A stretch of DNA of 63,698 bases, counting the filler. It is 3 parts of 3 records of this genome, joined end to end, with 100 filler letters (N's around TTAATTAATTAA, not from the genome) between each part and the next. Parts side by side here need not be neighbours in the genome. Positions count along the whole stretch, not along the records: positions 1 to 19,579 come from SRR20825019_585; 2 more parts are not named here. One strand, given 5' to 3'. Both the position numbers and the translations under genes were made by a program. Below the pieces are notes generated by a model, which was not told the DNA's origin, did no database searches, and saw only the letters and a list, made by a program, of their open reading frames with translations. Of the stretch, positions 1 to 63,698 are shown piece after piece. The number at the start of each line of letters is the position of its first letter. The stretch's first letter is position 1.

Positions 1-31
<31 letters not shown>

Positions 32-385
32 TGGCTTGTGCTTGGCTGGGCGCCACCGTACTTCGACCAACATAGACAGATTCCAACCTTCCAGAAAAGG
101 CCTTGGTGGCGACAGGACGGTCCTGGCTCACTAGTGAACCGTACTATCGCGGCTGCCTGGGGACTCCGCGAGACCGCGTCGTCCCGGCTGATGCCTCTGG
201 GCCACCGGCTCATCACAGAGTGGCTGGCCTCATGTCCTCACGACCGTCGGAGAGGCTGACCAGGACGGCCGCCACTGCTGGCTCAGCGATCCCGGTTGAA
301 CGGGAACCGAGCACTCAAGGCGGTGAGCCCCTAGGGCCCGTGACTCAAAGGCGCCGGCGGCTGTGACTCCGGGCTGCCGAGTGAG

Positions 386-397
386 TTTCGCGCCAAA
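386..397. promoter_or_regulatory. E2F-type site TTTCGCGCCAAA inside a GC-rich island
   Basis: Exact match to the overlapping TTTSSCGC E2F element. It lies in the GC-rich non-coding stretch ~260-900. Target gene uncertain. Confidence 0.45.
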
Positions 398-1344
398 TCA
401 AATCGGAGAACTTGCGGGACCCGATCCGGCTCGAAGCCATCGTCAGCTCAACCGGACTCGCCCGGGCTGATGCCAATGATCATCGCAACAGCCCGGCCCT
501 GCCGCTACGGCATCACAGTAGAGCCCAGTGAATTGAAAGCCCGCTGACTGCCGACAACTCGGATCCTGATCCGGCGTGCCGCGGCCCGGCGTGCGTGTGA
601 GAGCGGCCCAGCCCGGTGCTGGGCGCTGCCGGCCCGGCCGCCACGCCGGCACGAAACTAACTTCACCATGTTTGTACCACTCAGATTTGGAGCACGTGGC
701 GGTCAGTTCTTGGCTCGCCACGCCGGCGGTCGTGGTTGCGGGGGCCGGCCGATCAGTATCCGGCCCCGAGCCTGAGTGGCGGCCGGCGGCGGCGCCGCCC
801 TGGCGCCGCCCGGGCCCGAGCGGCAGCCGCCGTAACTGCGGTAAGGATAGTGATCATGCACCCATCCGATGGTGACTCGACGGCCGCGAGTCTCATCAGG
901 GCCATCACCGAGTGGGCAGGTTTCTCAACACCAAGGCCGCCACTGCGGAAGCGCTGATGTTGACCGACGACCCATGAAGGGTAGCTAGCCTGCGGGCCCG
1001 GCCGTCGATCGACAGGAGTATTCAGGCCATTACTGATTACCTCACTTCGCAACATCAGCTCATGAAGGTTAGTTGTTGAACGCACGCCAACAACATGCAA
1101 GGTCTGCCCCCGAAACTGGGGCGGGCCGAATAGTACCCACTGCGCATCGCCTAAGCTTTCTGCTAGCACTATCGACCCTATCTTGTTTGGAAAGAGAAAC
1201 GTCATGATTTTGTTTGTACCCGATAGGTTGTCGACAATTCCTTGTTGGCGAAAGGTTGGTGATAAATAATTCGATGGATAACCAAGGGAGGAAGACGTGG
1301 GTAGCAGGTGGGAAGCGTAAGAGCTTCTTCTTCAAGGGGGCGCC

Positions 1345-3861
1345 ATGTTGGAACCGAGTATGATGGACCTCGGAGCCCTGTCGCGCTTCCGCACGGTACG
1401 CTGTCAACGAGGAGAAGGCTGCACCTATGGCCACCGTTGCCAGTTTTCTCACCACAAGTGGACGAGGAGAAATCCAGCCCACTATAAGTATAAGGCAGAT
1501 CTGTGCGCCAATGTTAAAGAACGTGAGGGAAGCAATGGAAAGACTAGATATGATAATAATTGTAAGCTGGAAAATGGGTGCCCTTATGCCCACAGCATTG
1601 AAGAACAACATTTTCACCCAGATAACTATAAGACCACGGAGTGTTCTGCTGACTATTCAGGAGACGGATGCCCTCGCGGCGAGTATTGCCCCTTCCTGCA
1701 TGTTGGAGAGAACCAACGAGAGATTCGTGATCGGTTGAGGGCAAGAGGCGGCGTAGAAGAAGACAAGCCAGTTCATCAGTGTGCTACAACCCCTGCCCCA
1801 GGAAGTGCGCAAACTGCGAACACAGCATCGGGAGGCCAAGCTGCGGAATCAAGTGGAGATATGGAGCCGTTTGTGATGGACATGGACTCGCTTTGTAGAT
1901 TTCGGACTGTTCAATGCAATAGGAACCCTTGTCACTTTGGAGAGCTCTGCAACTTTTCACACCATGAATATTGGCTACGCCGCAATCCTCTCAAGTTTTC
2001 TTACAAGGAGGAGATGTGCCAGAATGTGAAAGAAGCTATGACCTCTGATGGTCGTCAATATGACACAACTTGTAGGTTTGGCAAAAACTGCAGATACGCG
2101 CACAGCTTTGAAGAGCACATATATCACCCGTCTGTGTACAAAATGCAGCTTTGTGATTATACCAGAAAGGGGAAGACTTGTAAGCGTGGAGAAAATTGCC
2201 CGTATTACCATTTCGAAGAAGAGCACGCTCAAGCTGCAGAGAAGGAGAGGAGCATGCGCGCTTGTGATGGCAAGTCGGAATCCCTGCAAAAAAGATCTGC
2301 TAGTGGCAATGCAAAATCTGACAGCATCGATGCACAGGGCTCTGGGCAGGGTAGTGCACGGCCGTCGCCATCCCCCCCTGCCGTGGGAGAGCCACCCTTG
2401 ATTGTAGGCGGCGAGATGGATGGCACAGGGGTGACAGCCTCAACAGGTGGTATGTCATACGAAGCTCTGTGCAAATTCCGAACTGCCCGGTGCAACTATA
2501 CTCCTAATTGCGCTAACGGTGACAAGTGCGATTTCAGTCACTGTGTGTGGCTTCGCCGGAACCCGGCGAAGCTTCAGTATTCCGCGCAGCTCTGCCAAAA
2601 GTTGCGGGTGGTCGAAGGTGCCGGTGGTACTCATTATGAGAATACGTGCGCTGACGGCCGCTCCTGTGCGTTTGCCCATAGTCGGGAAGAGGTGCTCTAT
2701 CACCCAGACACATATAAGACGTCTGAATGCCGCGAGGACGCCGCTAACCCTGGCAATTGCCCTCGCGGGAGCAGGTGTGCTTATGTCCATCATGGCGAGG
2801 AAGTTAGGACACAGGGAACGAAGCCCGATGAAGGTGAAAAAGACGCTGCTACAGCAGGAAGCCGTGACGATGACTCTGCAGTAAGTGGTGGCGCGGAGTT
2901 GGACAACATTGGTATCGAAACTCTTTCGATAGATTATATCAACAACAACGAAGAAGATGATGAAGGGGCTCCCTTTCACGAACCATCATCATCACCTCCG
3001 GCATCATCTATTGGTGCGATAGGATCTGCTGCGCTTCCAATTCCTAATGCAGACAACGCAGGCACTGGTGCAGGCTTCTCCATATCATCGCTTGGTGACA
3101 GCATTATGTCGAATTCCTTTGGGGGTGGTAAATCTGTCGGTTTGATTGGGGCCTTAAGCCCCCTTCGCGGCAGTATGTTTGGAAACGTGAATTCCTCGTT
3201 GTTTGGAAATGCAGATTACGGTGGTGGTGACTTCAACGTGACGATGCCCTCTGCACAACAAGTGTCTGTGGACAATGGCTTGGGGCCACCATATGGAGTG
3301 CCAAGAAACCAAAGCTCGTTCAATGGTCAGGACTTCCAGCCCAAACCCAATCCACCGCGAGGTTCCTTCGACTCTGGGTCTCCATTCGAAAATACTGGGT
3401 TCGGTAGTCTCCCAGGCCCCGGAGAAAGTGCCTCTGCTGATATGTTGAGGTTGCGAGTGGAGCTTGATGATACCAAGCGGGCCCTACAAGACGCTCTTAA
3501 TCAGAAAGTAGAACAAGAGATGTCATTTAAGGTGGACGAGCAGAAACACCGGCACGAAATACAATACCTTTATCAGACTATCGAAGGTTTTGAGGGTCAA
3601 CTGCAAGACTTGAACAGGAAGCGACAGGACGATATTGAGGGCCTTCAGAATCAAATCAATCAATTGTGCGGCCATATTTACGCGGACATGGATCCAGAGC
3701 AACTTGATGCTTTAGAGCGTCAGTATTATACTGGGCTTCAGAGAATAGCTGAGATCAAGGGCCAGAGGCACCACCAGCAACAGCAGTTCAATGTTCCGCC
3801 GCATATGGCATTTCATCCTCCATCACATCCTCCGTCATTCCCCCCGCAATATCGCGGGTAG
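1345..3861 (+). CDS. Unkempt-like tandem CCCH zinc-finger RNA-binding protein (3 clusters x 3 fingers) with C-terminal coiled coil, intronless, 838 aa
   Basis: Three copies of FRTxxC..C..C..H / RRNP..Y...C..C..C.(Y/F)AH / EE..(Y/F)HP..YK...C..C.RG..C...H. A Ser/Gly low-complexity region and a coiled coil (LRLRVELDDTKRALQ...) follow. No RING seen. Confidence 0.85.
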   Translation: MLEPSMMDLGALSRFRTVRCQRGEGCTYGHRCQFSHHKWTRRNPAHYKYKADLCANVKEREGSNGKTRYDNNCKLENGCPYAHSIEEQHFHPDNYKTTECSADYSGDGCPRGEYCPFLHVGENQREIRDRLRARGGVEEDKPVHQCATTPAPGSAQTANTASGGQAAESSGDMEPFVMDMDSLCRFRTVQCNRNPCHFGELCNFSHHEYWLRRNPLKFSYKEEMCQNVKEAMTSDGRQYDTTCRFGKNCRYAHSFEEHIYHPSVYKMQLCDYTRKGKTCKRGENCPYYHFEEEHAQAAEKERSMRACDGKSESLQKRSASGNAKSDSIDAQGSGQGSARPSPSPPAVGEPPLIVGGEMDGTGVTASTGGMSYEALCKFRTARCNYTPNCANGDKCDFSHCVWLRRNPAKLQYSAQLCQKLRVVEGAGGTHYENTCADGRSCAFAHSREEVLYHPDTYKTSECREDAANPGNCPRGSRCAYVHHGEEVRTQGTKPDEGEKDAATAGSRDDDSAVSGGAELDNIGIETLSIDYINNNEEDDEGAPFHEPSSSPPASSIGAIGSAALPIPNADNAGTGAGFSISSLGDSIMSNSFGGGKSVGLIGALSPLRGSMFGNVNSSLFGNADYGGGDFNVTMPSAQQVSVDNGLGPPYGVPRNQSSFNGQDFQPKPNPPRGSFDSGSPFENTGFGSLPGPGESASADMLRLRVELDDTKRALQDALNQKVEQEMSFKVDEQKHRHEIQYLYQTIEGFEGQLQDLNRKRQDDIEGLQNQINQLCGHIYADMDPEQLDALERQYYTGLQRIAEIKGQRHHQQQQFNVPPHMAFHPPSHPPSFPPQYRG

Positions 3862-4013
3862 GAAATTTAACAGCACGGCTTTCTAACTGAAATTTCTCTT
3901 TTTAATTTACTAGTAGCGACAATCTAGATATCATTGTAGATAGTAGTCACGAGACTTGAGTATTCTAGGAGCAAAGTAGAAAAAATAAATATATATAGTA
4001 GACTGATTACCGA

Positions 4014-7000
4014 CTAGAACTTCTTCTTTGAAGGTTGTTTTCCGAACGTGAACGTCCCGAAAAGTGCGCTAGCAAGGTCAGAACTTTCTGCTTCTTGTTC
4101 TACTGTGCTTTCTTCGAAGTCATTTCCGGCTAGATCGAGATGTCGCAGTGCTGGGCATTCTTTCCGGACTTCAATAAATTCCTCCACCACTTCTCGAGAT
4201 ATTTTGTTGGATTGCAACTCAAGATGAACAATATTCTTGTTCTTTTTGAGAGCTTCCACAAACGCCAGTGCTCCTTCGTCCCGAACTCGACAGCCGCTCA
4301 GATTGAGCATCTTGATTCTTTCGTTTTCCTAAGTACCTGGGTTAGTGCACAATCAATCGCACCATCCATACATCTCAATCGTACCGCGACAGCATTTCCA
4401 ATTTCCACAGCACCATCACTGCCAATCTTGTTGTAGTACATATCTAACTCAGTTAGGGAACAGTTTTCCTTGAGAATCGCAGCCAATGCGAAGGCACCAT
4501 CCTCCTTGATCCCGATTTTCTGAATCTCCAAAGCACGCAAGGTGGCTGTCTCTTTGCGAAACACTTGATCCAAAAAGCGCTCGAACCCACGATCTCCCAA
4601 GAAATTGCCGTTAAGTTTCAGAGTCGTCAGATTTTCTCTTTCCTGAAAAATACAATCAGATTGGAACTGTGCAACACAGAATGGCCTCACATTCAACAAC
4701 TTAGAAACTGAATCCAAACCCCCCTCCGTCATCCCGCAGTTGCTTATATCGAGACAATGAAGAAACCGATTTTCCTGATTCACGTCAGCTTACATCACCC
4801 TGTCGCTCATGTGTGCAATACCTTCAAACCAAACGACAACGTATTGATACCCGAATCTCCTATGTGGTTGCCACTGATAGATAGCTTTCCAACATACTTG
4901 TTCTCCTAAACAATGGGCACGTTAACTTTCATTCCGTATCCTGTGACACGAGAACCAACCCTCAGAGATGACGCTAGCGCTGCTGCACCAGAAACGCCAA
5001 TCCCTTCACTCATGTCCGTGGGATCCTGGTAAATATTTAAATCGGTAATTGTCTCGTTGTGCTGCGAAATAGAATTAGATCAACGCAATGGGTATGCCAA
5101 CCTACATACTGATAGCATATTTCCAATCACAGTAACTTCTTCAGGACCAATGCGACAATTAGGTAAGCGTAGGCGCATTCCCTCCTTCACGATTTCTTCG
5201 TCGGAAACACGTTTGAAATGAGCGCAAACAGAGCACATAGCCCGAATAGAAGAATAAGCATCCTCCAACACCAATAGCTTCAAGAATTCATCCTTGCCTA
5301 GTTCTTCAATCGTTGCATCGTATTCATCTACAGGCGTCGATCCAGCAGCGGCTAAAAGAACTGAAACCAAACCATCTGTTGACAGAAATCCCCTCAGCAT
5401 AGAGATTACAGACGCAACACTGGCAGCGGACTCATTCATGCACCGTGAAAAGGGTCTATCACCAGGCGTGGAAAAATGCTTCTCCACAATCATGCCTGCA
5501 GATTGAATAGCATTCTGCAATGCGGTATGGGCGGTAGAGCCACGCACAAGCTCTTCGCTACCCTCCGATATGCTGACGCTGGGCATGCTAGCTTCGATTT
5601 CAGAGGCAATATGCGCTGCAGATAGATACTCTGCAAATACTCTAGACGAGAATCGGAAATTACAGATTCTCTCGTCTTCATTCTCAACAGTCTCCTCTTC
5701 AAGAGCCATCAGTAGAGGAAAATGCCCTCTCCTTACTGCAGACTCGAGCAGCGGCCACACAAGACCCTCCGTACAGGAAGAGTTAGTAGTTTCCAATGAA
5801 AGAGCTTCCTCGCCGCGAAATATGTCACCATCCATATGAAATATGTATCGGTGTGCGAGTAGCTGCAGAAAAGACTTCATGTCTCGAAGCATCTGGTCGT
5901 CAGAAGAGTCGAAGATATGGTCTCTTAGATGCCTCAAAAGGACCAGTAGACATTGATTGAACAATACACATCGATCCGAAGGTAGGTCCGCAGAATTATT
6001 TGTACGGTACACGCGGAGAAGAAGAAACAGAAGCTGGGGTGTCTCTGTCACTCTTGCGTAGTGTTCATCCTTCCGAATGGCAGAAAGGAAACGCTCTACA
6101 TCCGTAATATCTAGGAGCCTTGATAAAACTAACTGACTTCGAACACTCTGACTCAACTCGCGAATACCAAACCATTCCCATTGTGTTTCCCTACATAGAG
6201 AATCTAATAGCTCCCAATGCATGGGACGACTCATTAGAATCAGGTGCTGGCCTTCCATATGCAACATCTTGATCAACTCGACAACAGCATCAACAGCGTT
6301 CGGATTTAACTCGTCAAATCCATCCATGACGACAAGTAAATTCCCAGCTTTTCTCTGAATTGATATGAAATCTACATACATGGCCATTTTTTTCATCATA
6401 TATCGGGTCAACAGGTCTCCGTGGAGTTCAACGCTTTCGGAGTCTCGTCGTGTTTTCAAAGAGCGCACTAAATCTGGCAGAGCAATATGCAATGGCAGTC
6501 GATTAGTACTCACTTTTCCGTTCACAACTTGCTGACGCTTAAAGCAGGCATGCAAAAATATTTGCTCCGCCAAAACGGATTTTCCACTTCCAGCAGGTCC
6601 CAGTATCAACATGTGTCTAGTAGTTCTTTGGAGTTTGTCATCCAAATAGGAAAGACCGCTGACTACATCAGCAGAAAGCCAAGCGTTCGCAACGCCACCT
6701 AATTCTCTCCTATTCATCCGCCCGGATTTCCCCCCAACAATAGTATCCGGCACATTAGCATCAACTCGAAGGCCAACGCCAACCAAGAAGTCAGAAAAGG
6801 AGGTCACTACTTCTCTTCCATATTCCAGAAACTTTTCTCGAATATCAAAATCCATTGGGCTCATTTCAACAGCACAGGGCGTCTCCATAATGTTAATTCT
6901 TTGAGCCGATATAGGATCGACCATATCACTGTGCTCTAGCAAGGCATTTCTCATATATTGCATTTCTTGGTGTTCCATCTCAAATTTCATTTCCTCGCTT

Positions 7001-9489
7001 CTTGTTCGCTTCTTCAACGGGGCGGTGGGAGATTTTTCGTTGGTTTTCTGCTTGCTTGATGATGGCCTGGCTGCAACCACCTTCGGCGGGACCTCTTCCA
7101 TAGGTTCTAGCCGAGCCCATATGGCCAGGGTCCGTATGCGCACCGACGAGGCACCCACTAGACTGGAAACAGATTCCATCAGCAAGCTTGCGCTTCGGAT
7201 GGACGCCAAAATGACCGGACGGGGAGTGTTCTGATTGATTCCATGCAATATCTGCAACACATACAACAGCATATCGACATACCACTGCGCTGCTGCAGCT
7301 AGAAGATTGCCTGTGATTGTAGCATATCGTCTGACCCAAATTCTCAATAACACTATGCAGTCATATTGTAAAACAACCTTAGATGACACTTCCTTCGTTG
7401 GATCTAACTGAAGTACATCCCAAGGAGATTTTCCTGACAAAGACGCGTCCATTACTCGCGTCAGATCCGCCGCATCAGGATCACCTGGATCGGCAAGGCC
7501 AAGCTCAAGGAGCAAAGCGATCTCCATTCGCGCAAGATCGGTAAATATCGATGCATTGATTGAAGTGTTGTTACCTCCTACCATCCATACTGACATTTCT
7601 CCATCTACAATCACATTTACAGGACTCAGATTACCGTGTTGTACTCCGCTGAATACAGGAGCCAGCATCAACTTCTTGGATCCTTCGCTATCCAAACTCA
7701 AAAGGAAGGTTCCCACAACATTTGAAAAGTCATCCAAGCTCTTCTTGAAACCCCTGGCAAAGCAAAATTAGATAACTACATACACTAATATGGAACAACA
7801 AGTGTTTCCTTACTCATTGGTGTTCGAATCACTCCTTTGTTTCAAAGAGGCCAATGCACCATTTCCCAATTTTTTCAATCGCGCTAACCTTTCTTTTCCG
7901 CTGTCATGAGAAATGAAGTCGTTAGGCGAGGAGACTTTCCCGAACACCCGATTCATAACTTGAGTGATGTCATCAGGATGCCAGCGCATTCCATCTTTCT
8001 CAGCTGGAGCGTCCCTGACTTCGGTGTACATAGACGCAAGATCCGAAAACGGCACTATTGAGGTTACCTCAGGTGCCATTCGAGTAACAGAAGGAAGCTC
8101 CACAAGAGATGCCCCCCACATCACTCCTCCTGCATCAGGCACATCATCCACAACATCTTTCACGGACGGAATGCAGTCATCGCCCCACTGCTTCTGCAAA
8201 ATTTTCAATCCAACTATATCTCGCTTAATCTCTTTTGATAGAGCCACGCGAATAAAACCGGGTTCTTGATATCGGCCATTCCAATCTACCCCTCGTACTT
8301 GTAGACAAAAGGTCATTGGTTGATCACTTGGCAAGGATCGTATTAACGTTCTCACCCAACCTGATGTCAACTTTCTGACTACATCTCTTATAAAATTCAC
8401 CAAGTGTTTCTCCTCGAGCATCGTGACACCCCACTTGTCTACTTCACTGAAGTTTTGAATCAATTTACCTGAGGAGGATTGTTGTTTTGGAGGAGGAACC
8501 ACCCAGTCCCAGTAATGAAGTTGCATCTCCTCGTCCACGAGTGAAAACGGCACACATGGCAATCCTTCAGCACGAAAGGGTATGGTGTGAATAAGGTCAA
8601 ACGATGCCAAACAATCGGAAGGATCTTTTGGACTCAGCGAAGTACCTCGCCATTCGCATGTAGGAGCTACATTCTCACATCCTGTAGAGTGAATCGATGT
8701 GATATTCCTCCCGGGATACTTCAGGGTCGAACATGACATATCGTGTGCGACCTTCACCATTTCATCGTATGCACGGCCAAGCCTGATCGGATGGGCTTTG
8801 CTTAACTCAACAGCTGGCGTCCAATATCTCCTTTCACATTCAACATTCCCCCTTAATGTTACAGAATATGCCTCGCCCAAGATATGATGTGCGAACGAAG
8901 AGTCTATCTGACTCATCCACTCGTCACGGTGAACGTGAGCTCCCACGTAAAATCGTACTTTCATCATAAGTGGGCCTATCCTGTAAAACATATTGTTTTC
9001 TAAAATTTGTTCGTACACTTCCTTTCCAGGCTTTGACGATGTAAATGCGTCCGTCCAGTGCTCTTCACCAAGATTACCCTCTAGGTACATGGCAAACTCC
9101 TCATAGTCTCTTGGTCGAAAGTTGCAGAGAACGTACAGGTACTTTTCAAACCCATCCCTACTAAATCGAGTCAAGAAAACCTCTGTTTTGGATAGCCGCT
9201 GAAAGAGCTCGGGTACCGTTTCATCTTCTCGCAAGCCAACTACATTAGCTTTACCATAACCTTCTAGAAGGTCCGTCAAGGCCTCTTCATTTTCTGGTTC
9301 CGGCACAACTTCAGTCAAACTTAACCGGAGCACATGCACTTGCCACCTGCGAAGGTCTATTTTTGAAGCACCTTTTACCTGCAATACCATCGCCAACTCT
9401 CGAGCCTCTTTTGGGGCCATTTCCGCAATCGCAATGAACTCCTCCTCGAGAACTTGAGAGACAGAATCTCTTGCAGATAAGGCAGCCAT
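4014..9489 (-). CDS. NLR-like protein: unknown N-terminus + degenerate APH/TCAD9-like domain + NACHT NTPase + ribonuclease-inhibitor-type LRRs, 7 exons, ~1720 aa
   Basis: Walker A GPAGSGKS, Walker B LLVVMDGFDEL, sensor LMSRP and TPQLL; LRRs such as LKLNGNFLGDRG and LDMYYNKIGSDGA. GT-AG introns at 7754-7813, 5062-5109, 4906-4959, 4775-4821, 4643-4690 and 4329-4384 join the ORFs in frame (5163 nt spliced). The start codon is uncertain. Confidence 0.8.
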
Positions 9490-10337
9490 GGCCAAGGCCA
9501 CGGGAACCCCAGCAGTGGAACTGTTGGCAAGTATAGCCTATATGTCTTGATGGCTCGTTTCAACGCCAGATATACTGGTCGTCTGCCAAGGATTTGGTCA
9601 ACTTCCAAGCATAAAGCACGACTCACCACACCACACTGTGCCTTACCCAAGTCGACCGTGGGCACGGGTGCCACGCACGGAGGCCGGCGCGGCAGGCCGG
9701 TTCGTTCTATCCGGCCCGGCCACTGCTCAGCGTGAGTCGTGGCTGCCAGACTCTGCCTGCTTGAGATGTTGTGATTACTAAATCCGATGTTCTCCCCGAA
9801 ACAGAACAATACCTTCAAGACCACCCTCGACAACACGTTAAATCGAGATCGCAGTCCACTATTTCCTCAAATCTTATTGGCAGATCGACAACCCTAGTAT
9901 CCTGATTCCTTCGGCCCACGAGCTAGCCCGCAGTTGGCTGTCTCACTCATCGTTGGTTCTCCGCCGGCGAGCTGCCCCCTCCAAGACCCCGCAGCATCCA
10001 GCCATAGTGGTGGTCCACTGTTTTAGCAGTTGGGACCTTCCTTGCTCTCCTCTGGTTCTCCTCGTTGTGTCACGGAAGGCTTGAAGGGCTTTTGCCCAAC
10101 TTCTCGGCCGGCAGGATGGATGCTACGGTCAGTCAGCGGAAGGTAGAGAAGTGAGTCTCTAGCCGAGTAGGGGGACATAAATATCGGTGGGTGACCACTG
10201 ATTTCGTTCCCACTATCACCCATACCTGTCCTCGCACACTCACACCGCAGCTCACACCCACCACTCACACGAAACTGCTCACAACACCACACGCGATATG
10301 ACTATTGCATCACTCTAACACATCACACACATCAAAC

Positions 10338-13300
10338 ATGAGGCAGAGTGACAAGAAATTCTTTTTTTTAGTTTTGCTGCTACACTTCGTAGCAACTGTG
10401 AAATGCGCCGCACCAGTTGCTACGGCGGCAACATCATGTGGCCAGAGTCTGGAGCAAAGAATGATCCAATTGGCGGGCACAGACGCAGATGGAGATAGCC
10501 TGACAGCTAAGATTACTTCGCTCCCAGCTACTGGCACCCTGTATCAAACAGATGGAGTGGAAAAGGGAGACGCTATTACTGCTGTTACCACGACGGTTGT
10601 GAACTCAGGTAGGAGAAGTGTTACGTTTCTCTGATCGTTTTAACGTTTCAACAGATCTGCTTGTTCTGTACGTTCCGACCGCAATAAGTGGTTCAGTAAC
10701 ATTCAACTTTGTTGTGAACGATGGAACGTCGGATTCTGCTGCTGCGGTTGTGACAGTGAACCTTGAATGCCCAGAGCTGGCACATGATAGTACTGTCTTC
10801 TTCAAGCAGAATGCCAATACAACTCATCAACTTCTACTGGAGAACAGCTACTCGAATGCCGCTGCGGTGACCTCCATTCCCGATGGTGATATTGCTGACG
10901 TGTATCAGACTAGTGATGGGCAACTGTTGGGAGATAATCTCCGTGGTCACGCGCTGCAGTTTAACAATCGAGAAGCAAACATTACTTTGGAACAGAGTGC
11001 GTCCCAAAATCTTGATGCGTCGTTTACGATTGAGTTGTGGCTATACATCAACACAACTATGGCAGATCTTCCTTGGGGATACACATGCCTGTACGCTCAA
11101 AACTACACTATCCTGTCAAAGCCAGCTGTTTATCCCGATCATTTCCATAAGGCCAACGAGAGCAGAATTTTCCTCGAAGTCACGGATAGTTGCAGAGTTC
11201 ATTTCGGATTCCTTCACGATTCCCACTCTCCACAAAACTTCACGACTCTATCTCCTGATATAACTCAACAGAAGTTGCTTGTTCCAAAGGAGTGGCATCA
11301 CATCGCAGTTGTTCTTGATTCAGCCGCCAGTCAAATGAAGTCATATGTCAATGGGTCTCTCGATTCAGTATCGGATGGAATAGGGACTACGCCTGATATG
11401 AGTGTACCCGATGGTGGGTACCTAGAGGGATTCTCGATTGGCAACAAGGACTTGCTCAATTTTGATGGCGCAATTGATGAGCTTCGCATCTGGAATGCTG
11501 CAAGAACAAGTGACCAGATATCAGGAAACTATACTGCGTCTTTCAAAGAGCTTGGTCCTCTCGATAACTTGGTTGCATGTTTGCCATTTGATGACGAATC
11601 AACATCCTTTCCTAACGATTGGTCGGGTAACGCTAATCATGCTCGATTGAAAGTTATAGATACTGATGTACGCAGCGTTTGCTCCTCAAAGACCACCTGC
11701 ACCGTTAAAACATCATGCTTTTCAACGGCTTTGAGCGGATGCGAGGATATCAAAACATGCAACACAACTTCCGAATGTGTACCTGTGTCAGTGTCGTCTG
11801 GTATTGGAGACTTGAATGCCTACTTTTTTGAGTCCAGCGCTCCGATAGCTCAGTTCCCGGGCGGGCGTAACGTTGAAAACTCTGATGGAAAGGTTATTTT
11901 TATTCCCAAGATTGGCTGTCCTAGTATACAAAACATTACCTTTGTTGCTCGTGCCGGGTCTACAAATCCTTGCCCCACAGCTATGACTACTCATACTCAT
12001 GTGTTCAAAATGATTAACGTTTTTAACGAAATTGAAAGCATGTACGAGGATTCTACACAATCTTTCTCCTTGACTCAAGTCCTTGGAACATGTAGCCATG
12101 ATACAAACAGTATGTTTCTTTGGTCAACTCCTCATGATGGCTCAACGTTTCAGTATGATGGCACTACGTCCATAAGCGAACCTAGTTCTCTGACGGACAG
12201 TACTTCTACGAACAGAATTGTGTACACTCCACCCCCAGTCGTGTCCGGGAACCCATATGAGCTAGTCGGAGTCACGGTGACAGATGGTTACGGCTATGGA
12301 GGCGAAGCTGTATTTAGTATTGTTGTCGATAATGTGAATGATGTTCCTGTAGCAACCAACCAGACTGTGGATGTTATTGAGGATGAATATGTCGTGATAA
12401 CACTCAGCGGGACGGATGATGATTATCCACTTATTGATACTCACACAGCGTATATTCAATCGTTGCCCGAACAGGGATTCCTTTACCAACTCGAACAAGA
12501 TCAAGGGATCATTATGGACAGTGCATCAGGACTACGCAGAGGGTTGGCAATACTTACCGTCCCCACGAAGCTGACAGATGCAAATCAAGTGATCTATATT
12601 CCCAATTATGATATTCGTGGCACTGCCGTGGATAGCTTCTTATTTTCGATATATGACGGATGGGTTCATTCTGATAACGGCGCTGTGACTCTTGATGTTA
12701 CTCCGATGATCGACATTGTACAGCCAGAAACGCAAACCCTTCGATTCTATGGTATCAGTGTTACTGACGTGGATTCTCGGACGGACTATTTGAATGTGTC
12801 AATTACCTCCACTTATGGAATTTTATCCACATTAGAGGTTCCTTCCGGCCTTTTAACTTACGAGAAAGTTGGAGAGAACAACTTCGGAAATACACTGAAG
12901 TTCTCGGGTCCAAGTACTGTCCTGAACGAAGCCTTGGGACAATTGACTTACTCCAAGAATACGACATATACATCATACGACACGTTGACGTTTTCAGTTG
13001 ATGATAATGGTTTCAATGGCGAGGGGTCCGCAGGGAGTGATACCCTCACAGTTAGTGTTCTGATGGATGCTATTGTTATTCCTCATGTAGATCGAATTAT
13101 TCCAGCACACGGAGCAATGGTGGGTAATACCCTGGTTACTGCTGTTGGAAAATACTTTGTCAATGGAACCAACTATTGTAACTTTGGAGTCAATTCAACG
13201 GAGGCTACATTTGTGAACGAGAAGCGAATGATCTGTCGCTCACCGTCTCTGGTAGATCCAACTGTTGCAAACGTAACGGGCCAATTCGCTGTTTCATTCG

Positions 13301-16300
13301 ATGTTACGAGTAATCTTATCAAGTCACAAGATACGCTAAGGTTCATATATCGAAATGTTCCCATAGTCACAAGTGTGTATCCTGAAGTAGGATCTGCGGC
13401 TGGCGGTACTCTTGTCACTATCGCAGCCACCAATTTGTTTGAAAACGATCAAAGCGAATTGGTTTGTAAGTTCGGAACGAATCGCCCAACGCAAGCTACT
13501 TTTATATATAGTGACATCATTCATTGCCGCACTCCCGAGGAGCCCTCCGAAGTTGATTCAACAAATCAACGGAAGTGGTCTTCAGTAGAAGTTTCTTTTA
13601 ACAATCGTGATTTCTCCGTGTCAAACGCAACATGGGTTTGGTCCTCTCCTCTTCGAGTGACTCAAATATATCCCTCATTTGGGGGCCAGCGTGGCCATTC
13701 AATTGTGACAATAGACGGCAATGGATTCTATTCTAATCCAAATATTCTACGTTGTCACTTTAATCACACATCTACGCTTACGGAGGCGACTCTGATATCG
13801 TCTACGCGAATGGTTTGCCCAAGCTCGCCAAGCACCCAAACAACATTATCATCGGTTTTTGTAACGCACAACAATGAGGATTTTTCGACGGAGTATCATC
13901 CTTTCGAATATATTCAGGACGATGAAGTGACAGCTGTTGTCCCATTGAATGGATATAAGTTTGGTGGTACTATGGTCACTGTAATGGGGTATGGTATGCA
14001 TAATACAACACATATTCAATGTCGGTTTACAGAGGCAGACTCAGCGCGTAGACAGCCCGCAACGTTTCTTTCATGGAGCTCTGTTCAATGCTTGACCGTT
14101 GGAGTTGAAATTGACCATTTGATTACAAGTGTTGAGGTGTCTCAAAACAATAATGATTTTACGACTGATTTGGTTGCGTACCATTATGATCTTCAGTACA
14201 ACGTAAGCAAGATCTTTCCTGAAATTGGAAGGCAGGGTGTCACTTCAGTAACTGTGTTTGGAGAGGGAATTCCACACTTGACGACTTTAAAGTGCAAGTT
14301 TGGAACGTACGAAGTTGGTGCTGACTTCGGGACATATGAAGTTGATGCAGAATATGTTCACACGGAGCAGGTTGCCATTTGCAAGCCACCGGAGTACATT
14401 GAAAGCGACCCACAAGCGCTTCAGGCGTTCCCATTCTACTTCTCCAGCAATGGATACGACTGGTTCCAGTCAGTCACTAGTGAAGGCCTCAATTTTTACT
14501 TGAACTATCCAAATGTAACTCGCATTGAGCCTGTGTCCGGTCCAGTCGAAGGCTACTCTCTTGTGACGGCATATGGCTATGGGTTTCATGATCATACGCA
14601 TTTGCACTGTTCCTTCAACGGTAGTGAACTTATCTACACACCTGGAACTTATATCAGCATAACTGAAATCAGGTGCTTATCTCCAACTGCTGATGACCCA
14701 ACTACAGTCGATTTTCAATTGATCAACAACAACAGAGATGCCACATTTTCTAATTTGCTTTTCGAATATAAGATGCGGGAGCATATTACGTACATACTGC
14801 CCAGAAATGGAGCAACAGTGGGATCCACACTTACAACTCTGTACGGAAATTACTTTGCTAATGATACAAGGATTCATTGTAGATTTGGCTCTTTTGGAAG
14901 ATATAATGCAACGTTTGTCTCGTCCACGGAGGTGCTGTGTTTTTCACGACCTGCACTGGCCGATGGTGATATTGTTTCAGTAGAAGTGAGCCACAATAAC
15001 CTCGATTTCACATCTGATACTCATCAGTTCCGGTATTACGACATGCCCAATGCAACATACATACATCCGAAGTTTGGACCTGCAAATGGAGGCGCCTTGA
15101 TTACTGTCCGGGGCAGTAAATTCCAGCCTACGGATGAATTGTATTGCAAGTTTGGAACGCAGCCTATAACATCCGAAGCTACGTATGTGTCTCCGATAGA
15201 AATCCTTTGTAGGTCTCAACCTCTTCTCCCCATTACGGCCGCTCCTACTACTCCCGTGAATTTGGAAGTCTCAAATAATAATGTTGACTTCACAAGTGAT
15301 GAGAACAGCTTCTGGTTCCAGAACAACGTAACTGTAAGTCTGGTGTCTCCAAATTCAGGAACTTGGTACGGAGGAGAGATGATCGATGTGTACGGATCCA
15401 TGTTCTCGAAGAGATCGGACGACTTCTCCTATCTTTTCTGCCGATTCGGTGATACTGCTGCATTGTCTAGCGAGGCGGAGCTGGCTCATGCCACATGGGT
15501 ATCAGATACTCATGTCAAGTGCCTGACATCCCGATACAACTCTACTGAGGGTGGTCGGGTTAGGGTCATGGTTTCTAACAGCATTGACGCCTTCGATTTT
15601 CAACACGATTGGGCACCTATTCCTGAAGTTTCGTTCTTCTACCGGAACTACACAACATTGACTTACCTATCTCCTCGACATGGGCCCGAGGGAGGTCATA
15701 ACATGGTCACAGTGGACGGATATAATATGGTGCAGACCACAAATCTCAAGTGCAAATTCAACGATGTATATACTGTTGCCACGTATGTTTCGTCAACCCG
15801 TGTGAGGTGTGTGACGCCGGAGTTGACGCAAATCACCCATAATGACATGCGCAACATTACTCTTATGCTGACTCCGCGTGAATACGAAGATTATAGCGTC
15901 ACCTTGAAGAACCTTGTTTACACCTTCGACGAACAGATCAACGTCACGAACATTTACCCAATATCAGGAACTTATCTAGGAAACACAAGTATCACCCTAC
16001 AAGGATTGAATTTCCTTGACACTCATGATATTGTGTGCAATATTCGCACTGGTGTCAATCAAACTGCCGTCCCTGCCACATATCTGAACGAGAAAACGGT
16101 GAAATGTGAATCGATTGTCGGTTATGTTGGTGAGATTACTGCCATTGAGTACTCAAGCAATGGCCAAGATTTCACAAGCGACAACAACTACTTCACGTAT
16201 ATTGCCAACCCGGTTCTGTCTTCTGTGTTCCCCGCACAAGGGCCTGTTGATGGTGGTGCCAATGTAACTGTCTCTGGTCTAGATTTTGCAGATACTGGAG

Positions 16301-19300
16301 ATATCAAATGTGCATTTGATTCTGTGTCCACAACCGGGTCGTTTTTGTCAATCACCGAGGTTGTCTGCCCAGGTCCATCGAAATCTCAGACATCTTCAAC
16401 TCCTCTTGTAAAACTGTCATTTAACGGAGGAAATGACTTCACAAGCGAGGTAATTTACTACGGGTTCAAGGAAAAAGTGTCCGTATCTAGACTCGAGCCT
16501 TCATACGGGCCAGTGAGTGGGGGATCAAATGTTACTGTCTACGGAGAAAATTTCTTCACTGGATCCAATGCTACATTTGAATGCCAGTTTGGTGCTGAGA
16601 TTCCATATGTTGAGGCTATATATAACTCTACAACATCTATCATGTGTTGGTCGCCGAAAGCCTCTGTTGGTGGCGCCCATGTCACTGATATGGAAGTACG
16701 GGTACTCGAGTATGGAGCCCTCGCCTACACCACTGCAGATGGAGTGCAATACACTTATAAGGATGACCCAATAGTGACGGAAGTGTATCCTGGGTATGGT
16801 TTTGAATTTGGATATAACCTTATTACTGTGCATGGATCTGGATTCTTTGAGACAAGTTTCCTAGCCTGTCGATTTGGATTGAACGATACATTGAGAACAT
16901 CGGCAACATATATGACCAGTACAAGCGCCTTATGTTATACTCCTCCGGTTGACTACAATCAGACTCTCTCGGTCGAGATGTCGAACAACTACCACGACTT
17001 CTCTTCTGGTGGTGTCGGATATGTTTTCACCAACACGTCGTTGATTTATGATATTGAACCTCCGAGAGGTCCAGCCAGAGGAGACACCTTGGTGCTATTG
17101 AGTGGGAGAAATTTTGTTCAAAACACTACTCTCAACAGCATTCGATGCAAGTTCGGAACAAGAATTGTACAAGCAACCTACAAGTCTAGTTTTCAGGCAC
17201 TTTGCCGGTCCCCAAGCAGTGCAGGACGAGTTGAAGGAAATGTCTACTTGGAATACTCGGTGAATGGTGATCAATTCACCTCCACGAATGCTATCTTTGA
17301 GTATCAGCATGATGCAGAGGTGACCTTTGTAGAGCCTTACTGTGGATCACTGCATGGGGGTACACTGTTATCAGTCTATGGCGTTGCTTTTGCCAACGAA
17401 ACAGAGCTGTCCTTCGAGTTTGGAGGCACCATTCACGATGCTTTGACTTTGGTTACTTCAACGAAAGCGTTGGTTTTGTCCCCACCACACGGCACGGCAG
17501 GTTTCCAGCCTCTCGAAGTAGCTACAAACGGCATCGACTACACATCAGATGGTCTGTACTACCGGTACCACGATAATCTTGCCGTGTCCAGTATTTCACC
17601 GGTGGGTGGCTCAGAGACAGGGCTAACTGAAGTATATGTTTACGGGGATAATTTCATCGATACATCCCTGCTCCGGTGCAAGTTTGGTTCAAACGTGGTC
17701 AATGCTACCTGGGTTACGAAATCAGAGCTCCTATGTTTGTCACCGACTAATTCGAATTTAGGAAATGTCACTGTTGAGGTTAGCATGAATGAGGTAGATT
17801 TCACATCTGACAACACCCTATTCGAATATTATGGTAAGGAAAATATCCTCATTCCTGTGACCGACTCTAACACGACTATCAGGTTCCATTAGTATTACAA
17901 AGGTTGCTCCTAACAGGAGTCCCCTGAACGGATACATGGTGTCGACTATTCAAGGAGAGCGTTTCTATGAAAGATTCGCGCGAAGAGGGTATCTGCTGTG
18001 TCGTTTCGGAGTTCGGGAATCCATTGCAACATGGATCAGTGAAACGGAGATTCTGTGCCAAACAAAACCAAATAGTGCCTCTCCAGTTTCGTTGGAGGTT
18101 TCGTCTAATGCCCAGCAGTTTTCGGCGACTGGATCCTCGTTCTATTATGACACAATTCAAGTGACAAAGCAGCTGCCTATTAGTGGCCCAGTTGATGGAG
18201 GAACATTGGTCAATTTCCATGGAAGTAATTTCACTGATCAAGACGGAGTCTATGAGTTTACTTTTGGGTCTTCTACTGTGGTGGGAAGCTGGATCTCTTC
18301 TACTCAGATTGACTGTGTATCTCCTGCCATGGCCCAGGGCACCTATACCCTGATGGTGAATTTCAATGAGGGACCGCTTTACACAGGTGACTTCACCTTC
18401 CAGCCATTTAGACCCGAGGTAACAATTATCGATCCGGTAACTGGACCGCAACACGGAAATACTTCCATTAATCTATATGGGAGAAATTTCCAGGAGGATT
18501 ACTTTTATTGCATGTTTAAGAAGGGCACAAGCGAAACTCGAATCAAAGGAACAATGTTGACATCTACTCACGCGCGCTGCTTGTCACCAAGCCTACGCAC
18601 GATTAGAGGGTACATCTACGAAACTGTTTACCTTGAAGCTAGCATCAACAACAGGGACTACACCACAGGGTTGCACACTTTCGAGTTCCAGTCACTTGCA
18701 ATTATGACGGAGATTATTCCTAAGATGGGACCGGTTTCAGGAGGCTCGATTGTCACACTATTGGGCGAAAACTTTTCGAAGAGGTCTGCTACTCTGAAGT
18801 ACCAGTTCTGCCGATTTGACAAGGACCTAAGTGCTGTAACCCCTACAACATTTGTGACTTCAACGGAGGTAATATGCCTATCACCGCCAAGATCTCAAGG
18901 ATCAGTTCTAGTTGATATGACCAACAACAAGTATGACTATTCTAGTGATATTGATCAAGTCGATTACAGTCCTGGTGTTCTCTCTCGAAGCAAGAGTCTG
19001 TACTTCCAATATCACGAGTTGAATATTACGAATGTTTTCCCAGCGAACGGTCCCGAGTTTGGTGGAACCATGGTTACCATGTTTGGACACAACTATATCG
19101 GGACTGAAGGGATTATTCGCTGCCAGTTTGGAACAAACCCAGATCGCACGGTGGCTACCCTAGTCTCTGAAACCCAGATTGAGTGCTTAACACAACCGCA
19201 TGATCGTGGAACCTATGCAGTTGTTCTTTCAAACAATGATGCAGTATACCGTGACCATTGGACGTTTACATTTGATCCGATGGCAAGTGTCACAGCACTT

Positions 19301-19579
19301 TATCCGAGTATGGGACTCGATATTGGCGGCACTGTTGTCGAAGTTTTCGGAACAGGTTTTCTACATCAAACTACTCTTCAGTGCAGATTTGGAAGCTTAG
19401 GAGATGTTGTTTTCGCAACCTATCAATCGAGCTCGTCCGTATTGTGTAAGTCAGTTCCGCACGCGCAAGATCGAATTTGGGTGGAAGTAGCCAATAATAT
19501 GCAGGATTTCACAAGTAGCGAAATAATATATCATTACGAAACCGCAAACGTGACTACGGTGATGCCAAGACGAGGACCC
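10338..19579 (+). CDS. Giant secreted/surface protein: signal peptide, cadherin/Big-like modules, LamG domain, >=23 IPT/TIG repeats (truncated by contig end)
   Basis: MRQSDKKFFFLVLLLHFVATVKC signal; LamG motifs FTIELW, WHHIAVV, FDGAIDELRIWN; repeated V..v.P..G...GGT.V...G..F......C.FG...VEVS.N..DF units. Introns at 10609-10654 and 17834-17882 restore the frame. Confidence 0.85.
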
Positions 19580-19679
19580 NNNNNNNNNNNNNNNNNNNNN
19601 NNNNNNNNNNNNNNNNNNNNNNNTTAATTAATTAANNNNNNNNNNNNNNNNNNNNNNNNNNNNNNNNNNNNNNNNNNNN
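19580..19679. other. Artificial contig spacer N44-TTAATTAATTAA-N44
   Basis: 100-nt linker with a six-frame stop core at 19624-19635; an identical copy is at 38741-38840. Confidence 0.97.
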
Positions 19680-20628
19680 GTGTGGCTGCTGCAGCTGCTT
19701 GATTACTACGTATGTCTCCACCTCCTTTATAGGTTCACTATGTATGTCTCTACCTTCTTTGTAGATGTAGGAAAGATGCGGAAATAAATACTCGTGAATC
19801 ACTATCCTTGAATTGTCTTCTCGGAATGAACATGCAATCGATCACTGATGAAGAAAGAATTCATATGGGGTTGTTGATTTGAGGTTGTTCATGAGTATTC
19901 ACAACAACCCTTTCCACATATATCCTTCAACAACTATTCCTGTGCACTCGTTTGCACAGGAACCCCATTCCCCCCTCACTCAGGTCCATGCCTTTCCCCT
20001 CCTCAATTGGTTGTGAATTCATCTAACCCTTGCATGCAATGATCAACAGTTAACCCTACCCATACTCTTTGAAGCACTATCAATGCAGACCAAGCCACAA
20101 GTCTGTTCAAGTCGAAGCATAAATCATTAATAAGTCGCCAAAGGACAGATACCAAACTGTCCCGGCAAGCTATTGGACTGGCACTTTTTTTCCAAGACGA
20201 GCACTGATATTAACAAAAGGGCAACAAACGTGCAGGGTGTGTTGTAGCAAGTGTGCCGTGTTTCTCGCTGGATCATCGATTTGCACTGCCCCGCCGAAAC
20301 TTATCCTTGTTAGTCAAGTTGATAGAATTCGTATCACTCACGGCGACCAAGAGAAGTGCAACACAATCCGACCCCACCACTGTAAGAGTGTGGATTGTAA
20401 GTAAAAAGGGATTCTAAGCACATTTTTTTTCATTGTAATCGAATCTCTTACATAATTTATCCACTGTATCTATAATTAGAAACTTTTCTCCAAACACTTA
20501 AGACTACACAGAGTTTACGAGGGACCAGTTTACTGTAACCATGGAGCGAGGACACGACATGAGCATCATTTGTTTTGTTGATGTTCTCCATGTCGGAAAA
20601 ACGTTGCAGGCAAACGTACTTAAAGAAA

Positions 20629-21698
20629 TCATGCGGCGCTTCGAACTGTCATGTTTGTAGCTCGACGCATGGCTTCTGCGAGTCTCTGTTTTCGGGAAAC
20701 AGATACGAAAGTGCCAGGGCTAGGGTTATCATTGTAATCAGAAGACTTGGAATCTTCAACTACAGAAGTTGCAGCATTTTCCTCTGCCAGCAACCTTTGC
20801 TTCCACTCGTTGAAGTCACCCCCACGCGACTTTTGCTTCTTTGCGGGTTCAACGGGTATACTCATGCTTGGCTGATGCTTCCCTTCATCAATTACGAATT
20901 CGGCAGCTTTCCTCTTCGTCGAGCTACTACGAATACTCTTGCCATCTTTCATAGCATCTTCCCGAGTTTCGGGCTCTTTCAAAACATCACAACAAAGCTC
21001 CTGAATCGACTCGAGAACACGCTGCAGCTCGGTGTCCTTAGTCCCGGCAATTCTGAGAAGCGTTGTTTTGTTAATCTTCCCTCGCTGGCGCTTAACCACA
21101 GTGAAGAATACTGCGGCAATATATACTGGTCGGGAAAAGTCGGCCTGGTCCCTCATGTCTTCTGGAATCGTAGCCAAGAGCCTTTTCTTGTACCTGCACG
21201 AAACGAATGAGTACTCCAGCAAAAGGAGTTGCACCGTCCCTTACAAGTTCATGAGCTTGTTCGTGTTTTCCACAGCCTTGACGCAGCCAAAGTGCACTGC
21301 CAACTCCTCAGCACTGAGGCCCTTTCTAAATAACAATAAGAAAAAGGTTATTCAGTTCATGGTATATGGTCTTACTTGAGGTTCAAGACACTCCGAATAC
21401 GCTGCCGCGTGTCCTGAAACACTTTCCGAGATACCCCAGCACACAACCTTAAGGCGGATGTAGTGCTGAAAGACTCGCTGAGCCTGACAAGGAATACTTC
21501 AGCACCACGTGATTCCAGCTAGACAATCACCTACTCGTTGCAAGCAATCTCCAAACATACGGCGGGAATACATACGGTTCCCACCCCGCAACCCGCTGGA
21601 AGCCTGACTGAGACCTTACGGACAAGCTCTTGAGCAGCCTGAGTCAACGCGCGTGACCTACACGTTGTGCATTTCTCTTGCAGGAGCGGAATCTCCAT
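20629..21698 (-). CDS. ORC6: Origin recognition complex subunit 6 (plant-like), 4 exons
   Basis: Spliced product MEIPLL...GVGTVCIPAVCLEIAC...EELAVHFGCVK...YKKRLLATIP...ADFSRPVYIAAVF...LCCD matches plant ORC6 motifs (CLEIAA, ELAVQFGC, ADFTRPVF). First intron 21484-21534 is GT-AG. Confidence 0.85.
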
Positions 21699-22051
21699 GA
21701 AGCCTTGTTCACTATCACTGGTTTACAATAATGAAAGGAATATTTTATATCTAGGGCACCTGTGGTGACGTCGACAGGTTATCGGGATAAGGGACCATGT
21801 CGCACGCGGCGGCCAGGCCATTAGAGCGTGGGCGTGGTCGCACAGGTTGGGCTTTTCCCGATAGAGCGAGGCGACGTGGCTTGGCTCCGGCGTCCCGTGG
21901 CCGGCAGGCCCGGCTTTTGCGGCAGTAAACGAGCGCTCCCTCAGCGCGAGTTGGCGCCGCGCATTATGGCCGGCTCACGACCATCATTCATCACTCGCAC
22001 CGCTCACGATGATGCGGGGGCGGGCCGGGGGGACAGCGGCCTGCTTGCCGA

Positions 22052-22095
22052 TTTGGCGGGAAGAGCCGGCACGAGACAGCAGAATTGGCGCCAAA
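22052..22095. promoter_or_regulatory. Two E2F sites (TTTGGCGGGAA 22052-22062; TTGGCGCCAAA 22085-22095) upstream of ORC6
   Basis: Match the TTTSSCGC/TTCCCGCC consensus, 350-400 bp upstream of the start codon of a DNA-replication licensing gene. Confidence 0.6.
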
Positions 22096-22666
22096 GATGA
22101 TGGTTTCGGTGAGGAGATCAAAGGCTCCTGACTGATGTTAATCAATTGATACTTATTTTGTCAATACGAAGATATCAGAAGGTGAATTCAAATGAGTACA
22201 ATGATGAATCAGCTACCCGAGAAACTACAGCACTCCCGAGCCTCGGCTGGCCGGGGGGGCCAGTCGCCGGCACGTCGGAGTCGGCCTCAGCCGCCCCGCT
22301 GATGTGGGGCCGCTGGCCGGCGGCGGGTCTCAGTGCATCGGCAGATGCGCCGACAGTGGCCGCCCCGCCGGGCAGGGGCACCCCCGGAGGAGGCCCGGAG
22401 CGCCGGCCGGCCGACCGGCGAGTGACTCATCACTGAGCGGCCGCGCCGCCGCCGGTGGTGGGAGCCCCTGGATTCGGCGATGGGGCCAACTGAACGGTGC
22501 TCCCCAGCGACACTGCCGCGCAGCGCTGGTAAGGCCCTAACCCTTACCACTCATTTTGTGGCCAAAGTTGGAGTCCCACTAACTTGAAAGGTCACTGAAT
22601 AAAGACACGATCTCTGTCCTTACTAACTGCTGCCTGATATCTTTATCACGTCATGAACATAGAATC

Positions 22667-25600
22667 ATGAACTCATCCCCGAAGCACTACCGTCGTAGCA
22701 GTTCAGGTGTCCCGTCCGCCTTGAAGGCGAAGAATAGAGAAAGGCCCTTGAGTTCTAGTTCAATCCGAGTTGACGTGACAACAGGGCGGAGGGTGAGACT
22801 GCACTGAGTCACTATGCCGTTAAGAAACTGGTCTGACTCTTTGGATATTACAGTCATCGAGGCGCAAGGTCGAGAAAGGCGAAGATGGGGACGGAACAGC
22901 ACCTGGCAATAAGTTGGAAGGGAAGACCGCAGCCGCGAGTCTGCTTCAGGCCAAGTCGGGGAGCCTTCGTAACCTCGTTTTGAATGAAATGAACGAACGG
23001 TAGGAGACAATGGAGCCGTCTTCAGAAGTGGAGCTCACTGACCGACGCATTTCAGATCCATTGCATTGGCCAAGATCAACATGATTGAAAGCAAAGTGAC
23101 CAACAACGACTTTATGTCATCGATCAACAAGAAGTGGAGGTCCACTCTGTCGGAGGTTGAGAAGGAGGTTCTTATGCGAGGAAGCTCAAAAAAGGAAAGG
23201 CCGACCATTCGTGAATCCCTCCTTCAATTTTGACACATTTCATTGTCACAGAACGCCGAACCCGACGAAATTGAGGTGCAGCGGGTACTCCGTGAAAGGC
23301 GGCTGGCACGACAGGCACTTGTGCCCAGCAAGGACGCCCAAGAGTCAGTCACTCCACGCGAGTTGCAGCGGCGTCTATCCCAGGTTTGTGAACGGTTTTG
23401 TCGAGGGTTGGATGATGTAGTAGAGGCATTCTGATACTGAAATGGACTCAGGTGGCAGCGCCCGCAGAGGAAATTAACAAAGCCCTTGAGGAGAGACACA
23501 AGAGTTAGTTATAGTGCACGACGTGACCGCGATGAAATCTGACCCCTTGGTCGCAGGTGTTAAGGAGCGTATGAAAGATGATGGACCTGCCAGAGAGCCG
23601 ACGTTGAATGTAGACTTAACAACTCTGCAAGACCTGGATGTCGATAACTACAAGTCAATTATCAAAGTCTTTAATCATCATGCCAATGCGGAGGGTAATA
23701 TTATGTAGGAGGTGTGAATCCAGCGTGCTGATGGTGCTGCAGGAGAGATGGATGTCGATACATTCATCGAGGTATTTTCTCCAAGGTTTGGTCTCCCGGA
23801 ACACGAGTTACGCATCTGGTTTTCACAAGCGGATCCTACGAACCGAGGAAAACTCAGAGCCAATGAATTCCTGTCGTTCGTCGTGAGCCGATACCACGCC
23901 TTGGTTAATCGTCAAACTGTGATTGGCCAGTTTATGTTCAAGCCTCCGGTCGAACTGATAGGATCCCAGCGTCGAACTCGCAATTTGTTCAACCGTATCC
24001 TCCATGTTCCTGAATTGGACTTATACGCCACTTCTTCCATTGATAGAGCCGTTTCCCTATATAGCGCTAAGAGAATTGCAAAGCTCAACAATTTGCCAGG
24101 GGCAGAGTTTGGGCACAAGGTGCCCTGTCTGTTTCGTGAAGAGATGCTGCGAATGGGTACTGTAACTACAGAAAAGGATATCATTTATGGAAAGAATCCA
24201 TGGGAGAAGGAGCAGGTTTGCATTCATGTAGTTATAGTACGTGGTGATGCTGATAGGGTTCTCAGGCACTCTTTGGAAATAAGATCTATGGGACGGACAT
24301 GGTCTACCTTGGAGATAGAACTCTCGCCGTGAGCAGCATCGACAAGTCCATCACCATGTACAAATTGACTAGCCGCCGAATTAGCGTGCTTAACGACGAC
24401 TTGGCCTGGGATGCAAAGGAGTGCGGGTGGTTCACTGTTAGCGATGTTCCTCGCTGCATGAGTATAGGGAATTCAAGCTTGTTTGCTGGGTCCAGTACCT
24501 TGGTTGGCTGCGCGGGTGGATCCGTGCGGCTGTACGATATGGAAAATCACTGCGAGGTGGCGAGGCACGAGTTCCACAAGGATTCTATTACGAAGGTATT
24601 GACTTCCTCCTCCCTCATTTGAATTGCTCACCCGGCTTCAGGTTGCATTTTACGAAGGGGTCGGCTTGTGTGCTTCAGATGAGAGCGGTGTCATATCCAT
24701 GTATCATAGAGCAAACTGGACACCGCTGTGGAGAGGTGGATTTTGAAACTCCTATTCGTGCGATTTGTCGTCTAACGCTGTTTGGTGTTTTTGCAGGTCT
24801 TGCGCATTCAGGCGTAATCTATGACCATGATTATTCTGAAAAGTATCGCTTTATCGCCACTGCTGGTTCTGATAGAGTTGTTCATCTATGGAATCCTTAT
24901 TCCCAGATGCGCGCAGTGCCCTTTGCATCTCTTCATCATCCGAAAGAACCGGTAATGAAAGTTATTATCAATGAGGACAACAACCAAATCATTACGTGTA
25001 CCTTCAAGAAGGTCGTTCGGTAGGCGGCCCTCCCTCCGAGCTCATTTTGGGATCTGACTTGGCTTCATAGAATTTTTGACTGCCGCAACATGAGGTGCTT
25101 CCAAGTATTACGCGACGAATCCATCACGGTTCAGGGCGACGAATTTGCAGATGCCATCTACGATTCTAATAATCAGAGGCTGGTTACGGTGGGAGCCAAG
25201 TTGTTGACTTGGGACTTGGATCTTGCTTCAGGCCAAGAGCAGGTACGACAACAACTATTGAAACAATGCTTCTATATTTAGAATCTAATCTTTGAAATAT
25301 CCAGTCAACACAAGACGCCTATGTTGTACCCCATAAGACTGAAGTTGTGGGTGTTCATTTCTCCGAAGAGTTCAAACAGATCATCTCCATATCGGAGGAT
25401 GGGGATGTGCGACTGTGGGACCCGGACAGCGGCAAGGAGATATTCTACTTTGTCGCAAAACACGATGGTGTTATTACTGCGACCACCTTGGATCATGCTG
25501 GGCGGCGCCTTTATACGAGTGGCCATTATGGCAAGGTCAAGCTGTGGAACTTTAATAATGGAGAGTTGTTGGCCACATTTACCGCTCAGCTGGGATCTGA

Positions 25601-27071
25601 AATTGTGAAGGTTTCTGCTATGCGTCCTGGTAGGAGGTTCATGATTATAATCTAGTCGCAGTACTAATGTGATGCCTAGGATTGTTGGCCAGTGTCTTGT
25701 TCTGTGGATGGTGCACTGAAGGTGGTGGCCTCCCGCCTGATGATGCTCCAGCGCACGCCCCAAAGAAAATATTCCGGACGCTTGAGCCTGAGAAAGAAAG
25801 GACCGAGGTTAATTTGATAATGGCTGTTGACGACAAAGTTTTCATGACCGCAACAAATGGAGCTATGTGCATGTTTGATGGACGCACGGGCAAAATAGAG
25901 AGCCAGGTGTATGCCCCTAAGGTAACGTCCTTCCACGAAGGAATAGTCGATTGGCTGACGAATAGTGTTGGTAGGATGCTCATAGCGACGATGGTCGCAC
26001 TCTGACGCCGTCTGCCGCTGCATATTTGAAGGAGTTCTTGCTTCTCGCCATCATGTTCGATGACGGAAGTGTCGGCTTGTACTGGAAGAATGGCCTTCTC
26101 TCCTTCAACGAGGGGGAGCTGACGAGTCCCGTCAAATCCTCTGGTCATTTAGCGGCGGACAAGAGGGAAGATAATTTGATGGGTGTCTACGAAAACGGAT
26201 GCGTTATTTTGTGGTATGCTGTATTGTGACATGCAGCGCTCAAACCATCTAACTCGGGGTTAGGTCTCTCATGCCGCTTGTATCCACAAAGTCACTAGTC
26301 AGGATGCGATTTTTCATTTCACCGAATCACTCTTTTACATCGCTTTGTTGGATAGAGTATTTGGATGTGTTTGCCGTTGGTAATAGCACGGGAGAAGTCC
26401 TGCTGTATACTATAGGCGGCACGTTGGCAGCAAAGCTCCGTCAACAAGACTGGCCGAACTTCGATACCATAAGGCGTCAGTCGGGATGCGTCGATGGCGG
26501 CGACGACAGCTCTATTGGCAGCTTCAGCGACGAAGAGGACACAAACTACGGGAAGAAGTTCCGGCAGGCCTCCAGAGCAGTGATGGGAATCGTTCGTATG
26601 GAAATGAACGCGTTCAGCAGAATGAAACCTGAGGACAAAATCAGGAAGTCCCTCACAAAGAGAGCAAGTATTGTTTCGGTAAGGCTTGTACTTGAATGCA
26701 AAGATATTGGCATTCACTCAGTCTCCACAGAACAAAATGCGGGCACGGGCCAAGAGCCTTTCACCGGACCCTAACAACCCTATCCCGTTCGCGGACGAAT
26801 CCTCACCCATCTTTGCGGAGCCGAGCTTGGAGGACTATGGAATGCAGGAGGCAAGGGCGATGGTTAACCCTTATGCCGCTCTAATCACTAACTTGATGTG
26901 ACTCAGGTGTACCAAGCTCCTCCCCCCACACCAGGATTCCTGGAAGGGACAAGTGGCGGCAAGACGATCCGAGTTTTTGACGAAAGTTTTCTCCGCGATG
27001 AGGACCGCAGACAACGAGGAAAGCTCGACGCTGCCTTGCGGGCTAAAGGCTACCTTTCAGACGACGACTAA
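22667..27071 (+). CDS. EF-hand-like + WD40 repeat protein (WDR49/WDR64/EFCAB8-like), multi-exon
   Basis: WFSQADPTNRGKLRANEFLSFV EF-hand-like segment; WD repeats (IATAGSDRVVHLWN, ISISEDGDVRLWD, LYTSGHYGKVKLWN); many short GT-AG introns. Not every junction was resolved. Confidence 0.65.
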
Positions 27072-27147
27072 CTTCAGCAGAACCTTGAACGGGATGCGGC
27101 AGGGATGTGTCCGCATCGGCCGGCAATTTAATAATGGAAGGGCACAT

Positions 27148-28793
27148 TCAGAGCCTGCTCTGAGGGGTAGGCCTGCGATATGCAGTGACGACTGCCGCCC
27201 CCCCAATGCCAAAGTTATGCTGCAATCCCACCTTGGCACCCTCTACTTGCCGCTTTCCAGCCTCGCCCCGGAGCTGCGTGACGAGCTCGTGGCACTGGCC
27301 CAAACCCGTCGCTCCAATAGGATGGCCTGGCATTAGATTAAAACCAGCTTGCACTGCACATGGCTATACACTGTACCCTTGGAAAGCAAACCACCTGATG
27401 CGTTCACGACCCATCTGTCACCTAGATAGCACAAATCGCCCCCTTTCCAACAAGTTAGCTATGCGCAACGGCTTGAGATCGTATCTCCACACACCTTTGC
27501 TGTTACGCTTCCACTTGGCGGTTTCGACAAGCTTCCCACCATCTCCACGCGGGCACAGTCCCATGGCCTCGTACATCATCAACTCATTCGCACTGAAGCA
27601 GTCGTGCACCTCCAGAACGTCAACATCCCTGGGCGAGATACCGCTCTCAGCAAAGACCTTCTTCGCGGCCTCCTCGGCCATCTCAGCACCAGCCTTTTCA
27701 TTGACGAACTCGTCAGTCCGGATCCATGAAGATGAATGAAGTACACCTACCAAAGCTCTGAAGCTTCTCCCTTCAAACGATGACGGGAGGTCAGTCACCA
27801 TAGCCTGGCCAGCGATCTCAACCGCTCGATCCATGAGATTGTTCTTAACAACATATTCATGAGAACAGACGATAGCACAGGCCGACCCATCAGCTGTGGG
27901 GCAAGACTCAAACCGTGTGATCGGCTCAATGATTGACTTGCCATTCTTAATTGAGTCCATATCAAACTCCTTCTGGATCTGTACTAAATTTAGAACACAA
28001 GATGAGTTATAGATTCTGCATTCGAAATTATACCTGCGCGTTGGGGTTGTTAACAGAGTGCTTATGGTTCTTGTATGCAATGGCTTGGAAATGGTCCTTC
28101 TTGCTTCCATACTTTTCCATATGCTCTTGAGCCGCGTACGCAAAAAGCTGCACCGCCCATCGCACTCAGATGTGACATTTTGACAAGTATGATGCCTCGC
28201 AAACTACATACCTTCACAATGTTCTCGGTAAAATCATTGTTACCGGGCATGAGTTTGGTGCGGCTGGCACCTTGCTGGAACATCTGCTCGAAGTGGCGGT
28301 GGGTTGGCGGCTCACGGTCATCGTACTTCTGGGTAAGTCCACGCTCCATTTTCTCGAACCCCAGAGCCATGACGCAGTTGGCGCCTCCAGCGACCATTTT
28401 CCTATGCATCGTGTTAGCACACTGGTACATCCAGAGAGCCCTATGAAGAATCACCTTGCAAGGAAAAGTGCAGTGGAACCTGTAGAGCAGTTGTTGTTCA
28501 CATTGACAACAGGAATGCCGGTAAGGCCGAGTTCATATACTGCGCGCTGGCCACAAGTAGGGTCACCATAGCAGTACCCGGCGGCGGCAAACTCAACATC
28601 AGAATACGGAACTCCGGCGTCCTTGAGGGCTTTCTGACCGGCCTCTCTCGCCATATCGTAGTACTGCCAGTCACGGGCGAGTGGCCGTTCAAACCTATAT
28701 GAACGTTGCGAGTGAGTAGACGGGCTAAGCCATACGTTCTTTTGATACCTACTTGGTCATACCAACTCCAATAACATAAACTTTCTTGGACAT
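27148..28793 (-). CDS. SCP2/SCPx-type thiolase without a fused SCP2 domain, C-terminal PTS1 (SRL), multi-exon
   Basis: [15 protein letters not shown] start; [33 protein letters not shown] and LQHNFGIGG motifs; ends PTPQSRL-stop. Confidence 0.9.
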
Positions 28794-29602
28794 TTCTCCG
28801 TCACTACTCACTAACGCTAATATGGGGTCACTGCTTTAGCTTCCCACGAGAGGAAGGAGCATATAAATTTGCAATAAATATGGTTGTCTCGAAGCAACCC
28901 GCTGGGCCGCCGCGGCCCTCACTTGCGGGCGACTGCTCCGAGGGGCGGCCCCATCGCGGCCGGGGGCCGCGGGGCCGGCGCCCGCCCGGGCCGGGCGCGG
29001 CGCACTGCCAGGGCCGGCCCCGTTCGGTCAGTCCGGTCAGCGTGACGCGACACGGTGCCGCCGGCCCGGGGCGGCCGGGCCCGGCGCCCCGGGCCGCCGC
29101 CGCCGCCCGGGCCGCCAACGGGCCCCGCCGGCCCAGCCGGCACTCACTCAGGCCTTAGTTCGAAGGCCGCCGGATGACTGCTCAGCCGGCGAGCGGGAGG
29201 AACCGGCGCCGCCCGCGCCGCCGCCGCGGCCGGGCCGGGTGCGTCGGTGCGGCCCACTCGGCGGGACTGAAGTTCGCTTGTGTTTCAGTGAACGGAAGTT
29301 GCTTCAGTCCGACTAGAGTCAGAACGGCGGAAACCGTACTGCTGAGGGTCACCTTCGGCGTTGATGTCGCGCCCTGGCAGCAGGATTCCGTGAAGTTCAC
29401 TGAGGAGTCTCTCCGGGGCTGCTGGCGCCGGGCTCACCCCAGCCTCCACTCCCGGCTCCGGGTCAGAGCAGGCAGAGTCGGACCCGAGCACCATCGAACC
29501 CCCATCCACGTTCCCATTCTTGAGAACACACAGAGGAACCGCTTCACATATATTTAGAAAGAAAGGAGGCTTTCATGTGGTTGCCATATCCAACGGAACA
29601 GC

Positions 29603-29968
29603 ATGGAAGGGAAGAGTGCGGCTCAGCGCGAACTCCTTGACGAGGATACTAACGTTCCGCGGTACTGTTGTACCTGTGGTGTATGGTATGGTGACAGCCC
29701 CGACCATCCACCGCCGCCTCTCTTCACGGCTCTGCTGTGCCTGTGGTGTGGGTGGCCGCGGTGCGGATGGATGGAGCAGACGGACTCTGATGTGACCGAG
29801 AGCGGTCAGTGCTGCCTGGTGCCCGCTGGCGTCGCATGCCCGTGCGTCTGCCCGCTTTTTTGGCCGGTGTATCTCCTGGTGTGGCTCCTCTCCCTAGCCT
29901 TTCCGAGGCGCTTTCTGTCCGGCCCGCCACTACCTTTTCATAACGGCGACTTCTCCGGACATCCATGA
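29603..29968 (+). CDS. Small cysteine-rich membrane protein, 121 aa, unknown function
   Basis: ATG ORF downstream of a GC-rich island; Cys clusters (CCTC, CCLVPAGVACPCVC) next to the hydrophobic stretch LFWPVYLLVWLLSLAF. Confidence 0.45.
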   Translation: MEGKSAAQRELLDEDTNVPRYCCTCGVWYGDSPDHPPPPLFTALLCLWCGWPRCGWMEQTDSDVTESGQCCLVPAGVACPCVCPLFWPVYLLVWLLSLAFPRRFLSGPPLPFHNGDFSGHP

Positions 29969-30011
29969 CGCATTTGGTTGCAAGTCAGCAGTTAAGGCAA
30001 GAGGCTACAGT

Positions 30012-30956
30012 TTACATAGGGTAACTTGTTGTGTTTGATGCGACTATGTTGAGGAGCATCTGAGCAGGCATATAAGAGAGATGGACCGCCGTGTCCCCCT
30101 TGATCTCAAAACGAGACTCGTTAATGAACTTAACGAGACACGCGTCATTTTCATCTATCTCCGGAATCAGAAACCAATCACTGCCTGCCACAGCTGAAAA
30201 AAAAACTCACCAAGCAACTCATTGAGAGTGACGGTTTTCTTGTACCAAGCCCCTTCGGTTCCCATCCCTTGTAGTTCCACATCCCAAGGACATCCACAAA
30301 GCGCCGCATACTGAACAACAACAACATTAATACATTAACCGAGCCACCAACAAGCCCCACTCCTCGAGTACCTGGCGTTTTGTGATGTTCGGCAACTCGA
30401 CCCTGCACACCCCCGGTGTCTGCCCCGTAGCTAAGCAAAGATTCTGCTCCATCATTTTCCTGAGAACCTTGCGTACAGGTCGCATGGAATCGTCCTCTAC
30501 AGAGGTGTCACTATCGCCCCGAGATCTCTTCCTCTGCCTAAGTCCATCTGTGTTCTCTTTGTTTCCCTCGTCTTCCCTTTCCCTCTTCTTTTGAGCGCGT
30601 TTTTCCCTTTGCAAAACCTTTTTCTGATACCCTTCCTCTCCGTACTTGCGAATAGCCGCAGCCAGTAAGTCGGAGTTTCTATCCACAAATGAGCATTTGT
30701 GACAAGAAAACACCTACACACTCACAAATAGAAACAAGACCCTCGGCCACAACCAAATGCGGAGGGCGTGCGGACGTGCGGAAGACCACGCAAGTCATCA
30801 GTATTTAGAAAATATTCCTGTGCCTCGTAAGAAAAGATAATCGCAGCACCTAGCCAACTCCTGCTGCGTACTCACCTTTTTAGCCTCAACAGACGAGGGC
30901 GATAGATTATAATGTTCCAACCTCACCCTAGGGAACCTGTCCTCAGGAATGTTCAT
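30012..30956 (-). CDS. Multi-exon hypothetical protein with an XPA C-terminal-like segment
   Basis: Spliced segment AQEYFLNTDDLRGLPH...FYLNSDLLAAAIRKYGEEGYQKK resembles the XPA_C-like pattern. GT-AG introns restore the frame. The 5' end may extend toward ~31240. Confidence 0.45.
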
Positions 30957-32059
30957 GTAAAGAACACCATCCCTACGAAAGCAGTGCGGCATGTTCAAGA
31001 CAAGCGCTTACACCAATATCCTGTCTTTGTCTCAGTATAGCAGATTTTAATAATACTCAAAGATCAGATATTTTTAATTTACCCTTTCACTTCCCTGACC
31101 TTGTTGGGAGAGTGTCGTACCTGGCACCCCTTGCGAAAGTCAGAGGCTTCGGTATGGTGGCATCAGCAGTACGGTTGCGATCCTGTATCGTCCGCGAGAT
31201 CTTGTGAAGTGCGTCTCACAGTGGCCGTTGGTTTTGGGATCCATGATTTGAGGGCCGGTGCCGGCCACGGGGGCAGTGGACACCCTCACGGATCCGGTCG
31301 GCCAAGGATATTTTGCCTAGATACAGCTCCGGGGCATGGTGGAGAACCAGTCCACCTGGCCCCGTCCGTCGGCCGGTCGGTCACGAACGCGCCTCGCCTG
31401 CCGGCCAGCGAGCCCTCATCACTCATCAGTGGGTCCCTTGACAAAGTGTGATTTACTGATTCGTCATTTTGCAATTTCAAACACCACTGCTCACTTCACA
31501 GGCCTTGACAGTGTGCTCTGATCAGACAAATTTGATCAGACGGTGGTCGACTCGGCGTGTCAGGCAGTGAGTGATGAGTGTCGGCCACCGTACTCATGAA
31601 CCGGGCAGCTTGCTCCCGCACCGGCATCTTGCTTTGTTGAGCGTCGAACATCAAAACATCCCAACACGAAATCTTCTCTTCTATTCTAATCTTCCATATG
31701 GAAATCATAATTCCGATATATTGAAACCCTCCGTTTCAAACCCGTAGACTGGGGCCGGCGGCATGGCCAGTCACGGGCTGGCCCGGCCGCCCGGGGCCGG
31801 GGCGGGCGCCGACGAGTGAGACTGGCCGTCCGGGAGGGCCTCCGGGCATGACCCGGCCCGGCCCCTGGTCCACTGACGGAGCAAGACCGACGGGGATGGG
31901 GCCGGCAGTCCGCTGCCGCTACGGGCACCAGATGGGTCTCAGGCCGGGCCGACAATCCACCCCCCCTTAGCCATCCCGCTGACGCCAACAGCCTGACGCG
32001 ATTGTCGCATCAAGTTTTTATTTATATCTTTTTCTTGTAGTCCAGAGAACGGGCGGAAT

Positions 32060-33716
32060 ATGAACAGAGGGAGAGCAGGATCAACAAGTAAGGTCAAGGC
32101 ACCTGCACGCTCGCGGTCTTCCTTGGGTCAAGTGGAACCCTCCAAGGCCAATACTCGGCCCATCGTGTCTCGAGGTGGCCTTCGCGGAGACAAGCTCAAG
32201 CCGGTTTCAAACACAAAGAAGTCTCTTGGCATGGGGGGAGCTCACACTTCCAAGGAGAACAGGCACGGTCCAAGCTCAAGCAGTGCAAGCAAGGGCACCA
32301 CTTACAATTTTACTGAGGGACAGGTTTTTAACAACAAGTCCTTGCTGCGTATTTCACGTTGACAAATGTAGCAGAAGGGAGTTGTGGACTCTTTAGTCAA
32401 TGATGAGTTCTTTCGAAACGCATTTGCTGTGGACAAAAGTGTGAAGCTGCATAGAGGACCAGAAATCAAAGGTTGGTTTTCAAGCGGAAAGTTTGGCAAA
32501 GTTGGCTATTTTGACGGGATTGAGTCTCGCAGGTATTGTCAAAAGTGGGGAAGAACCGTATGCAGCAAGCACAGACGATGGCGATCGGGACGATGGCGCT
32601 ACAAAGGCCAAAAAATCAACGACGAACTTTATGAATGCGCGCCTGTCAACTCCCCAAGAAAAACTTAGTTGGTTGTCGGAGCGACCGAAAGTGGTCCCTA
32701 AGGTTCCCAAGCCCAAAAAGAAAAGCAAGGAAAAACAGCTGCCTCGTGGTGAGGGTATTGTTTTTTTGTTCGTCTTACTTCGGCTGAATAGTTGCTAGTT
32801 GATGTCGACGAATTGGTTGCTCAATATAAGAGCAAGACCTTGAAGCCACCACAGACGGCACCAGTGATGCCTGCCCAGTTGGCCAAGCAGTTGAATGGGG
32901 AATCGGATGCGATCAAGCCGTCGCCTTTCCGCGATGCCCCGATCGCGCTTCGACTGATGTGCGAGAGCCCAATCAATGTGATGAATATGGAAACAGACGA
33001 TTTCGAGTGTAACATATGTTTTGAGCTCTTGGCAGAGCCAGGTAAGCTAACCTGCCGATCAGCCAGAGGTGGGATTCTGACTGCCATACCATAGTCACTG
33101 TGGTTTGTGGGCATTCGTTTTGTAGGCAGTGTGTGGCAGTTGCTTCAACCCTCGATGAAGCTCGTTGCCCAGTGTGCAGTTCCATACTTCCTCGCGTCCA
33201 GCCAGTCGTCAACTCTTTCATGGCATCCACGATTGAAAAGAAGTTTCCGTATGAGTATAAGAGGAGATGCACCGACTTATCTTCAAATCCTATTGTAATA
33301 GACTCTCACCGCAAGACCGTAGAAGCTGCCTTGAGTGCCGGGTCATCTTTTATATTTTAGTGTTGGTGGCTGCACCCTTGGTACTGAAATACACGGGTTC
33401 AGATTGAGCAGCGTTTGTCTCTAGAACCCATCGCCACTGAAGCTAGGCCTCATATACACTGGCATGTTTTCGATCATAGAACGGTGTTTACTCAAGCCGG
33501 AATCGTCAGCATTTTACGAGTCTGACAATCGAATAAATGTGACCCCTTCTCCTGAAGGTCATCTTGCTATTTCTTGGAAGTGATGCCGTCTTGAAGGAGC
33601 CTGGTCTAGTCTGTTCCACTTCCTCTCTTTCAAATTCTAGCTCAGCTCTGTGGCATCCGGGATCGTCTCTCAAGAATGCCTCCGTCATCCAGGACTCGGC
33701 TGGATCAATTCACTAA
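32060..33716 (+). CDS. C3HC4 RING-finger protein, multi-exon
   Basis: Spliced CNICFELLAEP|VTVVCGHSFCRQC...CPVC followed by IEKKFP; basic low-complexity N-terminus. The 3' end is tentative. Confidence 0.7.
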
Positions 33717-34252
33717 TTGTGCCGTGTGAAACGGGGCCAACCGGCAGTGCCAGTGGCGTAGGGCTGATCAGGTGACGGATGCCAAGTGACTCCGGCGCCA
33801 CTCGGGGCCTTAGGTGGCCGGGCCGCCCCGGCCCGCCCGGCGCCCCGGCCGGGCCGCCGCCGGGGACCGGCCCGCCGTGGGCGGTGATCCCGGCGCCGCC
33901 GCGCCGCCGCGCGGCCAGAGGCCGGAGGCCCGGAGCTTGGTGAGAGGACCAGACTGACCCGGCTGGCTCGGCTGGGCGCCGGCGAGGCCCGCCGCGCTCG
34001 GGCTCACCGGGAAATTCAGGCGGTAGTGCCGTCGTGGCTCGCAAACGCCGGATGGCGACTGGTCGGAGCCGTCTTGTGGCCTGGAAGTCATAGGGAGCCG
34101 GTCTAGCCTACCTACACCGGTGAAGAGTTGCGGGGAAAGCTTAAATATGAAGTCACCCACACCGCCGGAGAACTCACAGAACTTTTAACTGACAAATAGA
34201 ATGACTTCCTTTCTAGAGTTTGTCTCGTTGTACACATAGGGAGTTGTCCGTG

Positions 34253-37075
34253 ATGTCGCTCTATAGCAGTGCTCGGGCTCCGCCAGCCTTGGCACTCAGC
34301 CCTCCCACGTACAGTGAGGCACATGAGTCCCGCAAACGTAATGCCATCGCAGAAATGAACTGGAAAGAAAATGAGGATACGCATGATGACTTTTCGAAAG
34401 GCACTCTTATCGGCGCCGAAGAAGAGGACGAAGAAGAAATCCTGAAGCAAAGAGAGAGGAGACGGCAAGAGAAAATCGAAAAGCACCAACGGCGTCTAGA
34501 AGAACGTCAGAAGAAGCTTGAAGCTGGAGAGGACTTGGATGATATCGTATCAATCGCAACTGACTCTGAAGAAGAAGCGGAGTATGTGAAGAAGGAGCTA
34601 GAATCACAGGTGAAGAAAGGGAGAAAGGCTGCGTTATTAAGGGCGAGAAATATGAGGCCCTTAGAACGGCGCGGGAAAAAAGAATACCCACTTTCGTTGT
34701 TGAAGGGCTGGATGAAGTTGGGGAAGATTGGCACGGGAGTAGCCTTGTATTTCCAATTCCTGAAGTTCATGATAATATTCTTTTCTTTTGCGAGTTTGGT
34801 GAACATACCACTTTTTGTTGTGAATTGGATGTTTGGTGAGGGTGTTGCTGATAACGTTGAGGAACCCCCATACATTGTTTATCTTTTTCGAACGAATTCA
34901 TTTATCAACTACAACTATTTGCCTCTACCGCATATGGTGATGTTTGTCTTTAACCTTGGTGTTTTGATTTCTCTTCTTCTTGTGTGGCGCTATGATCGTA
35001 TTCGTCAAGTGCGTAAAATCGACAGAGAACTTCTAACTGCACCTGACTATACATCCCAATGCCGGCGTATTCACCAGAGCGATGTTTTCTATCTATCTGG
35101 GCTGCGAGAATACATGGAACAGTACGGAGAAGTTTCAAGGTTGATTGTAATGGTGCGCTGTAGTAGTCTCGGCCCCAAGATTAAGGCTTTGGATGTATTG
35201 AGGAAAGAAATGTTCAAGTTAATGAGTCAACTGCAAATTGCAAAGACTGAGAGACACCACAGCGACGTTCAGGTTTTGGGCGCGGAACTGAAGGTCGTGC
35301 GCTCCAAGTACGGCAATCTCAAGAAGCAGCTAGACAAAATCCAGAGCAAGCCCCCTCGTGTGACAGGGGACATGTTTGTAACCTTTCGATACGAGGCCGC
35401 TAATAATGCCTTTTTGCGTGATCATCAGGTCTCACGGTGCCATAGATTTGTGAGCAACTTGACTTGCAACAAGATGTGGCCGACTCCCCGATTCCGGCGC
35501 CGTTTGTTCGCTGCATCTAGGCCGTCGGAGCCGTCGGATATTAACTTGAAGAATCTAGAGCTCACATCCAGCAAACGATACCTTAGATTGAGCATTGGTA
35601 TTGTGGCCGTTGTGATTATTCTGTGCATCAACATTGGAATCATAGTCTATGTGGAGTTCAGCACATTCGCCACACTATTCATAGTGCGACTCGCGCTTGC
35701 TGTGGTGATCTCGGTCTCCAATTTATTGCTGCGGCAGTTGCTAAAATTGATTTCTGGAATGGTGGGATCTCCCACACAGAGTCATCAGGAGGCGTTGTTG
35801 GTGCAATGGTTGACAATTTCCCAATACTTGAATTCGGTGGCCATTCCCTTTGCGACACAATACAATCCTAATACCTGGGCCAACAAAGATGGTCTTTTTC
35901 CCACGATGGGCCTTGTTATTCTCATCAATGCATTTGTTCCTGATATCACGCATACTATACAATTTGGATACAGGTTGAGGAAATGGGGTTTCTCGTGGTG
36001 TGCAAAGTCCCAGGACATGCTGAATAAGCTGGTGGAACCTCCGGATTTGCTCCTTGCAGAGCGCTATGCTGCTGTTATCAAAACATATGTGTATGGAGTT
36101 ACATTTGGTCCCTTGATGCCAGTCATATATATCATAACCCTGGCGGGGTTGCTAGTAACCAGATTAGTTGATTATTATATGCTTATCAAGGTCTATAAGA
36201 AGCCCCCGAACACTAGCGAGGAGCTGTCCGATGGTGTCCGCACATTCGTATTGTTGGGTCTGTGGACTTCTGTCGCGGCAGCCATTACGGGATTTGGATT
36301 TGAGACCATCGCATTCACAGTCGAAAATCCGGATAGAATGGGTTTTACGCTGGAATCGATGATGGTGTTTGCACTATGGTTTTTGTTCATGCTTTCTATT
36401 TTTATGACTGTTGTGTATATTGCATTTCCTGTGGAAGTACTTGCGAAAGGCAAGGACCACAATGAGTATGAAGTTAAGGATGATGATACCCCTTACGAGG
36501 CGGTACACGGGATTGAGAAATACGAGTATCCGATAGATGACAAGTTTGTGAGTGATTGGTTCGAAAAGAGCACGAACTCCAAGTGCCAGGTAATTGTGGT
36601 TGCAAATGATCAACAAAAAAGAGACGCCGGCGGAGCAGAGAAAGAAGAGGAATGGACAATCGAAAGATTAGAAGAGATTGAAATGGAAGAGAAAATTAAG
36701 GAAAAAATGGCTGAGCACGATGCTACTAGAGAGTCAAACCCTTTCAGGGATGAATCGAGCTCAGGAGATGATAGTGATGGATATGATGATCAGCCTGAAG
36801 TCGTCGAGGAACATGAGGAACAGGAGGAAGAGGACGAATCCGAATATGAATCAGACGAAGAAGGCTCAAATAGCGGCTCTGACGAGGATGGCTCCGAGGA
36901 GGATTCCGAGATGTCGGATGTATCTGACGAGGAGGTCACCGATCCAAATAATCCGAACGCAAAAGGGTCTCTTGCAGTCCGGACAGCCGGAGGCTTGCTG
37001 AATGCGAGATCCAAGGCCGCAAGGGCGATTGTAGCGCGAGCTCGCAAGAAAAAAAAATCGTTGGGTGGAAGATAG
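34253..37075 (+). CDS. OSCA/TMEM63/CSC1-like (TMC-related) multi-pass ion channel, intronless
   Basis: GTGVALYFQFLK, TAPDYT, PSEPSDINLKNL, LAERYAAVIKT, FGPLMP and VDYYMLIKVYKKPP motifs; ~9-10 hydrophobic helices; acidic tail. Confidence 0.75.
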   Translation: MSLYSSARAPPALALSPPTYSEAHESRKRNAIAEMNWKENEDTHDDFSKGTLIGAEEEDEEEILKQRERRRQEKIEKHQRRLEERQKKLEAGEDLDDIVSIATDSEEEAEYVKKELESQVKKGRKAALLRARNMRPLERRGKKEYPLSLLKGWMKLGKIGTGVALYFQFLKFMIIFFSFASLVNIPLFVVNWMFGEGVADNVEEPPYIVYLFRTNSFINYNYLPLPHMVMFVFNLGVLISLLLVWRYDRIRQVRKIDRELLTAPDYTSQCRRIHQSDVFYLSGLREYMEQYGEVSRLIVMVRCSSLGPKIKALDVLRKEMFKLMSQLQIAKTERHHSDVQVLGAELKVVRSKYGNLKKQLDKIQSKPPRVTGDMFVTFRYEAANNAFLRDHQVSRCHRFVSNLTCNKMWPTPRFRRRLFAASRPSEPSDINLKNLELTSSKRYLRLSIGIVAVVIILCINIGIIVYVEFSTFATLFIVRLALAVVISVSNLLLRQLLKLISGMVGSPTQSHQEALLVQWLTISQYLNSVAIPFATQYNPNTWANKDGLFPTMGLVILINAFVPDITHTIQFGYRLRKWGFSWCAKSQDMLNKLVEPPDLLLAERYAAVIKTYVYGVTFGPLMPVIYIITLAGLLVTRLVDYYMLIKVYKKPPNTSEELSDGVRTFVLLGLWTSVAAAITGFGFETIAFTVENPDRMGFTLESMMVFALWFLFMLSIFMTVVYIAFPVEVLAKGKDHNEYEVKDDDTPYEAVHGIEKYEYPIDDKFVSDWFEKSTNSKCQVIVVANDQQKRDAGGAEKEEEWTIERLEEIEMEEKIKEKMAEHDATRESNPFRDESSSGDDSDGYDDQPEVVEEHEEQEEEDESEYESDEEGSNSGSDEDGSEEDSEMSDVSDEEVTDPNNPNAKGSLAVRTAGGLLNARSKAARAIVARARKKKKSLGGR

Positions 37076-37190
37076 CAAGTTTAGTAGTGTTTTGTGCTTC
37101 GAGGAACTTCAGCGATGCACACGGCTGTGCTCGACATATGCCAGTGAATCCCTCCGGCTGCTTCTGGGAACTGCAGAGCTTGGGAGGACA

Positions 37191-38622
37191 TCACTTGCTG
37201 ATGGCATTAAGATTGTTCATCAGAGCAACGGTTTTCTCCATGCCCTTCTCGTTGCCCAGCTTTTCATACATTTCGAGTGCAATCTCAAAGTACTCGGTCG
37301 CCGCCTCGGTTTCTCCTACCATCGTTTTGATGATGCCTAGAGACCTAATCAATCTGAGAATCAGTAAAATGTACAGCAAGGCACATCGAGTCCCTTACGT
37401 TGCAATGCTGGCGGTTTGGTCTCGTGCGACCTCACTATCGTCACTCTTGAAATACTCGTAGCAAAAGAGGTAATCCATTTCAACGGTCTCAAGCATCTCT
37501 AGCTGCTCTTCCTCCGTCTCAGCTCCCACCCCAGCAACATGGAGCTTAGTTCGAGATAAATCAGCACCACAGCCGTAACCTGCACGTAAGTTCATACCTT
37601 GAGTTGGAGATTGGCAAGTGCAAGCAAGACTTCCATCTTGTCTCGGTCACAGTTCAGCGACTCAAATATTTCAACACTCTCCTGGAACAACTCCCCCGCA
37701 GTGTCATCGTCTCCTTGCTAACCATGCGTAGACGTTAGCTCTCCCACCCGTACATCGCGTGTGCACGTACCTTCATCTTTATTTGACCGACGCCAAAGAG
37801 AGCGAAAGCTTTCCTCCTCAGATCACCCTCTGATGTTACCTTCGAGAGCCGGCCAAGAGCACGAGCATAGTGGTCCTCAGCGACTCTGTCGTCACCAGCA
37901 CGAAGGCACAACTCCCCCAGGAGAACATGAGTCCTCGCCTCGTCTGTGTTCAGTTTCCATGCAAAATTTAGAGGTGCACCAACAATAAGACCGTGAGACC
38001 TACCCAAGCTTATGCTCTTCCGCTCTCCTCGGCTTTGTTGAGACAAAATAAGTGACGCGTTCAAGTAGCGCCTCGCCTCATCAATATCACCGGCTTTCAT
38101 CTTCAAGCCCCCAAGAACACGGAAGCACTGTCTCTAAGTCAATAACACTATCGATTGCGTCATCCCCCAACGTACCTTCATTTGACCAATGCCATCGCCC
38201 AATTTCTCAAAGACAGCAATCGCAAAGTCTAGGTCCGCAATGGACGACTGGTGTTCAGCTTGGGGCAAGTCGGACCTAAAGAGTAGCGCGCGAGCCTCTC
38301 CCATGAGAGAGTCCGCCAATCCCTCGTTGTCCTCGCTCTCGTCAATGAACTTCATTATCGCGTCAGGAGATCCGTCAAAGTTGGCCAAAATCTCGTCACG
38401 AGATAGATCAGAAAACGCAGCGCGAAAGCACTGAAGGGCGTTCTCCGCATTCTGAGCGGACTCCTCGAAGCGGCCTTTCTTGAGAAGGTTTTCAGCCCAT
38501 TGCAAGAAGGAGTTACCCTTCTTCACCGCTTCCTTCAGAGTGACTACGTCGGGTCCTACATTTTCCTTGGCAAACGAGAGAGACCCTTCTTCTCCAATAG
38601 CAGCTAGCGTACTCGAGGCCAT
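37191..38622 (-). CDS. TPR-repeat protein, multi-exon
   Basis: TPR-like helices (GDIDEARRYLNASL, ARTHVLLGELCLRAGDDRVAEDHYARAL, SLGIIKTMVGETEAATEYFEIALEMYEKLG) split by short introns. Confidence 0.7.
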
Positions 38623-38715
38623 GCCAGCTCTACATCATGTGCCGAGGAAATTGCAGTATTACAAATAGGGTTCGCCCTTCAGGTTTGGTTCGAGTGTGTC
38701 GCGGCAGTCTTGGAA

Positions 38716-38740
38716 CCCCCCCCCCCCCCCCCCCCCCCCC
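38716..38740. repeat. Poly-C25 at the contig end
   Basis: Homopolymer abutting the spacer; likely an assembly break or read artefact. Confidence 0.8.
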
Positions 38741-38840
38741 NNNNNNNNNNNNNNNNNNNNNNNNNNNNNNNNNNNNNNNNNNNNTTAATTAATTAANNNN
38801 NNNNNNNNNNNNNNNNNNNNNNNNNNNNNNNNNNNNNNNN
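38741..38840. other. Artificial contig spacer; eukaryote/bacterium boundary
   Basis: N44-TTAATTAATTAA-N44, identical to the first spacer. Confidence 0.97.
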
Positions 38841-38931
38841 CATCCATGGCTCCGCACAGTTTTGGAAAGCATCCCCCACCCACTCCCCGAACTAATGCAG
38901 ATGCCTACTAATTAAAGGCAGGAGACAACGA

Positions 38932-40047
38932 ATGAGAATTGGTGTTTTAGGGGCCGGTCAGCTTGGCCGGATGTTGGCTCTGGCTGGCTACCCGTTGGCC
39001 AAGACGTTTGTTTTCTATGATATGTCAGGTAATCCCAGTGCCGGGCTGGGTGAAGTGATTATTGATCGAGACGGTCAATACCTGGACGACCTCATTTCCC
39101 GGGTAGATCGGGTCACCTATGAGTTCGAACACTTGCCGGTGGACGTAGCAGAGCGAATTGCCAAAGAAAAGCCGGTTCACCCCTGCCCCCGAGCGCTGCA
39201 GGTTTGCCAGAATCGAGAAGCTGAAAAGACGCTCTTTGGCGAGCTTGGCATTCCCACACCAGAATGGAGAATTGCAGACAGCGCAGAGTCATTGCAGGCC
39301 GCTGCCGAAGAACTCGGTTGCCCGGTGGTTGCCAAATCCAACACCGAAGGTTATGACGGCAAGGGACAGGCAGTTCTTCGTTCACCGGAAGACGCAGCAG
39401 AGGCCTGGAAATCCATTGGTCATCCGCGTCTGATCGTCGAGAAATTCGTCGAGTTTCGCCGCGAAGTCTCCATTATTGCCGTGCGTGCCGAGGATGGCGA
39501 ACTGGCCTTCTATCCGATGGCGGAAAACGCTCATCACGAAGGTATCCTGCGTTATTCCATTGCTCCGGCACCAAAGCTGGAAAAACATGTCCAGGAAGAC
39601 GCAGAACGTTACATCAAGGCGCTGCTGAACGAACTGAATTACGTCGGCGTACTAACGCTTGAACTCTTTGAAACCGCCGAAGGTCTGGTCGCCAACGAAA
39701 TGGCACCGCGGGTCCACAACTCTGGGCACTGGACCATCGAGGGTGCCATGACCAGCCAGTTCGAGAACCACATCCGCGCCGTGAGCGGCCACCCCTTGGG
39801 AAGCACCGACGCTCGCGGTGTCAGCTGCATGATCAACATTATTGCCGAGCATGGCGACATTGAACGAATCCTTGAACTGCCTTACGCTCATGTACACCTC
39901 TACAATAAAGGCGAGCGCCCGGGCCGGAAACTTGGCCATGTGACCGTTCTGGCGGACAGCTACGAAGAATTGGTCTGGCGGGTAAAGAACTGCGCCCAGT
40001 TTTTACCCGGTTGTCCAGAGTTTAAGAGCACCCTGTCTGAGCAGTAG
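38932..40047 (+). CDS. purK: N5-carboxyaminoimidazole ribonucleotide synthase
   Basis: IGVLGAGQLGRM, TYEFEH, GYDGKGQ, NEMAPRVHNSGHWT, GRKLGHV; SD AGGAG upstream. Confidence 0.96.
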   Translation: MRIGVLGAGQLGRMLALAGYPLAKTFVFYDMSGNPSAGLGEVIIDRDGQYLDDLISRVDRVTYEFEHLPVDVAERIAKEKPVHPCPRALQVCQNREAEKTLFGELGIPTPEWRIADSAESLQAAAEELGCPVVAKSNTEGYDGKGQAVLRSPEDAAEAWKSIGHPRLIVEKFVEFRREVSIIAVRAEDGELAFYPMAENAHHEGILRYSIAPAPKLEKHVQEDAERYIKALLNELNYVGVLTLELFETAEGLVANEMAPRVHNSGHWTIEGAMTSQFENHIRAVSGHPLGSTDARGVSCMINIIAEHGDIERILELPYAHVHLYNKGERPGRKLGHVTVLADSYEELVWRVKNCAQFLPGCPEFKSTLSEQ

Positions 40048-40145
40048 GCAGGGTGCACACAAGGGGTTGATATAACTCAAAGCGCCCCTATATTTAATAA
40101 TGGCTTACATACACATAAACAGAGAGAATCAGGGAGAACGACCTC

Positions 40146-40724
40146 ATGGCATTTGAACTTCCCGCACTGCCCTATGAAAAGAACGCACTGGAACCACACA
40201 TCTCTCAGGAGACTCTTGAGTACCATTACGGCAAGCACCACAACACTTACGTAACCAAGCTCAACGGTCTGGTCGAAGGCACCGACAACGCCAACAAATC
40301 GCTCGAAGACATCATCAAGAGCGCCAGCGGCCCACTGTTCAACAACGCTGCCCAGGTCTGGAACCACACCTTTTACTGGCATTGCCTGAGCCCGAACGGT
40401 GGTGGTGAGCCTACAGGAGCGGCCAAGGACGCGATCGAAAAAGCCTTTGGTTCTTTCGAAGACTTCAAGAAAGAATTTAACGACAAGGCCGCCAACAACT
40501 TCGGTTCAGGCTGGACTTGGCTGGTGAAGAAGGCCGACGGCAGCGTTGCCATTGTTAATACCAGCAATGCCGAAACGCCGCTGACAACCGCCGACAAGCC
40601 GGTACTGACGGTCGACGTCTGGGAACACGCGTACTACATCGACTATCGCAATTCCCGTCCGAATTATCTGGAAGCGTTCTGGAAACTGGTTAACTGGGAT
40701 TTCGTCAACGAAAACCTGGCATAA
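40146..40724 (+). CDS. sodB: Fe superoxide dismutase
   Basis: HYGKHH, FNNAAQVWNHTFYW (Fe-type signature), DVWEHAYY. Confidence 0.96.
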   Translation: MAFELPALPYEKNALEPHISQETLEYHYGKHHNTYVTKLNGLVEGTDNANKSLEDIIKSASGPLFNNAAQVWNHTFYWHCLSPNGGGEPTGAAKDAIEKAFGSFEDFKKEFNDKAANNFGSGWTWLVKKADGSVAIVNTSNAETPLTTADKPVLTVDVWEHAYYIDYRNSRPNYLEAFWKLVNWDFVNENLA

Positions 40725-40763
40725 CAGCGCTTCGGATACCTTGCAGGCCACAACCTGCACGCA

Positions 40764-40790
40764 AAAACGCCCGCACTTCGCGGGCGTTTT
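40764..40790 (+). terminator. Rho-independent terminator after sodB
   Basis: AAAACGCCCGC-ACTTC-GCGGGCGTTTT. Confidence 0.85.
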
Positions 40791-40982
40791 CGTATCTGTG
40801 ATACAAACGATCTTACAAATTGATACACCCGTAGCCTGAATTATCTGGAAGAATTGCCGATACTGGGTACAGTAGGTAAAAACTGAACCATACTTGAAAA
40901 AGAATATGTCAGCCGAGAGCCCCTTTGCCCCAGGTGAGCGATACCGGGTCTCATTCAGTTGGAACGAATCAAACAGGCCTCC

Positions 40983-43043
40983 ATGCAAAATTCTTATGAG
41001 GTAGAACATCGCCTGGGGTACCGGGTGCTGCGATGGGTACTCGCCGTGGCGTTAATTAGTGGGGTCATCGTCAGCACCGTGCAGGTCATCCTTGATGCCG
41101 GACGGGTATCGCAGTCTCTCGATGATCAGGCGCGGCAAACCATGGCACTGGTCAAGGACGCATCAACCCAGGCCGTTTTCAGTATCGATGCTGACCTTGC
41201 CCAACAGGTGGTCGACGGCCTCTTTGCTCAGGAAGCCATGCGTGTCGCACGCATTACCCACCCCGACGGCGAACCTCTCGGCAGCCGTGACCGCCCTTTG
41301 AAAGAAAGCGCCTCCCGCCGGATTACGGACCCGATTTTTGAATCTGAACGTTACTATCGCAAAGAGCTTTCCCGGGACACTGGCACCGGCAATGTTTACG
41401 GTTACCTTGAGCTAAAGTACGACACTGGTCCGGCTGCCCGAACCTGGCTTGAGCGCGCTTCCATCACCTTCGCCTCCGGCATCGCGATTGCCGTCATTCT
41501 CGGAATGGTGCTGTTTGTGGTTTTCCATCTACTGCTGACGCGCCCACTGCTACGAATTGTACGCTCTGTTAAACAGGTCAACCCGGATCACCCCGATGAC
41601 AATCTGATCCACCTGCCTCACGGCCATCAGAAAGATGAATTGGGCCTTTGGGTCAACGCCACCAACAACCTCCTGGTTGCGATTGGCGACAGCCAGACCC
41701 GCCACCGGGAAGCAGAAGATCGTGTTACCCGGCTCTCAAGGTACGATCAGCTAACCGGCCTGCCCAGCCGAGACACCTTCATGGAGTTGCTCCAGGCCGA
41801 TATTGCAGACGCCAGTGATGACAACTTGGTCCTGTCACTGATCTGTTGTGGCATCGATGACTTCAAGTCCATCAACGAGCAGTGCGGTTTCCGCACCGGC
41901 GACATGATCCTGCAAACCGTGGCCGATCGCCTTACGCAGAAGCTCGGCGGTACGCGCTTTACCATCGCCCGACTGGGCAGCGACCAGTTTGTTGTGGTGG
42001 AGAAGGGGTTGAGAGACGGATTTCAGGCCGCCGACACTGCCGACCGTATACTGGCCTCTCTAAGCAGCCCGATGATCTTCGATGAGCAGACCATCACCAT
42101 GACCGCCACCCTCGGCATCGCCCTGTTTCCAGGAGACGCGAGTCAAGCCGACAGGTTGCTGCAAAACGCCGAACAAACCATGGCCCTGGCCAAGGAAGGC
42201 GGACACAATTATTTCCAGTTCTACGTTGCCAGCGTTGACCAGGAAATTCGTGAACGCAAACAGCTTGAGAAAGATCTCTCCATCGCGCTCCACAACCAGC
42301 AGTTCCACTTGGTTTACCAACCACAGATCAACCTGGAAACCCACCGGATTATCGGGGCGGAAGCGCTGATTCGCTGGGAACATCCAGAGAAGGGCCTTGT
42401 GCCACCGGATCACTTCATACCGGTGGCCGAGATGAACGGCAGTATCGTGGAAATCGGCCAGTGGGTTCTGGATCAGGCCTGCTGGCAGGCGGCGCGCTGG
42501 GCCAGAGACGGCATGCCCCTGCGCATTGCGATCAACCTTTCAGCGGTACAATTACGTCAGAACCACATCGTGGACGAGATTCTGGATACCCTGAAACGCC
42601 ACAACATCCCCGCCGGACGTCTTGAACTGGAAGTGACCGAAACCAGTTTCATGACCAATCTGGAAGACGCCGTGAAGAAGCTGAAACGCCTGCATAAAGC
42701 GGGCATCAGCATAGCGGTGGATGATTTCGGTACCGGTTACTCTTCCCTGACCTACCTCAAGCGCATGCCGGTCCAGCATCTGAAAATCGACAAGCAGTTC
42801 ATTCATGACCTGCTTGTCAACGAGGAAGACACCCGCATTGCCAACACCATCATCGACCTTGGCAAGAGTCTGAATCTGACGGTGGTGGCTGAAGGCGTTG
42901 AGACAGCTGAACAGGAATACTACCTCGCGCAGCGTGGCTGCAAACTGGCCCAGGGCTACTACTTCAGCAAGCCGCTCAAACCCCACGATTTCGAGGTATT
43001 TGTTGCTGGCTTTCACAACAAAATTGTCGAAAATAATGTCTGA
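40983..43043 (+). CDS. Membrane-bound HAMP-GGDEF(degenerate)-EAL c-di-GMP phosphodiesterase
   Basis: Two TM helices; GGDEF replaced by GSDQF; intact EALIRW and DDFGTGYSS. Confidence 0.9.
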   Translation: MQNSYEVEHRLGYRVLRWVLAVALISGVIVSTVQVILDAGRVSQSLDDQARQTMALVKDASTQAVFSIDADLAQQVVDGLFAQEAMRVARITHPDGEPLGSRDRPLKESASRRITDPIFESERYYRKELSRDTGTGNVYGYLELKYDTGPAARTWLERASITFASGIAIAVILGMVLFVVFHLLLTRPLLRIVRSVKQVNPDHPDDNLIHLPHGHQKDELGLWVNATNNLLVAIGDSQTRHREAEDRVTRLSRYDQLTGLPSRDTFMELLQADIADASDDNLVLSLICCGIDDFKSINEQCGFRTGDMILQTVADRLTQKLGGTRFTIARLGSDQFVVVEKGLRDGFQAADTADRILASLSSPMIFDEQTITMTATLGIALFPGDASQADRLLQNAEQTMALAKEGGHNYFQFYVASVDQEIRERKQLEKDLSIALHNQQFHLVYQPQINLETHRIIGAEALIRWEHPEKGLVPPDHFIPVAEMNGSIVEIGQWVLDQACWQAARWARDGMPLRIAINLSAVQLRQNHIVDEILDTLKRHNIPAGRLELEVTETSFMTNLEDAVKKLKRLHKAGISIAVDDFGTGYSSLTYLKRMPVQHLKIDKQFIHDLLVNEEDTRIANTIIDLGKSLNLTVVAEGVETAEQEYYLAQRGCKLAQGYYFSKPLKPHDFEVFVAGFHNKIVENNV

Positions 43044-43081
43044 CCACTGAGTCACCCCACCAGGAACGCAAGGAGCCGCCC

Positions 43082-43669
43082 ATGGGAACCACACTGATCG
43101 GCCTGATTGTTATTGCAGTCGTTGTTGTCTACATCGTGTTTATCTACAACCGCCTGGTATCCCTGAGAAACCAGTTCAAAAACGGATTTGCCCAGATTGA
43201 TGTTCAACTCCAGCGCCGCCACGACCTGATTCCCAACCTGGTGGAATCGGCCAAGGCCTACCTTTCCCACGAGCGCAACACCCTTACCGAAGTGATGGAA
43301 GCCCGGAATAATGCGGTCAGCGCTCAGAAGGACGCTGCGGGCGACCCGGCGGACGGGGGCAAAATCCAGCGCCTGGGAAGCGCCGAGAACATGCTCTCCA
43401 AAGCGCTCGCCAACTTTTACGCCGTGGCGGAAAACTACCCAGAGCTTAAAGCCAACGAAACCATCCAGCAGTTGATGGAAGAGCTTTCCAGCACAGAGAA
43501 CCGGGTTTCCTTTGCCCGCCAGGCCTACAACGATGGCGTCATGGGCTACAACATCTTCCGTGAACAGTTCCCCAACAACATCGTGGCCGGACTGTTCGCT
43601 TTCAAACCTTCCTCCCAGCTGGAGCTGGAATCTCCTGAGGCCCGTCAGGCGCCGAAAGTCGCCTTCTGA
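43082..43669 (+). CDS. lemA: LemA family protein
   Basis: N-terminal TM, IDVQLQRRHDLIPNLV, AENYPELKAN, FPNNIVA. Confidence 0.93.
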   Translation: MGTTLIGLIVIAVVVVYIVFIYNRLVSLRNQFKNGFAQIDVQLQRRHDLIPNLVESAKAYLSHERNTLTEVMEARNNAVSAQKDAAGDPADGGKIQRLGSAENMLSKALANFYAVAENYPELKANETIQQLMEELSSTENRVSFARQAYNDGVMGYNIFREQFPNNIVAGLFAFKPSSQLELESPEARQAPKVAF

Positions 43670-43680
43670 GGCCCGTTGCC

Positions 43681-45657
43681 ATGGCACATCCCGGTTTTTT
43701 CCAGCGCCAGGCCAGCGCCCGTCGCAACACGGGCTTGCTGGTGGCTCTGTTTCTAGCCGCGGTCGTGATCATCACGCTCCTGGTTTGTCTGGTGGGTTAT
43801 CTGGTAACCCGCAGCGAATACACCGGGCTGGCGTTTGCCGACTGGCTACTGAGCCGCCATGGGCTGTATACAGCGATAGCGGTCGTTGCCCTGATCGGTA
43901 TTGGCTCTCTGATCCGCTGGGCGGACCTGTCGGGCGGTGGCGAGCGTGTTGCAAAAATGGTCGGCGCCCGTGCGATTGACCCCGCCACCAGGGACACCGA
44001 CGAGCGTAGGCTTCGCAATATCGTGGAAGAAATGTCCATCGCCAGCGGCATCAGTGTGCCCGATCTTTACGTGATGGATCATGAAACCGGCATCAACGCC
44101 TTTGTGGCCGGCTATACGCCCGGCGAGGCGGTCATGGTGGTGACCCATGGGGCCCTGACACAACTCACCCGTGATGAGCTCCAGGGCGTCGTTGGTCACG
44201 AGTTCAGCCATGTTCTCAACGGCGATATGCGTCTGAACGTCCGTTTGATCGCCATCCTGGCCGGCATCCTGATGATCGGACAGATCGGCGCCTTCCTGCT
44301 CAGGGCATCCTTCTACCGCTCCCATGTATCCAGCCACTCATCCCGTGACCGTCGGGGCCAGGCTGTTTTCGGGCTGGTAGGTTTGGCGCTGCTGGTAATC
44401 GGCTATGTGGGCGTGTTCTTCGGAAGACTGATTCAGTCCGCGGTATCACGGCAACGGGAAATGCTGGCGGATGCCTCCTCGGTACAATTCACCCGTAACC
44501 CCGAAGGCATTGCCGGCGCGCTGTTCAAGATTGGCCTCAAAGGGGGCTATCTGGACACCACCAGCCATGCCAGTGACATGAACCACATGTGTTTTGGCGA
44601 AAGCGCACGCATGAAATTTGCAGCATTGCTGGCGTCCCACCCTCCGGTTCAGGAGCGTATCGAAGCCATCCAGCCGGGTATGTTTGCCCGCCTTCGCAGC
44701 AGGCTTAGAGACAGCGAACCGGGAAGTGCCCTTCGATCCATGGGCTCGCTCCAAACCTCCGAAACCAGTGCAGATACGGCCCATGGAGCGGTTTCCGGCT
44801 TCAGCGCAGCCCGCCCTCGCGCCTCCACATCGCCCCTGAACACCCGGCCATCGGCAGATATCTCAACGACGGTAGGCACCGTCAACAAACGCAGCGAAGA
44901 CTACGCCGTGGACCTTCTCAACCGACTGCCATCAACATTTCGCAACCTGCTTTACACCCGGGCCGGCGCCATTCAGCTGTGCTATGCGCTACTGATCTAC
45001 CAGCTTCCTGAGTCATCGCAACAGAAACGACTGGCGCTGGTCACCGCCAACGCCCTCTTTGCGCCCAACGCCGACCTGTTGAACAAACTGCTGCCCGCCC
45101 TTACCTCACTGGGCGAGGCAGTACGATTCCCGGCGCTGGAACTGGCCATGCCGGCCCTGAGAAAGCTCGATCCGGATGAGCGCAACCAGTTAATGTCGTG
45201 TACGGAGGTGTTGATCAGGGCAGACAACCGACTGAGCCTCTACGAACTGGCCATGCATACCTTTCTTCGCCGCCACCTGGCGGGAGACTCGGCCCGCCCG
45301 GTTCCGGTACGCCATCGCAGCTACCGGACAGTAACCGACCAGTTGCAAGTGCTGTTCAGCCTGATGGCCCGGGCGGGTGCTCGTCAGGGCATCGACAGCC
45401 AGGGACTGTTCACTGAGGCGATGGCAGGTTTTACCGACGGACCTAAGGAGCCGGAACTTCTGGAGACGGTGTCGATCAAGCATCTGCGGGATGCGCTTTT
45501 GGTGCTGAACACCCTGTCGCCGCTGCTAAAACCGGCAATTCTCGACGCTTGCGGCCATTGCGTGCTTGCGGATGGAGAGATCAAGACCACGGAATATGAG
45601 TTGATCCGCCTGGTGGCGGATCAACTGGACTGCCCGATGCCGCCACTGGCAGCCTGA
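43681..45657 (+). CDS. M48/HtpX-like membrane zinc metalloprotease with extended C-terminus
   Basis: INAFVAG, VVGHEFSH (HExxH), SRQREMLAD, SHPP; directly follows lemA. Confidence 0.9.
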   Translation: MAHPGFFQRQASARRNTGLLVALFLAAVVIITLLVCLVGYLVTRSEYTGLAFADWLLSRHGLYTAIAVVALIGIGSLIRWADLSGGGERVAKMVGARAIDPATRDTDERRLRNIVEEMSIASGISVPDLYVMDHETGINAFVAGYTPGEAVMVVTHGALTQLTRDELQGVVGHEFSHVLNGDMRLNVRLIAILAGILMIGQIGAFLLRASFYRSHVSSHSSRDRRGQAVFGLVGLALLVIGYVGVFFGRLIQSAVSRQREMLADASSVQFTRNPEGIAGALFKIGLKGGYLDTTSHASDMNHMCFGESARMKFAALLASHPPVQERIEAIQPGMFARLRSRLRDSEPGSALRSMGSLQTSETSADTAHGAVSGFSAARPRASTSPLNTRPSADISTTVGTVNKRSEDYAVDLLNRLPSTFRNLLYTRAGAIQLCYALLIYQLPESSQQKRLALVTANALFAPNADLLNKLLPALTSLGEAVRFPALELAMPALRKLDPDERNQLMSCTEVLIRADNRLSLYELAMHTFLRRHLAGDSARPVPVRHRSYRTVTDQLQVLFSLMARAGARQGIDSQGLFTEAMAGFTDGPKEPELLETVSIKHLRDALLVLNTLSPLLKPAILDACGHCVLADGEIKTTEYELIRLVADQLDCPMPPLAA

Positions 45658-45675
45658 GATCAGCCCCTTGGCCGA

Positions 45676-47628
45676 TCAGTCAGGCTGAGGCCGGAACAGC
45701 GAGTCTTTCGTTGGCGGTCTTTCCGGGTCTGGCAGGCCCAGCTTCTTGCGCACACCGAGATTGATCTCCCACAGGCTCTGGAACTTCTCATCCGTGGCGG
45801 CTACAGCATCGGCCTTGCCAAGCATGATCGTCGGGCGCAGGAATACCAGCAGGTTGCGTTTCACCCGGCGCTCGGATTCGGAGGAAAACAGACGCCCCAA
45901 CACCGGGATGTCGCCCAGCAGGGGAACCTTACTCTTATTCACCTGCAAATCATCGGTTGTCAAACCACCCAGAACGATGGTTTCGCCATCATCTGCCAAG
46001 ACCGTAGTCTTGATTTCACGCTTGTTGGTAATGATATCGGAGGCGGACTCCACGCTGTCACCAATATTCTCGGTGGTCTGCTCCACCACCAACCGTACAA
46101 GACCATCGGCGCTGATAGTGGGTGTCACCTTCAGGGTGAGACCGATATCGCGACGCTCAATCGTGGTAAATGGGTTGGTTGTACCGTCACCTGTGACAGT
46201 GGACTGACCGGTACGGAAAGGTACGTTCTGGCCAACGATGATTTCGGATTCCTGGTTATCCAGGGTAATGATACTGGGAGTAGACAGCAGATTTGCCGCC
46301 GCCGAGGTCGACAGAGCCTGCAGCAGCACGCCCCAGGAAACGCCGTTTTCATTCCGCTGGCCTGCGCCAATGGTAATACCGCCGGTGGCCGGTGCAATCA
46401 CCGAATCAGAAAGGATCGCACCCAATACGTCGCCCAGGCTTCGGCCGACGTTGTTGAAGTTAGTGCCGGCTACTGGCGTAGACTCGCCGGATTCATCCCC
46501 CAGCGCCAACTGGACGCCCAGATCCTGCCCCAGTTCATCGCTGATTTCGACGATGGCCGCCTCAATCATTACCTGGGCACGACGAACATCCAGAGCCTTA
46601 ACGATCATTTCAGCTTCTTGCATCATCGACGGTTCACCGCGTACCACAAGTGCGTTCAGACCCTCGTCAGCGAACACTGAAAAGCTCGTATTACGCCCGC
46701 TTCCGGTACTGCCGCCAGCACCACCTGAGCCCCCAGTGGATTCCTTGGCCACCTCACCCATCACGCCCTTGAGAATCTCAGTAAGATTCTCCGCGTCCGC
46801 GTGGCTCAGGCGAATGACCTTGGTCGTACCGCCGGTGGCTGAGGGCTGGTCCAGCTTCCTGATCAGCTCCCTCATCTTGTCACGGAAGGTTTCATCCCCC
46901 CTGAGAATAAGCCGGTTGCTGCGCTCATCGGCCGTTACGCTGTACTTGCGGGCAGCGTTATCGCCACCACCCTGGCCCAATTCCGCCGGAGCCAGTTCCT
47001 GCAGCAACTCGACCATATCGCCCACCCAGGCCTCTTCGAGCTGGATCACCTCCACCTCGTATTTGGACGGACTGTCGAGCTCTCTCACAATCTGTTCGAT
47101 GCGCTGGATATTGGAAGAGTGGTCGCTGACGATCAGGGCGTTGGCGGCCGCCACCCCCGCCAGGTGGCCATACTTGGCCACGAGCGGGCGCAGGATGGGC
47201 ACCAGTTCGAGGGCATTGGCGTTATCGATCTGGATAACACGGGTAATCAGCTGCTCTGAGGGTACCTCCGTAAACCGCTCCAGCGACTCAGCGGATTGTT
47301 TGGCGTCCACCTGCTGAACCACCTTGATCACTTCCTCACCGGGAATGGCGGTGAAGCCATGCACCTGCAACACGGCCAGGAACAGGTCGTAAATCTCGTC
47401 CTTGTTCATGGGGGCACTGGACAGGACGGTCACCTTTCCCTTCACCCGTGGATCCACAACAAAGCTGTAGCCGGTGATATCGGCCACCTGGGTCACAAAG
47501 GCGCGAATGTCGGCGTCCTTGAGGTTCAGTCGCCAGGTCTCCGTTTCCTGCCCGTAAGCAACAGACATCAGGGGCATCAGCAGGGCCAGAACAAAGGCCC
47601 GGAATAATTTGGATCTGTGGTTAAGCAT
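45676..47628 (-). CDS. gspD: Type II secretion secretin
   Basis: N0 motif LKDADIRAF..VDPRVKGKV; secretin core QVMIEAAIVE and KVPLLGDIPVLGRLF. Confidence 0.95.
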   Translation of the reverse strand: MLNHRSKLFRAFVLALLMPLMSVAYGQETETWRLNLKDADIRAFVTQVADITGYSFVVDPRVKGKVTVLSSAPMNKDEIYDLFLAVLQVHGFTAIPGEEVIKVVQQVDAKQSAESLERFTEVPSEQLITRVIQIDNANALELVPILRPLVAKYGHLAGVAAANALIVSDHSSNIQRIEQIVRELDSPSKYEVEVIQLEEAWVGDMVELLQELAPAELGQGGGDNAARKYSVTADERSNRLILRGDETFRDKMRELIRKLDQPSATGGTTKVIRLSHADAENLTEILKGVMGEVAKESTGGSGGAGGSTGSGRNTSFSVFADEGLNALVVRGEPSMMQEAEMIVKALDVRRAQVMIEAAIVEISDELGQDLGVQLALGDESGESTPVAGTNFNNVGRSLGDVLGAILSDSVIAPATGGITIGAGQRNENGVSWGVLLQALSTSAAANLLSTPSIITLDNQESEIIVGQNVPFRTGQSTVTGDGTTNPFTTIERRDIGLTLKVTPTISADGLVRLVVEQTTENIGDSVESASDIITNKREIKTTVLADDGETIVLGGLTTDDLQVNKSKVPLLGDIPVLGRLFSSESERRVKRNLLVFLRPTIMLGKADAVAATDEKFQSLWEINLGVRKKLGLPDPERPPTKDSLFRPQPD

Positions 47629-47660
47629 CTGGCGTTATTGTCCTGTATCGTTAAATCCGT

Positions 47661-48521
47661 TCATCGCCACTGTTCAGGTATGGCATAGCTCACGGTCAGA
47701 ATGGATCCGTCCCGTTCAATTTCTATTTCCAATTGCGGCTCAGACCGCCAATTCTCAAAAAGCATCATATCCTGCTCAAGATCCCCCAGCCGCTGGCCAT
47801 TGACGGCAGTGATGACGTCACCGGCCCTGAGGTTGACAGCATTGAGCATGGCATTGGAACCATCGTACACATAACCGGACGTACCTCCCTCCCCGGTCGG
47901 GCTCAGCCCGTATGGTGCAAGCGCCGCAACTCCCTGGGAATCAAGCTGTTCCCGTGCTTCACTCAGGAACTGCTCCGGCGAAGACGCCGGTTCCGCCAAA
48001 TCTTCTTCCACGCCCTCAACCAGGCCAGTGGAAAGCTGTTCTTCAAACGTCAGGGTTTCGTATTGCCCATTCCTGCGAATCAGCACCCGGCCTGGTTCCA
48101 CTTCCGCCAGTTCGGCGTTACCGGGCAAGACCTCACCCACACGATAGTGCTCAGTTACTCCATTGCTTCCCGCAACTATAGCACCGGAGTCCTCCGGGCG
48201 CTCTGCCACCAGCACACCTTCAAGCCTGAGGTTGAGCCTGGTTTCCGGTGCCGACCGGCGTACCACTTCTGCGACACGGGTTTGTTCTTCCGCCCTGCCA
48301 AACACCTGATGGGCCGCCAGTGGCTGTAATCGGCCGCCACCTGAAGCGCTCGCGCGGCTGTCAGAGGCGGGTGCCATGGCCACCGGGCGGTCATCCCAGG
48401 CGATGAGCCAGGTTGTCTGCGCCAGTACCAGGGCAACATAAACCACGAGGCCCGCCAGTAACAAATTGGCCAGCAACCGGGGCAGTCGCCGGCTACCGAT
48501 AACAGCCGCCATTGCTGTCAC
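47661..48521 (-). CDS. gspC: Type II secretion protein C (TM-HR-PDZ)
   Basis: N-terminal TM, APETRLNLRLEGV HR domain, PDZ LRAGDVITAVNG; precedes gspD. Confidence 0.88.
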   Translation of the reverse strand: MTAMAAVIGSRRLPRLLANLLLAGLVVYVALVLAQTTWLIAWDDRPVAMAPASDSRASASGGGRLQPLAAHQVFGRAEEQTRVAEVVRRSAPETRLNLRLEGVLVAERPEDSGAIVAGSNGVTEHYRVGEVLPGNAELAEVEPGRVLIRRNGQYETLTFEEQLSTGLVEGVEEDLAEPASSPEQFLSEAREQLDSQGVAALAPYGLSPTGEGGTSGYVYDGSNAMLNAVNLRAGDVITAVNGQRLGDLEQDMMLFENWRSEPQLEIEIERDGSILTVSYAIPEQWR

Positions 48522-49312
48522 AGAGCACCTCCCGGAATCAAGGGCTGCTTGACCCTGAAGACGACATCACTGGGGTTAGCAGAATCTGGCCAGGGTTGGT
48601 CGGCCAGGTCGATCATGCGTTTATAGACTCGCAACTCCATCATACCGTTCCAGCGAATCTCGGCATCCGCCGCGGGGCCATCGCCGCCCTGCTCCGAGAT
48701 GACCAGCGCAACGCCATCGGCCGTACTGTCCATCGTCGCCAGCATGGGCGGGAAATCTGCCTGGCCAATATTATTCCCCATGGGCCAGGTAACCTGGCCT
48801 CCTGCCCAGCGGCCAACGCCGTCGGCCTGGGTCACGCGGTTGTCCTGCCACGACAACACCAATCGATCAATGGTGACGTCACCTTCGATGACGGCTCCAC
48901 CGCTGCGTCGGATCAGGTCCTCAAATTCAGCGACTGCCAGATGGCCACTGGCGTTGAGGGTGCCTGCCCCCTGCCATCCGAGACTAACATTGCCATCCAC
49001 GGAAGACTGTGACGACGACACTGAAAAATCGACGGGTAACGATAATCCAGAAACGGACGGCATGCCCAGCCGCCACTCAAGCCTCACAGGATAACCGGCG
49101 ACCACCACGCCGGCAGCACCTGACCAGACCCTGCCAGACACCTGACTGACCTGGACTTCCGGCGGAAGCGCAACATAGGCAGACGCCTGATGCCAAAGCC
49201 ATCCGGCCGGTACGAGAACCACCAGCGCCACCAGATAAACCAGCACACCGGCCAAGGTCAGCAGGAACACTTTGCCGGGTCTGAGAAAGGCTTTTGCTGG
49301 GGTTTCGCTCAT
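48518..49312 (-). CDS. gspN: Type II secretion protein N
   Basis: TM followed by PAGW and VSGRVWSG motif; overlaps the gspC start. Confidence 0.82.
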   Translation of the reverse strand: MSETPAKAFLRPGKVFLLTLAGVLVYLVALVVLVPAGWLWHQASAYVALPPEVQVSQVSGRVWSGAAGVVVAGYPVRLEWRLGMPSVSGLSLPVDFSVSSSQSSVDGNVSLGWQGAGTLNASGHLAVAEFEDLIRRSGGAVIEGDVTIDRLVLSWQDNRVTQADGVGRWAGGQVTWPMGNNIGQADFPPMLATMDSTADGVALVISEQGGDGPAADAEIRWNGMMELRVYKRMIDLADQPWPDSANPSDVVFRVKQPLIPGGAL

Positions 49313-49384
49313 ACAGTGTCACAAAGATAAATGGCCGGTTGCCGAGTCTAGCAAAGCCATTTCGCAAGTTCATGACAAAAAAAC

Positions 49385-49422
49385 AAAAAACCCCGCATCG
49401 GTGTGAACCAATGCGGGGTTTT
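49385..49422 (-). terminator. Rho-independent terminator after groEL
   Basis: AAAACCCCGCAT...ATGCGGGGTTTT stem, with a U-tract on the minus strand. Confidence 0.85.
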
Positions 49423-49478
49423 CCGGGTTTATGGGGCCATTCCTCAGAAATTGAGAATTGGTCCGGGTCCGGTCGGCA

Positions 49479-51149
<1,671 letters not shown>

Positions 51150-51196
51150 TTAAACCCAATTCAATCGTTCAATCGGATTGCTGCGTAACCGAGCGT

Positions 51197-51484
51197 TTAC
51201 TCGAGAACGCCGAAAATGTCGTTTTCGCTCATGATGAGCAGGTCTTCGCCGTCAACCTTTACGGTGTTACCGGCGTACTGGCCAAAGACCACGGTGTCAC
51301 CCACCTTTACCGCCAGCGCACGGGTTTCGCCATTGTCGAGAATACGGCCATTTCCTACGGCGATAACTTCACCCTGGGACGGCTTCTCTTTGGCATTACC
51401 CGGCAGTACGATGCCACCAGCTGTTTTCTCTTCTTCTTCCTTACGGCGCACGACAACACGATCGTGTAGCGGACGAATTTTCAT
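51197..51484 (-). CDS. groS: Co-chaperonin GroES
   Basis: [10 protein letters not shown]...TAGGIVLP. Confidence 0.99.
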
Positions 51485-51599
51485 TGCTCGATATCTCCAA
51501 TGTCAGGTTAGGTTTGGCAATGATGGTTGCGTTAAAAGCCGGGGCTTTTAACCAACTGTTTTACAGCGGTTATTAGCCCGCAGCGAACTTGTGAGATCT

Positions 51600-51626
51600 A
51601 TGTGGGGGTGGCCGATGCGTTTTCAA
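51600..51626 (-). promoter_or_regulatory. Sigma32 (RpoH) promoter of groESL
   Basis: Minus strand reads TTGAAA-N13-CCCCACAT. Confidence 0.75.
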
Positions 51627-51647
51627 CACTTCCCCCGAAAAATTTTT

Positions 51648-52235
51648 TCAGTTTTTTTTCGGACCGCCATCGCCGTGATCACTATCTTCTCGGCCATCGG
51701 TATTCCGGTTCAGGCGATCATAGTCGCGCTCGGTTTCGTCGCGGTATTCCCCTTCAATAATGTCATCGTTCCTGTCGAAAGGATTTTGACGCCCGAACGG
51801 CCCTTCGCGGCCGCCAAAGGGCCCCTGCCCCTGGAAAGGCCCCTGCTGGCCTGCGGTAAATGTGAAGCTGCCGGACTGACCGGCCACCACCATCCGCTTC
51901 AGGGCCTGGGCGGCGAACCAGTGGCGGGTGCCCGGAATCAGGCAAAGGAAGCCAATGGTGTCGGTAACGAATCCCGGCGTCAGCAGCAGGGCGCCGCCCA
52001 CGGCCAGAATCAGGCCTTCCGCCACTTCCTTCGCTGGCAACTCGCCACTATTGAGCCTCTGATTGGCTTTCAACAAGGTGGCGAGCCCTTGCTGCCTCAG
52101 CAGCGCGGCACCAATGATGGCCGTCAAGAGGACAAGGCCAATGGTATTCAGGGCGCCAATCATGGTGCCAACTTTGATCAATATCGTCATTTCGACGATG
52201 GGCATGACAATGAACAAAAACAGAAAAATGCCCAA
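51648..52235 (-). CDS. fxsA: FxsA family membrane protein
   Basis: GGALLLTPGFVTD motif and IEGEY tail; typical position upstream of groES. Confidence 0.9.
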   Translation of the reverse strand: MGIFLFLFIVMPIVEMTILIKVGTMIGALNTIGLVLLTAIIGAALLRQQGLATLLKANQRLNSGELPAKEVAEGLILAVGGALLLTPGFVTDTIGFLCLIPGTRHWFAAQALKRMVVAGQSGSFTFTAGQQGPFQGQGPFGGREGPFGRQNPFDRNDDIIEGEYRDETERDYDRLNRNTDGREDSDHGDGGPKKN

Positions 52236-52332
52236 GGGAGCCTCCGTGGATGAGCGTTGGTCTGGTTGCTGCGACCGTAAAAACCTCTGATATACTCGCC
52301 GCTTCCGCTAATGCTTAACCTTAGGGCAAAAC

Positions 52333-53094
52333 ATGAAACTTCAAGATTCCGTGATCGCAATTACTGGCGGCGGCCAGGGTTTGGGCCGAGCCATGGCTGA
52401 GTATCTGGCAGCCAAAGGGGCTCGTCTGGCGCTGATTGATCTGATGCCGGAGAAGCTGGAAGAGGCAGCAGCCGCCTGTAAGAAAGCCGGTGGCGATGCC
52501 AGAACCTATATCTGCAATGTCGCCAAGGAAGACGATGTCGAGAAGACATTTGAGGCTATCGTAGCGGATTTTGGTCAGCTTAACGGGTTGATTAACAACG
52601 CTGGCATCCTTCGGGATGGGCTGATGGTGAAGGTTAAGGACGGCCAGGTTGAGAAGCGCATGGAGCTGTCGCAGTGGCAGTCGGTGATTGATGTGAATCT
52701 GACGGGGGTTTTCCTGTGCGGCCGTGAGGCGTCTACGCAGATGATCAAGAATGGCGATCAGGGTGCGATTATCAACATTGCGTCGATTTCCCGTGCGGGG
52801 AATATGGGCCAGAGCAATTATTCTGCCGCCAAGGCGGGGGTTTCGGCGTTGGTGCCGGTGTGGGCCAAGGAGCTTGCGCGTTATGGCATTCGGTGCATGG
52901 GTATTGCGCCTGGCTTTATCGAGACTGAGATGACGGCTTCGATGAAACCGGAAGCCCTTGAGAAGATGACCGCTGGTATTCCCCTGAAGCGTATGGGTAA
53001 GCCGGAGGAAATTGCGTCTGCGGCGGCGTTTATTTTTGAGAATGACTATATGTCGGGGCGGATGATTGAGGTTGATGGGGCGCTTCGGCTGTAG
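52333..53094 (+). CDS. FabG-like short-chain dehydrogenase/reductase
   Basis: TGGGQGLG, NNAG, YSAAK. Confidence 0.92.
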   Translation: MKLQDSVIAITGGGQGLGRAMAEYLAAKGARLALIDLMPEKLEEAAAACKKAGGDARTYICNVAKEDDVEKTFEAIVADFGQLNGLINNAGILRDGLMVKVKDGQVEKRMELSQWQSVIDVNLTGVFLCGREASTQMIKNGDQGAIINIASISRAGNMGQSNYSAAKAGVSALVPVWAKELARYGIRCMGIAPGFIETEMTASMKPEALEKMTAGIPLKRMGKPEEIASAAAFIFENDYMSGRMIEVDGALRL

Positions 53095-53148
53095 GTTTTG
53101 AGCTTTGCCCCTCTCTGCTACCTAGCCTGAAGGGTTTGGGGGCTGGCT

Positions 53149-53234
53149 AGGGGGTGGTGCCAAACTTTTCTTGGAAAAAGAACTCGCTTTGCTCGGACAT
53201 CTTTTTCTGGCAGAAAAATTTGGCACCACCCCCT
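53149..53234. repeat. 86-bp palindromic element with a perfect 16-bp terminal inverted repeat
   Basis: AGGGGGTGGTGCCAAA (53149-53164) pairs with TTTGGCACCACCCCCT (53219-53234), with further inner stems; lies between convergent genes. Confidence 0.8.
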
Positions 53235-53270
53235 GCCCGACTGTACTCCGATGTATATCAACCCAATAAA

Positions 53271-53582
53271 CTACGGGCGCCAGCCGAACTGCTTCATTGA
53301 TATTCGTCCATCTACAACGACGACTCCTTCCTCCCGCAAGCTCTGGGCTTGCGTCTCAAAAGCCTCGCTGCCGATGGGGAAGGCGATCTGGCCATTGCTT
53401 CTGATCACGCGATACCAGGGAATGGCGTGCCCTTCTGGGAGTTTTCCCAAAGCTTTACCGATGTACCGGGCCTGCCGGCCCAGGCCGGCCATATCTGCGA
53501 TCTGGCCGTAGCTGGCTACGCAGCCAGAGGGGATAGCGGCGACAACCTGCCAGATTTTCTGGTCTTTGGTCGGTTCGGTCAT
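53271..53582 (-). CDS. atl: Alkyltransferase-like protein (ATL/YbaZ, MGMT family, non-catalytic)
   Basis: IPSGCVASYGQIA and PWYRV, with Trp in place of the catalytic Cys of PCHRV. Confidence 0.85.
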   Translation of the reverse strand: MTEPTKDQKIWQVVAAIPSGCVASYGQIADMAGLGRQARYIGKALGKLPEGHAIPWYRVIRSNGQIAFPIGSEAFETQAQSLREEGVVVVDGRISMKQFGWRP

Positions 53583-54964
53583 GACGACTCAACAGCTTCG
53601 TTCCGCGGTGCCAGGGCGTCCAGGCGTTCGCCTTTGCGCATCATGTATATGGCCAGCAGTATGGCGGGAACGCCCATTATGCCGGCAACCAGGAAGAATT
53701 CTGCGTAACCGAATCCGGCCACGACGATGCCGGAGAAGCCGCCGATGAATTTTCCGGGCAGTGTCATCAGGGAGCTGAACAGGGCGTACTGGGTAGCGGT
53801 GAAGGCCGCGCTGGTCATGCTGGACAGCCAGGCTATCAATGCCACATTGGCGATGCCGCCACTGAGATTGTCGGCACTGACCACCAGTGCAAGGGTGACA
53901 ATGTTGGGCGGGTATTGTGCCAGAACGACGAACAGCAGGTTGGTGGCGGCGGTCATGATGGCGCCGGCCAGCAGGATGCGACGTACGCCGTACCGTACTA
54001 CGAGTACACCACCCACCAGAGAGCCGGCGATGGTCATGAAGAAGCCGAAGATTTTGGTGACGTCGGCCACCTGGGTTTTCGAGAAGCCCATGAAATCCAG
54101 ATAGAAGGGGTTTGCCATAACCCCCATGGCGATGTCGGAGATGCGATACACAGCGACCATCACCAGGATCAGGATGGCGAGTTCCTTGTAGCGACGGAAG
54201 AAGTCCAGGAAGGGCCCAGCAATGGCAGCGTAGAACCATCCGATGAATCGAGCCAGGCGGGGGTTGAGGTGGGTGCGCTTACTCGCCTCATGCTCAATTT
54301 TGTCGGCGATGTCCTGGGCGGCGGCGTAGTGATTGACCCTGGGTTCCCGCACGATGAGTACCGTCACCATGCCTACTCCAACAAGCAGCGCCATCACTTC
54401 GTAAGACACCTGCCAGGACCAGAACTCCGCAAGATACAAGGCCCCGGCCCCGGCGACCAGCAAAGCCAGCCGGTAGCCGAAGATATAGGTGGCCGCCAGT
54501 GCCGCCTGCAACCGCTCTTCCGCCACTTCAATCCGGTAGGCATCAATCGCCACGTCCTGGGTGGCGGACGAGAAAGCCACCAGCAAACCGCAGAACGCCA
54601 TCATCTCCGGTGCCACGGTGGCGTCCACGTGGGCCATGAGGTACAGGCCCGTTGCGATGCCCGCCTGAGCCAATAATATCCAACTCCGGCGCTTGCCCAG
54701 CAGCCTGTCGAGAAACGGCAGTTTCAACCGGTCCACCACCGGCGCCCAGAACACCTTGATGGAATAGGTTATGCCCAGCCAACTGAAAAAACCGATGGTG
54801 GCCGTTTCCACCCCGACATCCGCCAGCCTTGCGTTCAGGGTGGAGAACACCAGCAGGAACGGCAGGCCGGCCGAAAACCCCAGAAACAGGAGCGCAATGA
54901 CCTGCCAACGAGTGTAGGTGTGGAGGGTTTCCTTAAGTAACGCCAGGGTGTTGCCGGATAAAAT
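53579..54964 (-). CDS. ampG: AmpG muropeptide MFS permease (start non-canonical, tentatively ATT at 54964)
   Basis: LFLGFSAGLP, KVFWAPVVD, SATQDVAIDAYRIE, FTATQYALFSSL. The conserved first motif lies upstream of the first GTG. Confidence 0.88.
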   Translation of the reverse strand: MLSGNTLALLKETLHTYTRWQVIALLFLGFSAGLPFLLVFSTLNARLADVGVETATIGFFSWLGITYSIKVFWAPVVDRLKLPFLDRLLGKRRSWILLAQAGIATGLYLMAHVDATVAPEMMAFCGLLVAFSSATQDVAIDAYRIEVAEERLQAALAATYIFGYRLALLVAGAGALYLAEFWSWQVSYEVMALLVGVGMVTVLIVREPRVNHYAAAQDIADKIEHEASKRTHLNPRLARFIGWFYAAIAGPFLDFFRRYKELAILILVMVAVYRISDIAMGVMANPFYLDFMGFSKTQVADVTKIFGFFMTIAGSLVGGVLVVRYGVRRILLAGAIMTAATNLLFVVLAQYPPNIVTLALVVSADNLSGGIANVALIAWLSSMTSAAFTATQYALFSSLMTLPGKFIGGFSGIVVAGFGYAEFFLVAGIMGVPAILLAIYMMRKGERLDALAPRNEAVESS

Positions 54965-54979
54965 GGTGTGGCTCCCGGT

Positions 54980-55462
54980 TCAGTCGCGGAAATTATTGAA
55001 CTGCAGTGGAATATCCAGCTCGGCTTCCTTTAACAGCGCAATCGCCGTTTGCAGGTCATCACGTTTTTTCCCTTTCACCCGCACTTTGTCACCTTCGATG
55101 CTGGCCTGGACCTTGAGCTTGCCGTCCTTGATCATCTTGACGATCTTCTTGGCCATGTCGGTTTCGATTCCCTGCTTCAATTGCAGGTGCTGTTTGACCA
55201 GCTTGCCGGCTTTACTTTCGCCGTCTTCGGATAGCGCCCGGGAATCGATATTGCGCTTGGCGAAGGCCATGCGCAGCATGTCCATCAACTGCTCCAACTG
55301 GAATTCCTGTTCGGCGCTGATGGTGATGCCTTTGTCGTCCAGTTCGATGTCCGCGTCCACGTTCTTGAAGTCCCAGCGATTGCCCAGCTCGCGCTTGGCC
55401 TGGTCCACGGCGTTGGTGACTTCGTGCATGTCGATTTCAGAAACGATGTCAAAAGAAGGCAT
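54980..55462 (-). CDS. yajQ: YajQ family nucleotide/c-di-GMP-binding protein
   Basis: MPSFDIVSE...[21 protein letters not shown]...LQFNNFRD. Confidence 0.96.
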
Positions 55463-55608
55463 GATGTGTTCTCACTTTTTACAATTATCCACGTCAGGGC
55501 ACGTACAAAACGCTATACTGGTGCCCTTCTGGTTGCGCAAGGTGCCAAAGCATACCAAGACCGGGCCGGCACCGCATCTGACAATGGACTGGTGAGTAGT
55601 AGTTAACA

Positions 55609-56577
55609 ATGCCAAATCTTGATCTTCCCATCCTCGTGGTAGACGATGCCAAATTCAGCAGTATGGTGGTGGGCCGAACCCTCCGCAATGCAGGCTACCG
55701 CGACGTGCGAATCGCCAACAATGCCCCTGCCGCGCTTGAGTTTATTGACCAACGCCCGGTCAGTGTGTTGATTGCCGACTGGTTGATGCCGGAGATGGAC
55801 GGGCTGGAGCTGACCGATCAGGTCCGCCAGCAGGATGAGCAGAACAACCACTACACCTACGTGATCCTGCTCACCGCCCGGGAGAGTGTGGAGGCCCTGT
55901 CAGAAGCATTCGACCGGGGCGTCGACGATTTCATCTATAAATCGGACATGACCAAGCAGCTGATTCCAAGGATTTTCGCGGCCGACCGCATGGCAGACCG
56001 CCAGAACACCCTGCTGCGCGCCAATTCCCTGTTGATCGAGAACAACCGCGAACTGGAAAGCAGCAACATCATTGATCTTGAAACGGGCCTCTGCAACAAC
56101 CGTTATGCCCGGAATAAGCTGGGCAAATGCCTGCGGCAGGCGGAATCCCGAGGCGGTGCTTCTGCCTATGTGCTGTGCGGCATTCGCAACTGGCAGGAAC
56201 TCAAGCGTAAGCACGCTCCCTCGGTGATGAGTGAGCTGGCCGTTGGCATCGCCCGCCGCCTGAGCCACCTGATCCGGCCCATGGACTCCCTGTGCCGCGT
56301 GGGCGACAACCAGTACGCGATTATCGCTCACTTCCCAAACAGCGATCATTGCTCCACAACAGCTTTTCGCCGCGTATTCGACGGCATTAACCACAAAGCT
56401 CTGAAAACCACGGCGGGTTACATCTCGGTTGAGGCAGGCATGGTGCTTTGCAGGGCGGATGCCCAAAACGGCACCCCCTCGGTTCAGGAGATGGAGCGTG
56501 CAGCAGTTCAAGGCTTGGTAGATGCCTATGAGACCCGGCGGTTTACCGAGACCAGGCCAGAGCTTGAGAAAGCCTGA
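55609..56577 (+). CDS. Response regulator: REC + degenerate GGDEF domain
   Basis: VVDD, ADWLMPEMDG, LLTA; C-terminal DLETGLCN and RVGDNQY in place of RxGGDEF. Confidence 0.85.
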   Translation: MPNLDLPILVVDDAKFSSMVVGRTLRNAGYRDVRIANNAPAALEFIDQRPVSVLIADWLMPEMDGLELTDQVRQQDEQNNHYTYVILLTARESVEALSEAFDRGVDDFIYKSDMTKQLIPRIFAADRMADRQNTLLRANSLLIENNRELESSNIIDLETGLCNNRYARNKLGKCLRQAESRGGASAYVLCGIRNWQELKRKHAPSVMSELAVGIARRLSHLIRPMDSLCRVGDNQYAIIAHFPNSDHCSTTAFRRVFDGINHKALKTTAGYISVEAGMVLCRADAQNGTPSVQEMERAAVQGLVDAYETRRFTETRPELEKA

Positions 56578-56860
56578 AGGAAGAGTGTCGGATTACGCTA
56601 CGTAACACTGCGACACACATCACAAACAGACTTCCATGAGCGAAAGCCCTATTCTGAAATTGTGGATTTAAGCAGTATCCCCCATGGCGGAGGAGCCGAG
56701 TAGTACCTCCGCCGCCAAATGGGGAAAGTCCGCAGAATTAACGAATTTTTCAGGCACTTTCGTTCTTTCCTTGTTTTTAAGCCAGCTTCTTAGCTGGCTT
56801 TTTTCTTTTCTGCTTCCGTTATACTGATGGCAACAATAACCCCAAGACGTTGCCGTAATC

Positions 56861-57886
56861 ATGAAGACCCTCGGAACCGCCTCCGTAGCAGCCCTAAGAC
56901 AATATGTCCGCGCCGCCAATGCCCAAGGCCTGGATACCTCAGCACTGTTCAGCAACGCCGGGCTTGATGCGTCGATTCTCCAGACCGACGACGAGCGTAT
57001 AAACGGCGAGCAGTTCCAGGCATTCATACGGCTGCTTTGTGAACAAAGCAATAACCCCATCCTCGGCCTTGAAACCGGTGACTTCGTGCAACCGGGGTCC
57101 TACAGTGTTCTCGGGTATATCACCATGAGCTCCGCCACGCTGGGAGAAGCAGTAGCTCGTATAGCCCCGTTCGAGAAACTGGTCGGCGACATGGGAACGA
57201 CGCAAATTGCGGGTAGCGGCGATCACATCAAACTGATCTGGGCCTGCAACTACACCGACCCGGTCGTTCGCCCCCAGATGGTGGACAACGTCTTCGCCTC
57301 CTGGATCAACTACGCCCGCTGGCTGGCCGACAACAGCGCCGCCTCGCCAGTGGAAGTACACCTCGAACACCCTTCCCCCGGGCCGGAGTTGGAGAACGCC
57401 TACACGGAACGCTGGGGCTGCCCGGTACGTTTTCGTTCCAACGAAGATGCCATTGTTCTGCACAAAGACCTGCTGGGCACTCCCCTACGCCAGCCTGACC
57501 CACTGCTGCGAAAAACCCTGGAAGCCCACGCCCTCAGCCAACTGGCCACCCTGGAAACCGACACAGCCCTCACCAACCGGGTTAAACACAGCATTCGCAA
57601 ACAGTTGATGCACGGCATCACCCGCCAGGACATGGTCGCAGACCATCTGGGCATGACCAGCCGAACGCTGCAGAGAAAACTTAGCCAGGAAGGTGTTTCG
57701 TATCAGCAGTTGCTGGACGAGGTGAGACAGGCAATGGCGGAAGATTTTCTGACGAACAGCGAACTGGGCATTCCGGAGATAGCGTTGAGGCTGGGGTACA
57801 GCGAAACAACGTCGTTTCACCGAAAGTTCAAAGCAGAGACGGGGAAGACGCCCGGAGAGTTCCGGGCGTCACGAGAGGCCACTTAA
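56861..57886 (+). CDS. AraC family transcriptional regulator (OruR-like architecture)
   Basis: [12 protein letters not shown] and [22 protein letters not shown] double HTH; its stop overlaps the argG stop. Confidence 0.9.
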
Positions 57887-59094
57887 AGCTTGCGACCCTT
57901 GCCAGCCGCAATCCTCAACCGAAGCGCATTCAGCTTGATAAAGCCTTCAGCATCCTTCTGATCGTAGGCGCCCTGGTCTTCCTCGAAGGTCGCAATCTTC
58001 TCATCGAACAGCGAATCTTCAGACTTACGCCCAACCACATCCACGTTGCCCTTGTAGAGCTTCAGGCGCACAGTACCGTTTACATAAGTCTGGGTCTGGT
58101 CGATCAGCGCCTGCAGCGCTTCCCGCTCAGGGGACCACCAGTAACCGTTGTAAATCACCTCCGCATAACGCGGCATGATGCTGTCCTTCAGGTGCGCCAC
58201 TTCGCGGTCCAGGGTGATGGACTCAATCGCACGGTGGGCGCGCAGCATGATGGTGCCGCCCGGAGTTTCGTAACAACCGCGGGATTTCATACCCACATAA
58301 CGGTTCTCAACAATGTCCAGACGACCAATCCCGTTCTCGCCGGCGACCTTATTCAGGTGTTCAAGCACCTCGTGAGGCTTCATGGCCTGGCCATCAATCG
58401 CCACGATATCGCCTTTCTCATAGGTCACTTCGATATAGGAAGGCGTGTCGGGCGCTGCTTCCGGAGACACACTCCAGCGCCACATATCTTCCTCGGCTTC
58501 CGCCCAGGGATCTTCCAGGTTGATACCTTCGTAAGAAATATGGAGCAAGTTGGCATCCATGGAGTATGGGCTCTTGCCCTTCTTCTTCTCCACCGGAATG
58601 TTGCGCTCGTCGCAATAAGCCAGCAGCTTCTCACGGGAATTCAGATCCCACTCACGCCAGGGGGCAATCACCTTCACACCCGGCTTCAGCGCGTAGGCCC
58701 CTAACTCGAAACGAACCTGATCATTGCCCTTGCCGGTAGCGCCGTGGGAAATCGCATCCGCACCGGTTTCGTTGGCAATCTCAATCAAACGACGGGAGAT
58801 CAGCGGGCGTGCGATGGAGGTACCCAGCAGGTACTCCCCTTCGTAGATGGTGTTGGCGCGGAACATCGGGAACACGTAGTCACGAACGAATTCCTCGCGC
58901 AGGTCCTCAATGTAGATTTCCTTCACGCCGAGCGCTTTCGCTTTCTCACGCGCCGGCTCAACTTCCTCGCCCTGGCCGATGTCGGCGGTGAACGTCACCA
59001 CCTCACACTCATAGGTATCCTGCAACCAGCGAACGATTACCGAGGTATCCAGGCCACCGGAATACGCCAGAACCACCTTTTTAATATCAGACAT
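57883..59094 (-). CDS. argG: Argininosuccinate synthase
   Basis: [34 protein letters not shown]. Confidence 0.98.
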
Positions 59095-59287
59095 GCCCTT
59101 GCTCCAGACTGAACAGAATGGATGTATCAACAATAAGGGGCGTATTGTACGGGACAGCGGGGGGAATGGCTATTGGGGCAAGAGGGCGACCTCGTTACTG
59201 GCCGCGGATGCCACCGGCAGGACGCCAGGTGGCATCTTGGATAGAATCTTGGATAGAATGCACGGCATTCACACCAGAACGTCGTAT

Positions 59288-59689
59288 TCAGACAGCCTGC
59301 TGTTGCTTGGAGGTAGCCTCTTCGCGGATGCCATCCCAGCCGTCTTTGATTGAGCGCAGAAGGTCCGCGACTTCATCAAGCTTAGCGACGTCATTCTTGG
59401 CATTCGCTTCAAAAAGGGTCCGCTCCATGTAGTCATAAAGCGATTCCAGGCGCACGGCCAGATCGCCACCCTTCTCAAAATCCAGAAAGCCACGGAGGCC
59501 ACCGATGATTTCAATCGCTTTGGAAATCAATCGGCCTTTGCCCTCAAAATCCTTCGCCTGCATCCTGGCTTTGGCCATGTTAATGCGTTCCAACGCTCCG
59601 TTGTAAAGAAGCTGGATCAGCTTGTGAGGATCGGCATCCGTAATGCTGGTTTGGGCGTTTACGCGTTGGTAAGCCTGTAAACCGTTCAT
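59288..59689 (-). CDS. fliS: Flagellin export chaperone FliS
   Basis: ADPHKLIQLLYNG, LESLYDYM, IKDGWDGI. Confidence 0.95.
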   Translation of the reverse strand: MNGLQAYQRVNAQTSITDADPHKLIQLLYNGALERINMAKARMQAKDFEGKGRLISKAIEIIGGLRGFLDFEKGGDLAVRLESLYDYMERTLFEANAKNDVAKLDEVADLLRSIKDGWDGIREEATSKQQQAV

Positions 59690-59725
59690 AAGTGACCTCT
59701 TTATTCGCTTTTCGTGCAATAAACA

Positions 59726-61717
59726 TCAATTGTTATTGCGATTATTCTGTGGTGCCAGCGCAGCAAGCTGCTGGCTCACAAAGTCCTGTGTACTGTTCAG
59801 TTGCGAGATCAATGAATCCGCAGCTGTGAATTGACTCACCAGGCGCTCTCGATAGGCTGTAATTCTCTCTTCCAGCCGAATCTGATTTTCCTGAATTCGC
59901 TCCAGATCGCGGTTCAGGCTCTCGGTTCTGGTATCAATTGCACCATCGGCACCGACAAAGTTGGTGATCAGATCAACCGTACGTTCGCCAACACCTTCAA
60001 TAAATTGTATCGAGCCTCGACTTCCAGTCTGATCGCCCAATATTTGTACCTGGAGCCCAGACGCAGCACCGCTGTTTTCGCCCAGAAACAGTGTTTGCCC
60101 TTCGCCTTCAGCTGTTCTTCCGTCAATGGTACCCGCAACATCGAGGCCATCCGTGCTTGTGGCGGCATCCAATCCAAACGTAGCCGCGCTTTCAGCGGAC
60201 GACAAGGTGACCGAAGACTCGCTGCCGTAGGTGGAGGAAGAGAAAACCAGCTCATCCCCAGCCCCCAGGCTCACCTGAACGGACCCATCTGACGCGTTCA
60301 GCGCGTTGTTGCTATTAAGCTGAGCCTGAATCTCGTCAACCAGATCCTGTGCACTGTTGTAAGTCTGCTGTGTAAGCTGAAGGTTAACGGAGGTATCACC
60401 ATTAACCAGCAGTGAAAACTCATCATTTGTTCCGTCAATAGTAACGGGAAAAGTGGCTGCGGCATTCCCGGCAAGCGTGCCTTGGGTCGCAGCCTGGGTC
60501 ACGTTGATATCATAGGTTCCAGGTTCGGTGTTTACACCACTGCGAACAAACTCTACCTGGCTGTCGGTAGCCCTGCCCTGTTCGGCAAACAAAGCCGTGA
60601 CATCGTCCGGATTAGCCTTTAACTGCGCCATGAACTCTTCGCGGTCAAATTCCAGAGAGCCAGTCTCGAAATTTGTGGTAATACCCACATCCGCCAGACT
60701 TCGGACACTTGCATCTTCAAGCCCGGGAACAACGCGGGTCAGCACTTGGCGGAGTTGGTTCTGAATACCCCGAATAACGCTATCGCCAGTCAGAAGGCTT
60801 CCGCTACCGCTCTCTGCATTGAATCCTGCCAACGCATCAATGGTTTCCTGCAGGCCATTAAATTTCTCGACAAAGCCCTGGACACGGTCCGCTACCGCAC
60901 CGAGATCCTGTTCAACCTTAACCGTGGACGTACCAGTGGCAGTCAGATCAAATGTCAAACCATCAATGACGTTCTCAAAACTATTGGTAGAACGGGTAAC
61001 CTCTACGCCATTGATACTCATCACGGCGTCCGACGCGGCGATTGTCTCATTGAGACCGGCGCCCGCATCCATTGATGTGTTAAACGCAAAACGGGAAAGC
61101 CCCTGGGCATCGGTATCCGTGCCGGCGCTGTCGCCCGATACGGAAATACTAACGGCGTTTGCCGTACCGGTTTCGTCTGCCGATAGCACGAGCTGGAAAC
61201 CACTACCGGTATCGATTACGCCCGCTGAAACCCCTGCATCAGAATCGTTGATTGCGTTTGCCAGGCCCTGCAACGTGTCGTTACTGCTGTCTATAACAAT
61301 ATTGGTGGTGTTGTCACCAACAGAAAGCGTCATTGTTCCCTGGCCAACACTGGTCTTGTCGCGATCCGCGAATACATCACGCGACGCGAGCGCCTGAGCG
61401 CTGGCGAGACTTGTCACATCGACACTGTAAGTACCGCGGTTAGCCTTGGAGCTGTCCACAGACACAGCAACGTCTTCGTTGGACGACGTTGCAGAAAAGG
61501 CTTTGAGATTATCTGGAGCACTCAATTGCCGCATTGGAAGGCGCAGCTCTGTTACTGCACTGCGAAGCGTGCCATAGGCAGAAATCAGCGCCTGGGTGCG
61601 CTCGGTCTTCTGAGCCAAACGATTTTCCGTCGGTGCCCGTTCCGCTTGCACCAACTGATCGACCAACTCGGAGGTCAGAACACCAGACCCGATACCCAAC
61701 GATGATATATTTGCCAT
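59726..61717 (-). CDS. fliD: Flagellar filament cap protein FliD (663 aa)
   Basis: MANISSLGIGSG, LVQAER, C-terminal QFTAADSLISQLNS; SD GAGGAGG. Confidence 0.95.
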   Translation of the reverse strand: MANISSLGIGSGVLTSELVDQLVQAERAPTENRLAQKTERTQALISAYGTLRSAVTELRLPMRQLSAPDNLKAFSATSSNEDVAVSVDSSKANRGTYSVDVTSLASAQALASRDVFADRDKTSVGQGTMTLSVGDNTTNIVIDSSNDTLQGLANAINDSDAGVSAGVIDTGSGFQLVLSADETGTANAVSISVSGDSAGTDTDAQGLSRFAFNTSMDAGAGLNETIAASDAVMSINGVEVTRSTNSFENVIDGLTFDLTATGTSTVKVEQDLGAVADRVQGFVEKFNGLQETIDALAGFNAESGSGSLLTGDSVIRGIQNQLRQVLTRVVPGLEDASVRSLADVGITTNFETGSLEFDREEFMAQLKANPDDVTALFAEQGRATDSQVEFVRSGVNTEPGTYDINVTQAATQGTLAGNAAATFPVTIDGTNDEFSLLVNGDTSVNLQLTQQTYNSAQDLVDEIQAQLNSNNALNASDGSVQVSLGAGDELVFSSSTYGSESSVTLSSAESAATFGLDAATSTDGLDVAGTIDGRTAEGEGQTLFLGENSGAASGLQVQILGDQTGSRGSIQFIEGVGERTVDLITNFVGADGAIDTRTESLNRDLERIQENQIRLEERITAYRERLVSQFTAADSLISQLNSTQDFVSQQLAALAPQNNRNNN

Positions 61718-61760
61718 AGTATGTGCCTCCTCAGGAGGGCAATTTCCAATGCTATTCCAT

Positions 61761-61787
61761 ATATCGGCCTGAAGCGGCAAAACTTTG
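61761..61787 (-). promoter_or_regulatory. Sigma28 (FliA) promoter of fliD-fliS
   Basis: CAAAGTTT-N11-GCCGATAT versus consensus TAAAGTTT-N11-GCCGATAA. Confidence 0.85.
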
Positions 61788-61823
61788 CCTTTTCTACCGA
61801 CCAATTTGTAACCACATGTAAGC

Positions 61824-61857
61824 AAAACACCGCCGACCCCTTTCGGGTGCGGCGGTG
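61824..61857 (-). terminator. Terminator after flaG
   Basis: CACCGCCG...CGGCGGTG-TTTT on the minus strand. Confidence 0.7.
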
Positions 61858-61898
61858 CTGAACAACCGTTTTCAACGTCAGGCCAAGAGCGGCAAACT

Positions 61899-62339
61899 CT
61901 AGACCTTCGTGTTGAATAACGTCAGCGGTTCATCCTGCTGCAAGTTTTCTGCCAACCTCAACGCAACTTCATCCGGAATTTGCCGAATAACCTCTTGGGT
62001 GGACTGATCGACGACCTTGACGATCGTCTGTCCCCGCTCGTTATCCACTTCAAACTGCAAATCCCTCTGGACCGTCTGAACGAAATCGTTCAGTTGAGAC
62101 ACGGCATCATCCAATTTCTCTTTCTGTGCCTCACTGCGCCTTTCGAGCCTCTCAGCTTTCGAAAGTTCCTGAGCCCCGGACAACAACTCCGAACGCTCAG
62201 CAAGACCAGGTGATGAAGGTGCAGTCAGGGCGGAGGCATTCCTGCCTTCGGCCTGAGATGACGAAATTGCCCGAGCCGGAGCTTGCTCGCTGGAACGAAT
62301 CAGCTTCAAATCCGGGCCATTCAGGTTAACGCCATTCAT
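61899..62339 (-). CDS. flaG: Flagellar protein FlaG
   Basis: RDLQFEVD...IVKVVD...EVIRQIPDE. Confidence 0.92.
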   Translation of the reverse strand: MNGVNLNGPDLKLIRSSEQAPARAISSSQAEGRNASALTAPSSPGLAERSELLSGAQELSKAERLERRSEAQKEKLDDAVSQLNDFVQTVQRDLQFEVDNERGQTIVKVVDQSTQEVIRQIPDEVALRLAENLQQDEPLTLFNTKV

Positions 62340-62368
62340 AGCTCACCTCGCTATCCTCATACAGCAGT

Positions 62369-62391
62369 AAACCGGGGCCCAAAGACCCCGG
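62369..62391 (-). terminator. Hairpin/weak terminator between fliC and flaG
   Basis: CCGGGGTC-TTTG-GGCCCCGG-TTT on the minus strand. Confidence 0.6.
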
Positions 62392-62410
62392 CCTTGCCGT
62401 TATGCCCCTG

Positions 62411-63698
62411 TTACTGCAGGAGGGACAGAACCTGCTGCGGGCGGGCATTCGCCTGCGCCAGTACAGAGATACCAGCCTGCTGGAGAACCTGCGCCTTGGA
62501 CAGCTTAGCAGTTTCAGATGCGAAGTCTGCATCCAGAATCCGGCTGTTAGCGGCCGACAGGTTTTCGGCAGTTGTGCTCAGGTTGGCGATTGTGGATTCA
62601 AACCGGTTCTGGGCAGCACCCAGGTCGGCGCGGATACCACTGATCTGCTCCAGAGCCGCATCTGCAATCTCGATTGCGCTGTTAGCACCTGCAACAGTAC
62701 CGATGTCGATAGAAGACACTGACTGGAGGTTAGAACCAACCACGGTGTCTGCTGCAACGTTCAGAATGCTACCAGCGGTCTCGGCAATGGAGGAACTGAC
62801 TGAGAACGCCCCGGATGAAGCGAACTCAACAGAGCCCGATGCAATTGTGCTGTCGGTGCTGCCAGCGGTCAGAGTTACGGCAGTAGGATCACCGCTACCT
62901 TGGAGGGTCGCTGTGCCAGTCGCGTCGCCTGAGTTCGCAAAGTCTGCCAGACGAATATCCTTACCGTCAGCCTGGGTCAGCGCGATGGAGCCACCACTAG
63001 CCTCGGCGGTCACACCTGTGGTACCGGAAGTATCGTTAATGGCTTTGGCCAATGCACCAAGGTCGGTGGTGGTCACAGCAGCAGAAATCGTTGCGGTGTC
63101 GCCGCCACTACCCAAAGTAAAGGAAACCGTGCCGTCGGCGGACAAACCAGCAAACGTGGCAGAGGTGGAAGCGGTAGCTGTCACACCAGTAGTGCCAGTT
63201 TCCGCGTTAACCGCAGCAGCGATAGACTCAGCTGTCTGGCCGGCGGTAAGGCTGACCACCTCAGAGCCTTCAGTACCGGAGACTGTGATGTCCTGAGCTG
63301 CGATGGTGTTGTTGGCGGGAAGGGTGGCTGCACCACCAGCAACAGACCCCGTACCCTGACTGACAGTAGTGTTGCTCTCACCAGAAACGGTATTGTTGCC
63401 CAAATCGGCGCCACGAGCACCGGTCACGGATACTGAGATGGTCTGGTTAGCATTGGCACCAACCTGGAATGACTGAGCAGTGAAGCTGCCATCCAGAAGG
63501 TTGAGGCCGTTGAACTGGGTAGTACCGGCAATACGGTCAAGCTCTTGCTTCAGCTGGTTTACTTCGCCCTGAAGTGCAGAGCGGTCAGAAGAAGAGTTAG
63601 TCGAGTTGGCCGACTGAACAGACAGCTCACGGATACGCTGCAGGATATTGGTGGTTTCTTCCAGAGCACCTTCAGCAGTCTGAGCCAGAGAAATACCG
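62411..63698 (-). CDS. fliC: Flagellin (5' end outside the window)
   Basis: [12 protein letters not shown]...[11 protein letters not shown] at the window edge; C-terminal [11 protein letters not shown]...DADFASE...QVLSLLQ. Confidence 0.97.

Follow-up and report, generated by a model that had tools for sequence, protein, structure and literature searches.

A spliced eukaryotic NACHT-LRR gene with a TCAD9-like, probably catalytically dead segment ahead of the NTPase

Kinase-like domains are a recurring part of bacterial conflict systems. TCAD9 is listed among kinase-like families in one source (10.64898/2026.09.18.752743), and bacterial NACHT proteins with protein-kinase effectors are described in another (10.1101/2022.07.19.500537). 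According to an account of bacterial conflict systems, most kinase domains found there have disrupted catalytic residues, a few are active APH-type kinases, and inactive kinases occur in the ternary systems (PMC7159879). We retrieved 71 bacterial relatives, and in at least 39 of them TCAD9 is N-terminal to a STAND NTPase, which is followed by TPR repeats. The STAND partner is nSTAND5 in 32 cases, NACHT and/or NB-ARC in six and AAA_22/PF20703 in one. Examples of this TCAD9-STAND-TPR architecture are the proteins P0002-P0067 (named sources are Magnetococcales, Bradyrhizobium, Pseudoalteromonas and Gordonia), including P0041 and P0047 with NACHT/NB-ARC, and a Chloroflexota protein, L026, in which TCAD9 (135 bits) is joined by both NB-ARC and NACHT. 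The order TCAD9 before STAND is also seen in two of three bacterial genome matches and in Chloroflexota proteins. A model of the bacterial TCAD9 domain is confident (pLDDT 93.1), and Foldseek matches it to methylthioribose kinase (1.8e-6), choline kinases and APH(4)-Ia (TM 0.58 by target), with 146 PDB chains matching at E 1e-3 or better. The model supports an APH/choline-kinase-like fold for TCAD9, and the domain of the bacterial relatives co-matches PF01636.

The gene described here lies in a window (the whole stretch of DNA analysed) of 63,698 nucleotides. Its seven exons join into 5160 nt, or 1720 codons without a stop; the coordinates of all features are collected in Table 1. Four of the six introns are spliced out in contigs from two public runs, X1 and X2. 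These contigs are taken as cDNA because their loose ends carry template-switch-oligo and Nextera adapter tails, from which the kind of library was read. Because the cDNA shows spliceosomal introns removed, the gene is eukaryotic, and expression is seen for its 3' two thirds. The cDNA cover ends at 7121, and introns 1 and 5 lie outside it; in both, CTAAT or CTGAT stands 10-17 nt ahead of the AG, as in the confirmed introns. Intron 1 contains two in-frame TAA codons, and its removal keeps the frame. Intron 5 is in frame and stop-free; its retention would add 16 aa, and its excision restores the 28-aa spacing of the leucine-rich repeats (LRRs). The locus is best read as one expressed, spliced eukaryotic gene, with the join of exons 1 and 2 predicted. 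A first-pass annotation, made from the DNA letters only, had proposed a single spliced eukaryotic NACHT-LRR gene of about 1720 aa and had named introns 1 and 2; the open frame bears out the length, and the cDNA the splicing and intron 2. That annotation had also suggested looking for the same domain order in protist genomes and transcriptomes and counting paralogues, and here the outcome was negative: relatives of this protein were sought and none was found, so there is no homologue for testing conservation, and the 38.7-kb contig holds no paralogue to count.

Table 1. Positions of the gene and its features, counted along the window
Feature	Position	Strand	Remarks
Whole gene	4014..9489	-	1720 codons in seven exons, from the start codon at 9489 to the stop codon at 4014-4016
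Exons	7814-9489, 5110-7753, 4960-5061, 4822-4905, 4691-4774, 4385-4642, 4017-4328	-	
Intron 1, predicted	7754..7813	-	60 nt, GT..AG, CTAAT motif ahead of AG; outside cDNA cover
Intron 2, confirmed	5062..5109	-	48 nt, GT..AG; skipped by run X2 cDNA contig
Intron 3, confirmed	4906..4959	-	54 nt, GT..AG; skipped by run X2 cDNA contig
Intron 4, confirmed	4775..4821	-	47 nt, GT..AG; skipped by run X2 cDNA contig
Intron 5, predicted only	4643..4690	-	48 nt, GT..AG, CTGAT motif; outside cDNA cover
Intron 6, confirmed	4329..4384	-	56 nt, GT..AG; skipped by run X1 cDNA contig
N-terminal region, no assignable family	8470..9489	-	~340 aa; profile and PDB searches
Exon-1 C-terminal part, slot expected for kinase N-lobe	7814..8469	-	aa ~341-558; by position
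Detectable TCAD9/APH-like segment	7252..7653	-	exon-2 aa 34-167, catalytic loop to C-terminal helices
Low-complexity Lys/Ser/Pro-rich linker, kinase-like region to NACHT	6973..7110	-	read from translation
NACHT NTPase core	6124..6615	-	Pfam; Walker A 6577-6600, Walker B 6307-6339
Ribonuclease-inhibitor-type LRR region	4017..5170	-	~9-10 repeats of 28-29 aa, interrupted by five phase-0 introns

The C-terminal modules can be assigned by standard profiles. Exon-2 aa 380-543 match NACHT (PF05729) above its cut-off (E 2.9e-10; 40.7 bits vs 26.7), and in the spliced model GPAGSGKS is found at aa 944, LLVVMDGFDEL at aa 1031 and LILMSRP at aa 1063. Walker A (GxxxxGK[ST]) and the NACHT-type Walker B (hhhhDGhDE) are both intact, in agreement with the first reading of the locus. 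A search by sequence found no solved NLR for the NACHT region. Downstream, two of the LRR exons each encode exactly one 28-aa repeat, and the 28-aa register is seen at seven regex-matched positions. LRR_6 (PF13516) scores 38.2 and 36.4 bits on two exons, where the cut-off is 23.4. Among PDB sequences, exon 4385-4642 matches ribonuclease inhibitor (1.4e-19) and NLRP3 (1.4e-11), and the repeats also match those of NLRP5, NLRP14, NLRP1 and NLRX1, so that the ribonuclease-inhibitor (RI) type proposed for them is sustained.

Ahead of the NACHT, the sole kinase-like family matched among 24,736 Pfam models is TCAD9 (PF19974), which had been named in advance. The match has an E-value of 5.4e-4 and is below the gathering cut-off (19.7 bits vs 40; 19.3 bits with the intron read through); it spans profile positions 296-402 of 429 only, with the N-lobe part unmatched. 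APH (PF01636) does not match this protein at E up to 1. A comparison with the Pfam families NACHT, TCAD9 and APH, as suggested at the outset, is therefore clear for the NACHT, below threshold for TCAD9 and negative for APH. With hhalign and TCAD9 profiles built in-house from bacterial sequences, exon-2 aa 1-242 match a profile of 71 STAND-fused sequences with probability 90, E 1.7e-6 and a score of 46.8 (150 shuffles: 14.1±2.2, maximum 21.5), and a profile of seven Chloroflexota sequences with a score of 45.3 over 107 columns (50 shuffles: 14.8±2.8, maximum 21.8). Against a third subfamily profile (nine sequences) the exon-2 part scores 26.5, which is not significant given a shuffle maximum of 28.9 (60 shuffles). 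Our own HMM of the 71 sequences gives just 5.0 bits on this protein (E 4.6e-4 for one comparison). BLASTP against one bacterial TCAD9-STAND protein gives E 2e-4 with 24 of 86 residues identical, and Atlas language-model features reach 0.95 (207 of 256 shared), with six matches at 0.9 or above, all of them to TCAD9/APH clusters. Four methods agree, and together they support a relationship of the pre-NACHT stretch to TCAD9/APH-type kinase-like domains. As far as these sequence comparisons go, detectable similarity is confined to the last third of the domain, reaching from the catalytic loop into the C-terminal helices. The earlier proposal of an APH/TCAD9-like domain ahead of the NACHT thus stands for that part, while the part in exon 1 scores 11.9, 11.9 and 12.6 against the three TCAD9 profiles with hhalign, which is shuffle level.

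The recognisable part includes the sites where catalytic residues are expected. In the alignment of bacterial TCAD9 domains, the HGD Asp, the loop Asn and the IDF Asp are each present in all 71 sequences. This protein has N, N and G in the same columns, with HGD changed to HGN and IDF to VGG, as the first-pass annotation had read from this motif (7510-7641). It retains H, G and the Asn of the loop, and also the Asp and Glu of the helix motif D-x-A-x-x-E. The alignment supports the loss of both the Asp that acts as catalytic base and the one that binds metal; because both are invariant in the relatives, their loss argues against ordinary catalysis. The N-terminal region, which had been left unassigned at about 370 aa and is about 340 aa long here, matches no family in Pfam, NCBIfam, PADLOC or PDB sequences. 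TagF_N appears in Pfam at chance level only (E 0.11), and Atlas features give no more than a lead, with a highest value of 0.86.

How much of a kinase-like domain the protein contains depends on the reading of exon 1. The exon-2 match may be a C-lobe remnant, that is, an ancestral TCAD9 fragment within otherwise unrelated helical sequence that lacks a complete kinase-like fold. The restriction of significant similarity to exon-2 aa 34-167, the shuffle-level scores of the exon-1 part and the single-sequence AlphaFold model of this protein's kinase-like region, which is unusable (pLDDT 34), would all fit. We nevertheless consider such a remnant unlikely. True TCAD9 subfamilies recognise each other over the same core only (profile tc matches L015-L023 at positions ~193-273, and profile C0 matches them at ~268-375 only), and therefore a silent N-lobe is expected. 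Furthermore, the homology in BLASTP opens at exon-2 residue 1, which corresponds to about position 220 of the ~430-residue domain, and a relaxed alignment continues collinearly into exon 1, aligning, with low confidence, a beta-strand that bears an Arg with the family's ILK and a Glu with its E. This mid-domain start also bears on the possibility of two genes, with exon 1 standing alone and the NACHT-LRR gene starting within exon 2. Consistent with two genes, the exon-1 frame runs into a TAA right at the predicted donor, and no cDNA covers the region above 7121; the missing 5' cover counts neither way, because it fits 3'-biased cDNA libraries. Intron 1, however, is 60 nt long and has GT..AG and a CTAAT motif as confirmed intron 2 does, the join is in frame, and the first Met of exon 2 is five residues ahead of the catalytic-loop motif, so that a protein starting there would begin in the middle of the domain. 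Two separate genes are thus an improbable arrangement.

A different question is whether the resemblance is real and what the protein does. Chance similarity to TCAD9 could be suspected from the Pfam score below cut-off and the one subfamily profile without a significant score, but four methods converge on the same family and register, and none of the 150 and 50 shuffles approached the observed scores. Some kinases that lack canonical residues stay active, and the domain might likewise still be an enzyme that uses other residues; against this, none of the 71 relatives departs from either aspartate, and both are lost here. We regard chance or a still active enzyme as very improbable. The gene might also be just as modelled and yet not be an immune receptor, but rather a STAND/LRR scaffold that serves ordinary signalling or cytoskeletal/ciliary regulation, with the dead domain as a structural part. 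Among PDB entries, the RI-type repeats do match LRR proteins of axonemes and of other kinds (LRRC34, DRC5 and radial spoke protein 15), and no family expansion is visible in the 38.7-kb contig. On the other hand, the pairing of a NACHT with LRRs and the resemblance to modules at the N-terminus of bacterial conflict-system proteins would, by analogy, point to surveillance. A role of this ordinary kind is a reading to be taken seriously, if a somewhat unlikely one.

The reading that we prefer, and hold to be probable, is that of a single expressed gene of a eukaryote, coding for a 1720-aa protein of STAND/NLR type, with an orphan N-terminus, a highly diverged and dead TCAD9-type domain, a linker, a NACHT and about 9-10 RI-type LRRs. 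Judged by domain order, it appears to copy the bacterial TCAD9-STAND-repeat proteins, in which an intact kinase-like domain fills the N-terminal output slot. In a protein of this kind, the LRRs would keep the molecule off and bind a ligand, and nucleotide exchange at the NACHT would then drive oligomerisation. The N-terminal modules would gather and might signal by induced proximity or scaffolding rather than by phosphotransfer. The dead kinase-like module could serve as a nucleotide-independent surface for interaction, regulation or bait, and the orphan 340 aa at the N-terminus are a candidate for the actual output. The first-pass annotation had put forward a decoy or effector in an innate-immune receptor; a decoy in the sense of plant NLR-IDs would be a domain mimicking some host protein that effectors of pathogens attack, and both roles are candidates here.

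Compared with the bacterial TCAD9-STAND-TPR proteins, this protein has the same components in the same order: a kinase-like domain, a STAND NTPase and superstructure-forming repeats. TCAD9 is typically associated with an NTP-dependent NTPase of conflict systems, in a STAND or vWA-MoxR context, and here it is fused upstream of a STAND NTPase (a NACHT) within one frame model. The register of the core motifs is the same, and a similar distance of about 165 aa separates the end of the domain from the P-loop in L026 and in this protein. The first-pass annotation did not recognise the architecture as described, but as a type the domain order is not new, since bacterial TCAD9 commonly precedes STAND NTPases and repeats. 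What is unusual is a eukaryotic, LRR-bearing and catalytically dead version of it. The bacterial domains keep HGD, N and IDF, whereas both aspartates are gone here; the bacterial repeats are TPRs rather than LRRs, and the bacterial NTPase is mostly nSTAND5 or NB-ARC. Introns are absent from the bacterial genes and the 340-aa N-terminal extension is absent from the tc subfamily, whereas this gene has both. At the level of the NACHT, no kinship with the bacterial TCAD9-STAND proteins is detectable, and there is no specific likeness to their NTPases.

The C-terminal half of the comparison leads to animal NLRs of the NLRP and NOD type, in which a NACHT is likewise followed by RI-type LRRs. The modular, phase-0 LRR exons are a further likeness to these, although the N-terminal module here is not a PYD, CARD or BIR, unlike in animal NLRs. 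From APH-type kinases, the protein retains the scaffold of the H-G-x-L...N loop and the D-x-A-x-x-E helix, with the catalytic aspartates missing. Some plant NLRs carry or guard pseudokinases. In these and in the bacterial kinase and pseudokinase systems, a kinase-fold module, often catalytically disrupted, is joined to a STAND switch or acts together with one, as appears to be the case here. The known modules of this kind are mostly of the Ser/Thr/Tyr protein-kinase type, whereas the module here would belong to the APH-like small-molecule branch (TCAD9) and is placed in a eukaryotic NACHT-LRR protein.

The minus-strand gene at 4014-9489 encodes a predicted protist protein with an orphan N terminus, a TCAD9/APH-like segment, a NACHT and an LRR region. 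Stop-to-stop frames on this strand include two long ones, at 7810-9537 and 5080-7767, with several shorter frames extending as far as 4014. Joining seven exons gives 5160 nt, or 1720 codons with zero stops, the same size as the single spliced frame of ~1720 aa put forward in the first-pass annotation.

Exons and introns of the gene, with neighbouring features on the eukaryote-like side of the window
Feature	Position	Strand	Remark
Exon 1	7814-9489	minus	
Intron 1	7754-7813	minus	predicted
Exon 2	5110-7753	minus	
Intron 2	5062-5109	minus	absent from cDNA contigs
Exon 3	4960-5061	minus	
Intron 3	4906-4959	minus	absent from cDNA contigs
Exon 4	4822-4905	minus	
Intron 4	4775-4821	minus	absent from cDNA contigs
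Exon 5	4691-4774	minus	
Intron 5	4643-4690	minus	predicted
Exon 6	4385-4642	minus	
Intron 6	4329-4384	minus	absent from cDNA contigs
Exon 7	4017-4328	minus	
CCCH zinc-finger gene	1321-3861	plus	convergent with the NLR gene
Large secreted-looking protein	10302-19627	plus	divergent from the NLR gene
Thiolase C-terminal-domain match	27418-28203	minus	E 1.3e-15

Two public runs of unrecorded kind (X1 and X2) cover part of the stretch, and are read as cDNA because of the template-switch-oligo and Nextera adapter sequence at the ends of their contigs. These contigs skip four of the six introns, each with GT..AG ends, which are thus removed in RNA; the four include intron 2, one of the two introns that had been named as critical to the gene model. 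Contigs also cover 5117-7121 piecewise, with no joint within. Neither run covers the gene above 7121, leaving intron 1 outside the cover, and intron 5 has no cDNA cover in either run. Both predicted introns (60 and 48 nt, versus 47-56 nt in the confirmed ones) have GT..AG ends and a CTAAT or CTGAT motif 10-17 nt ahead of the AG, resembling the confirmed introns, and the motif of predicted intron 1, ATCTAATT, is identical to that of confirmed intron 2. The likeness to bacterial TCAD9 starts at residue 1 of exon 2, which is about position 220 of a domain of ~430 residues. The first half of the domain must therefore be encoded upstream, and this mid-domain start supports the predicted first splice. 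Positions 4727 and 6332, on opposite strands, are linked in one X2 contig that has template-switch-oligo tails and is most likely a chimera of the library rather than a form of the transcript.

The back half of the protein is that of an NLR. Pfam NACHT matches exon-2 aa 380-543 (E 2.9e-10, 40.7 bits, cut-off 26.7), and the Walker A, the NACHT-type Walker B and then an SRP motif are all present; judged by its sequence, this NACHT is very divergent. A search of PDB sequences with exon 2 or the NACHT region returned no solved NLR, exon 2 having no match of any kind. The PPR, Sec18 and FleQ-type PDB matches of the NACHT region are at chance or P-loop level only, the PADLOC matches are likewise at P-loop level only (mad8, 2e-5), and the NCBIfam EruA NACHT match (3.5e-5) is far under its cut-off. 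The C terminus is an LRR of ribonuclease-inhibitor type, with LRR_6 above cut-off on two exons; in the PDB, one 86-aa LRR exon matches ribonuclease inhibitor (1.4e-19) and NLRP3 (1.4e-11). The register is 28-29 aa. All five LRR introns (4017-5061, minus strand) are phase 0 and are placed between repeats, and two LRR exons of 84 nt contain exactly one 28-aa repeat apiece, a modular layout that would permit repeat gain or loss via exon duplication.

Ahead of the NACHT, the HGN...VGG motif quoted in the first-pass annotation was found at 7510-7641. TCAD9 had been named for this segment beforehand, and this family (PF19974) proved to be the only kinase-like Pfam family to match it, albeit below threshold (E 5.4e-4, 19.7 bits, cut-off 40 bits). 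The match pairs exon-2 aa 34-142 with profile positions 296-402 of 429, and reading through intron 1 does not lengthen it. Because the searched collections yielded no relative of the protist protein, bacterial comparison sets were built: three PF19974 genome matches among 401 genomes, 71 relatives of one of them, and 29 further loci. In the STAND-fused subfamily formed by the 71 sequences, the domains are all N-terminal and the host proteins are ~830-1760 aa long. Compared with the profile of these 71 domains, exon-2 aa 1-242 gave a probability of 90, an E of 1.7e-6 and a score of 46.8, where shuffled sequences scored 14.1±2.2 and reached at most 21.5 (n=150). A profile built from seven canonical TCAD9 domains of Chloroflexota (the four scanned having Pfam scores of 123-135 bits) gave 45.3 over 107 columns at exon-2 aa 40-167, versus 14.8±2.8 and a maximum of 21.8 in shuffles (n=50). 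With a third TCAD9 subfamily of nine sequences the score was 26.5, not above the shuffle maximum of 28.9.

Other methods were applied to the same segment. The 71-sequence HMM scores it at 5 bits only, and BLASTP against one bacterial protein gives E 2e-4. By language-model comparison, exon-2 aa 1-240 has six matches at 0.9 or more and adjoins bacterial TCAD9/APH clusters (0.95, 207 of 256 features shared). When four parts of the protein were compared by phmmer with the 71 bacterial proteins and 29 locus ORFs, the TCAD-like part alone scored, with best full-sequence E values of 3.5e-3 and 2.2e-4, respectively; the NACHT, LRR and N-terminal parts had no scoring match. We take these sequence comparisons to show homology to TCAD9 from the catalytic loop through to the domain end.

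The HGD Asp, the loop Asn and the IDF Asp are each present in 71/71 bacterial domains, and the D-x-A-x-x-E helix after IDF has its Asp in 71/71 and its Glu in 69/71. The protist segment retains the H, the G, the loop Asn and both the helix Asp and Glu, with Asn replacing the HGD Asp and Gly replacing the IDF Asp. The loss of both catalytic aspartates (HGD to HGN, IDF to VGG) had thus been read correctly, and since both are gone, phosphotransfer is unlikely.

As for the fold, bacterial TCAD9 proteins also match Pfam APH over the same motif, and one source names TCAD9 among kinase-like family profiles (10.64898/2026.09.18.752743). An AlphaFold model of a bacterial TCAD9 domain, calculated from the 71-row alignment (pLDDT 93.1), matches 146 PDB chains at E <=1e-3, with methylthioribose kinase (1.8e-6), choline kinases and APH(4)-Ia as the best matches. 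A single-sequence model of protist aa 290-794, in which the intron was translated and its two TAA codons were entered as X, reached pLDDT 34 and was dropped as a basis for fold search. The expected place of the N-lobe, exon-1 aa ~341-558, is at shuffle level with every profile used. True TCAD9 subfamilies recognise each other only across the same core, and so the silence of this exon-1 part is weak evidence either way. A relaxed hhalign alignment, of low column confidence, continues collinearly across the junction of exons 1 and 2; in it, FIRV lies under the family ILK strand, a Glu is matched to that of the C-helix, and two more conserved patches are paired with CIPSV and WGASL.

The first ~340 aa match no family in Pfam, NCBIfam, PADLOC, Atlas (a protein-cluster resource compared by language-model features) or PDB sequences. 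With the whole of exon 1, the best Atlas match was 0.86, with no family, and PDB sequences gave no match. Exon 2 (881 aa) had no relatives at 'longer' and 'near' lengths in a collection of 5.8 billion proteins, a search whose sensitivity is limited by its word filter. Its pre-NACHT part (aa 1-360) had 0 phmmer matches among 1.84 billion cluster representatives, a scan of metagenome contigs with exon 2 gave 23 pattern matches and zero relatives, and tblastn for paralogues within the window returned self matches only. The protein is an orphan at the sequence level and would therefore be missed by homology-based NLR surveys.

By its sequence, the window is eukaryote-like, with spliced genes, to the left of 38741, and bacterial to the right. 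It is thus not a single molecule: the gene lies on a eukaryote-like contig of about 38.7 kb to which a bacterial contig has been joined artificially. At 38717-38840, poly-C gives way to N runs (38741-38840) that surround a six-frame stop spacer, TTAATTAATTAA. Positions 38841-63698 match a 4.6-Mb single-contig prokaryote genome at 99-100% identity (G001:C1:272093-296923, minus strand), so the assembly mixes a eukaryote and a bacterium, through contamination or co-culture; the same genome has no match to window 1-38740, gene included. At the start of the bacterial contig, 30-48 nt (38841-38888) recur at 18 other places in that genome with 85-100% identity; they form a short dispersed repeat, either REP-like or the end of an element, at which the contig breaks. 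On the eukaryote-like side, the large secreted-looking protein has a signal-peptide-like start, Laminin_G_3 and at least 21 IPT/TIG repeats in frames of 2429 and 588 aa. The CCCH gene consists of repeated zinc-finger units; its stop codon lies only ~150 nt from that of the NLR gene, and a single 3.1-kb cDNA contig spans the 3' ends of both. The thiolase frame, one of few conserved enzymes encoded on the eukaryotic contig, could be of use in placing the organism. Rfam and tRNA scans of the window gave no match.

A common three-part logic underlies NLR-type receptors in animals, plants, fungi and bacteria, but few links connect the bacterial repertoire with the eukaryotic one. If the protein works as other STAND and NLR proteins do, ligand sensing would fall to the LRRs, the NACHT would then switch and oligomerise, and the N-terminal part would signal by proximity. 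The dead kinase-like domain would provide a surface for interaction, regulation or bait, and the true output may lie in the orphan 340 aa. Overall, the first-pass observation of an NLR with a dead TCAD9-like domain stands, and its interpretation is supported in part.

Whole-module descent from bacteria is possible; because only the TCAD-like part scores against bacterial TCAD9 proteins, transfer of the whole architecture cannot be argued. We think it rather unlikely that the eukaryote's gene descends from a bacterial TCAD9-STAND conflict module, remade with spliceosomal introns and LRRs of ribonuclease-inhibitor type, whose small-molecule-kinase output domain has turned pseudo-enzyme. If true, bacterial NTP-dependent conflict systems and eukaryotic NLRs would be directly linked in architecture, and the protein would be the first NLR with a dead APH-like kinase in the N-terminal slot as bait or proximity scaffold. 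A eukaryotic NACHT-LRR with a TCAD9-type domain in the bacterial slot, its chemistry removed, would be a test case for the passage of enzymatic effector domains into non-catalytic signalling or bait modules, and the protein would point to innate-immune-like machinery in a eukaryotic lineage that is poorly sampled.

The architecture had not been recognised in the first-pass annotation as one already described. It is a known type, since the order of kinase-like TCAD9, STAND NTPase and repeats, as in the protist protein, is common in bacteria. Among the 71 relatives, a set biased by query and length window, 32 have nSTAND5, 6 have NACHT and/or NB-ARC and 1 has AAA_22/PF20703, and TPR families are frequent. 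Two of the three genome matches to PF19974 are TCAD9 with nSTAND5, and a Chloroflexota protein (locus L026) combines TCAD9, NB-ARC and NACHT. Another bacterial locus (L012 234-6499, G138:C36) encodes a 1474-aa protein whose TCAD9 lies in the middle (aa 440-927) and whose C terminus includes a Glycos_transf_3-like stretch; the next gene has the odd pairing of NUDIX with an RNA_pol_Rpb2_3-like stretch (30.3 bits, cut-off 21). All retrieved relatives and all Atlas clusters are bacterial, and to our knowledge TCAD9 is known from bacteria only. In the literature searched, with subscription journals and supplements outside it, no eukaryotic NLR with a TCAD9 or APH-like domain was found. According to one study, the effectors of bacterial NTP-dependent conflict systems include kinases that are mostly catalytically disrupted, with a few active APH-type kinases (PMC7159879); according to another, the N-terminal effectors of bacterial NACHT proteins include protein kinases (10.1101/2022.07.19.500537). 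Compared with the bacterial TCAD9-STAND proteins, the protist protein differs in its eukaryotic host, its LRR sensor, its lost catalysis and its extra orphan N terminus.
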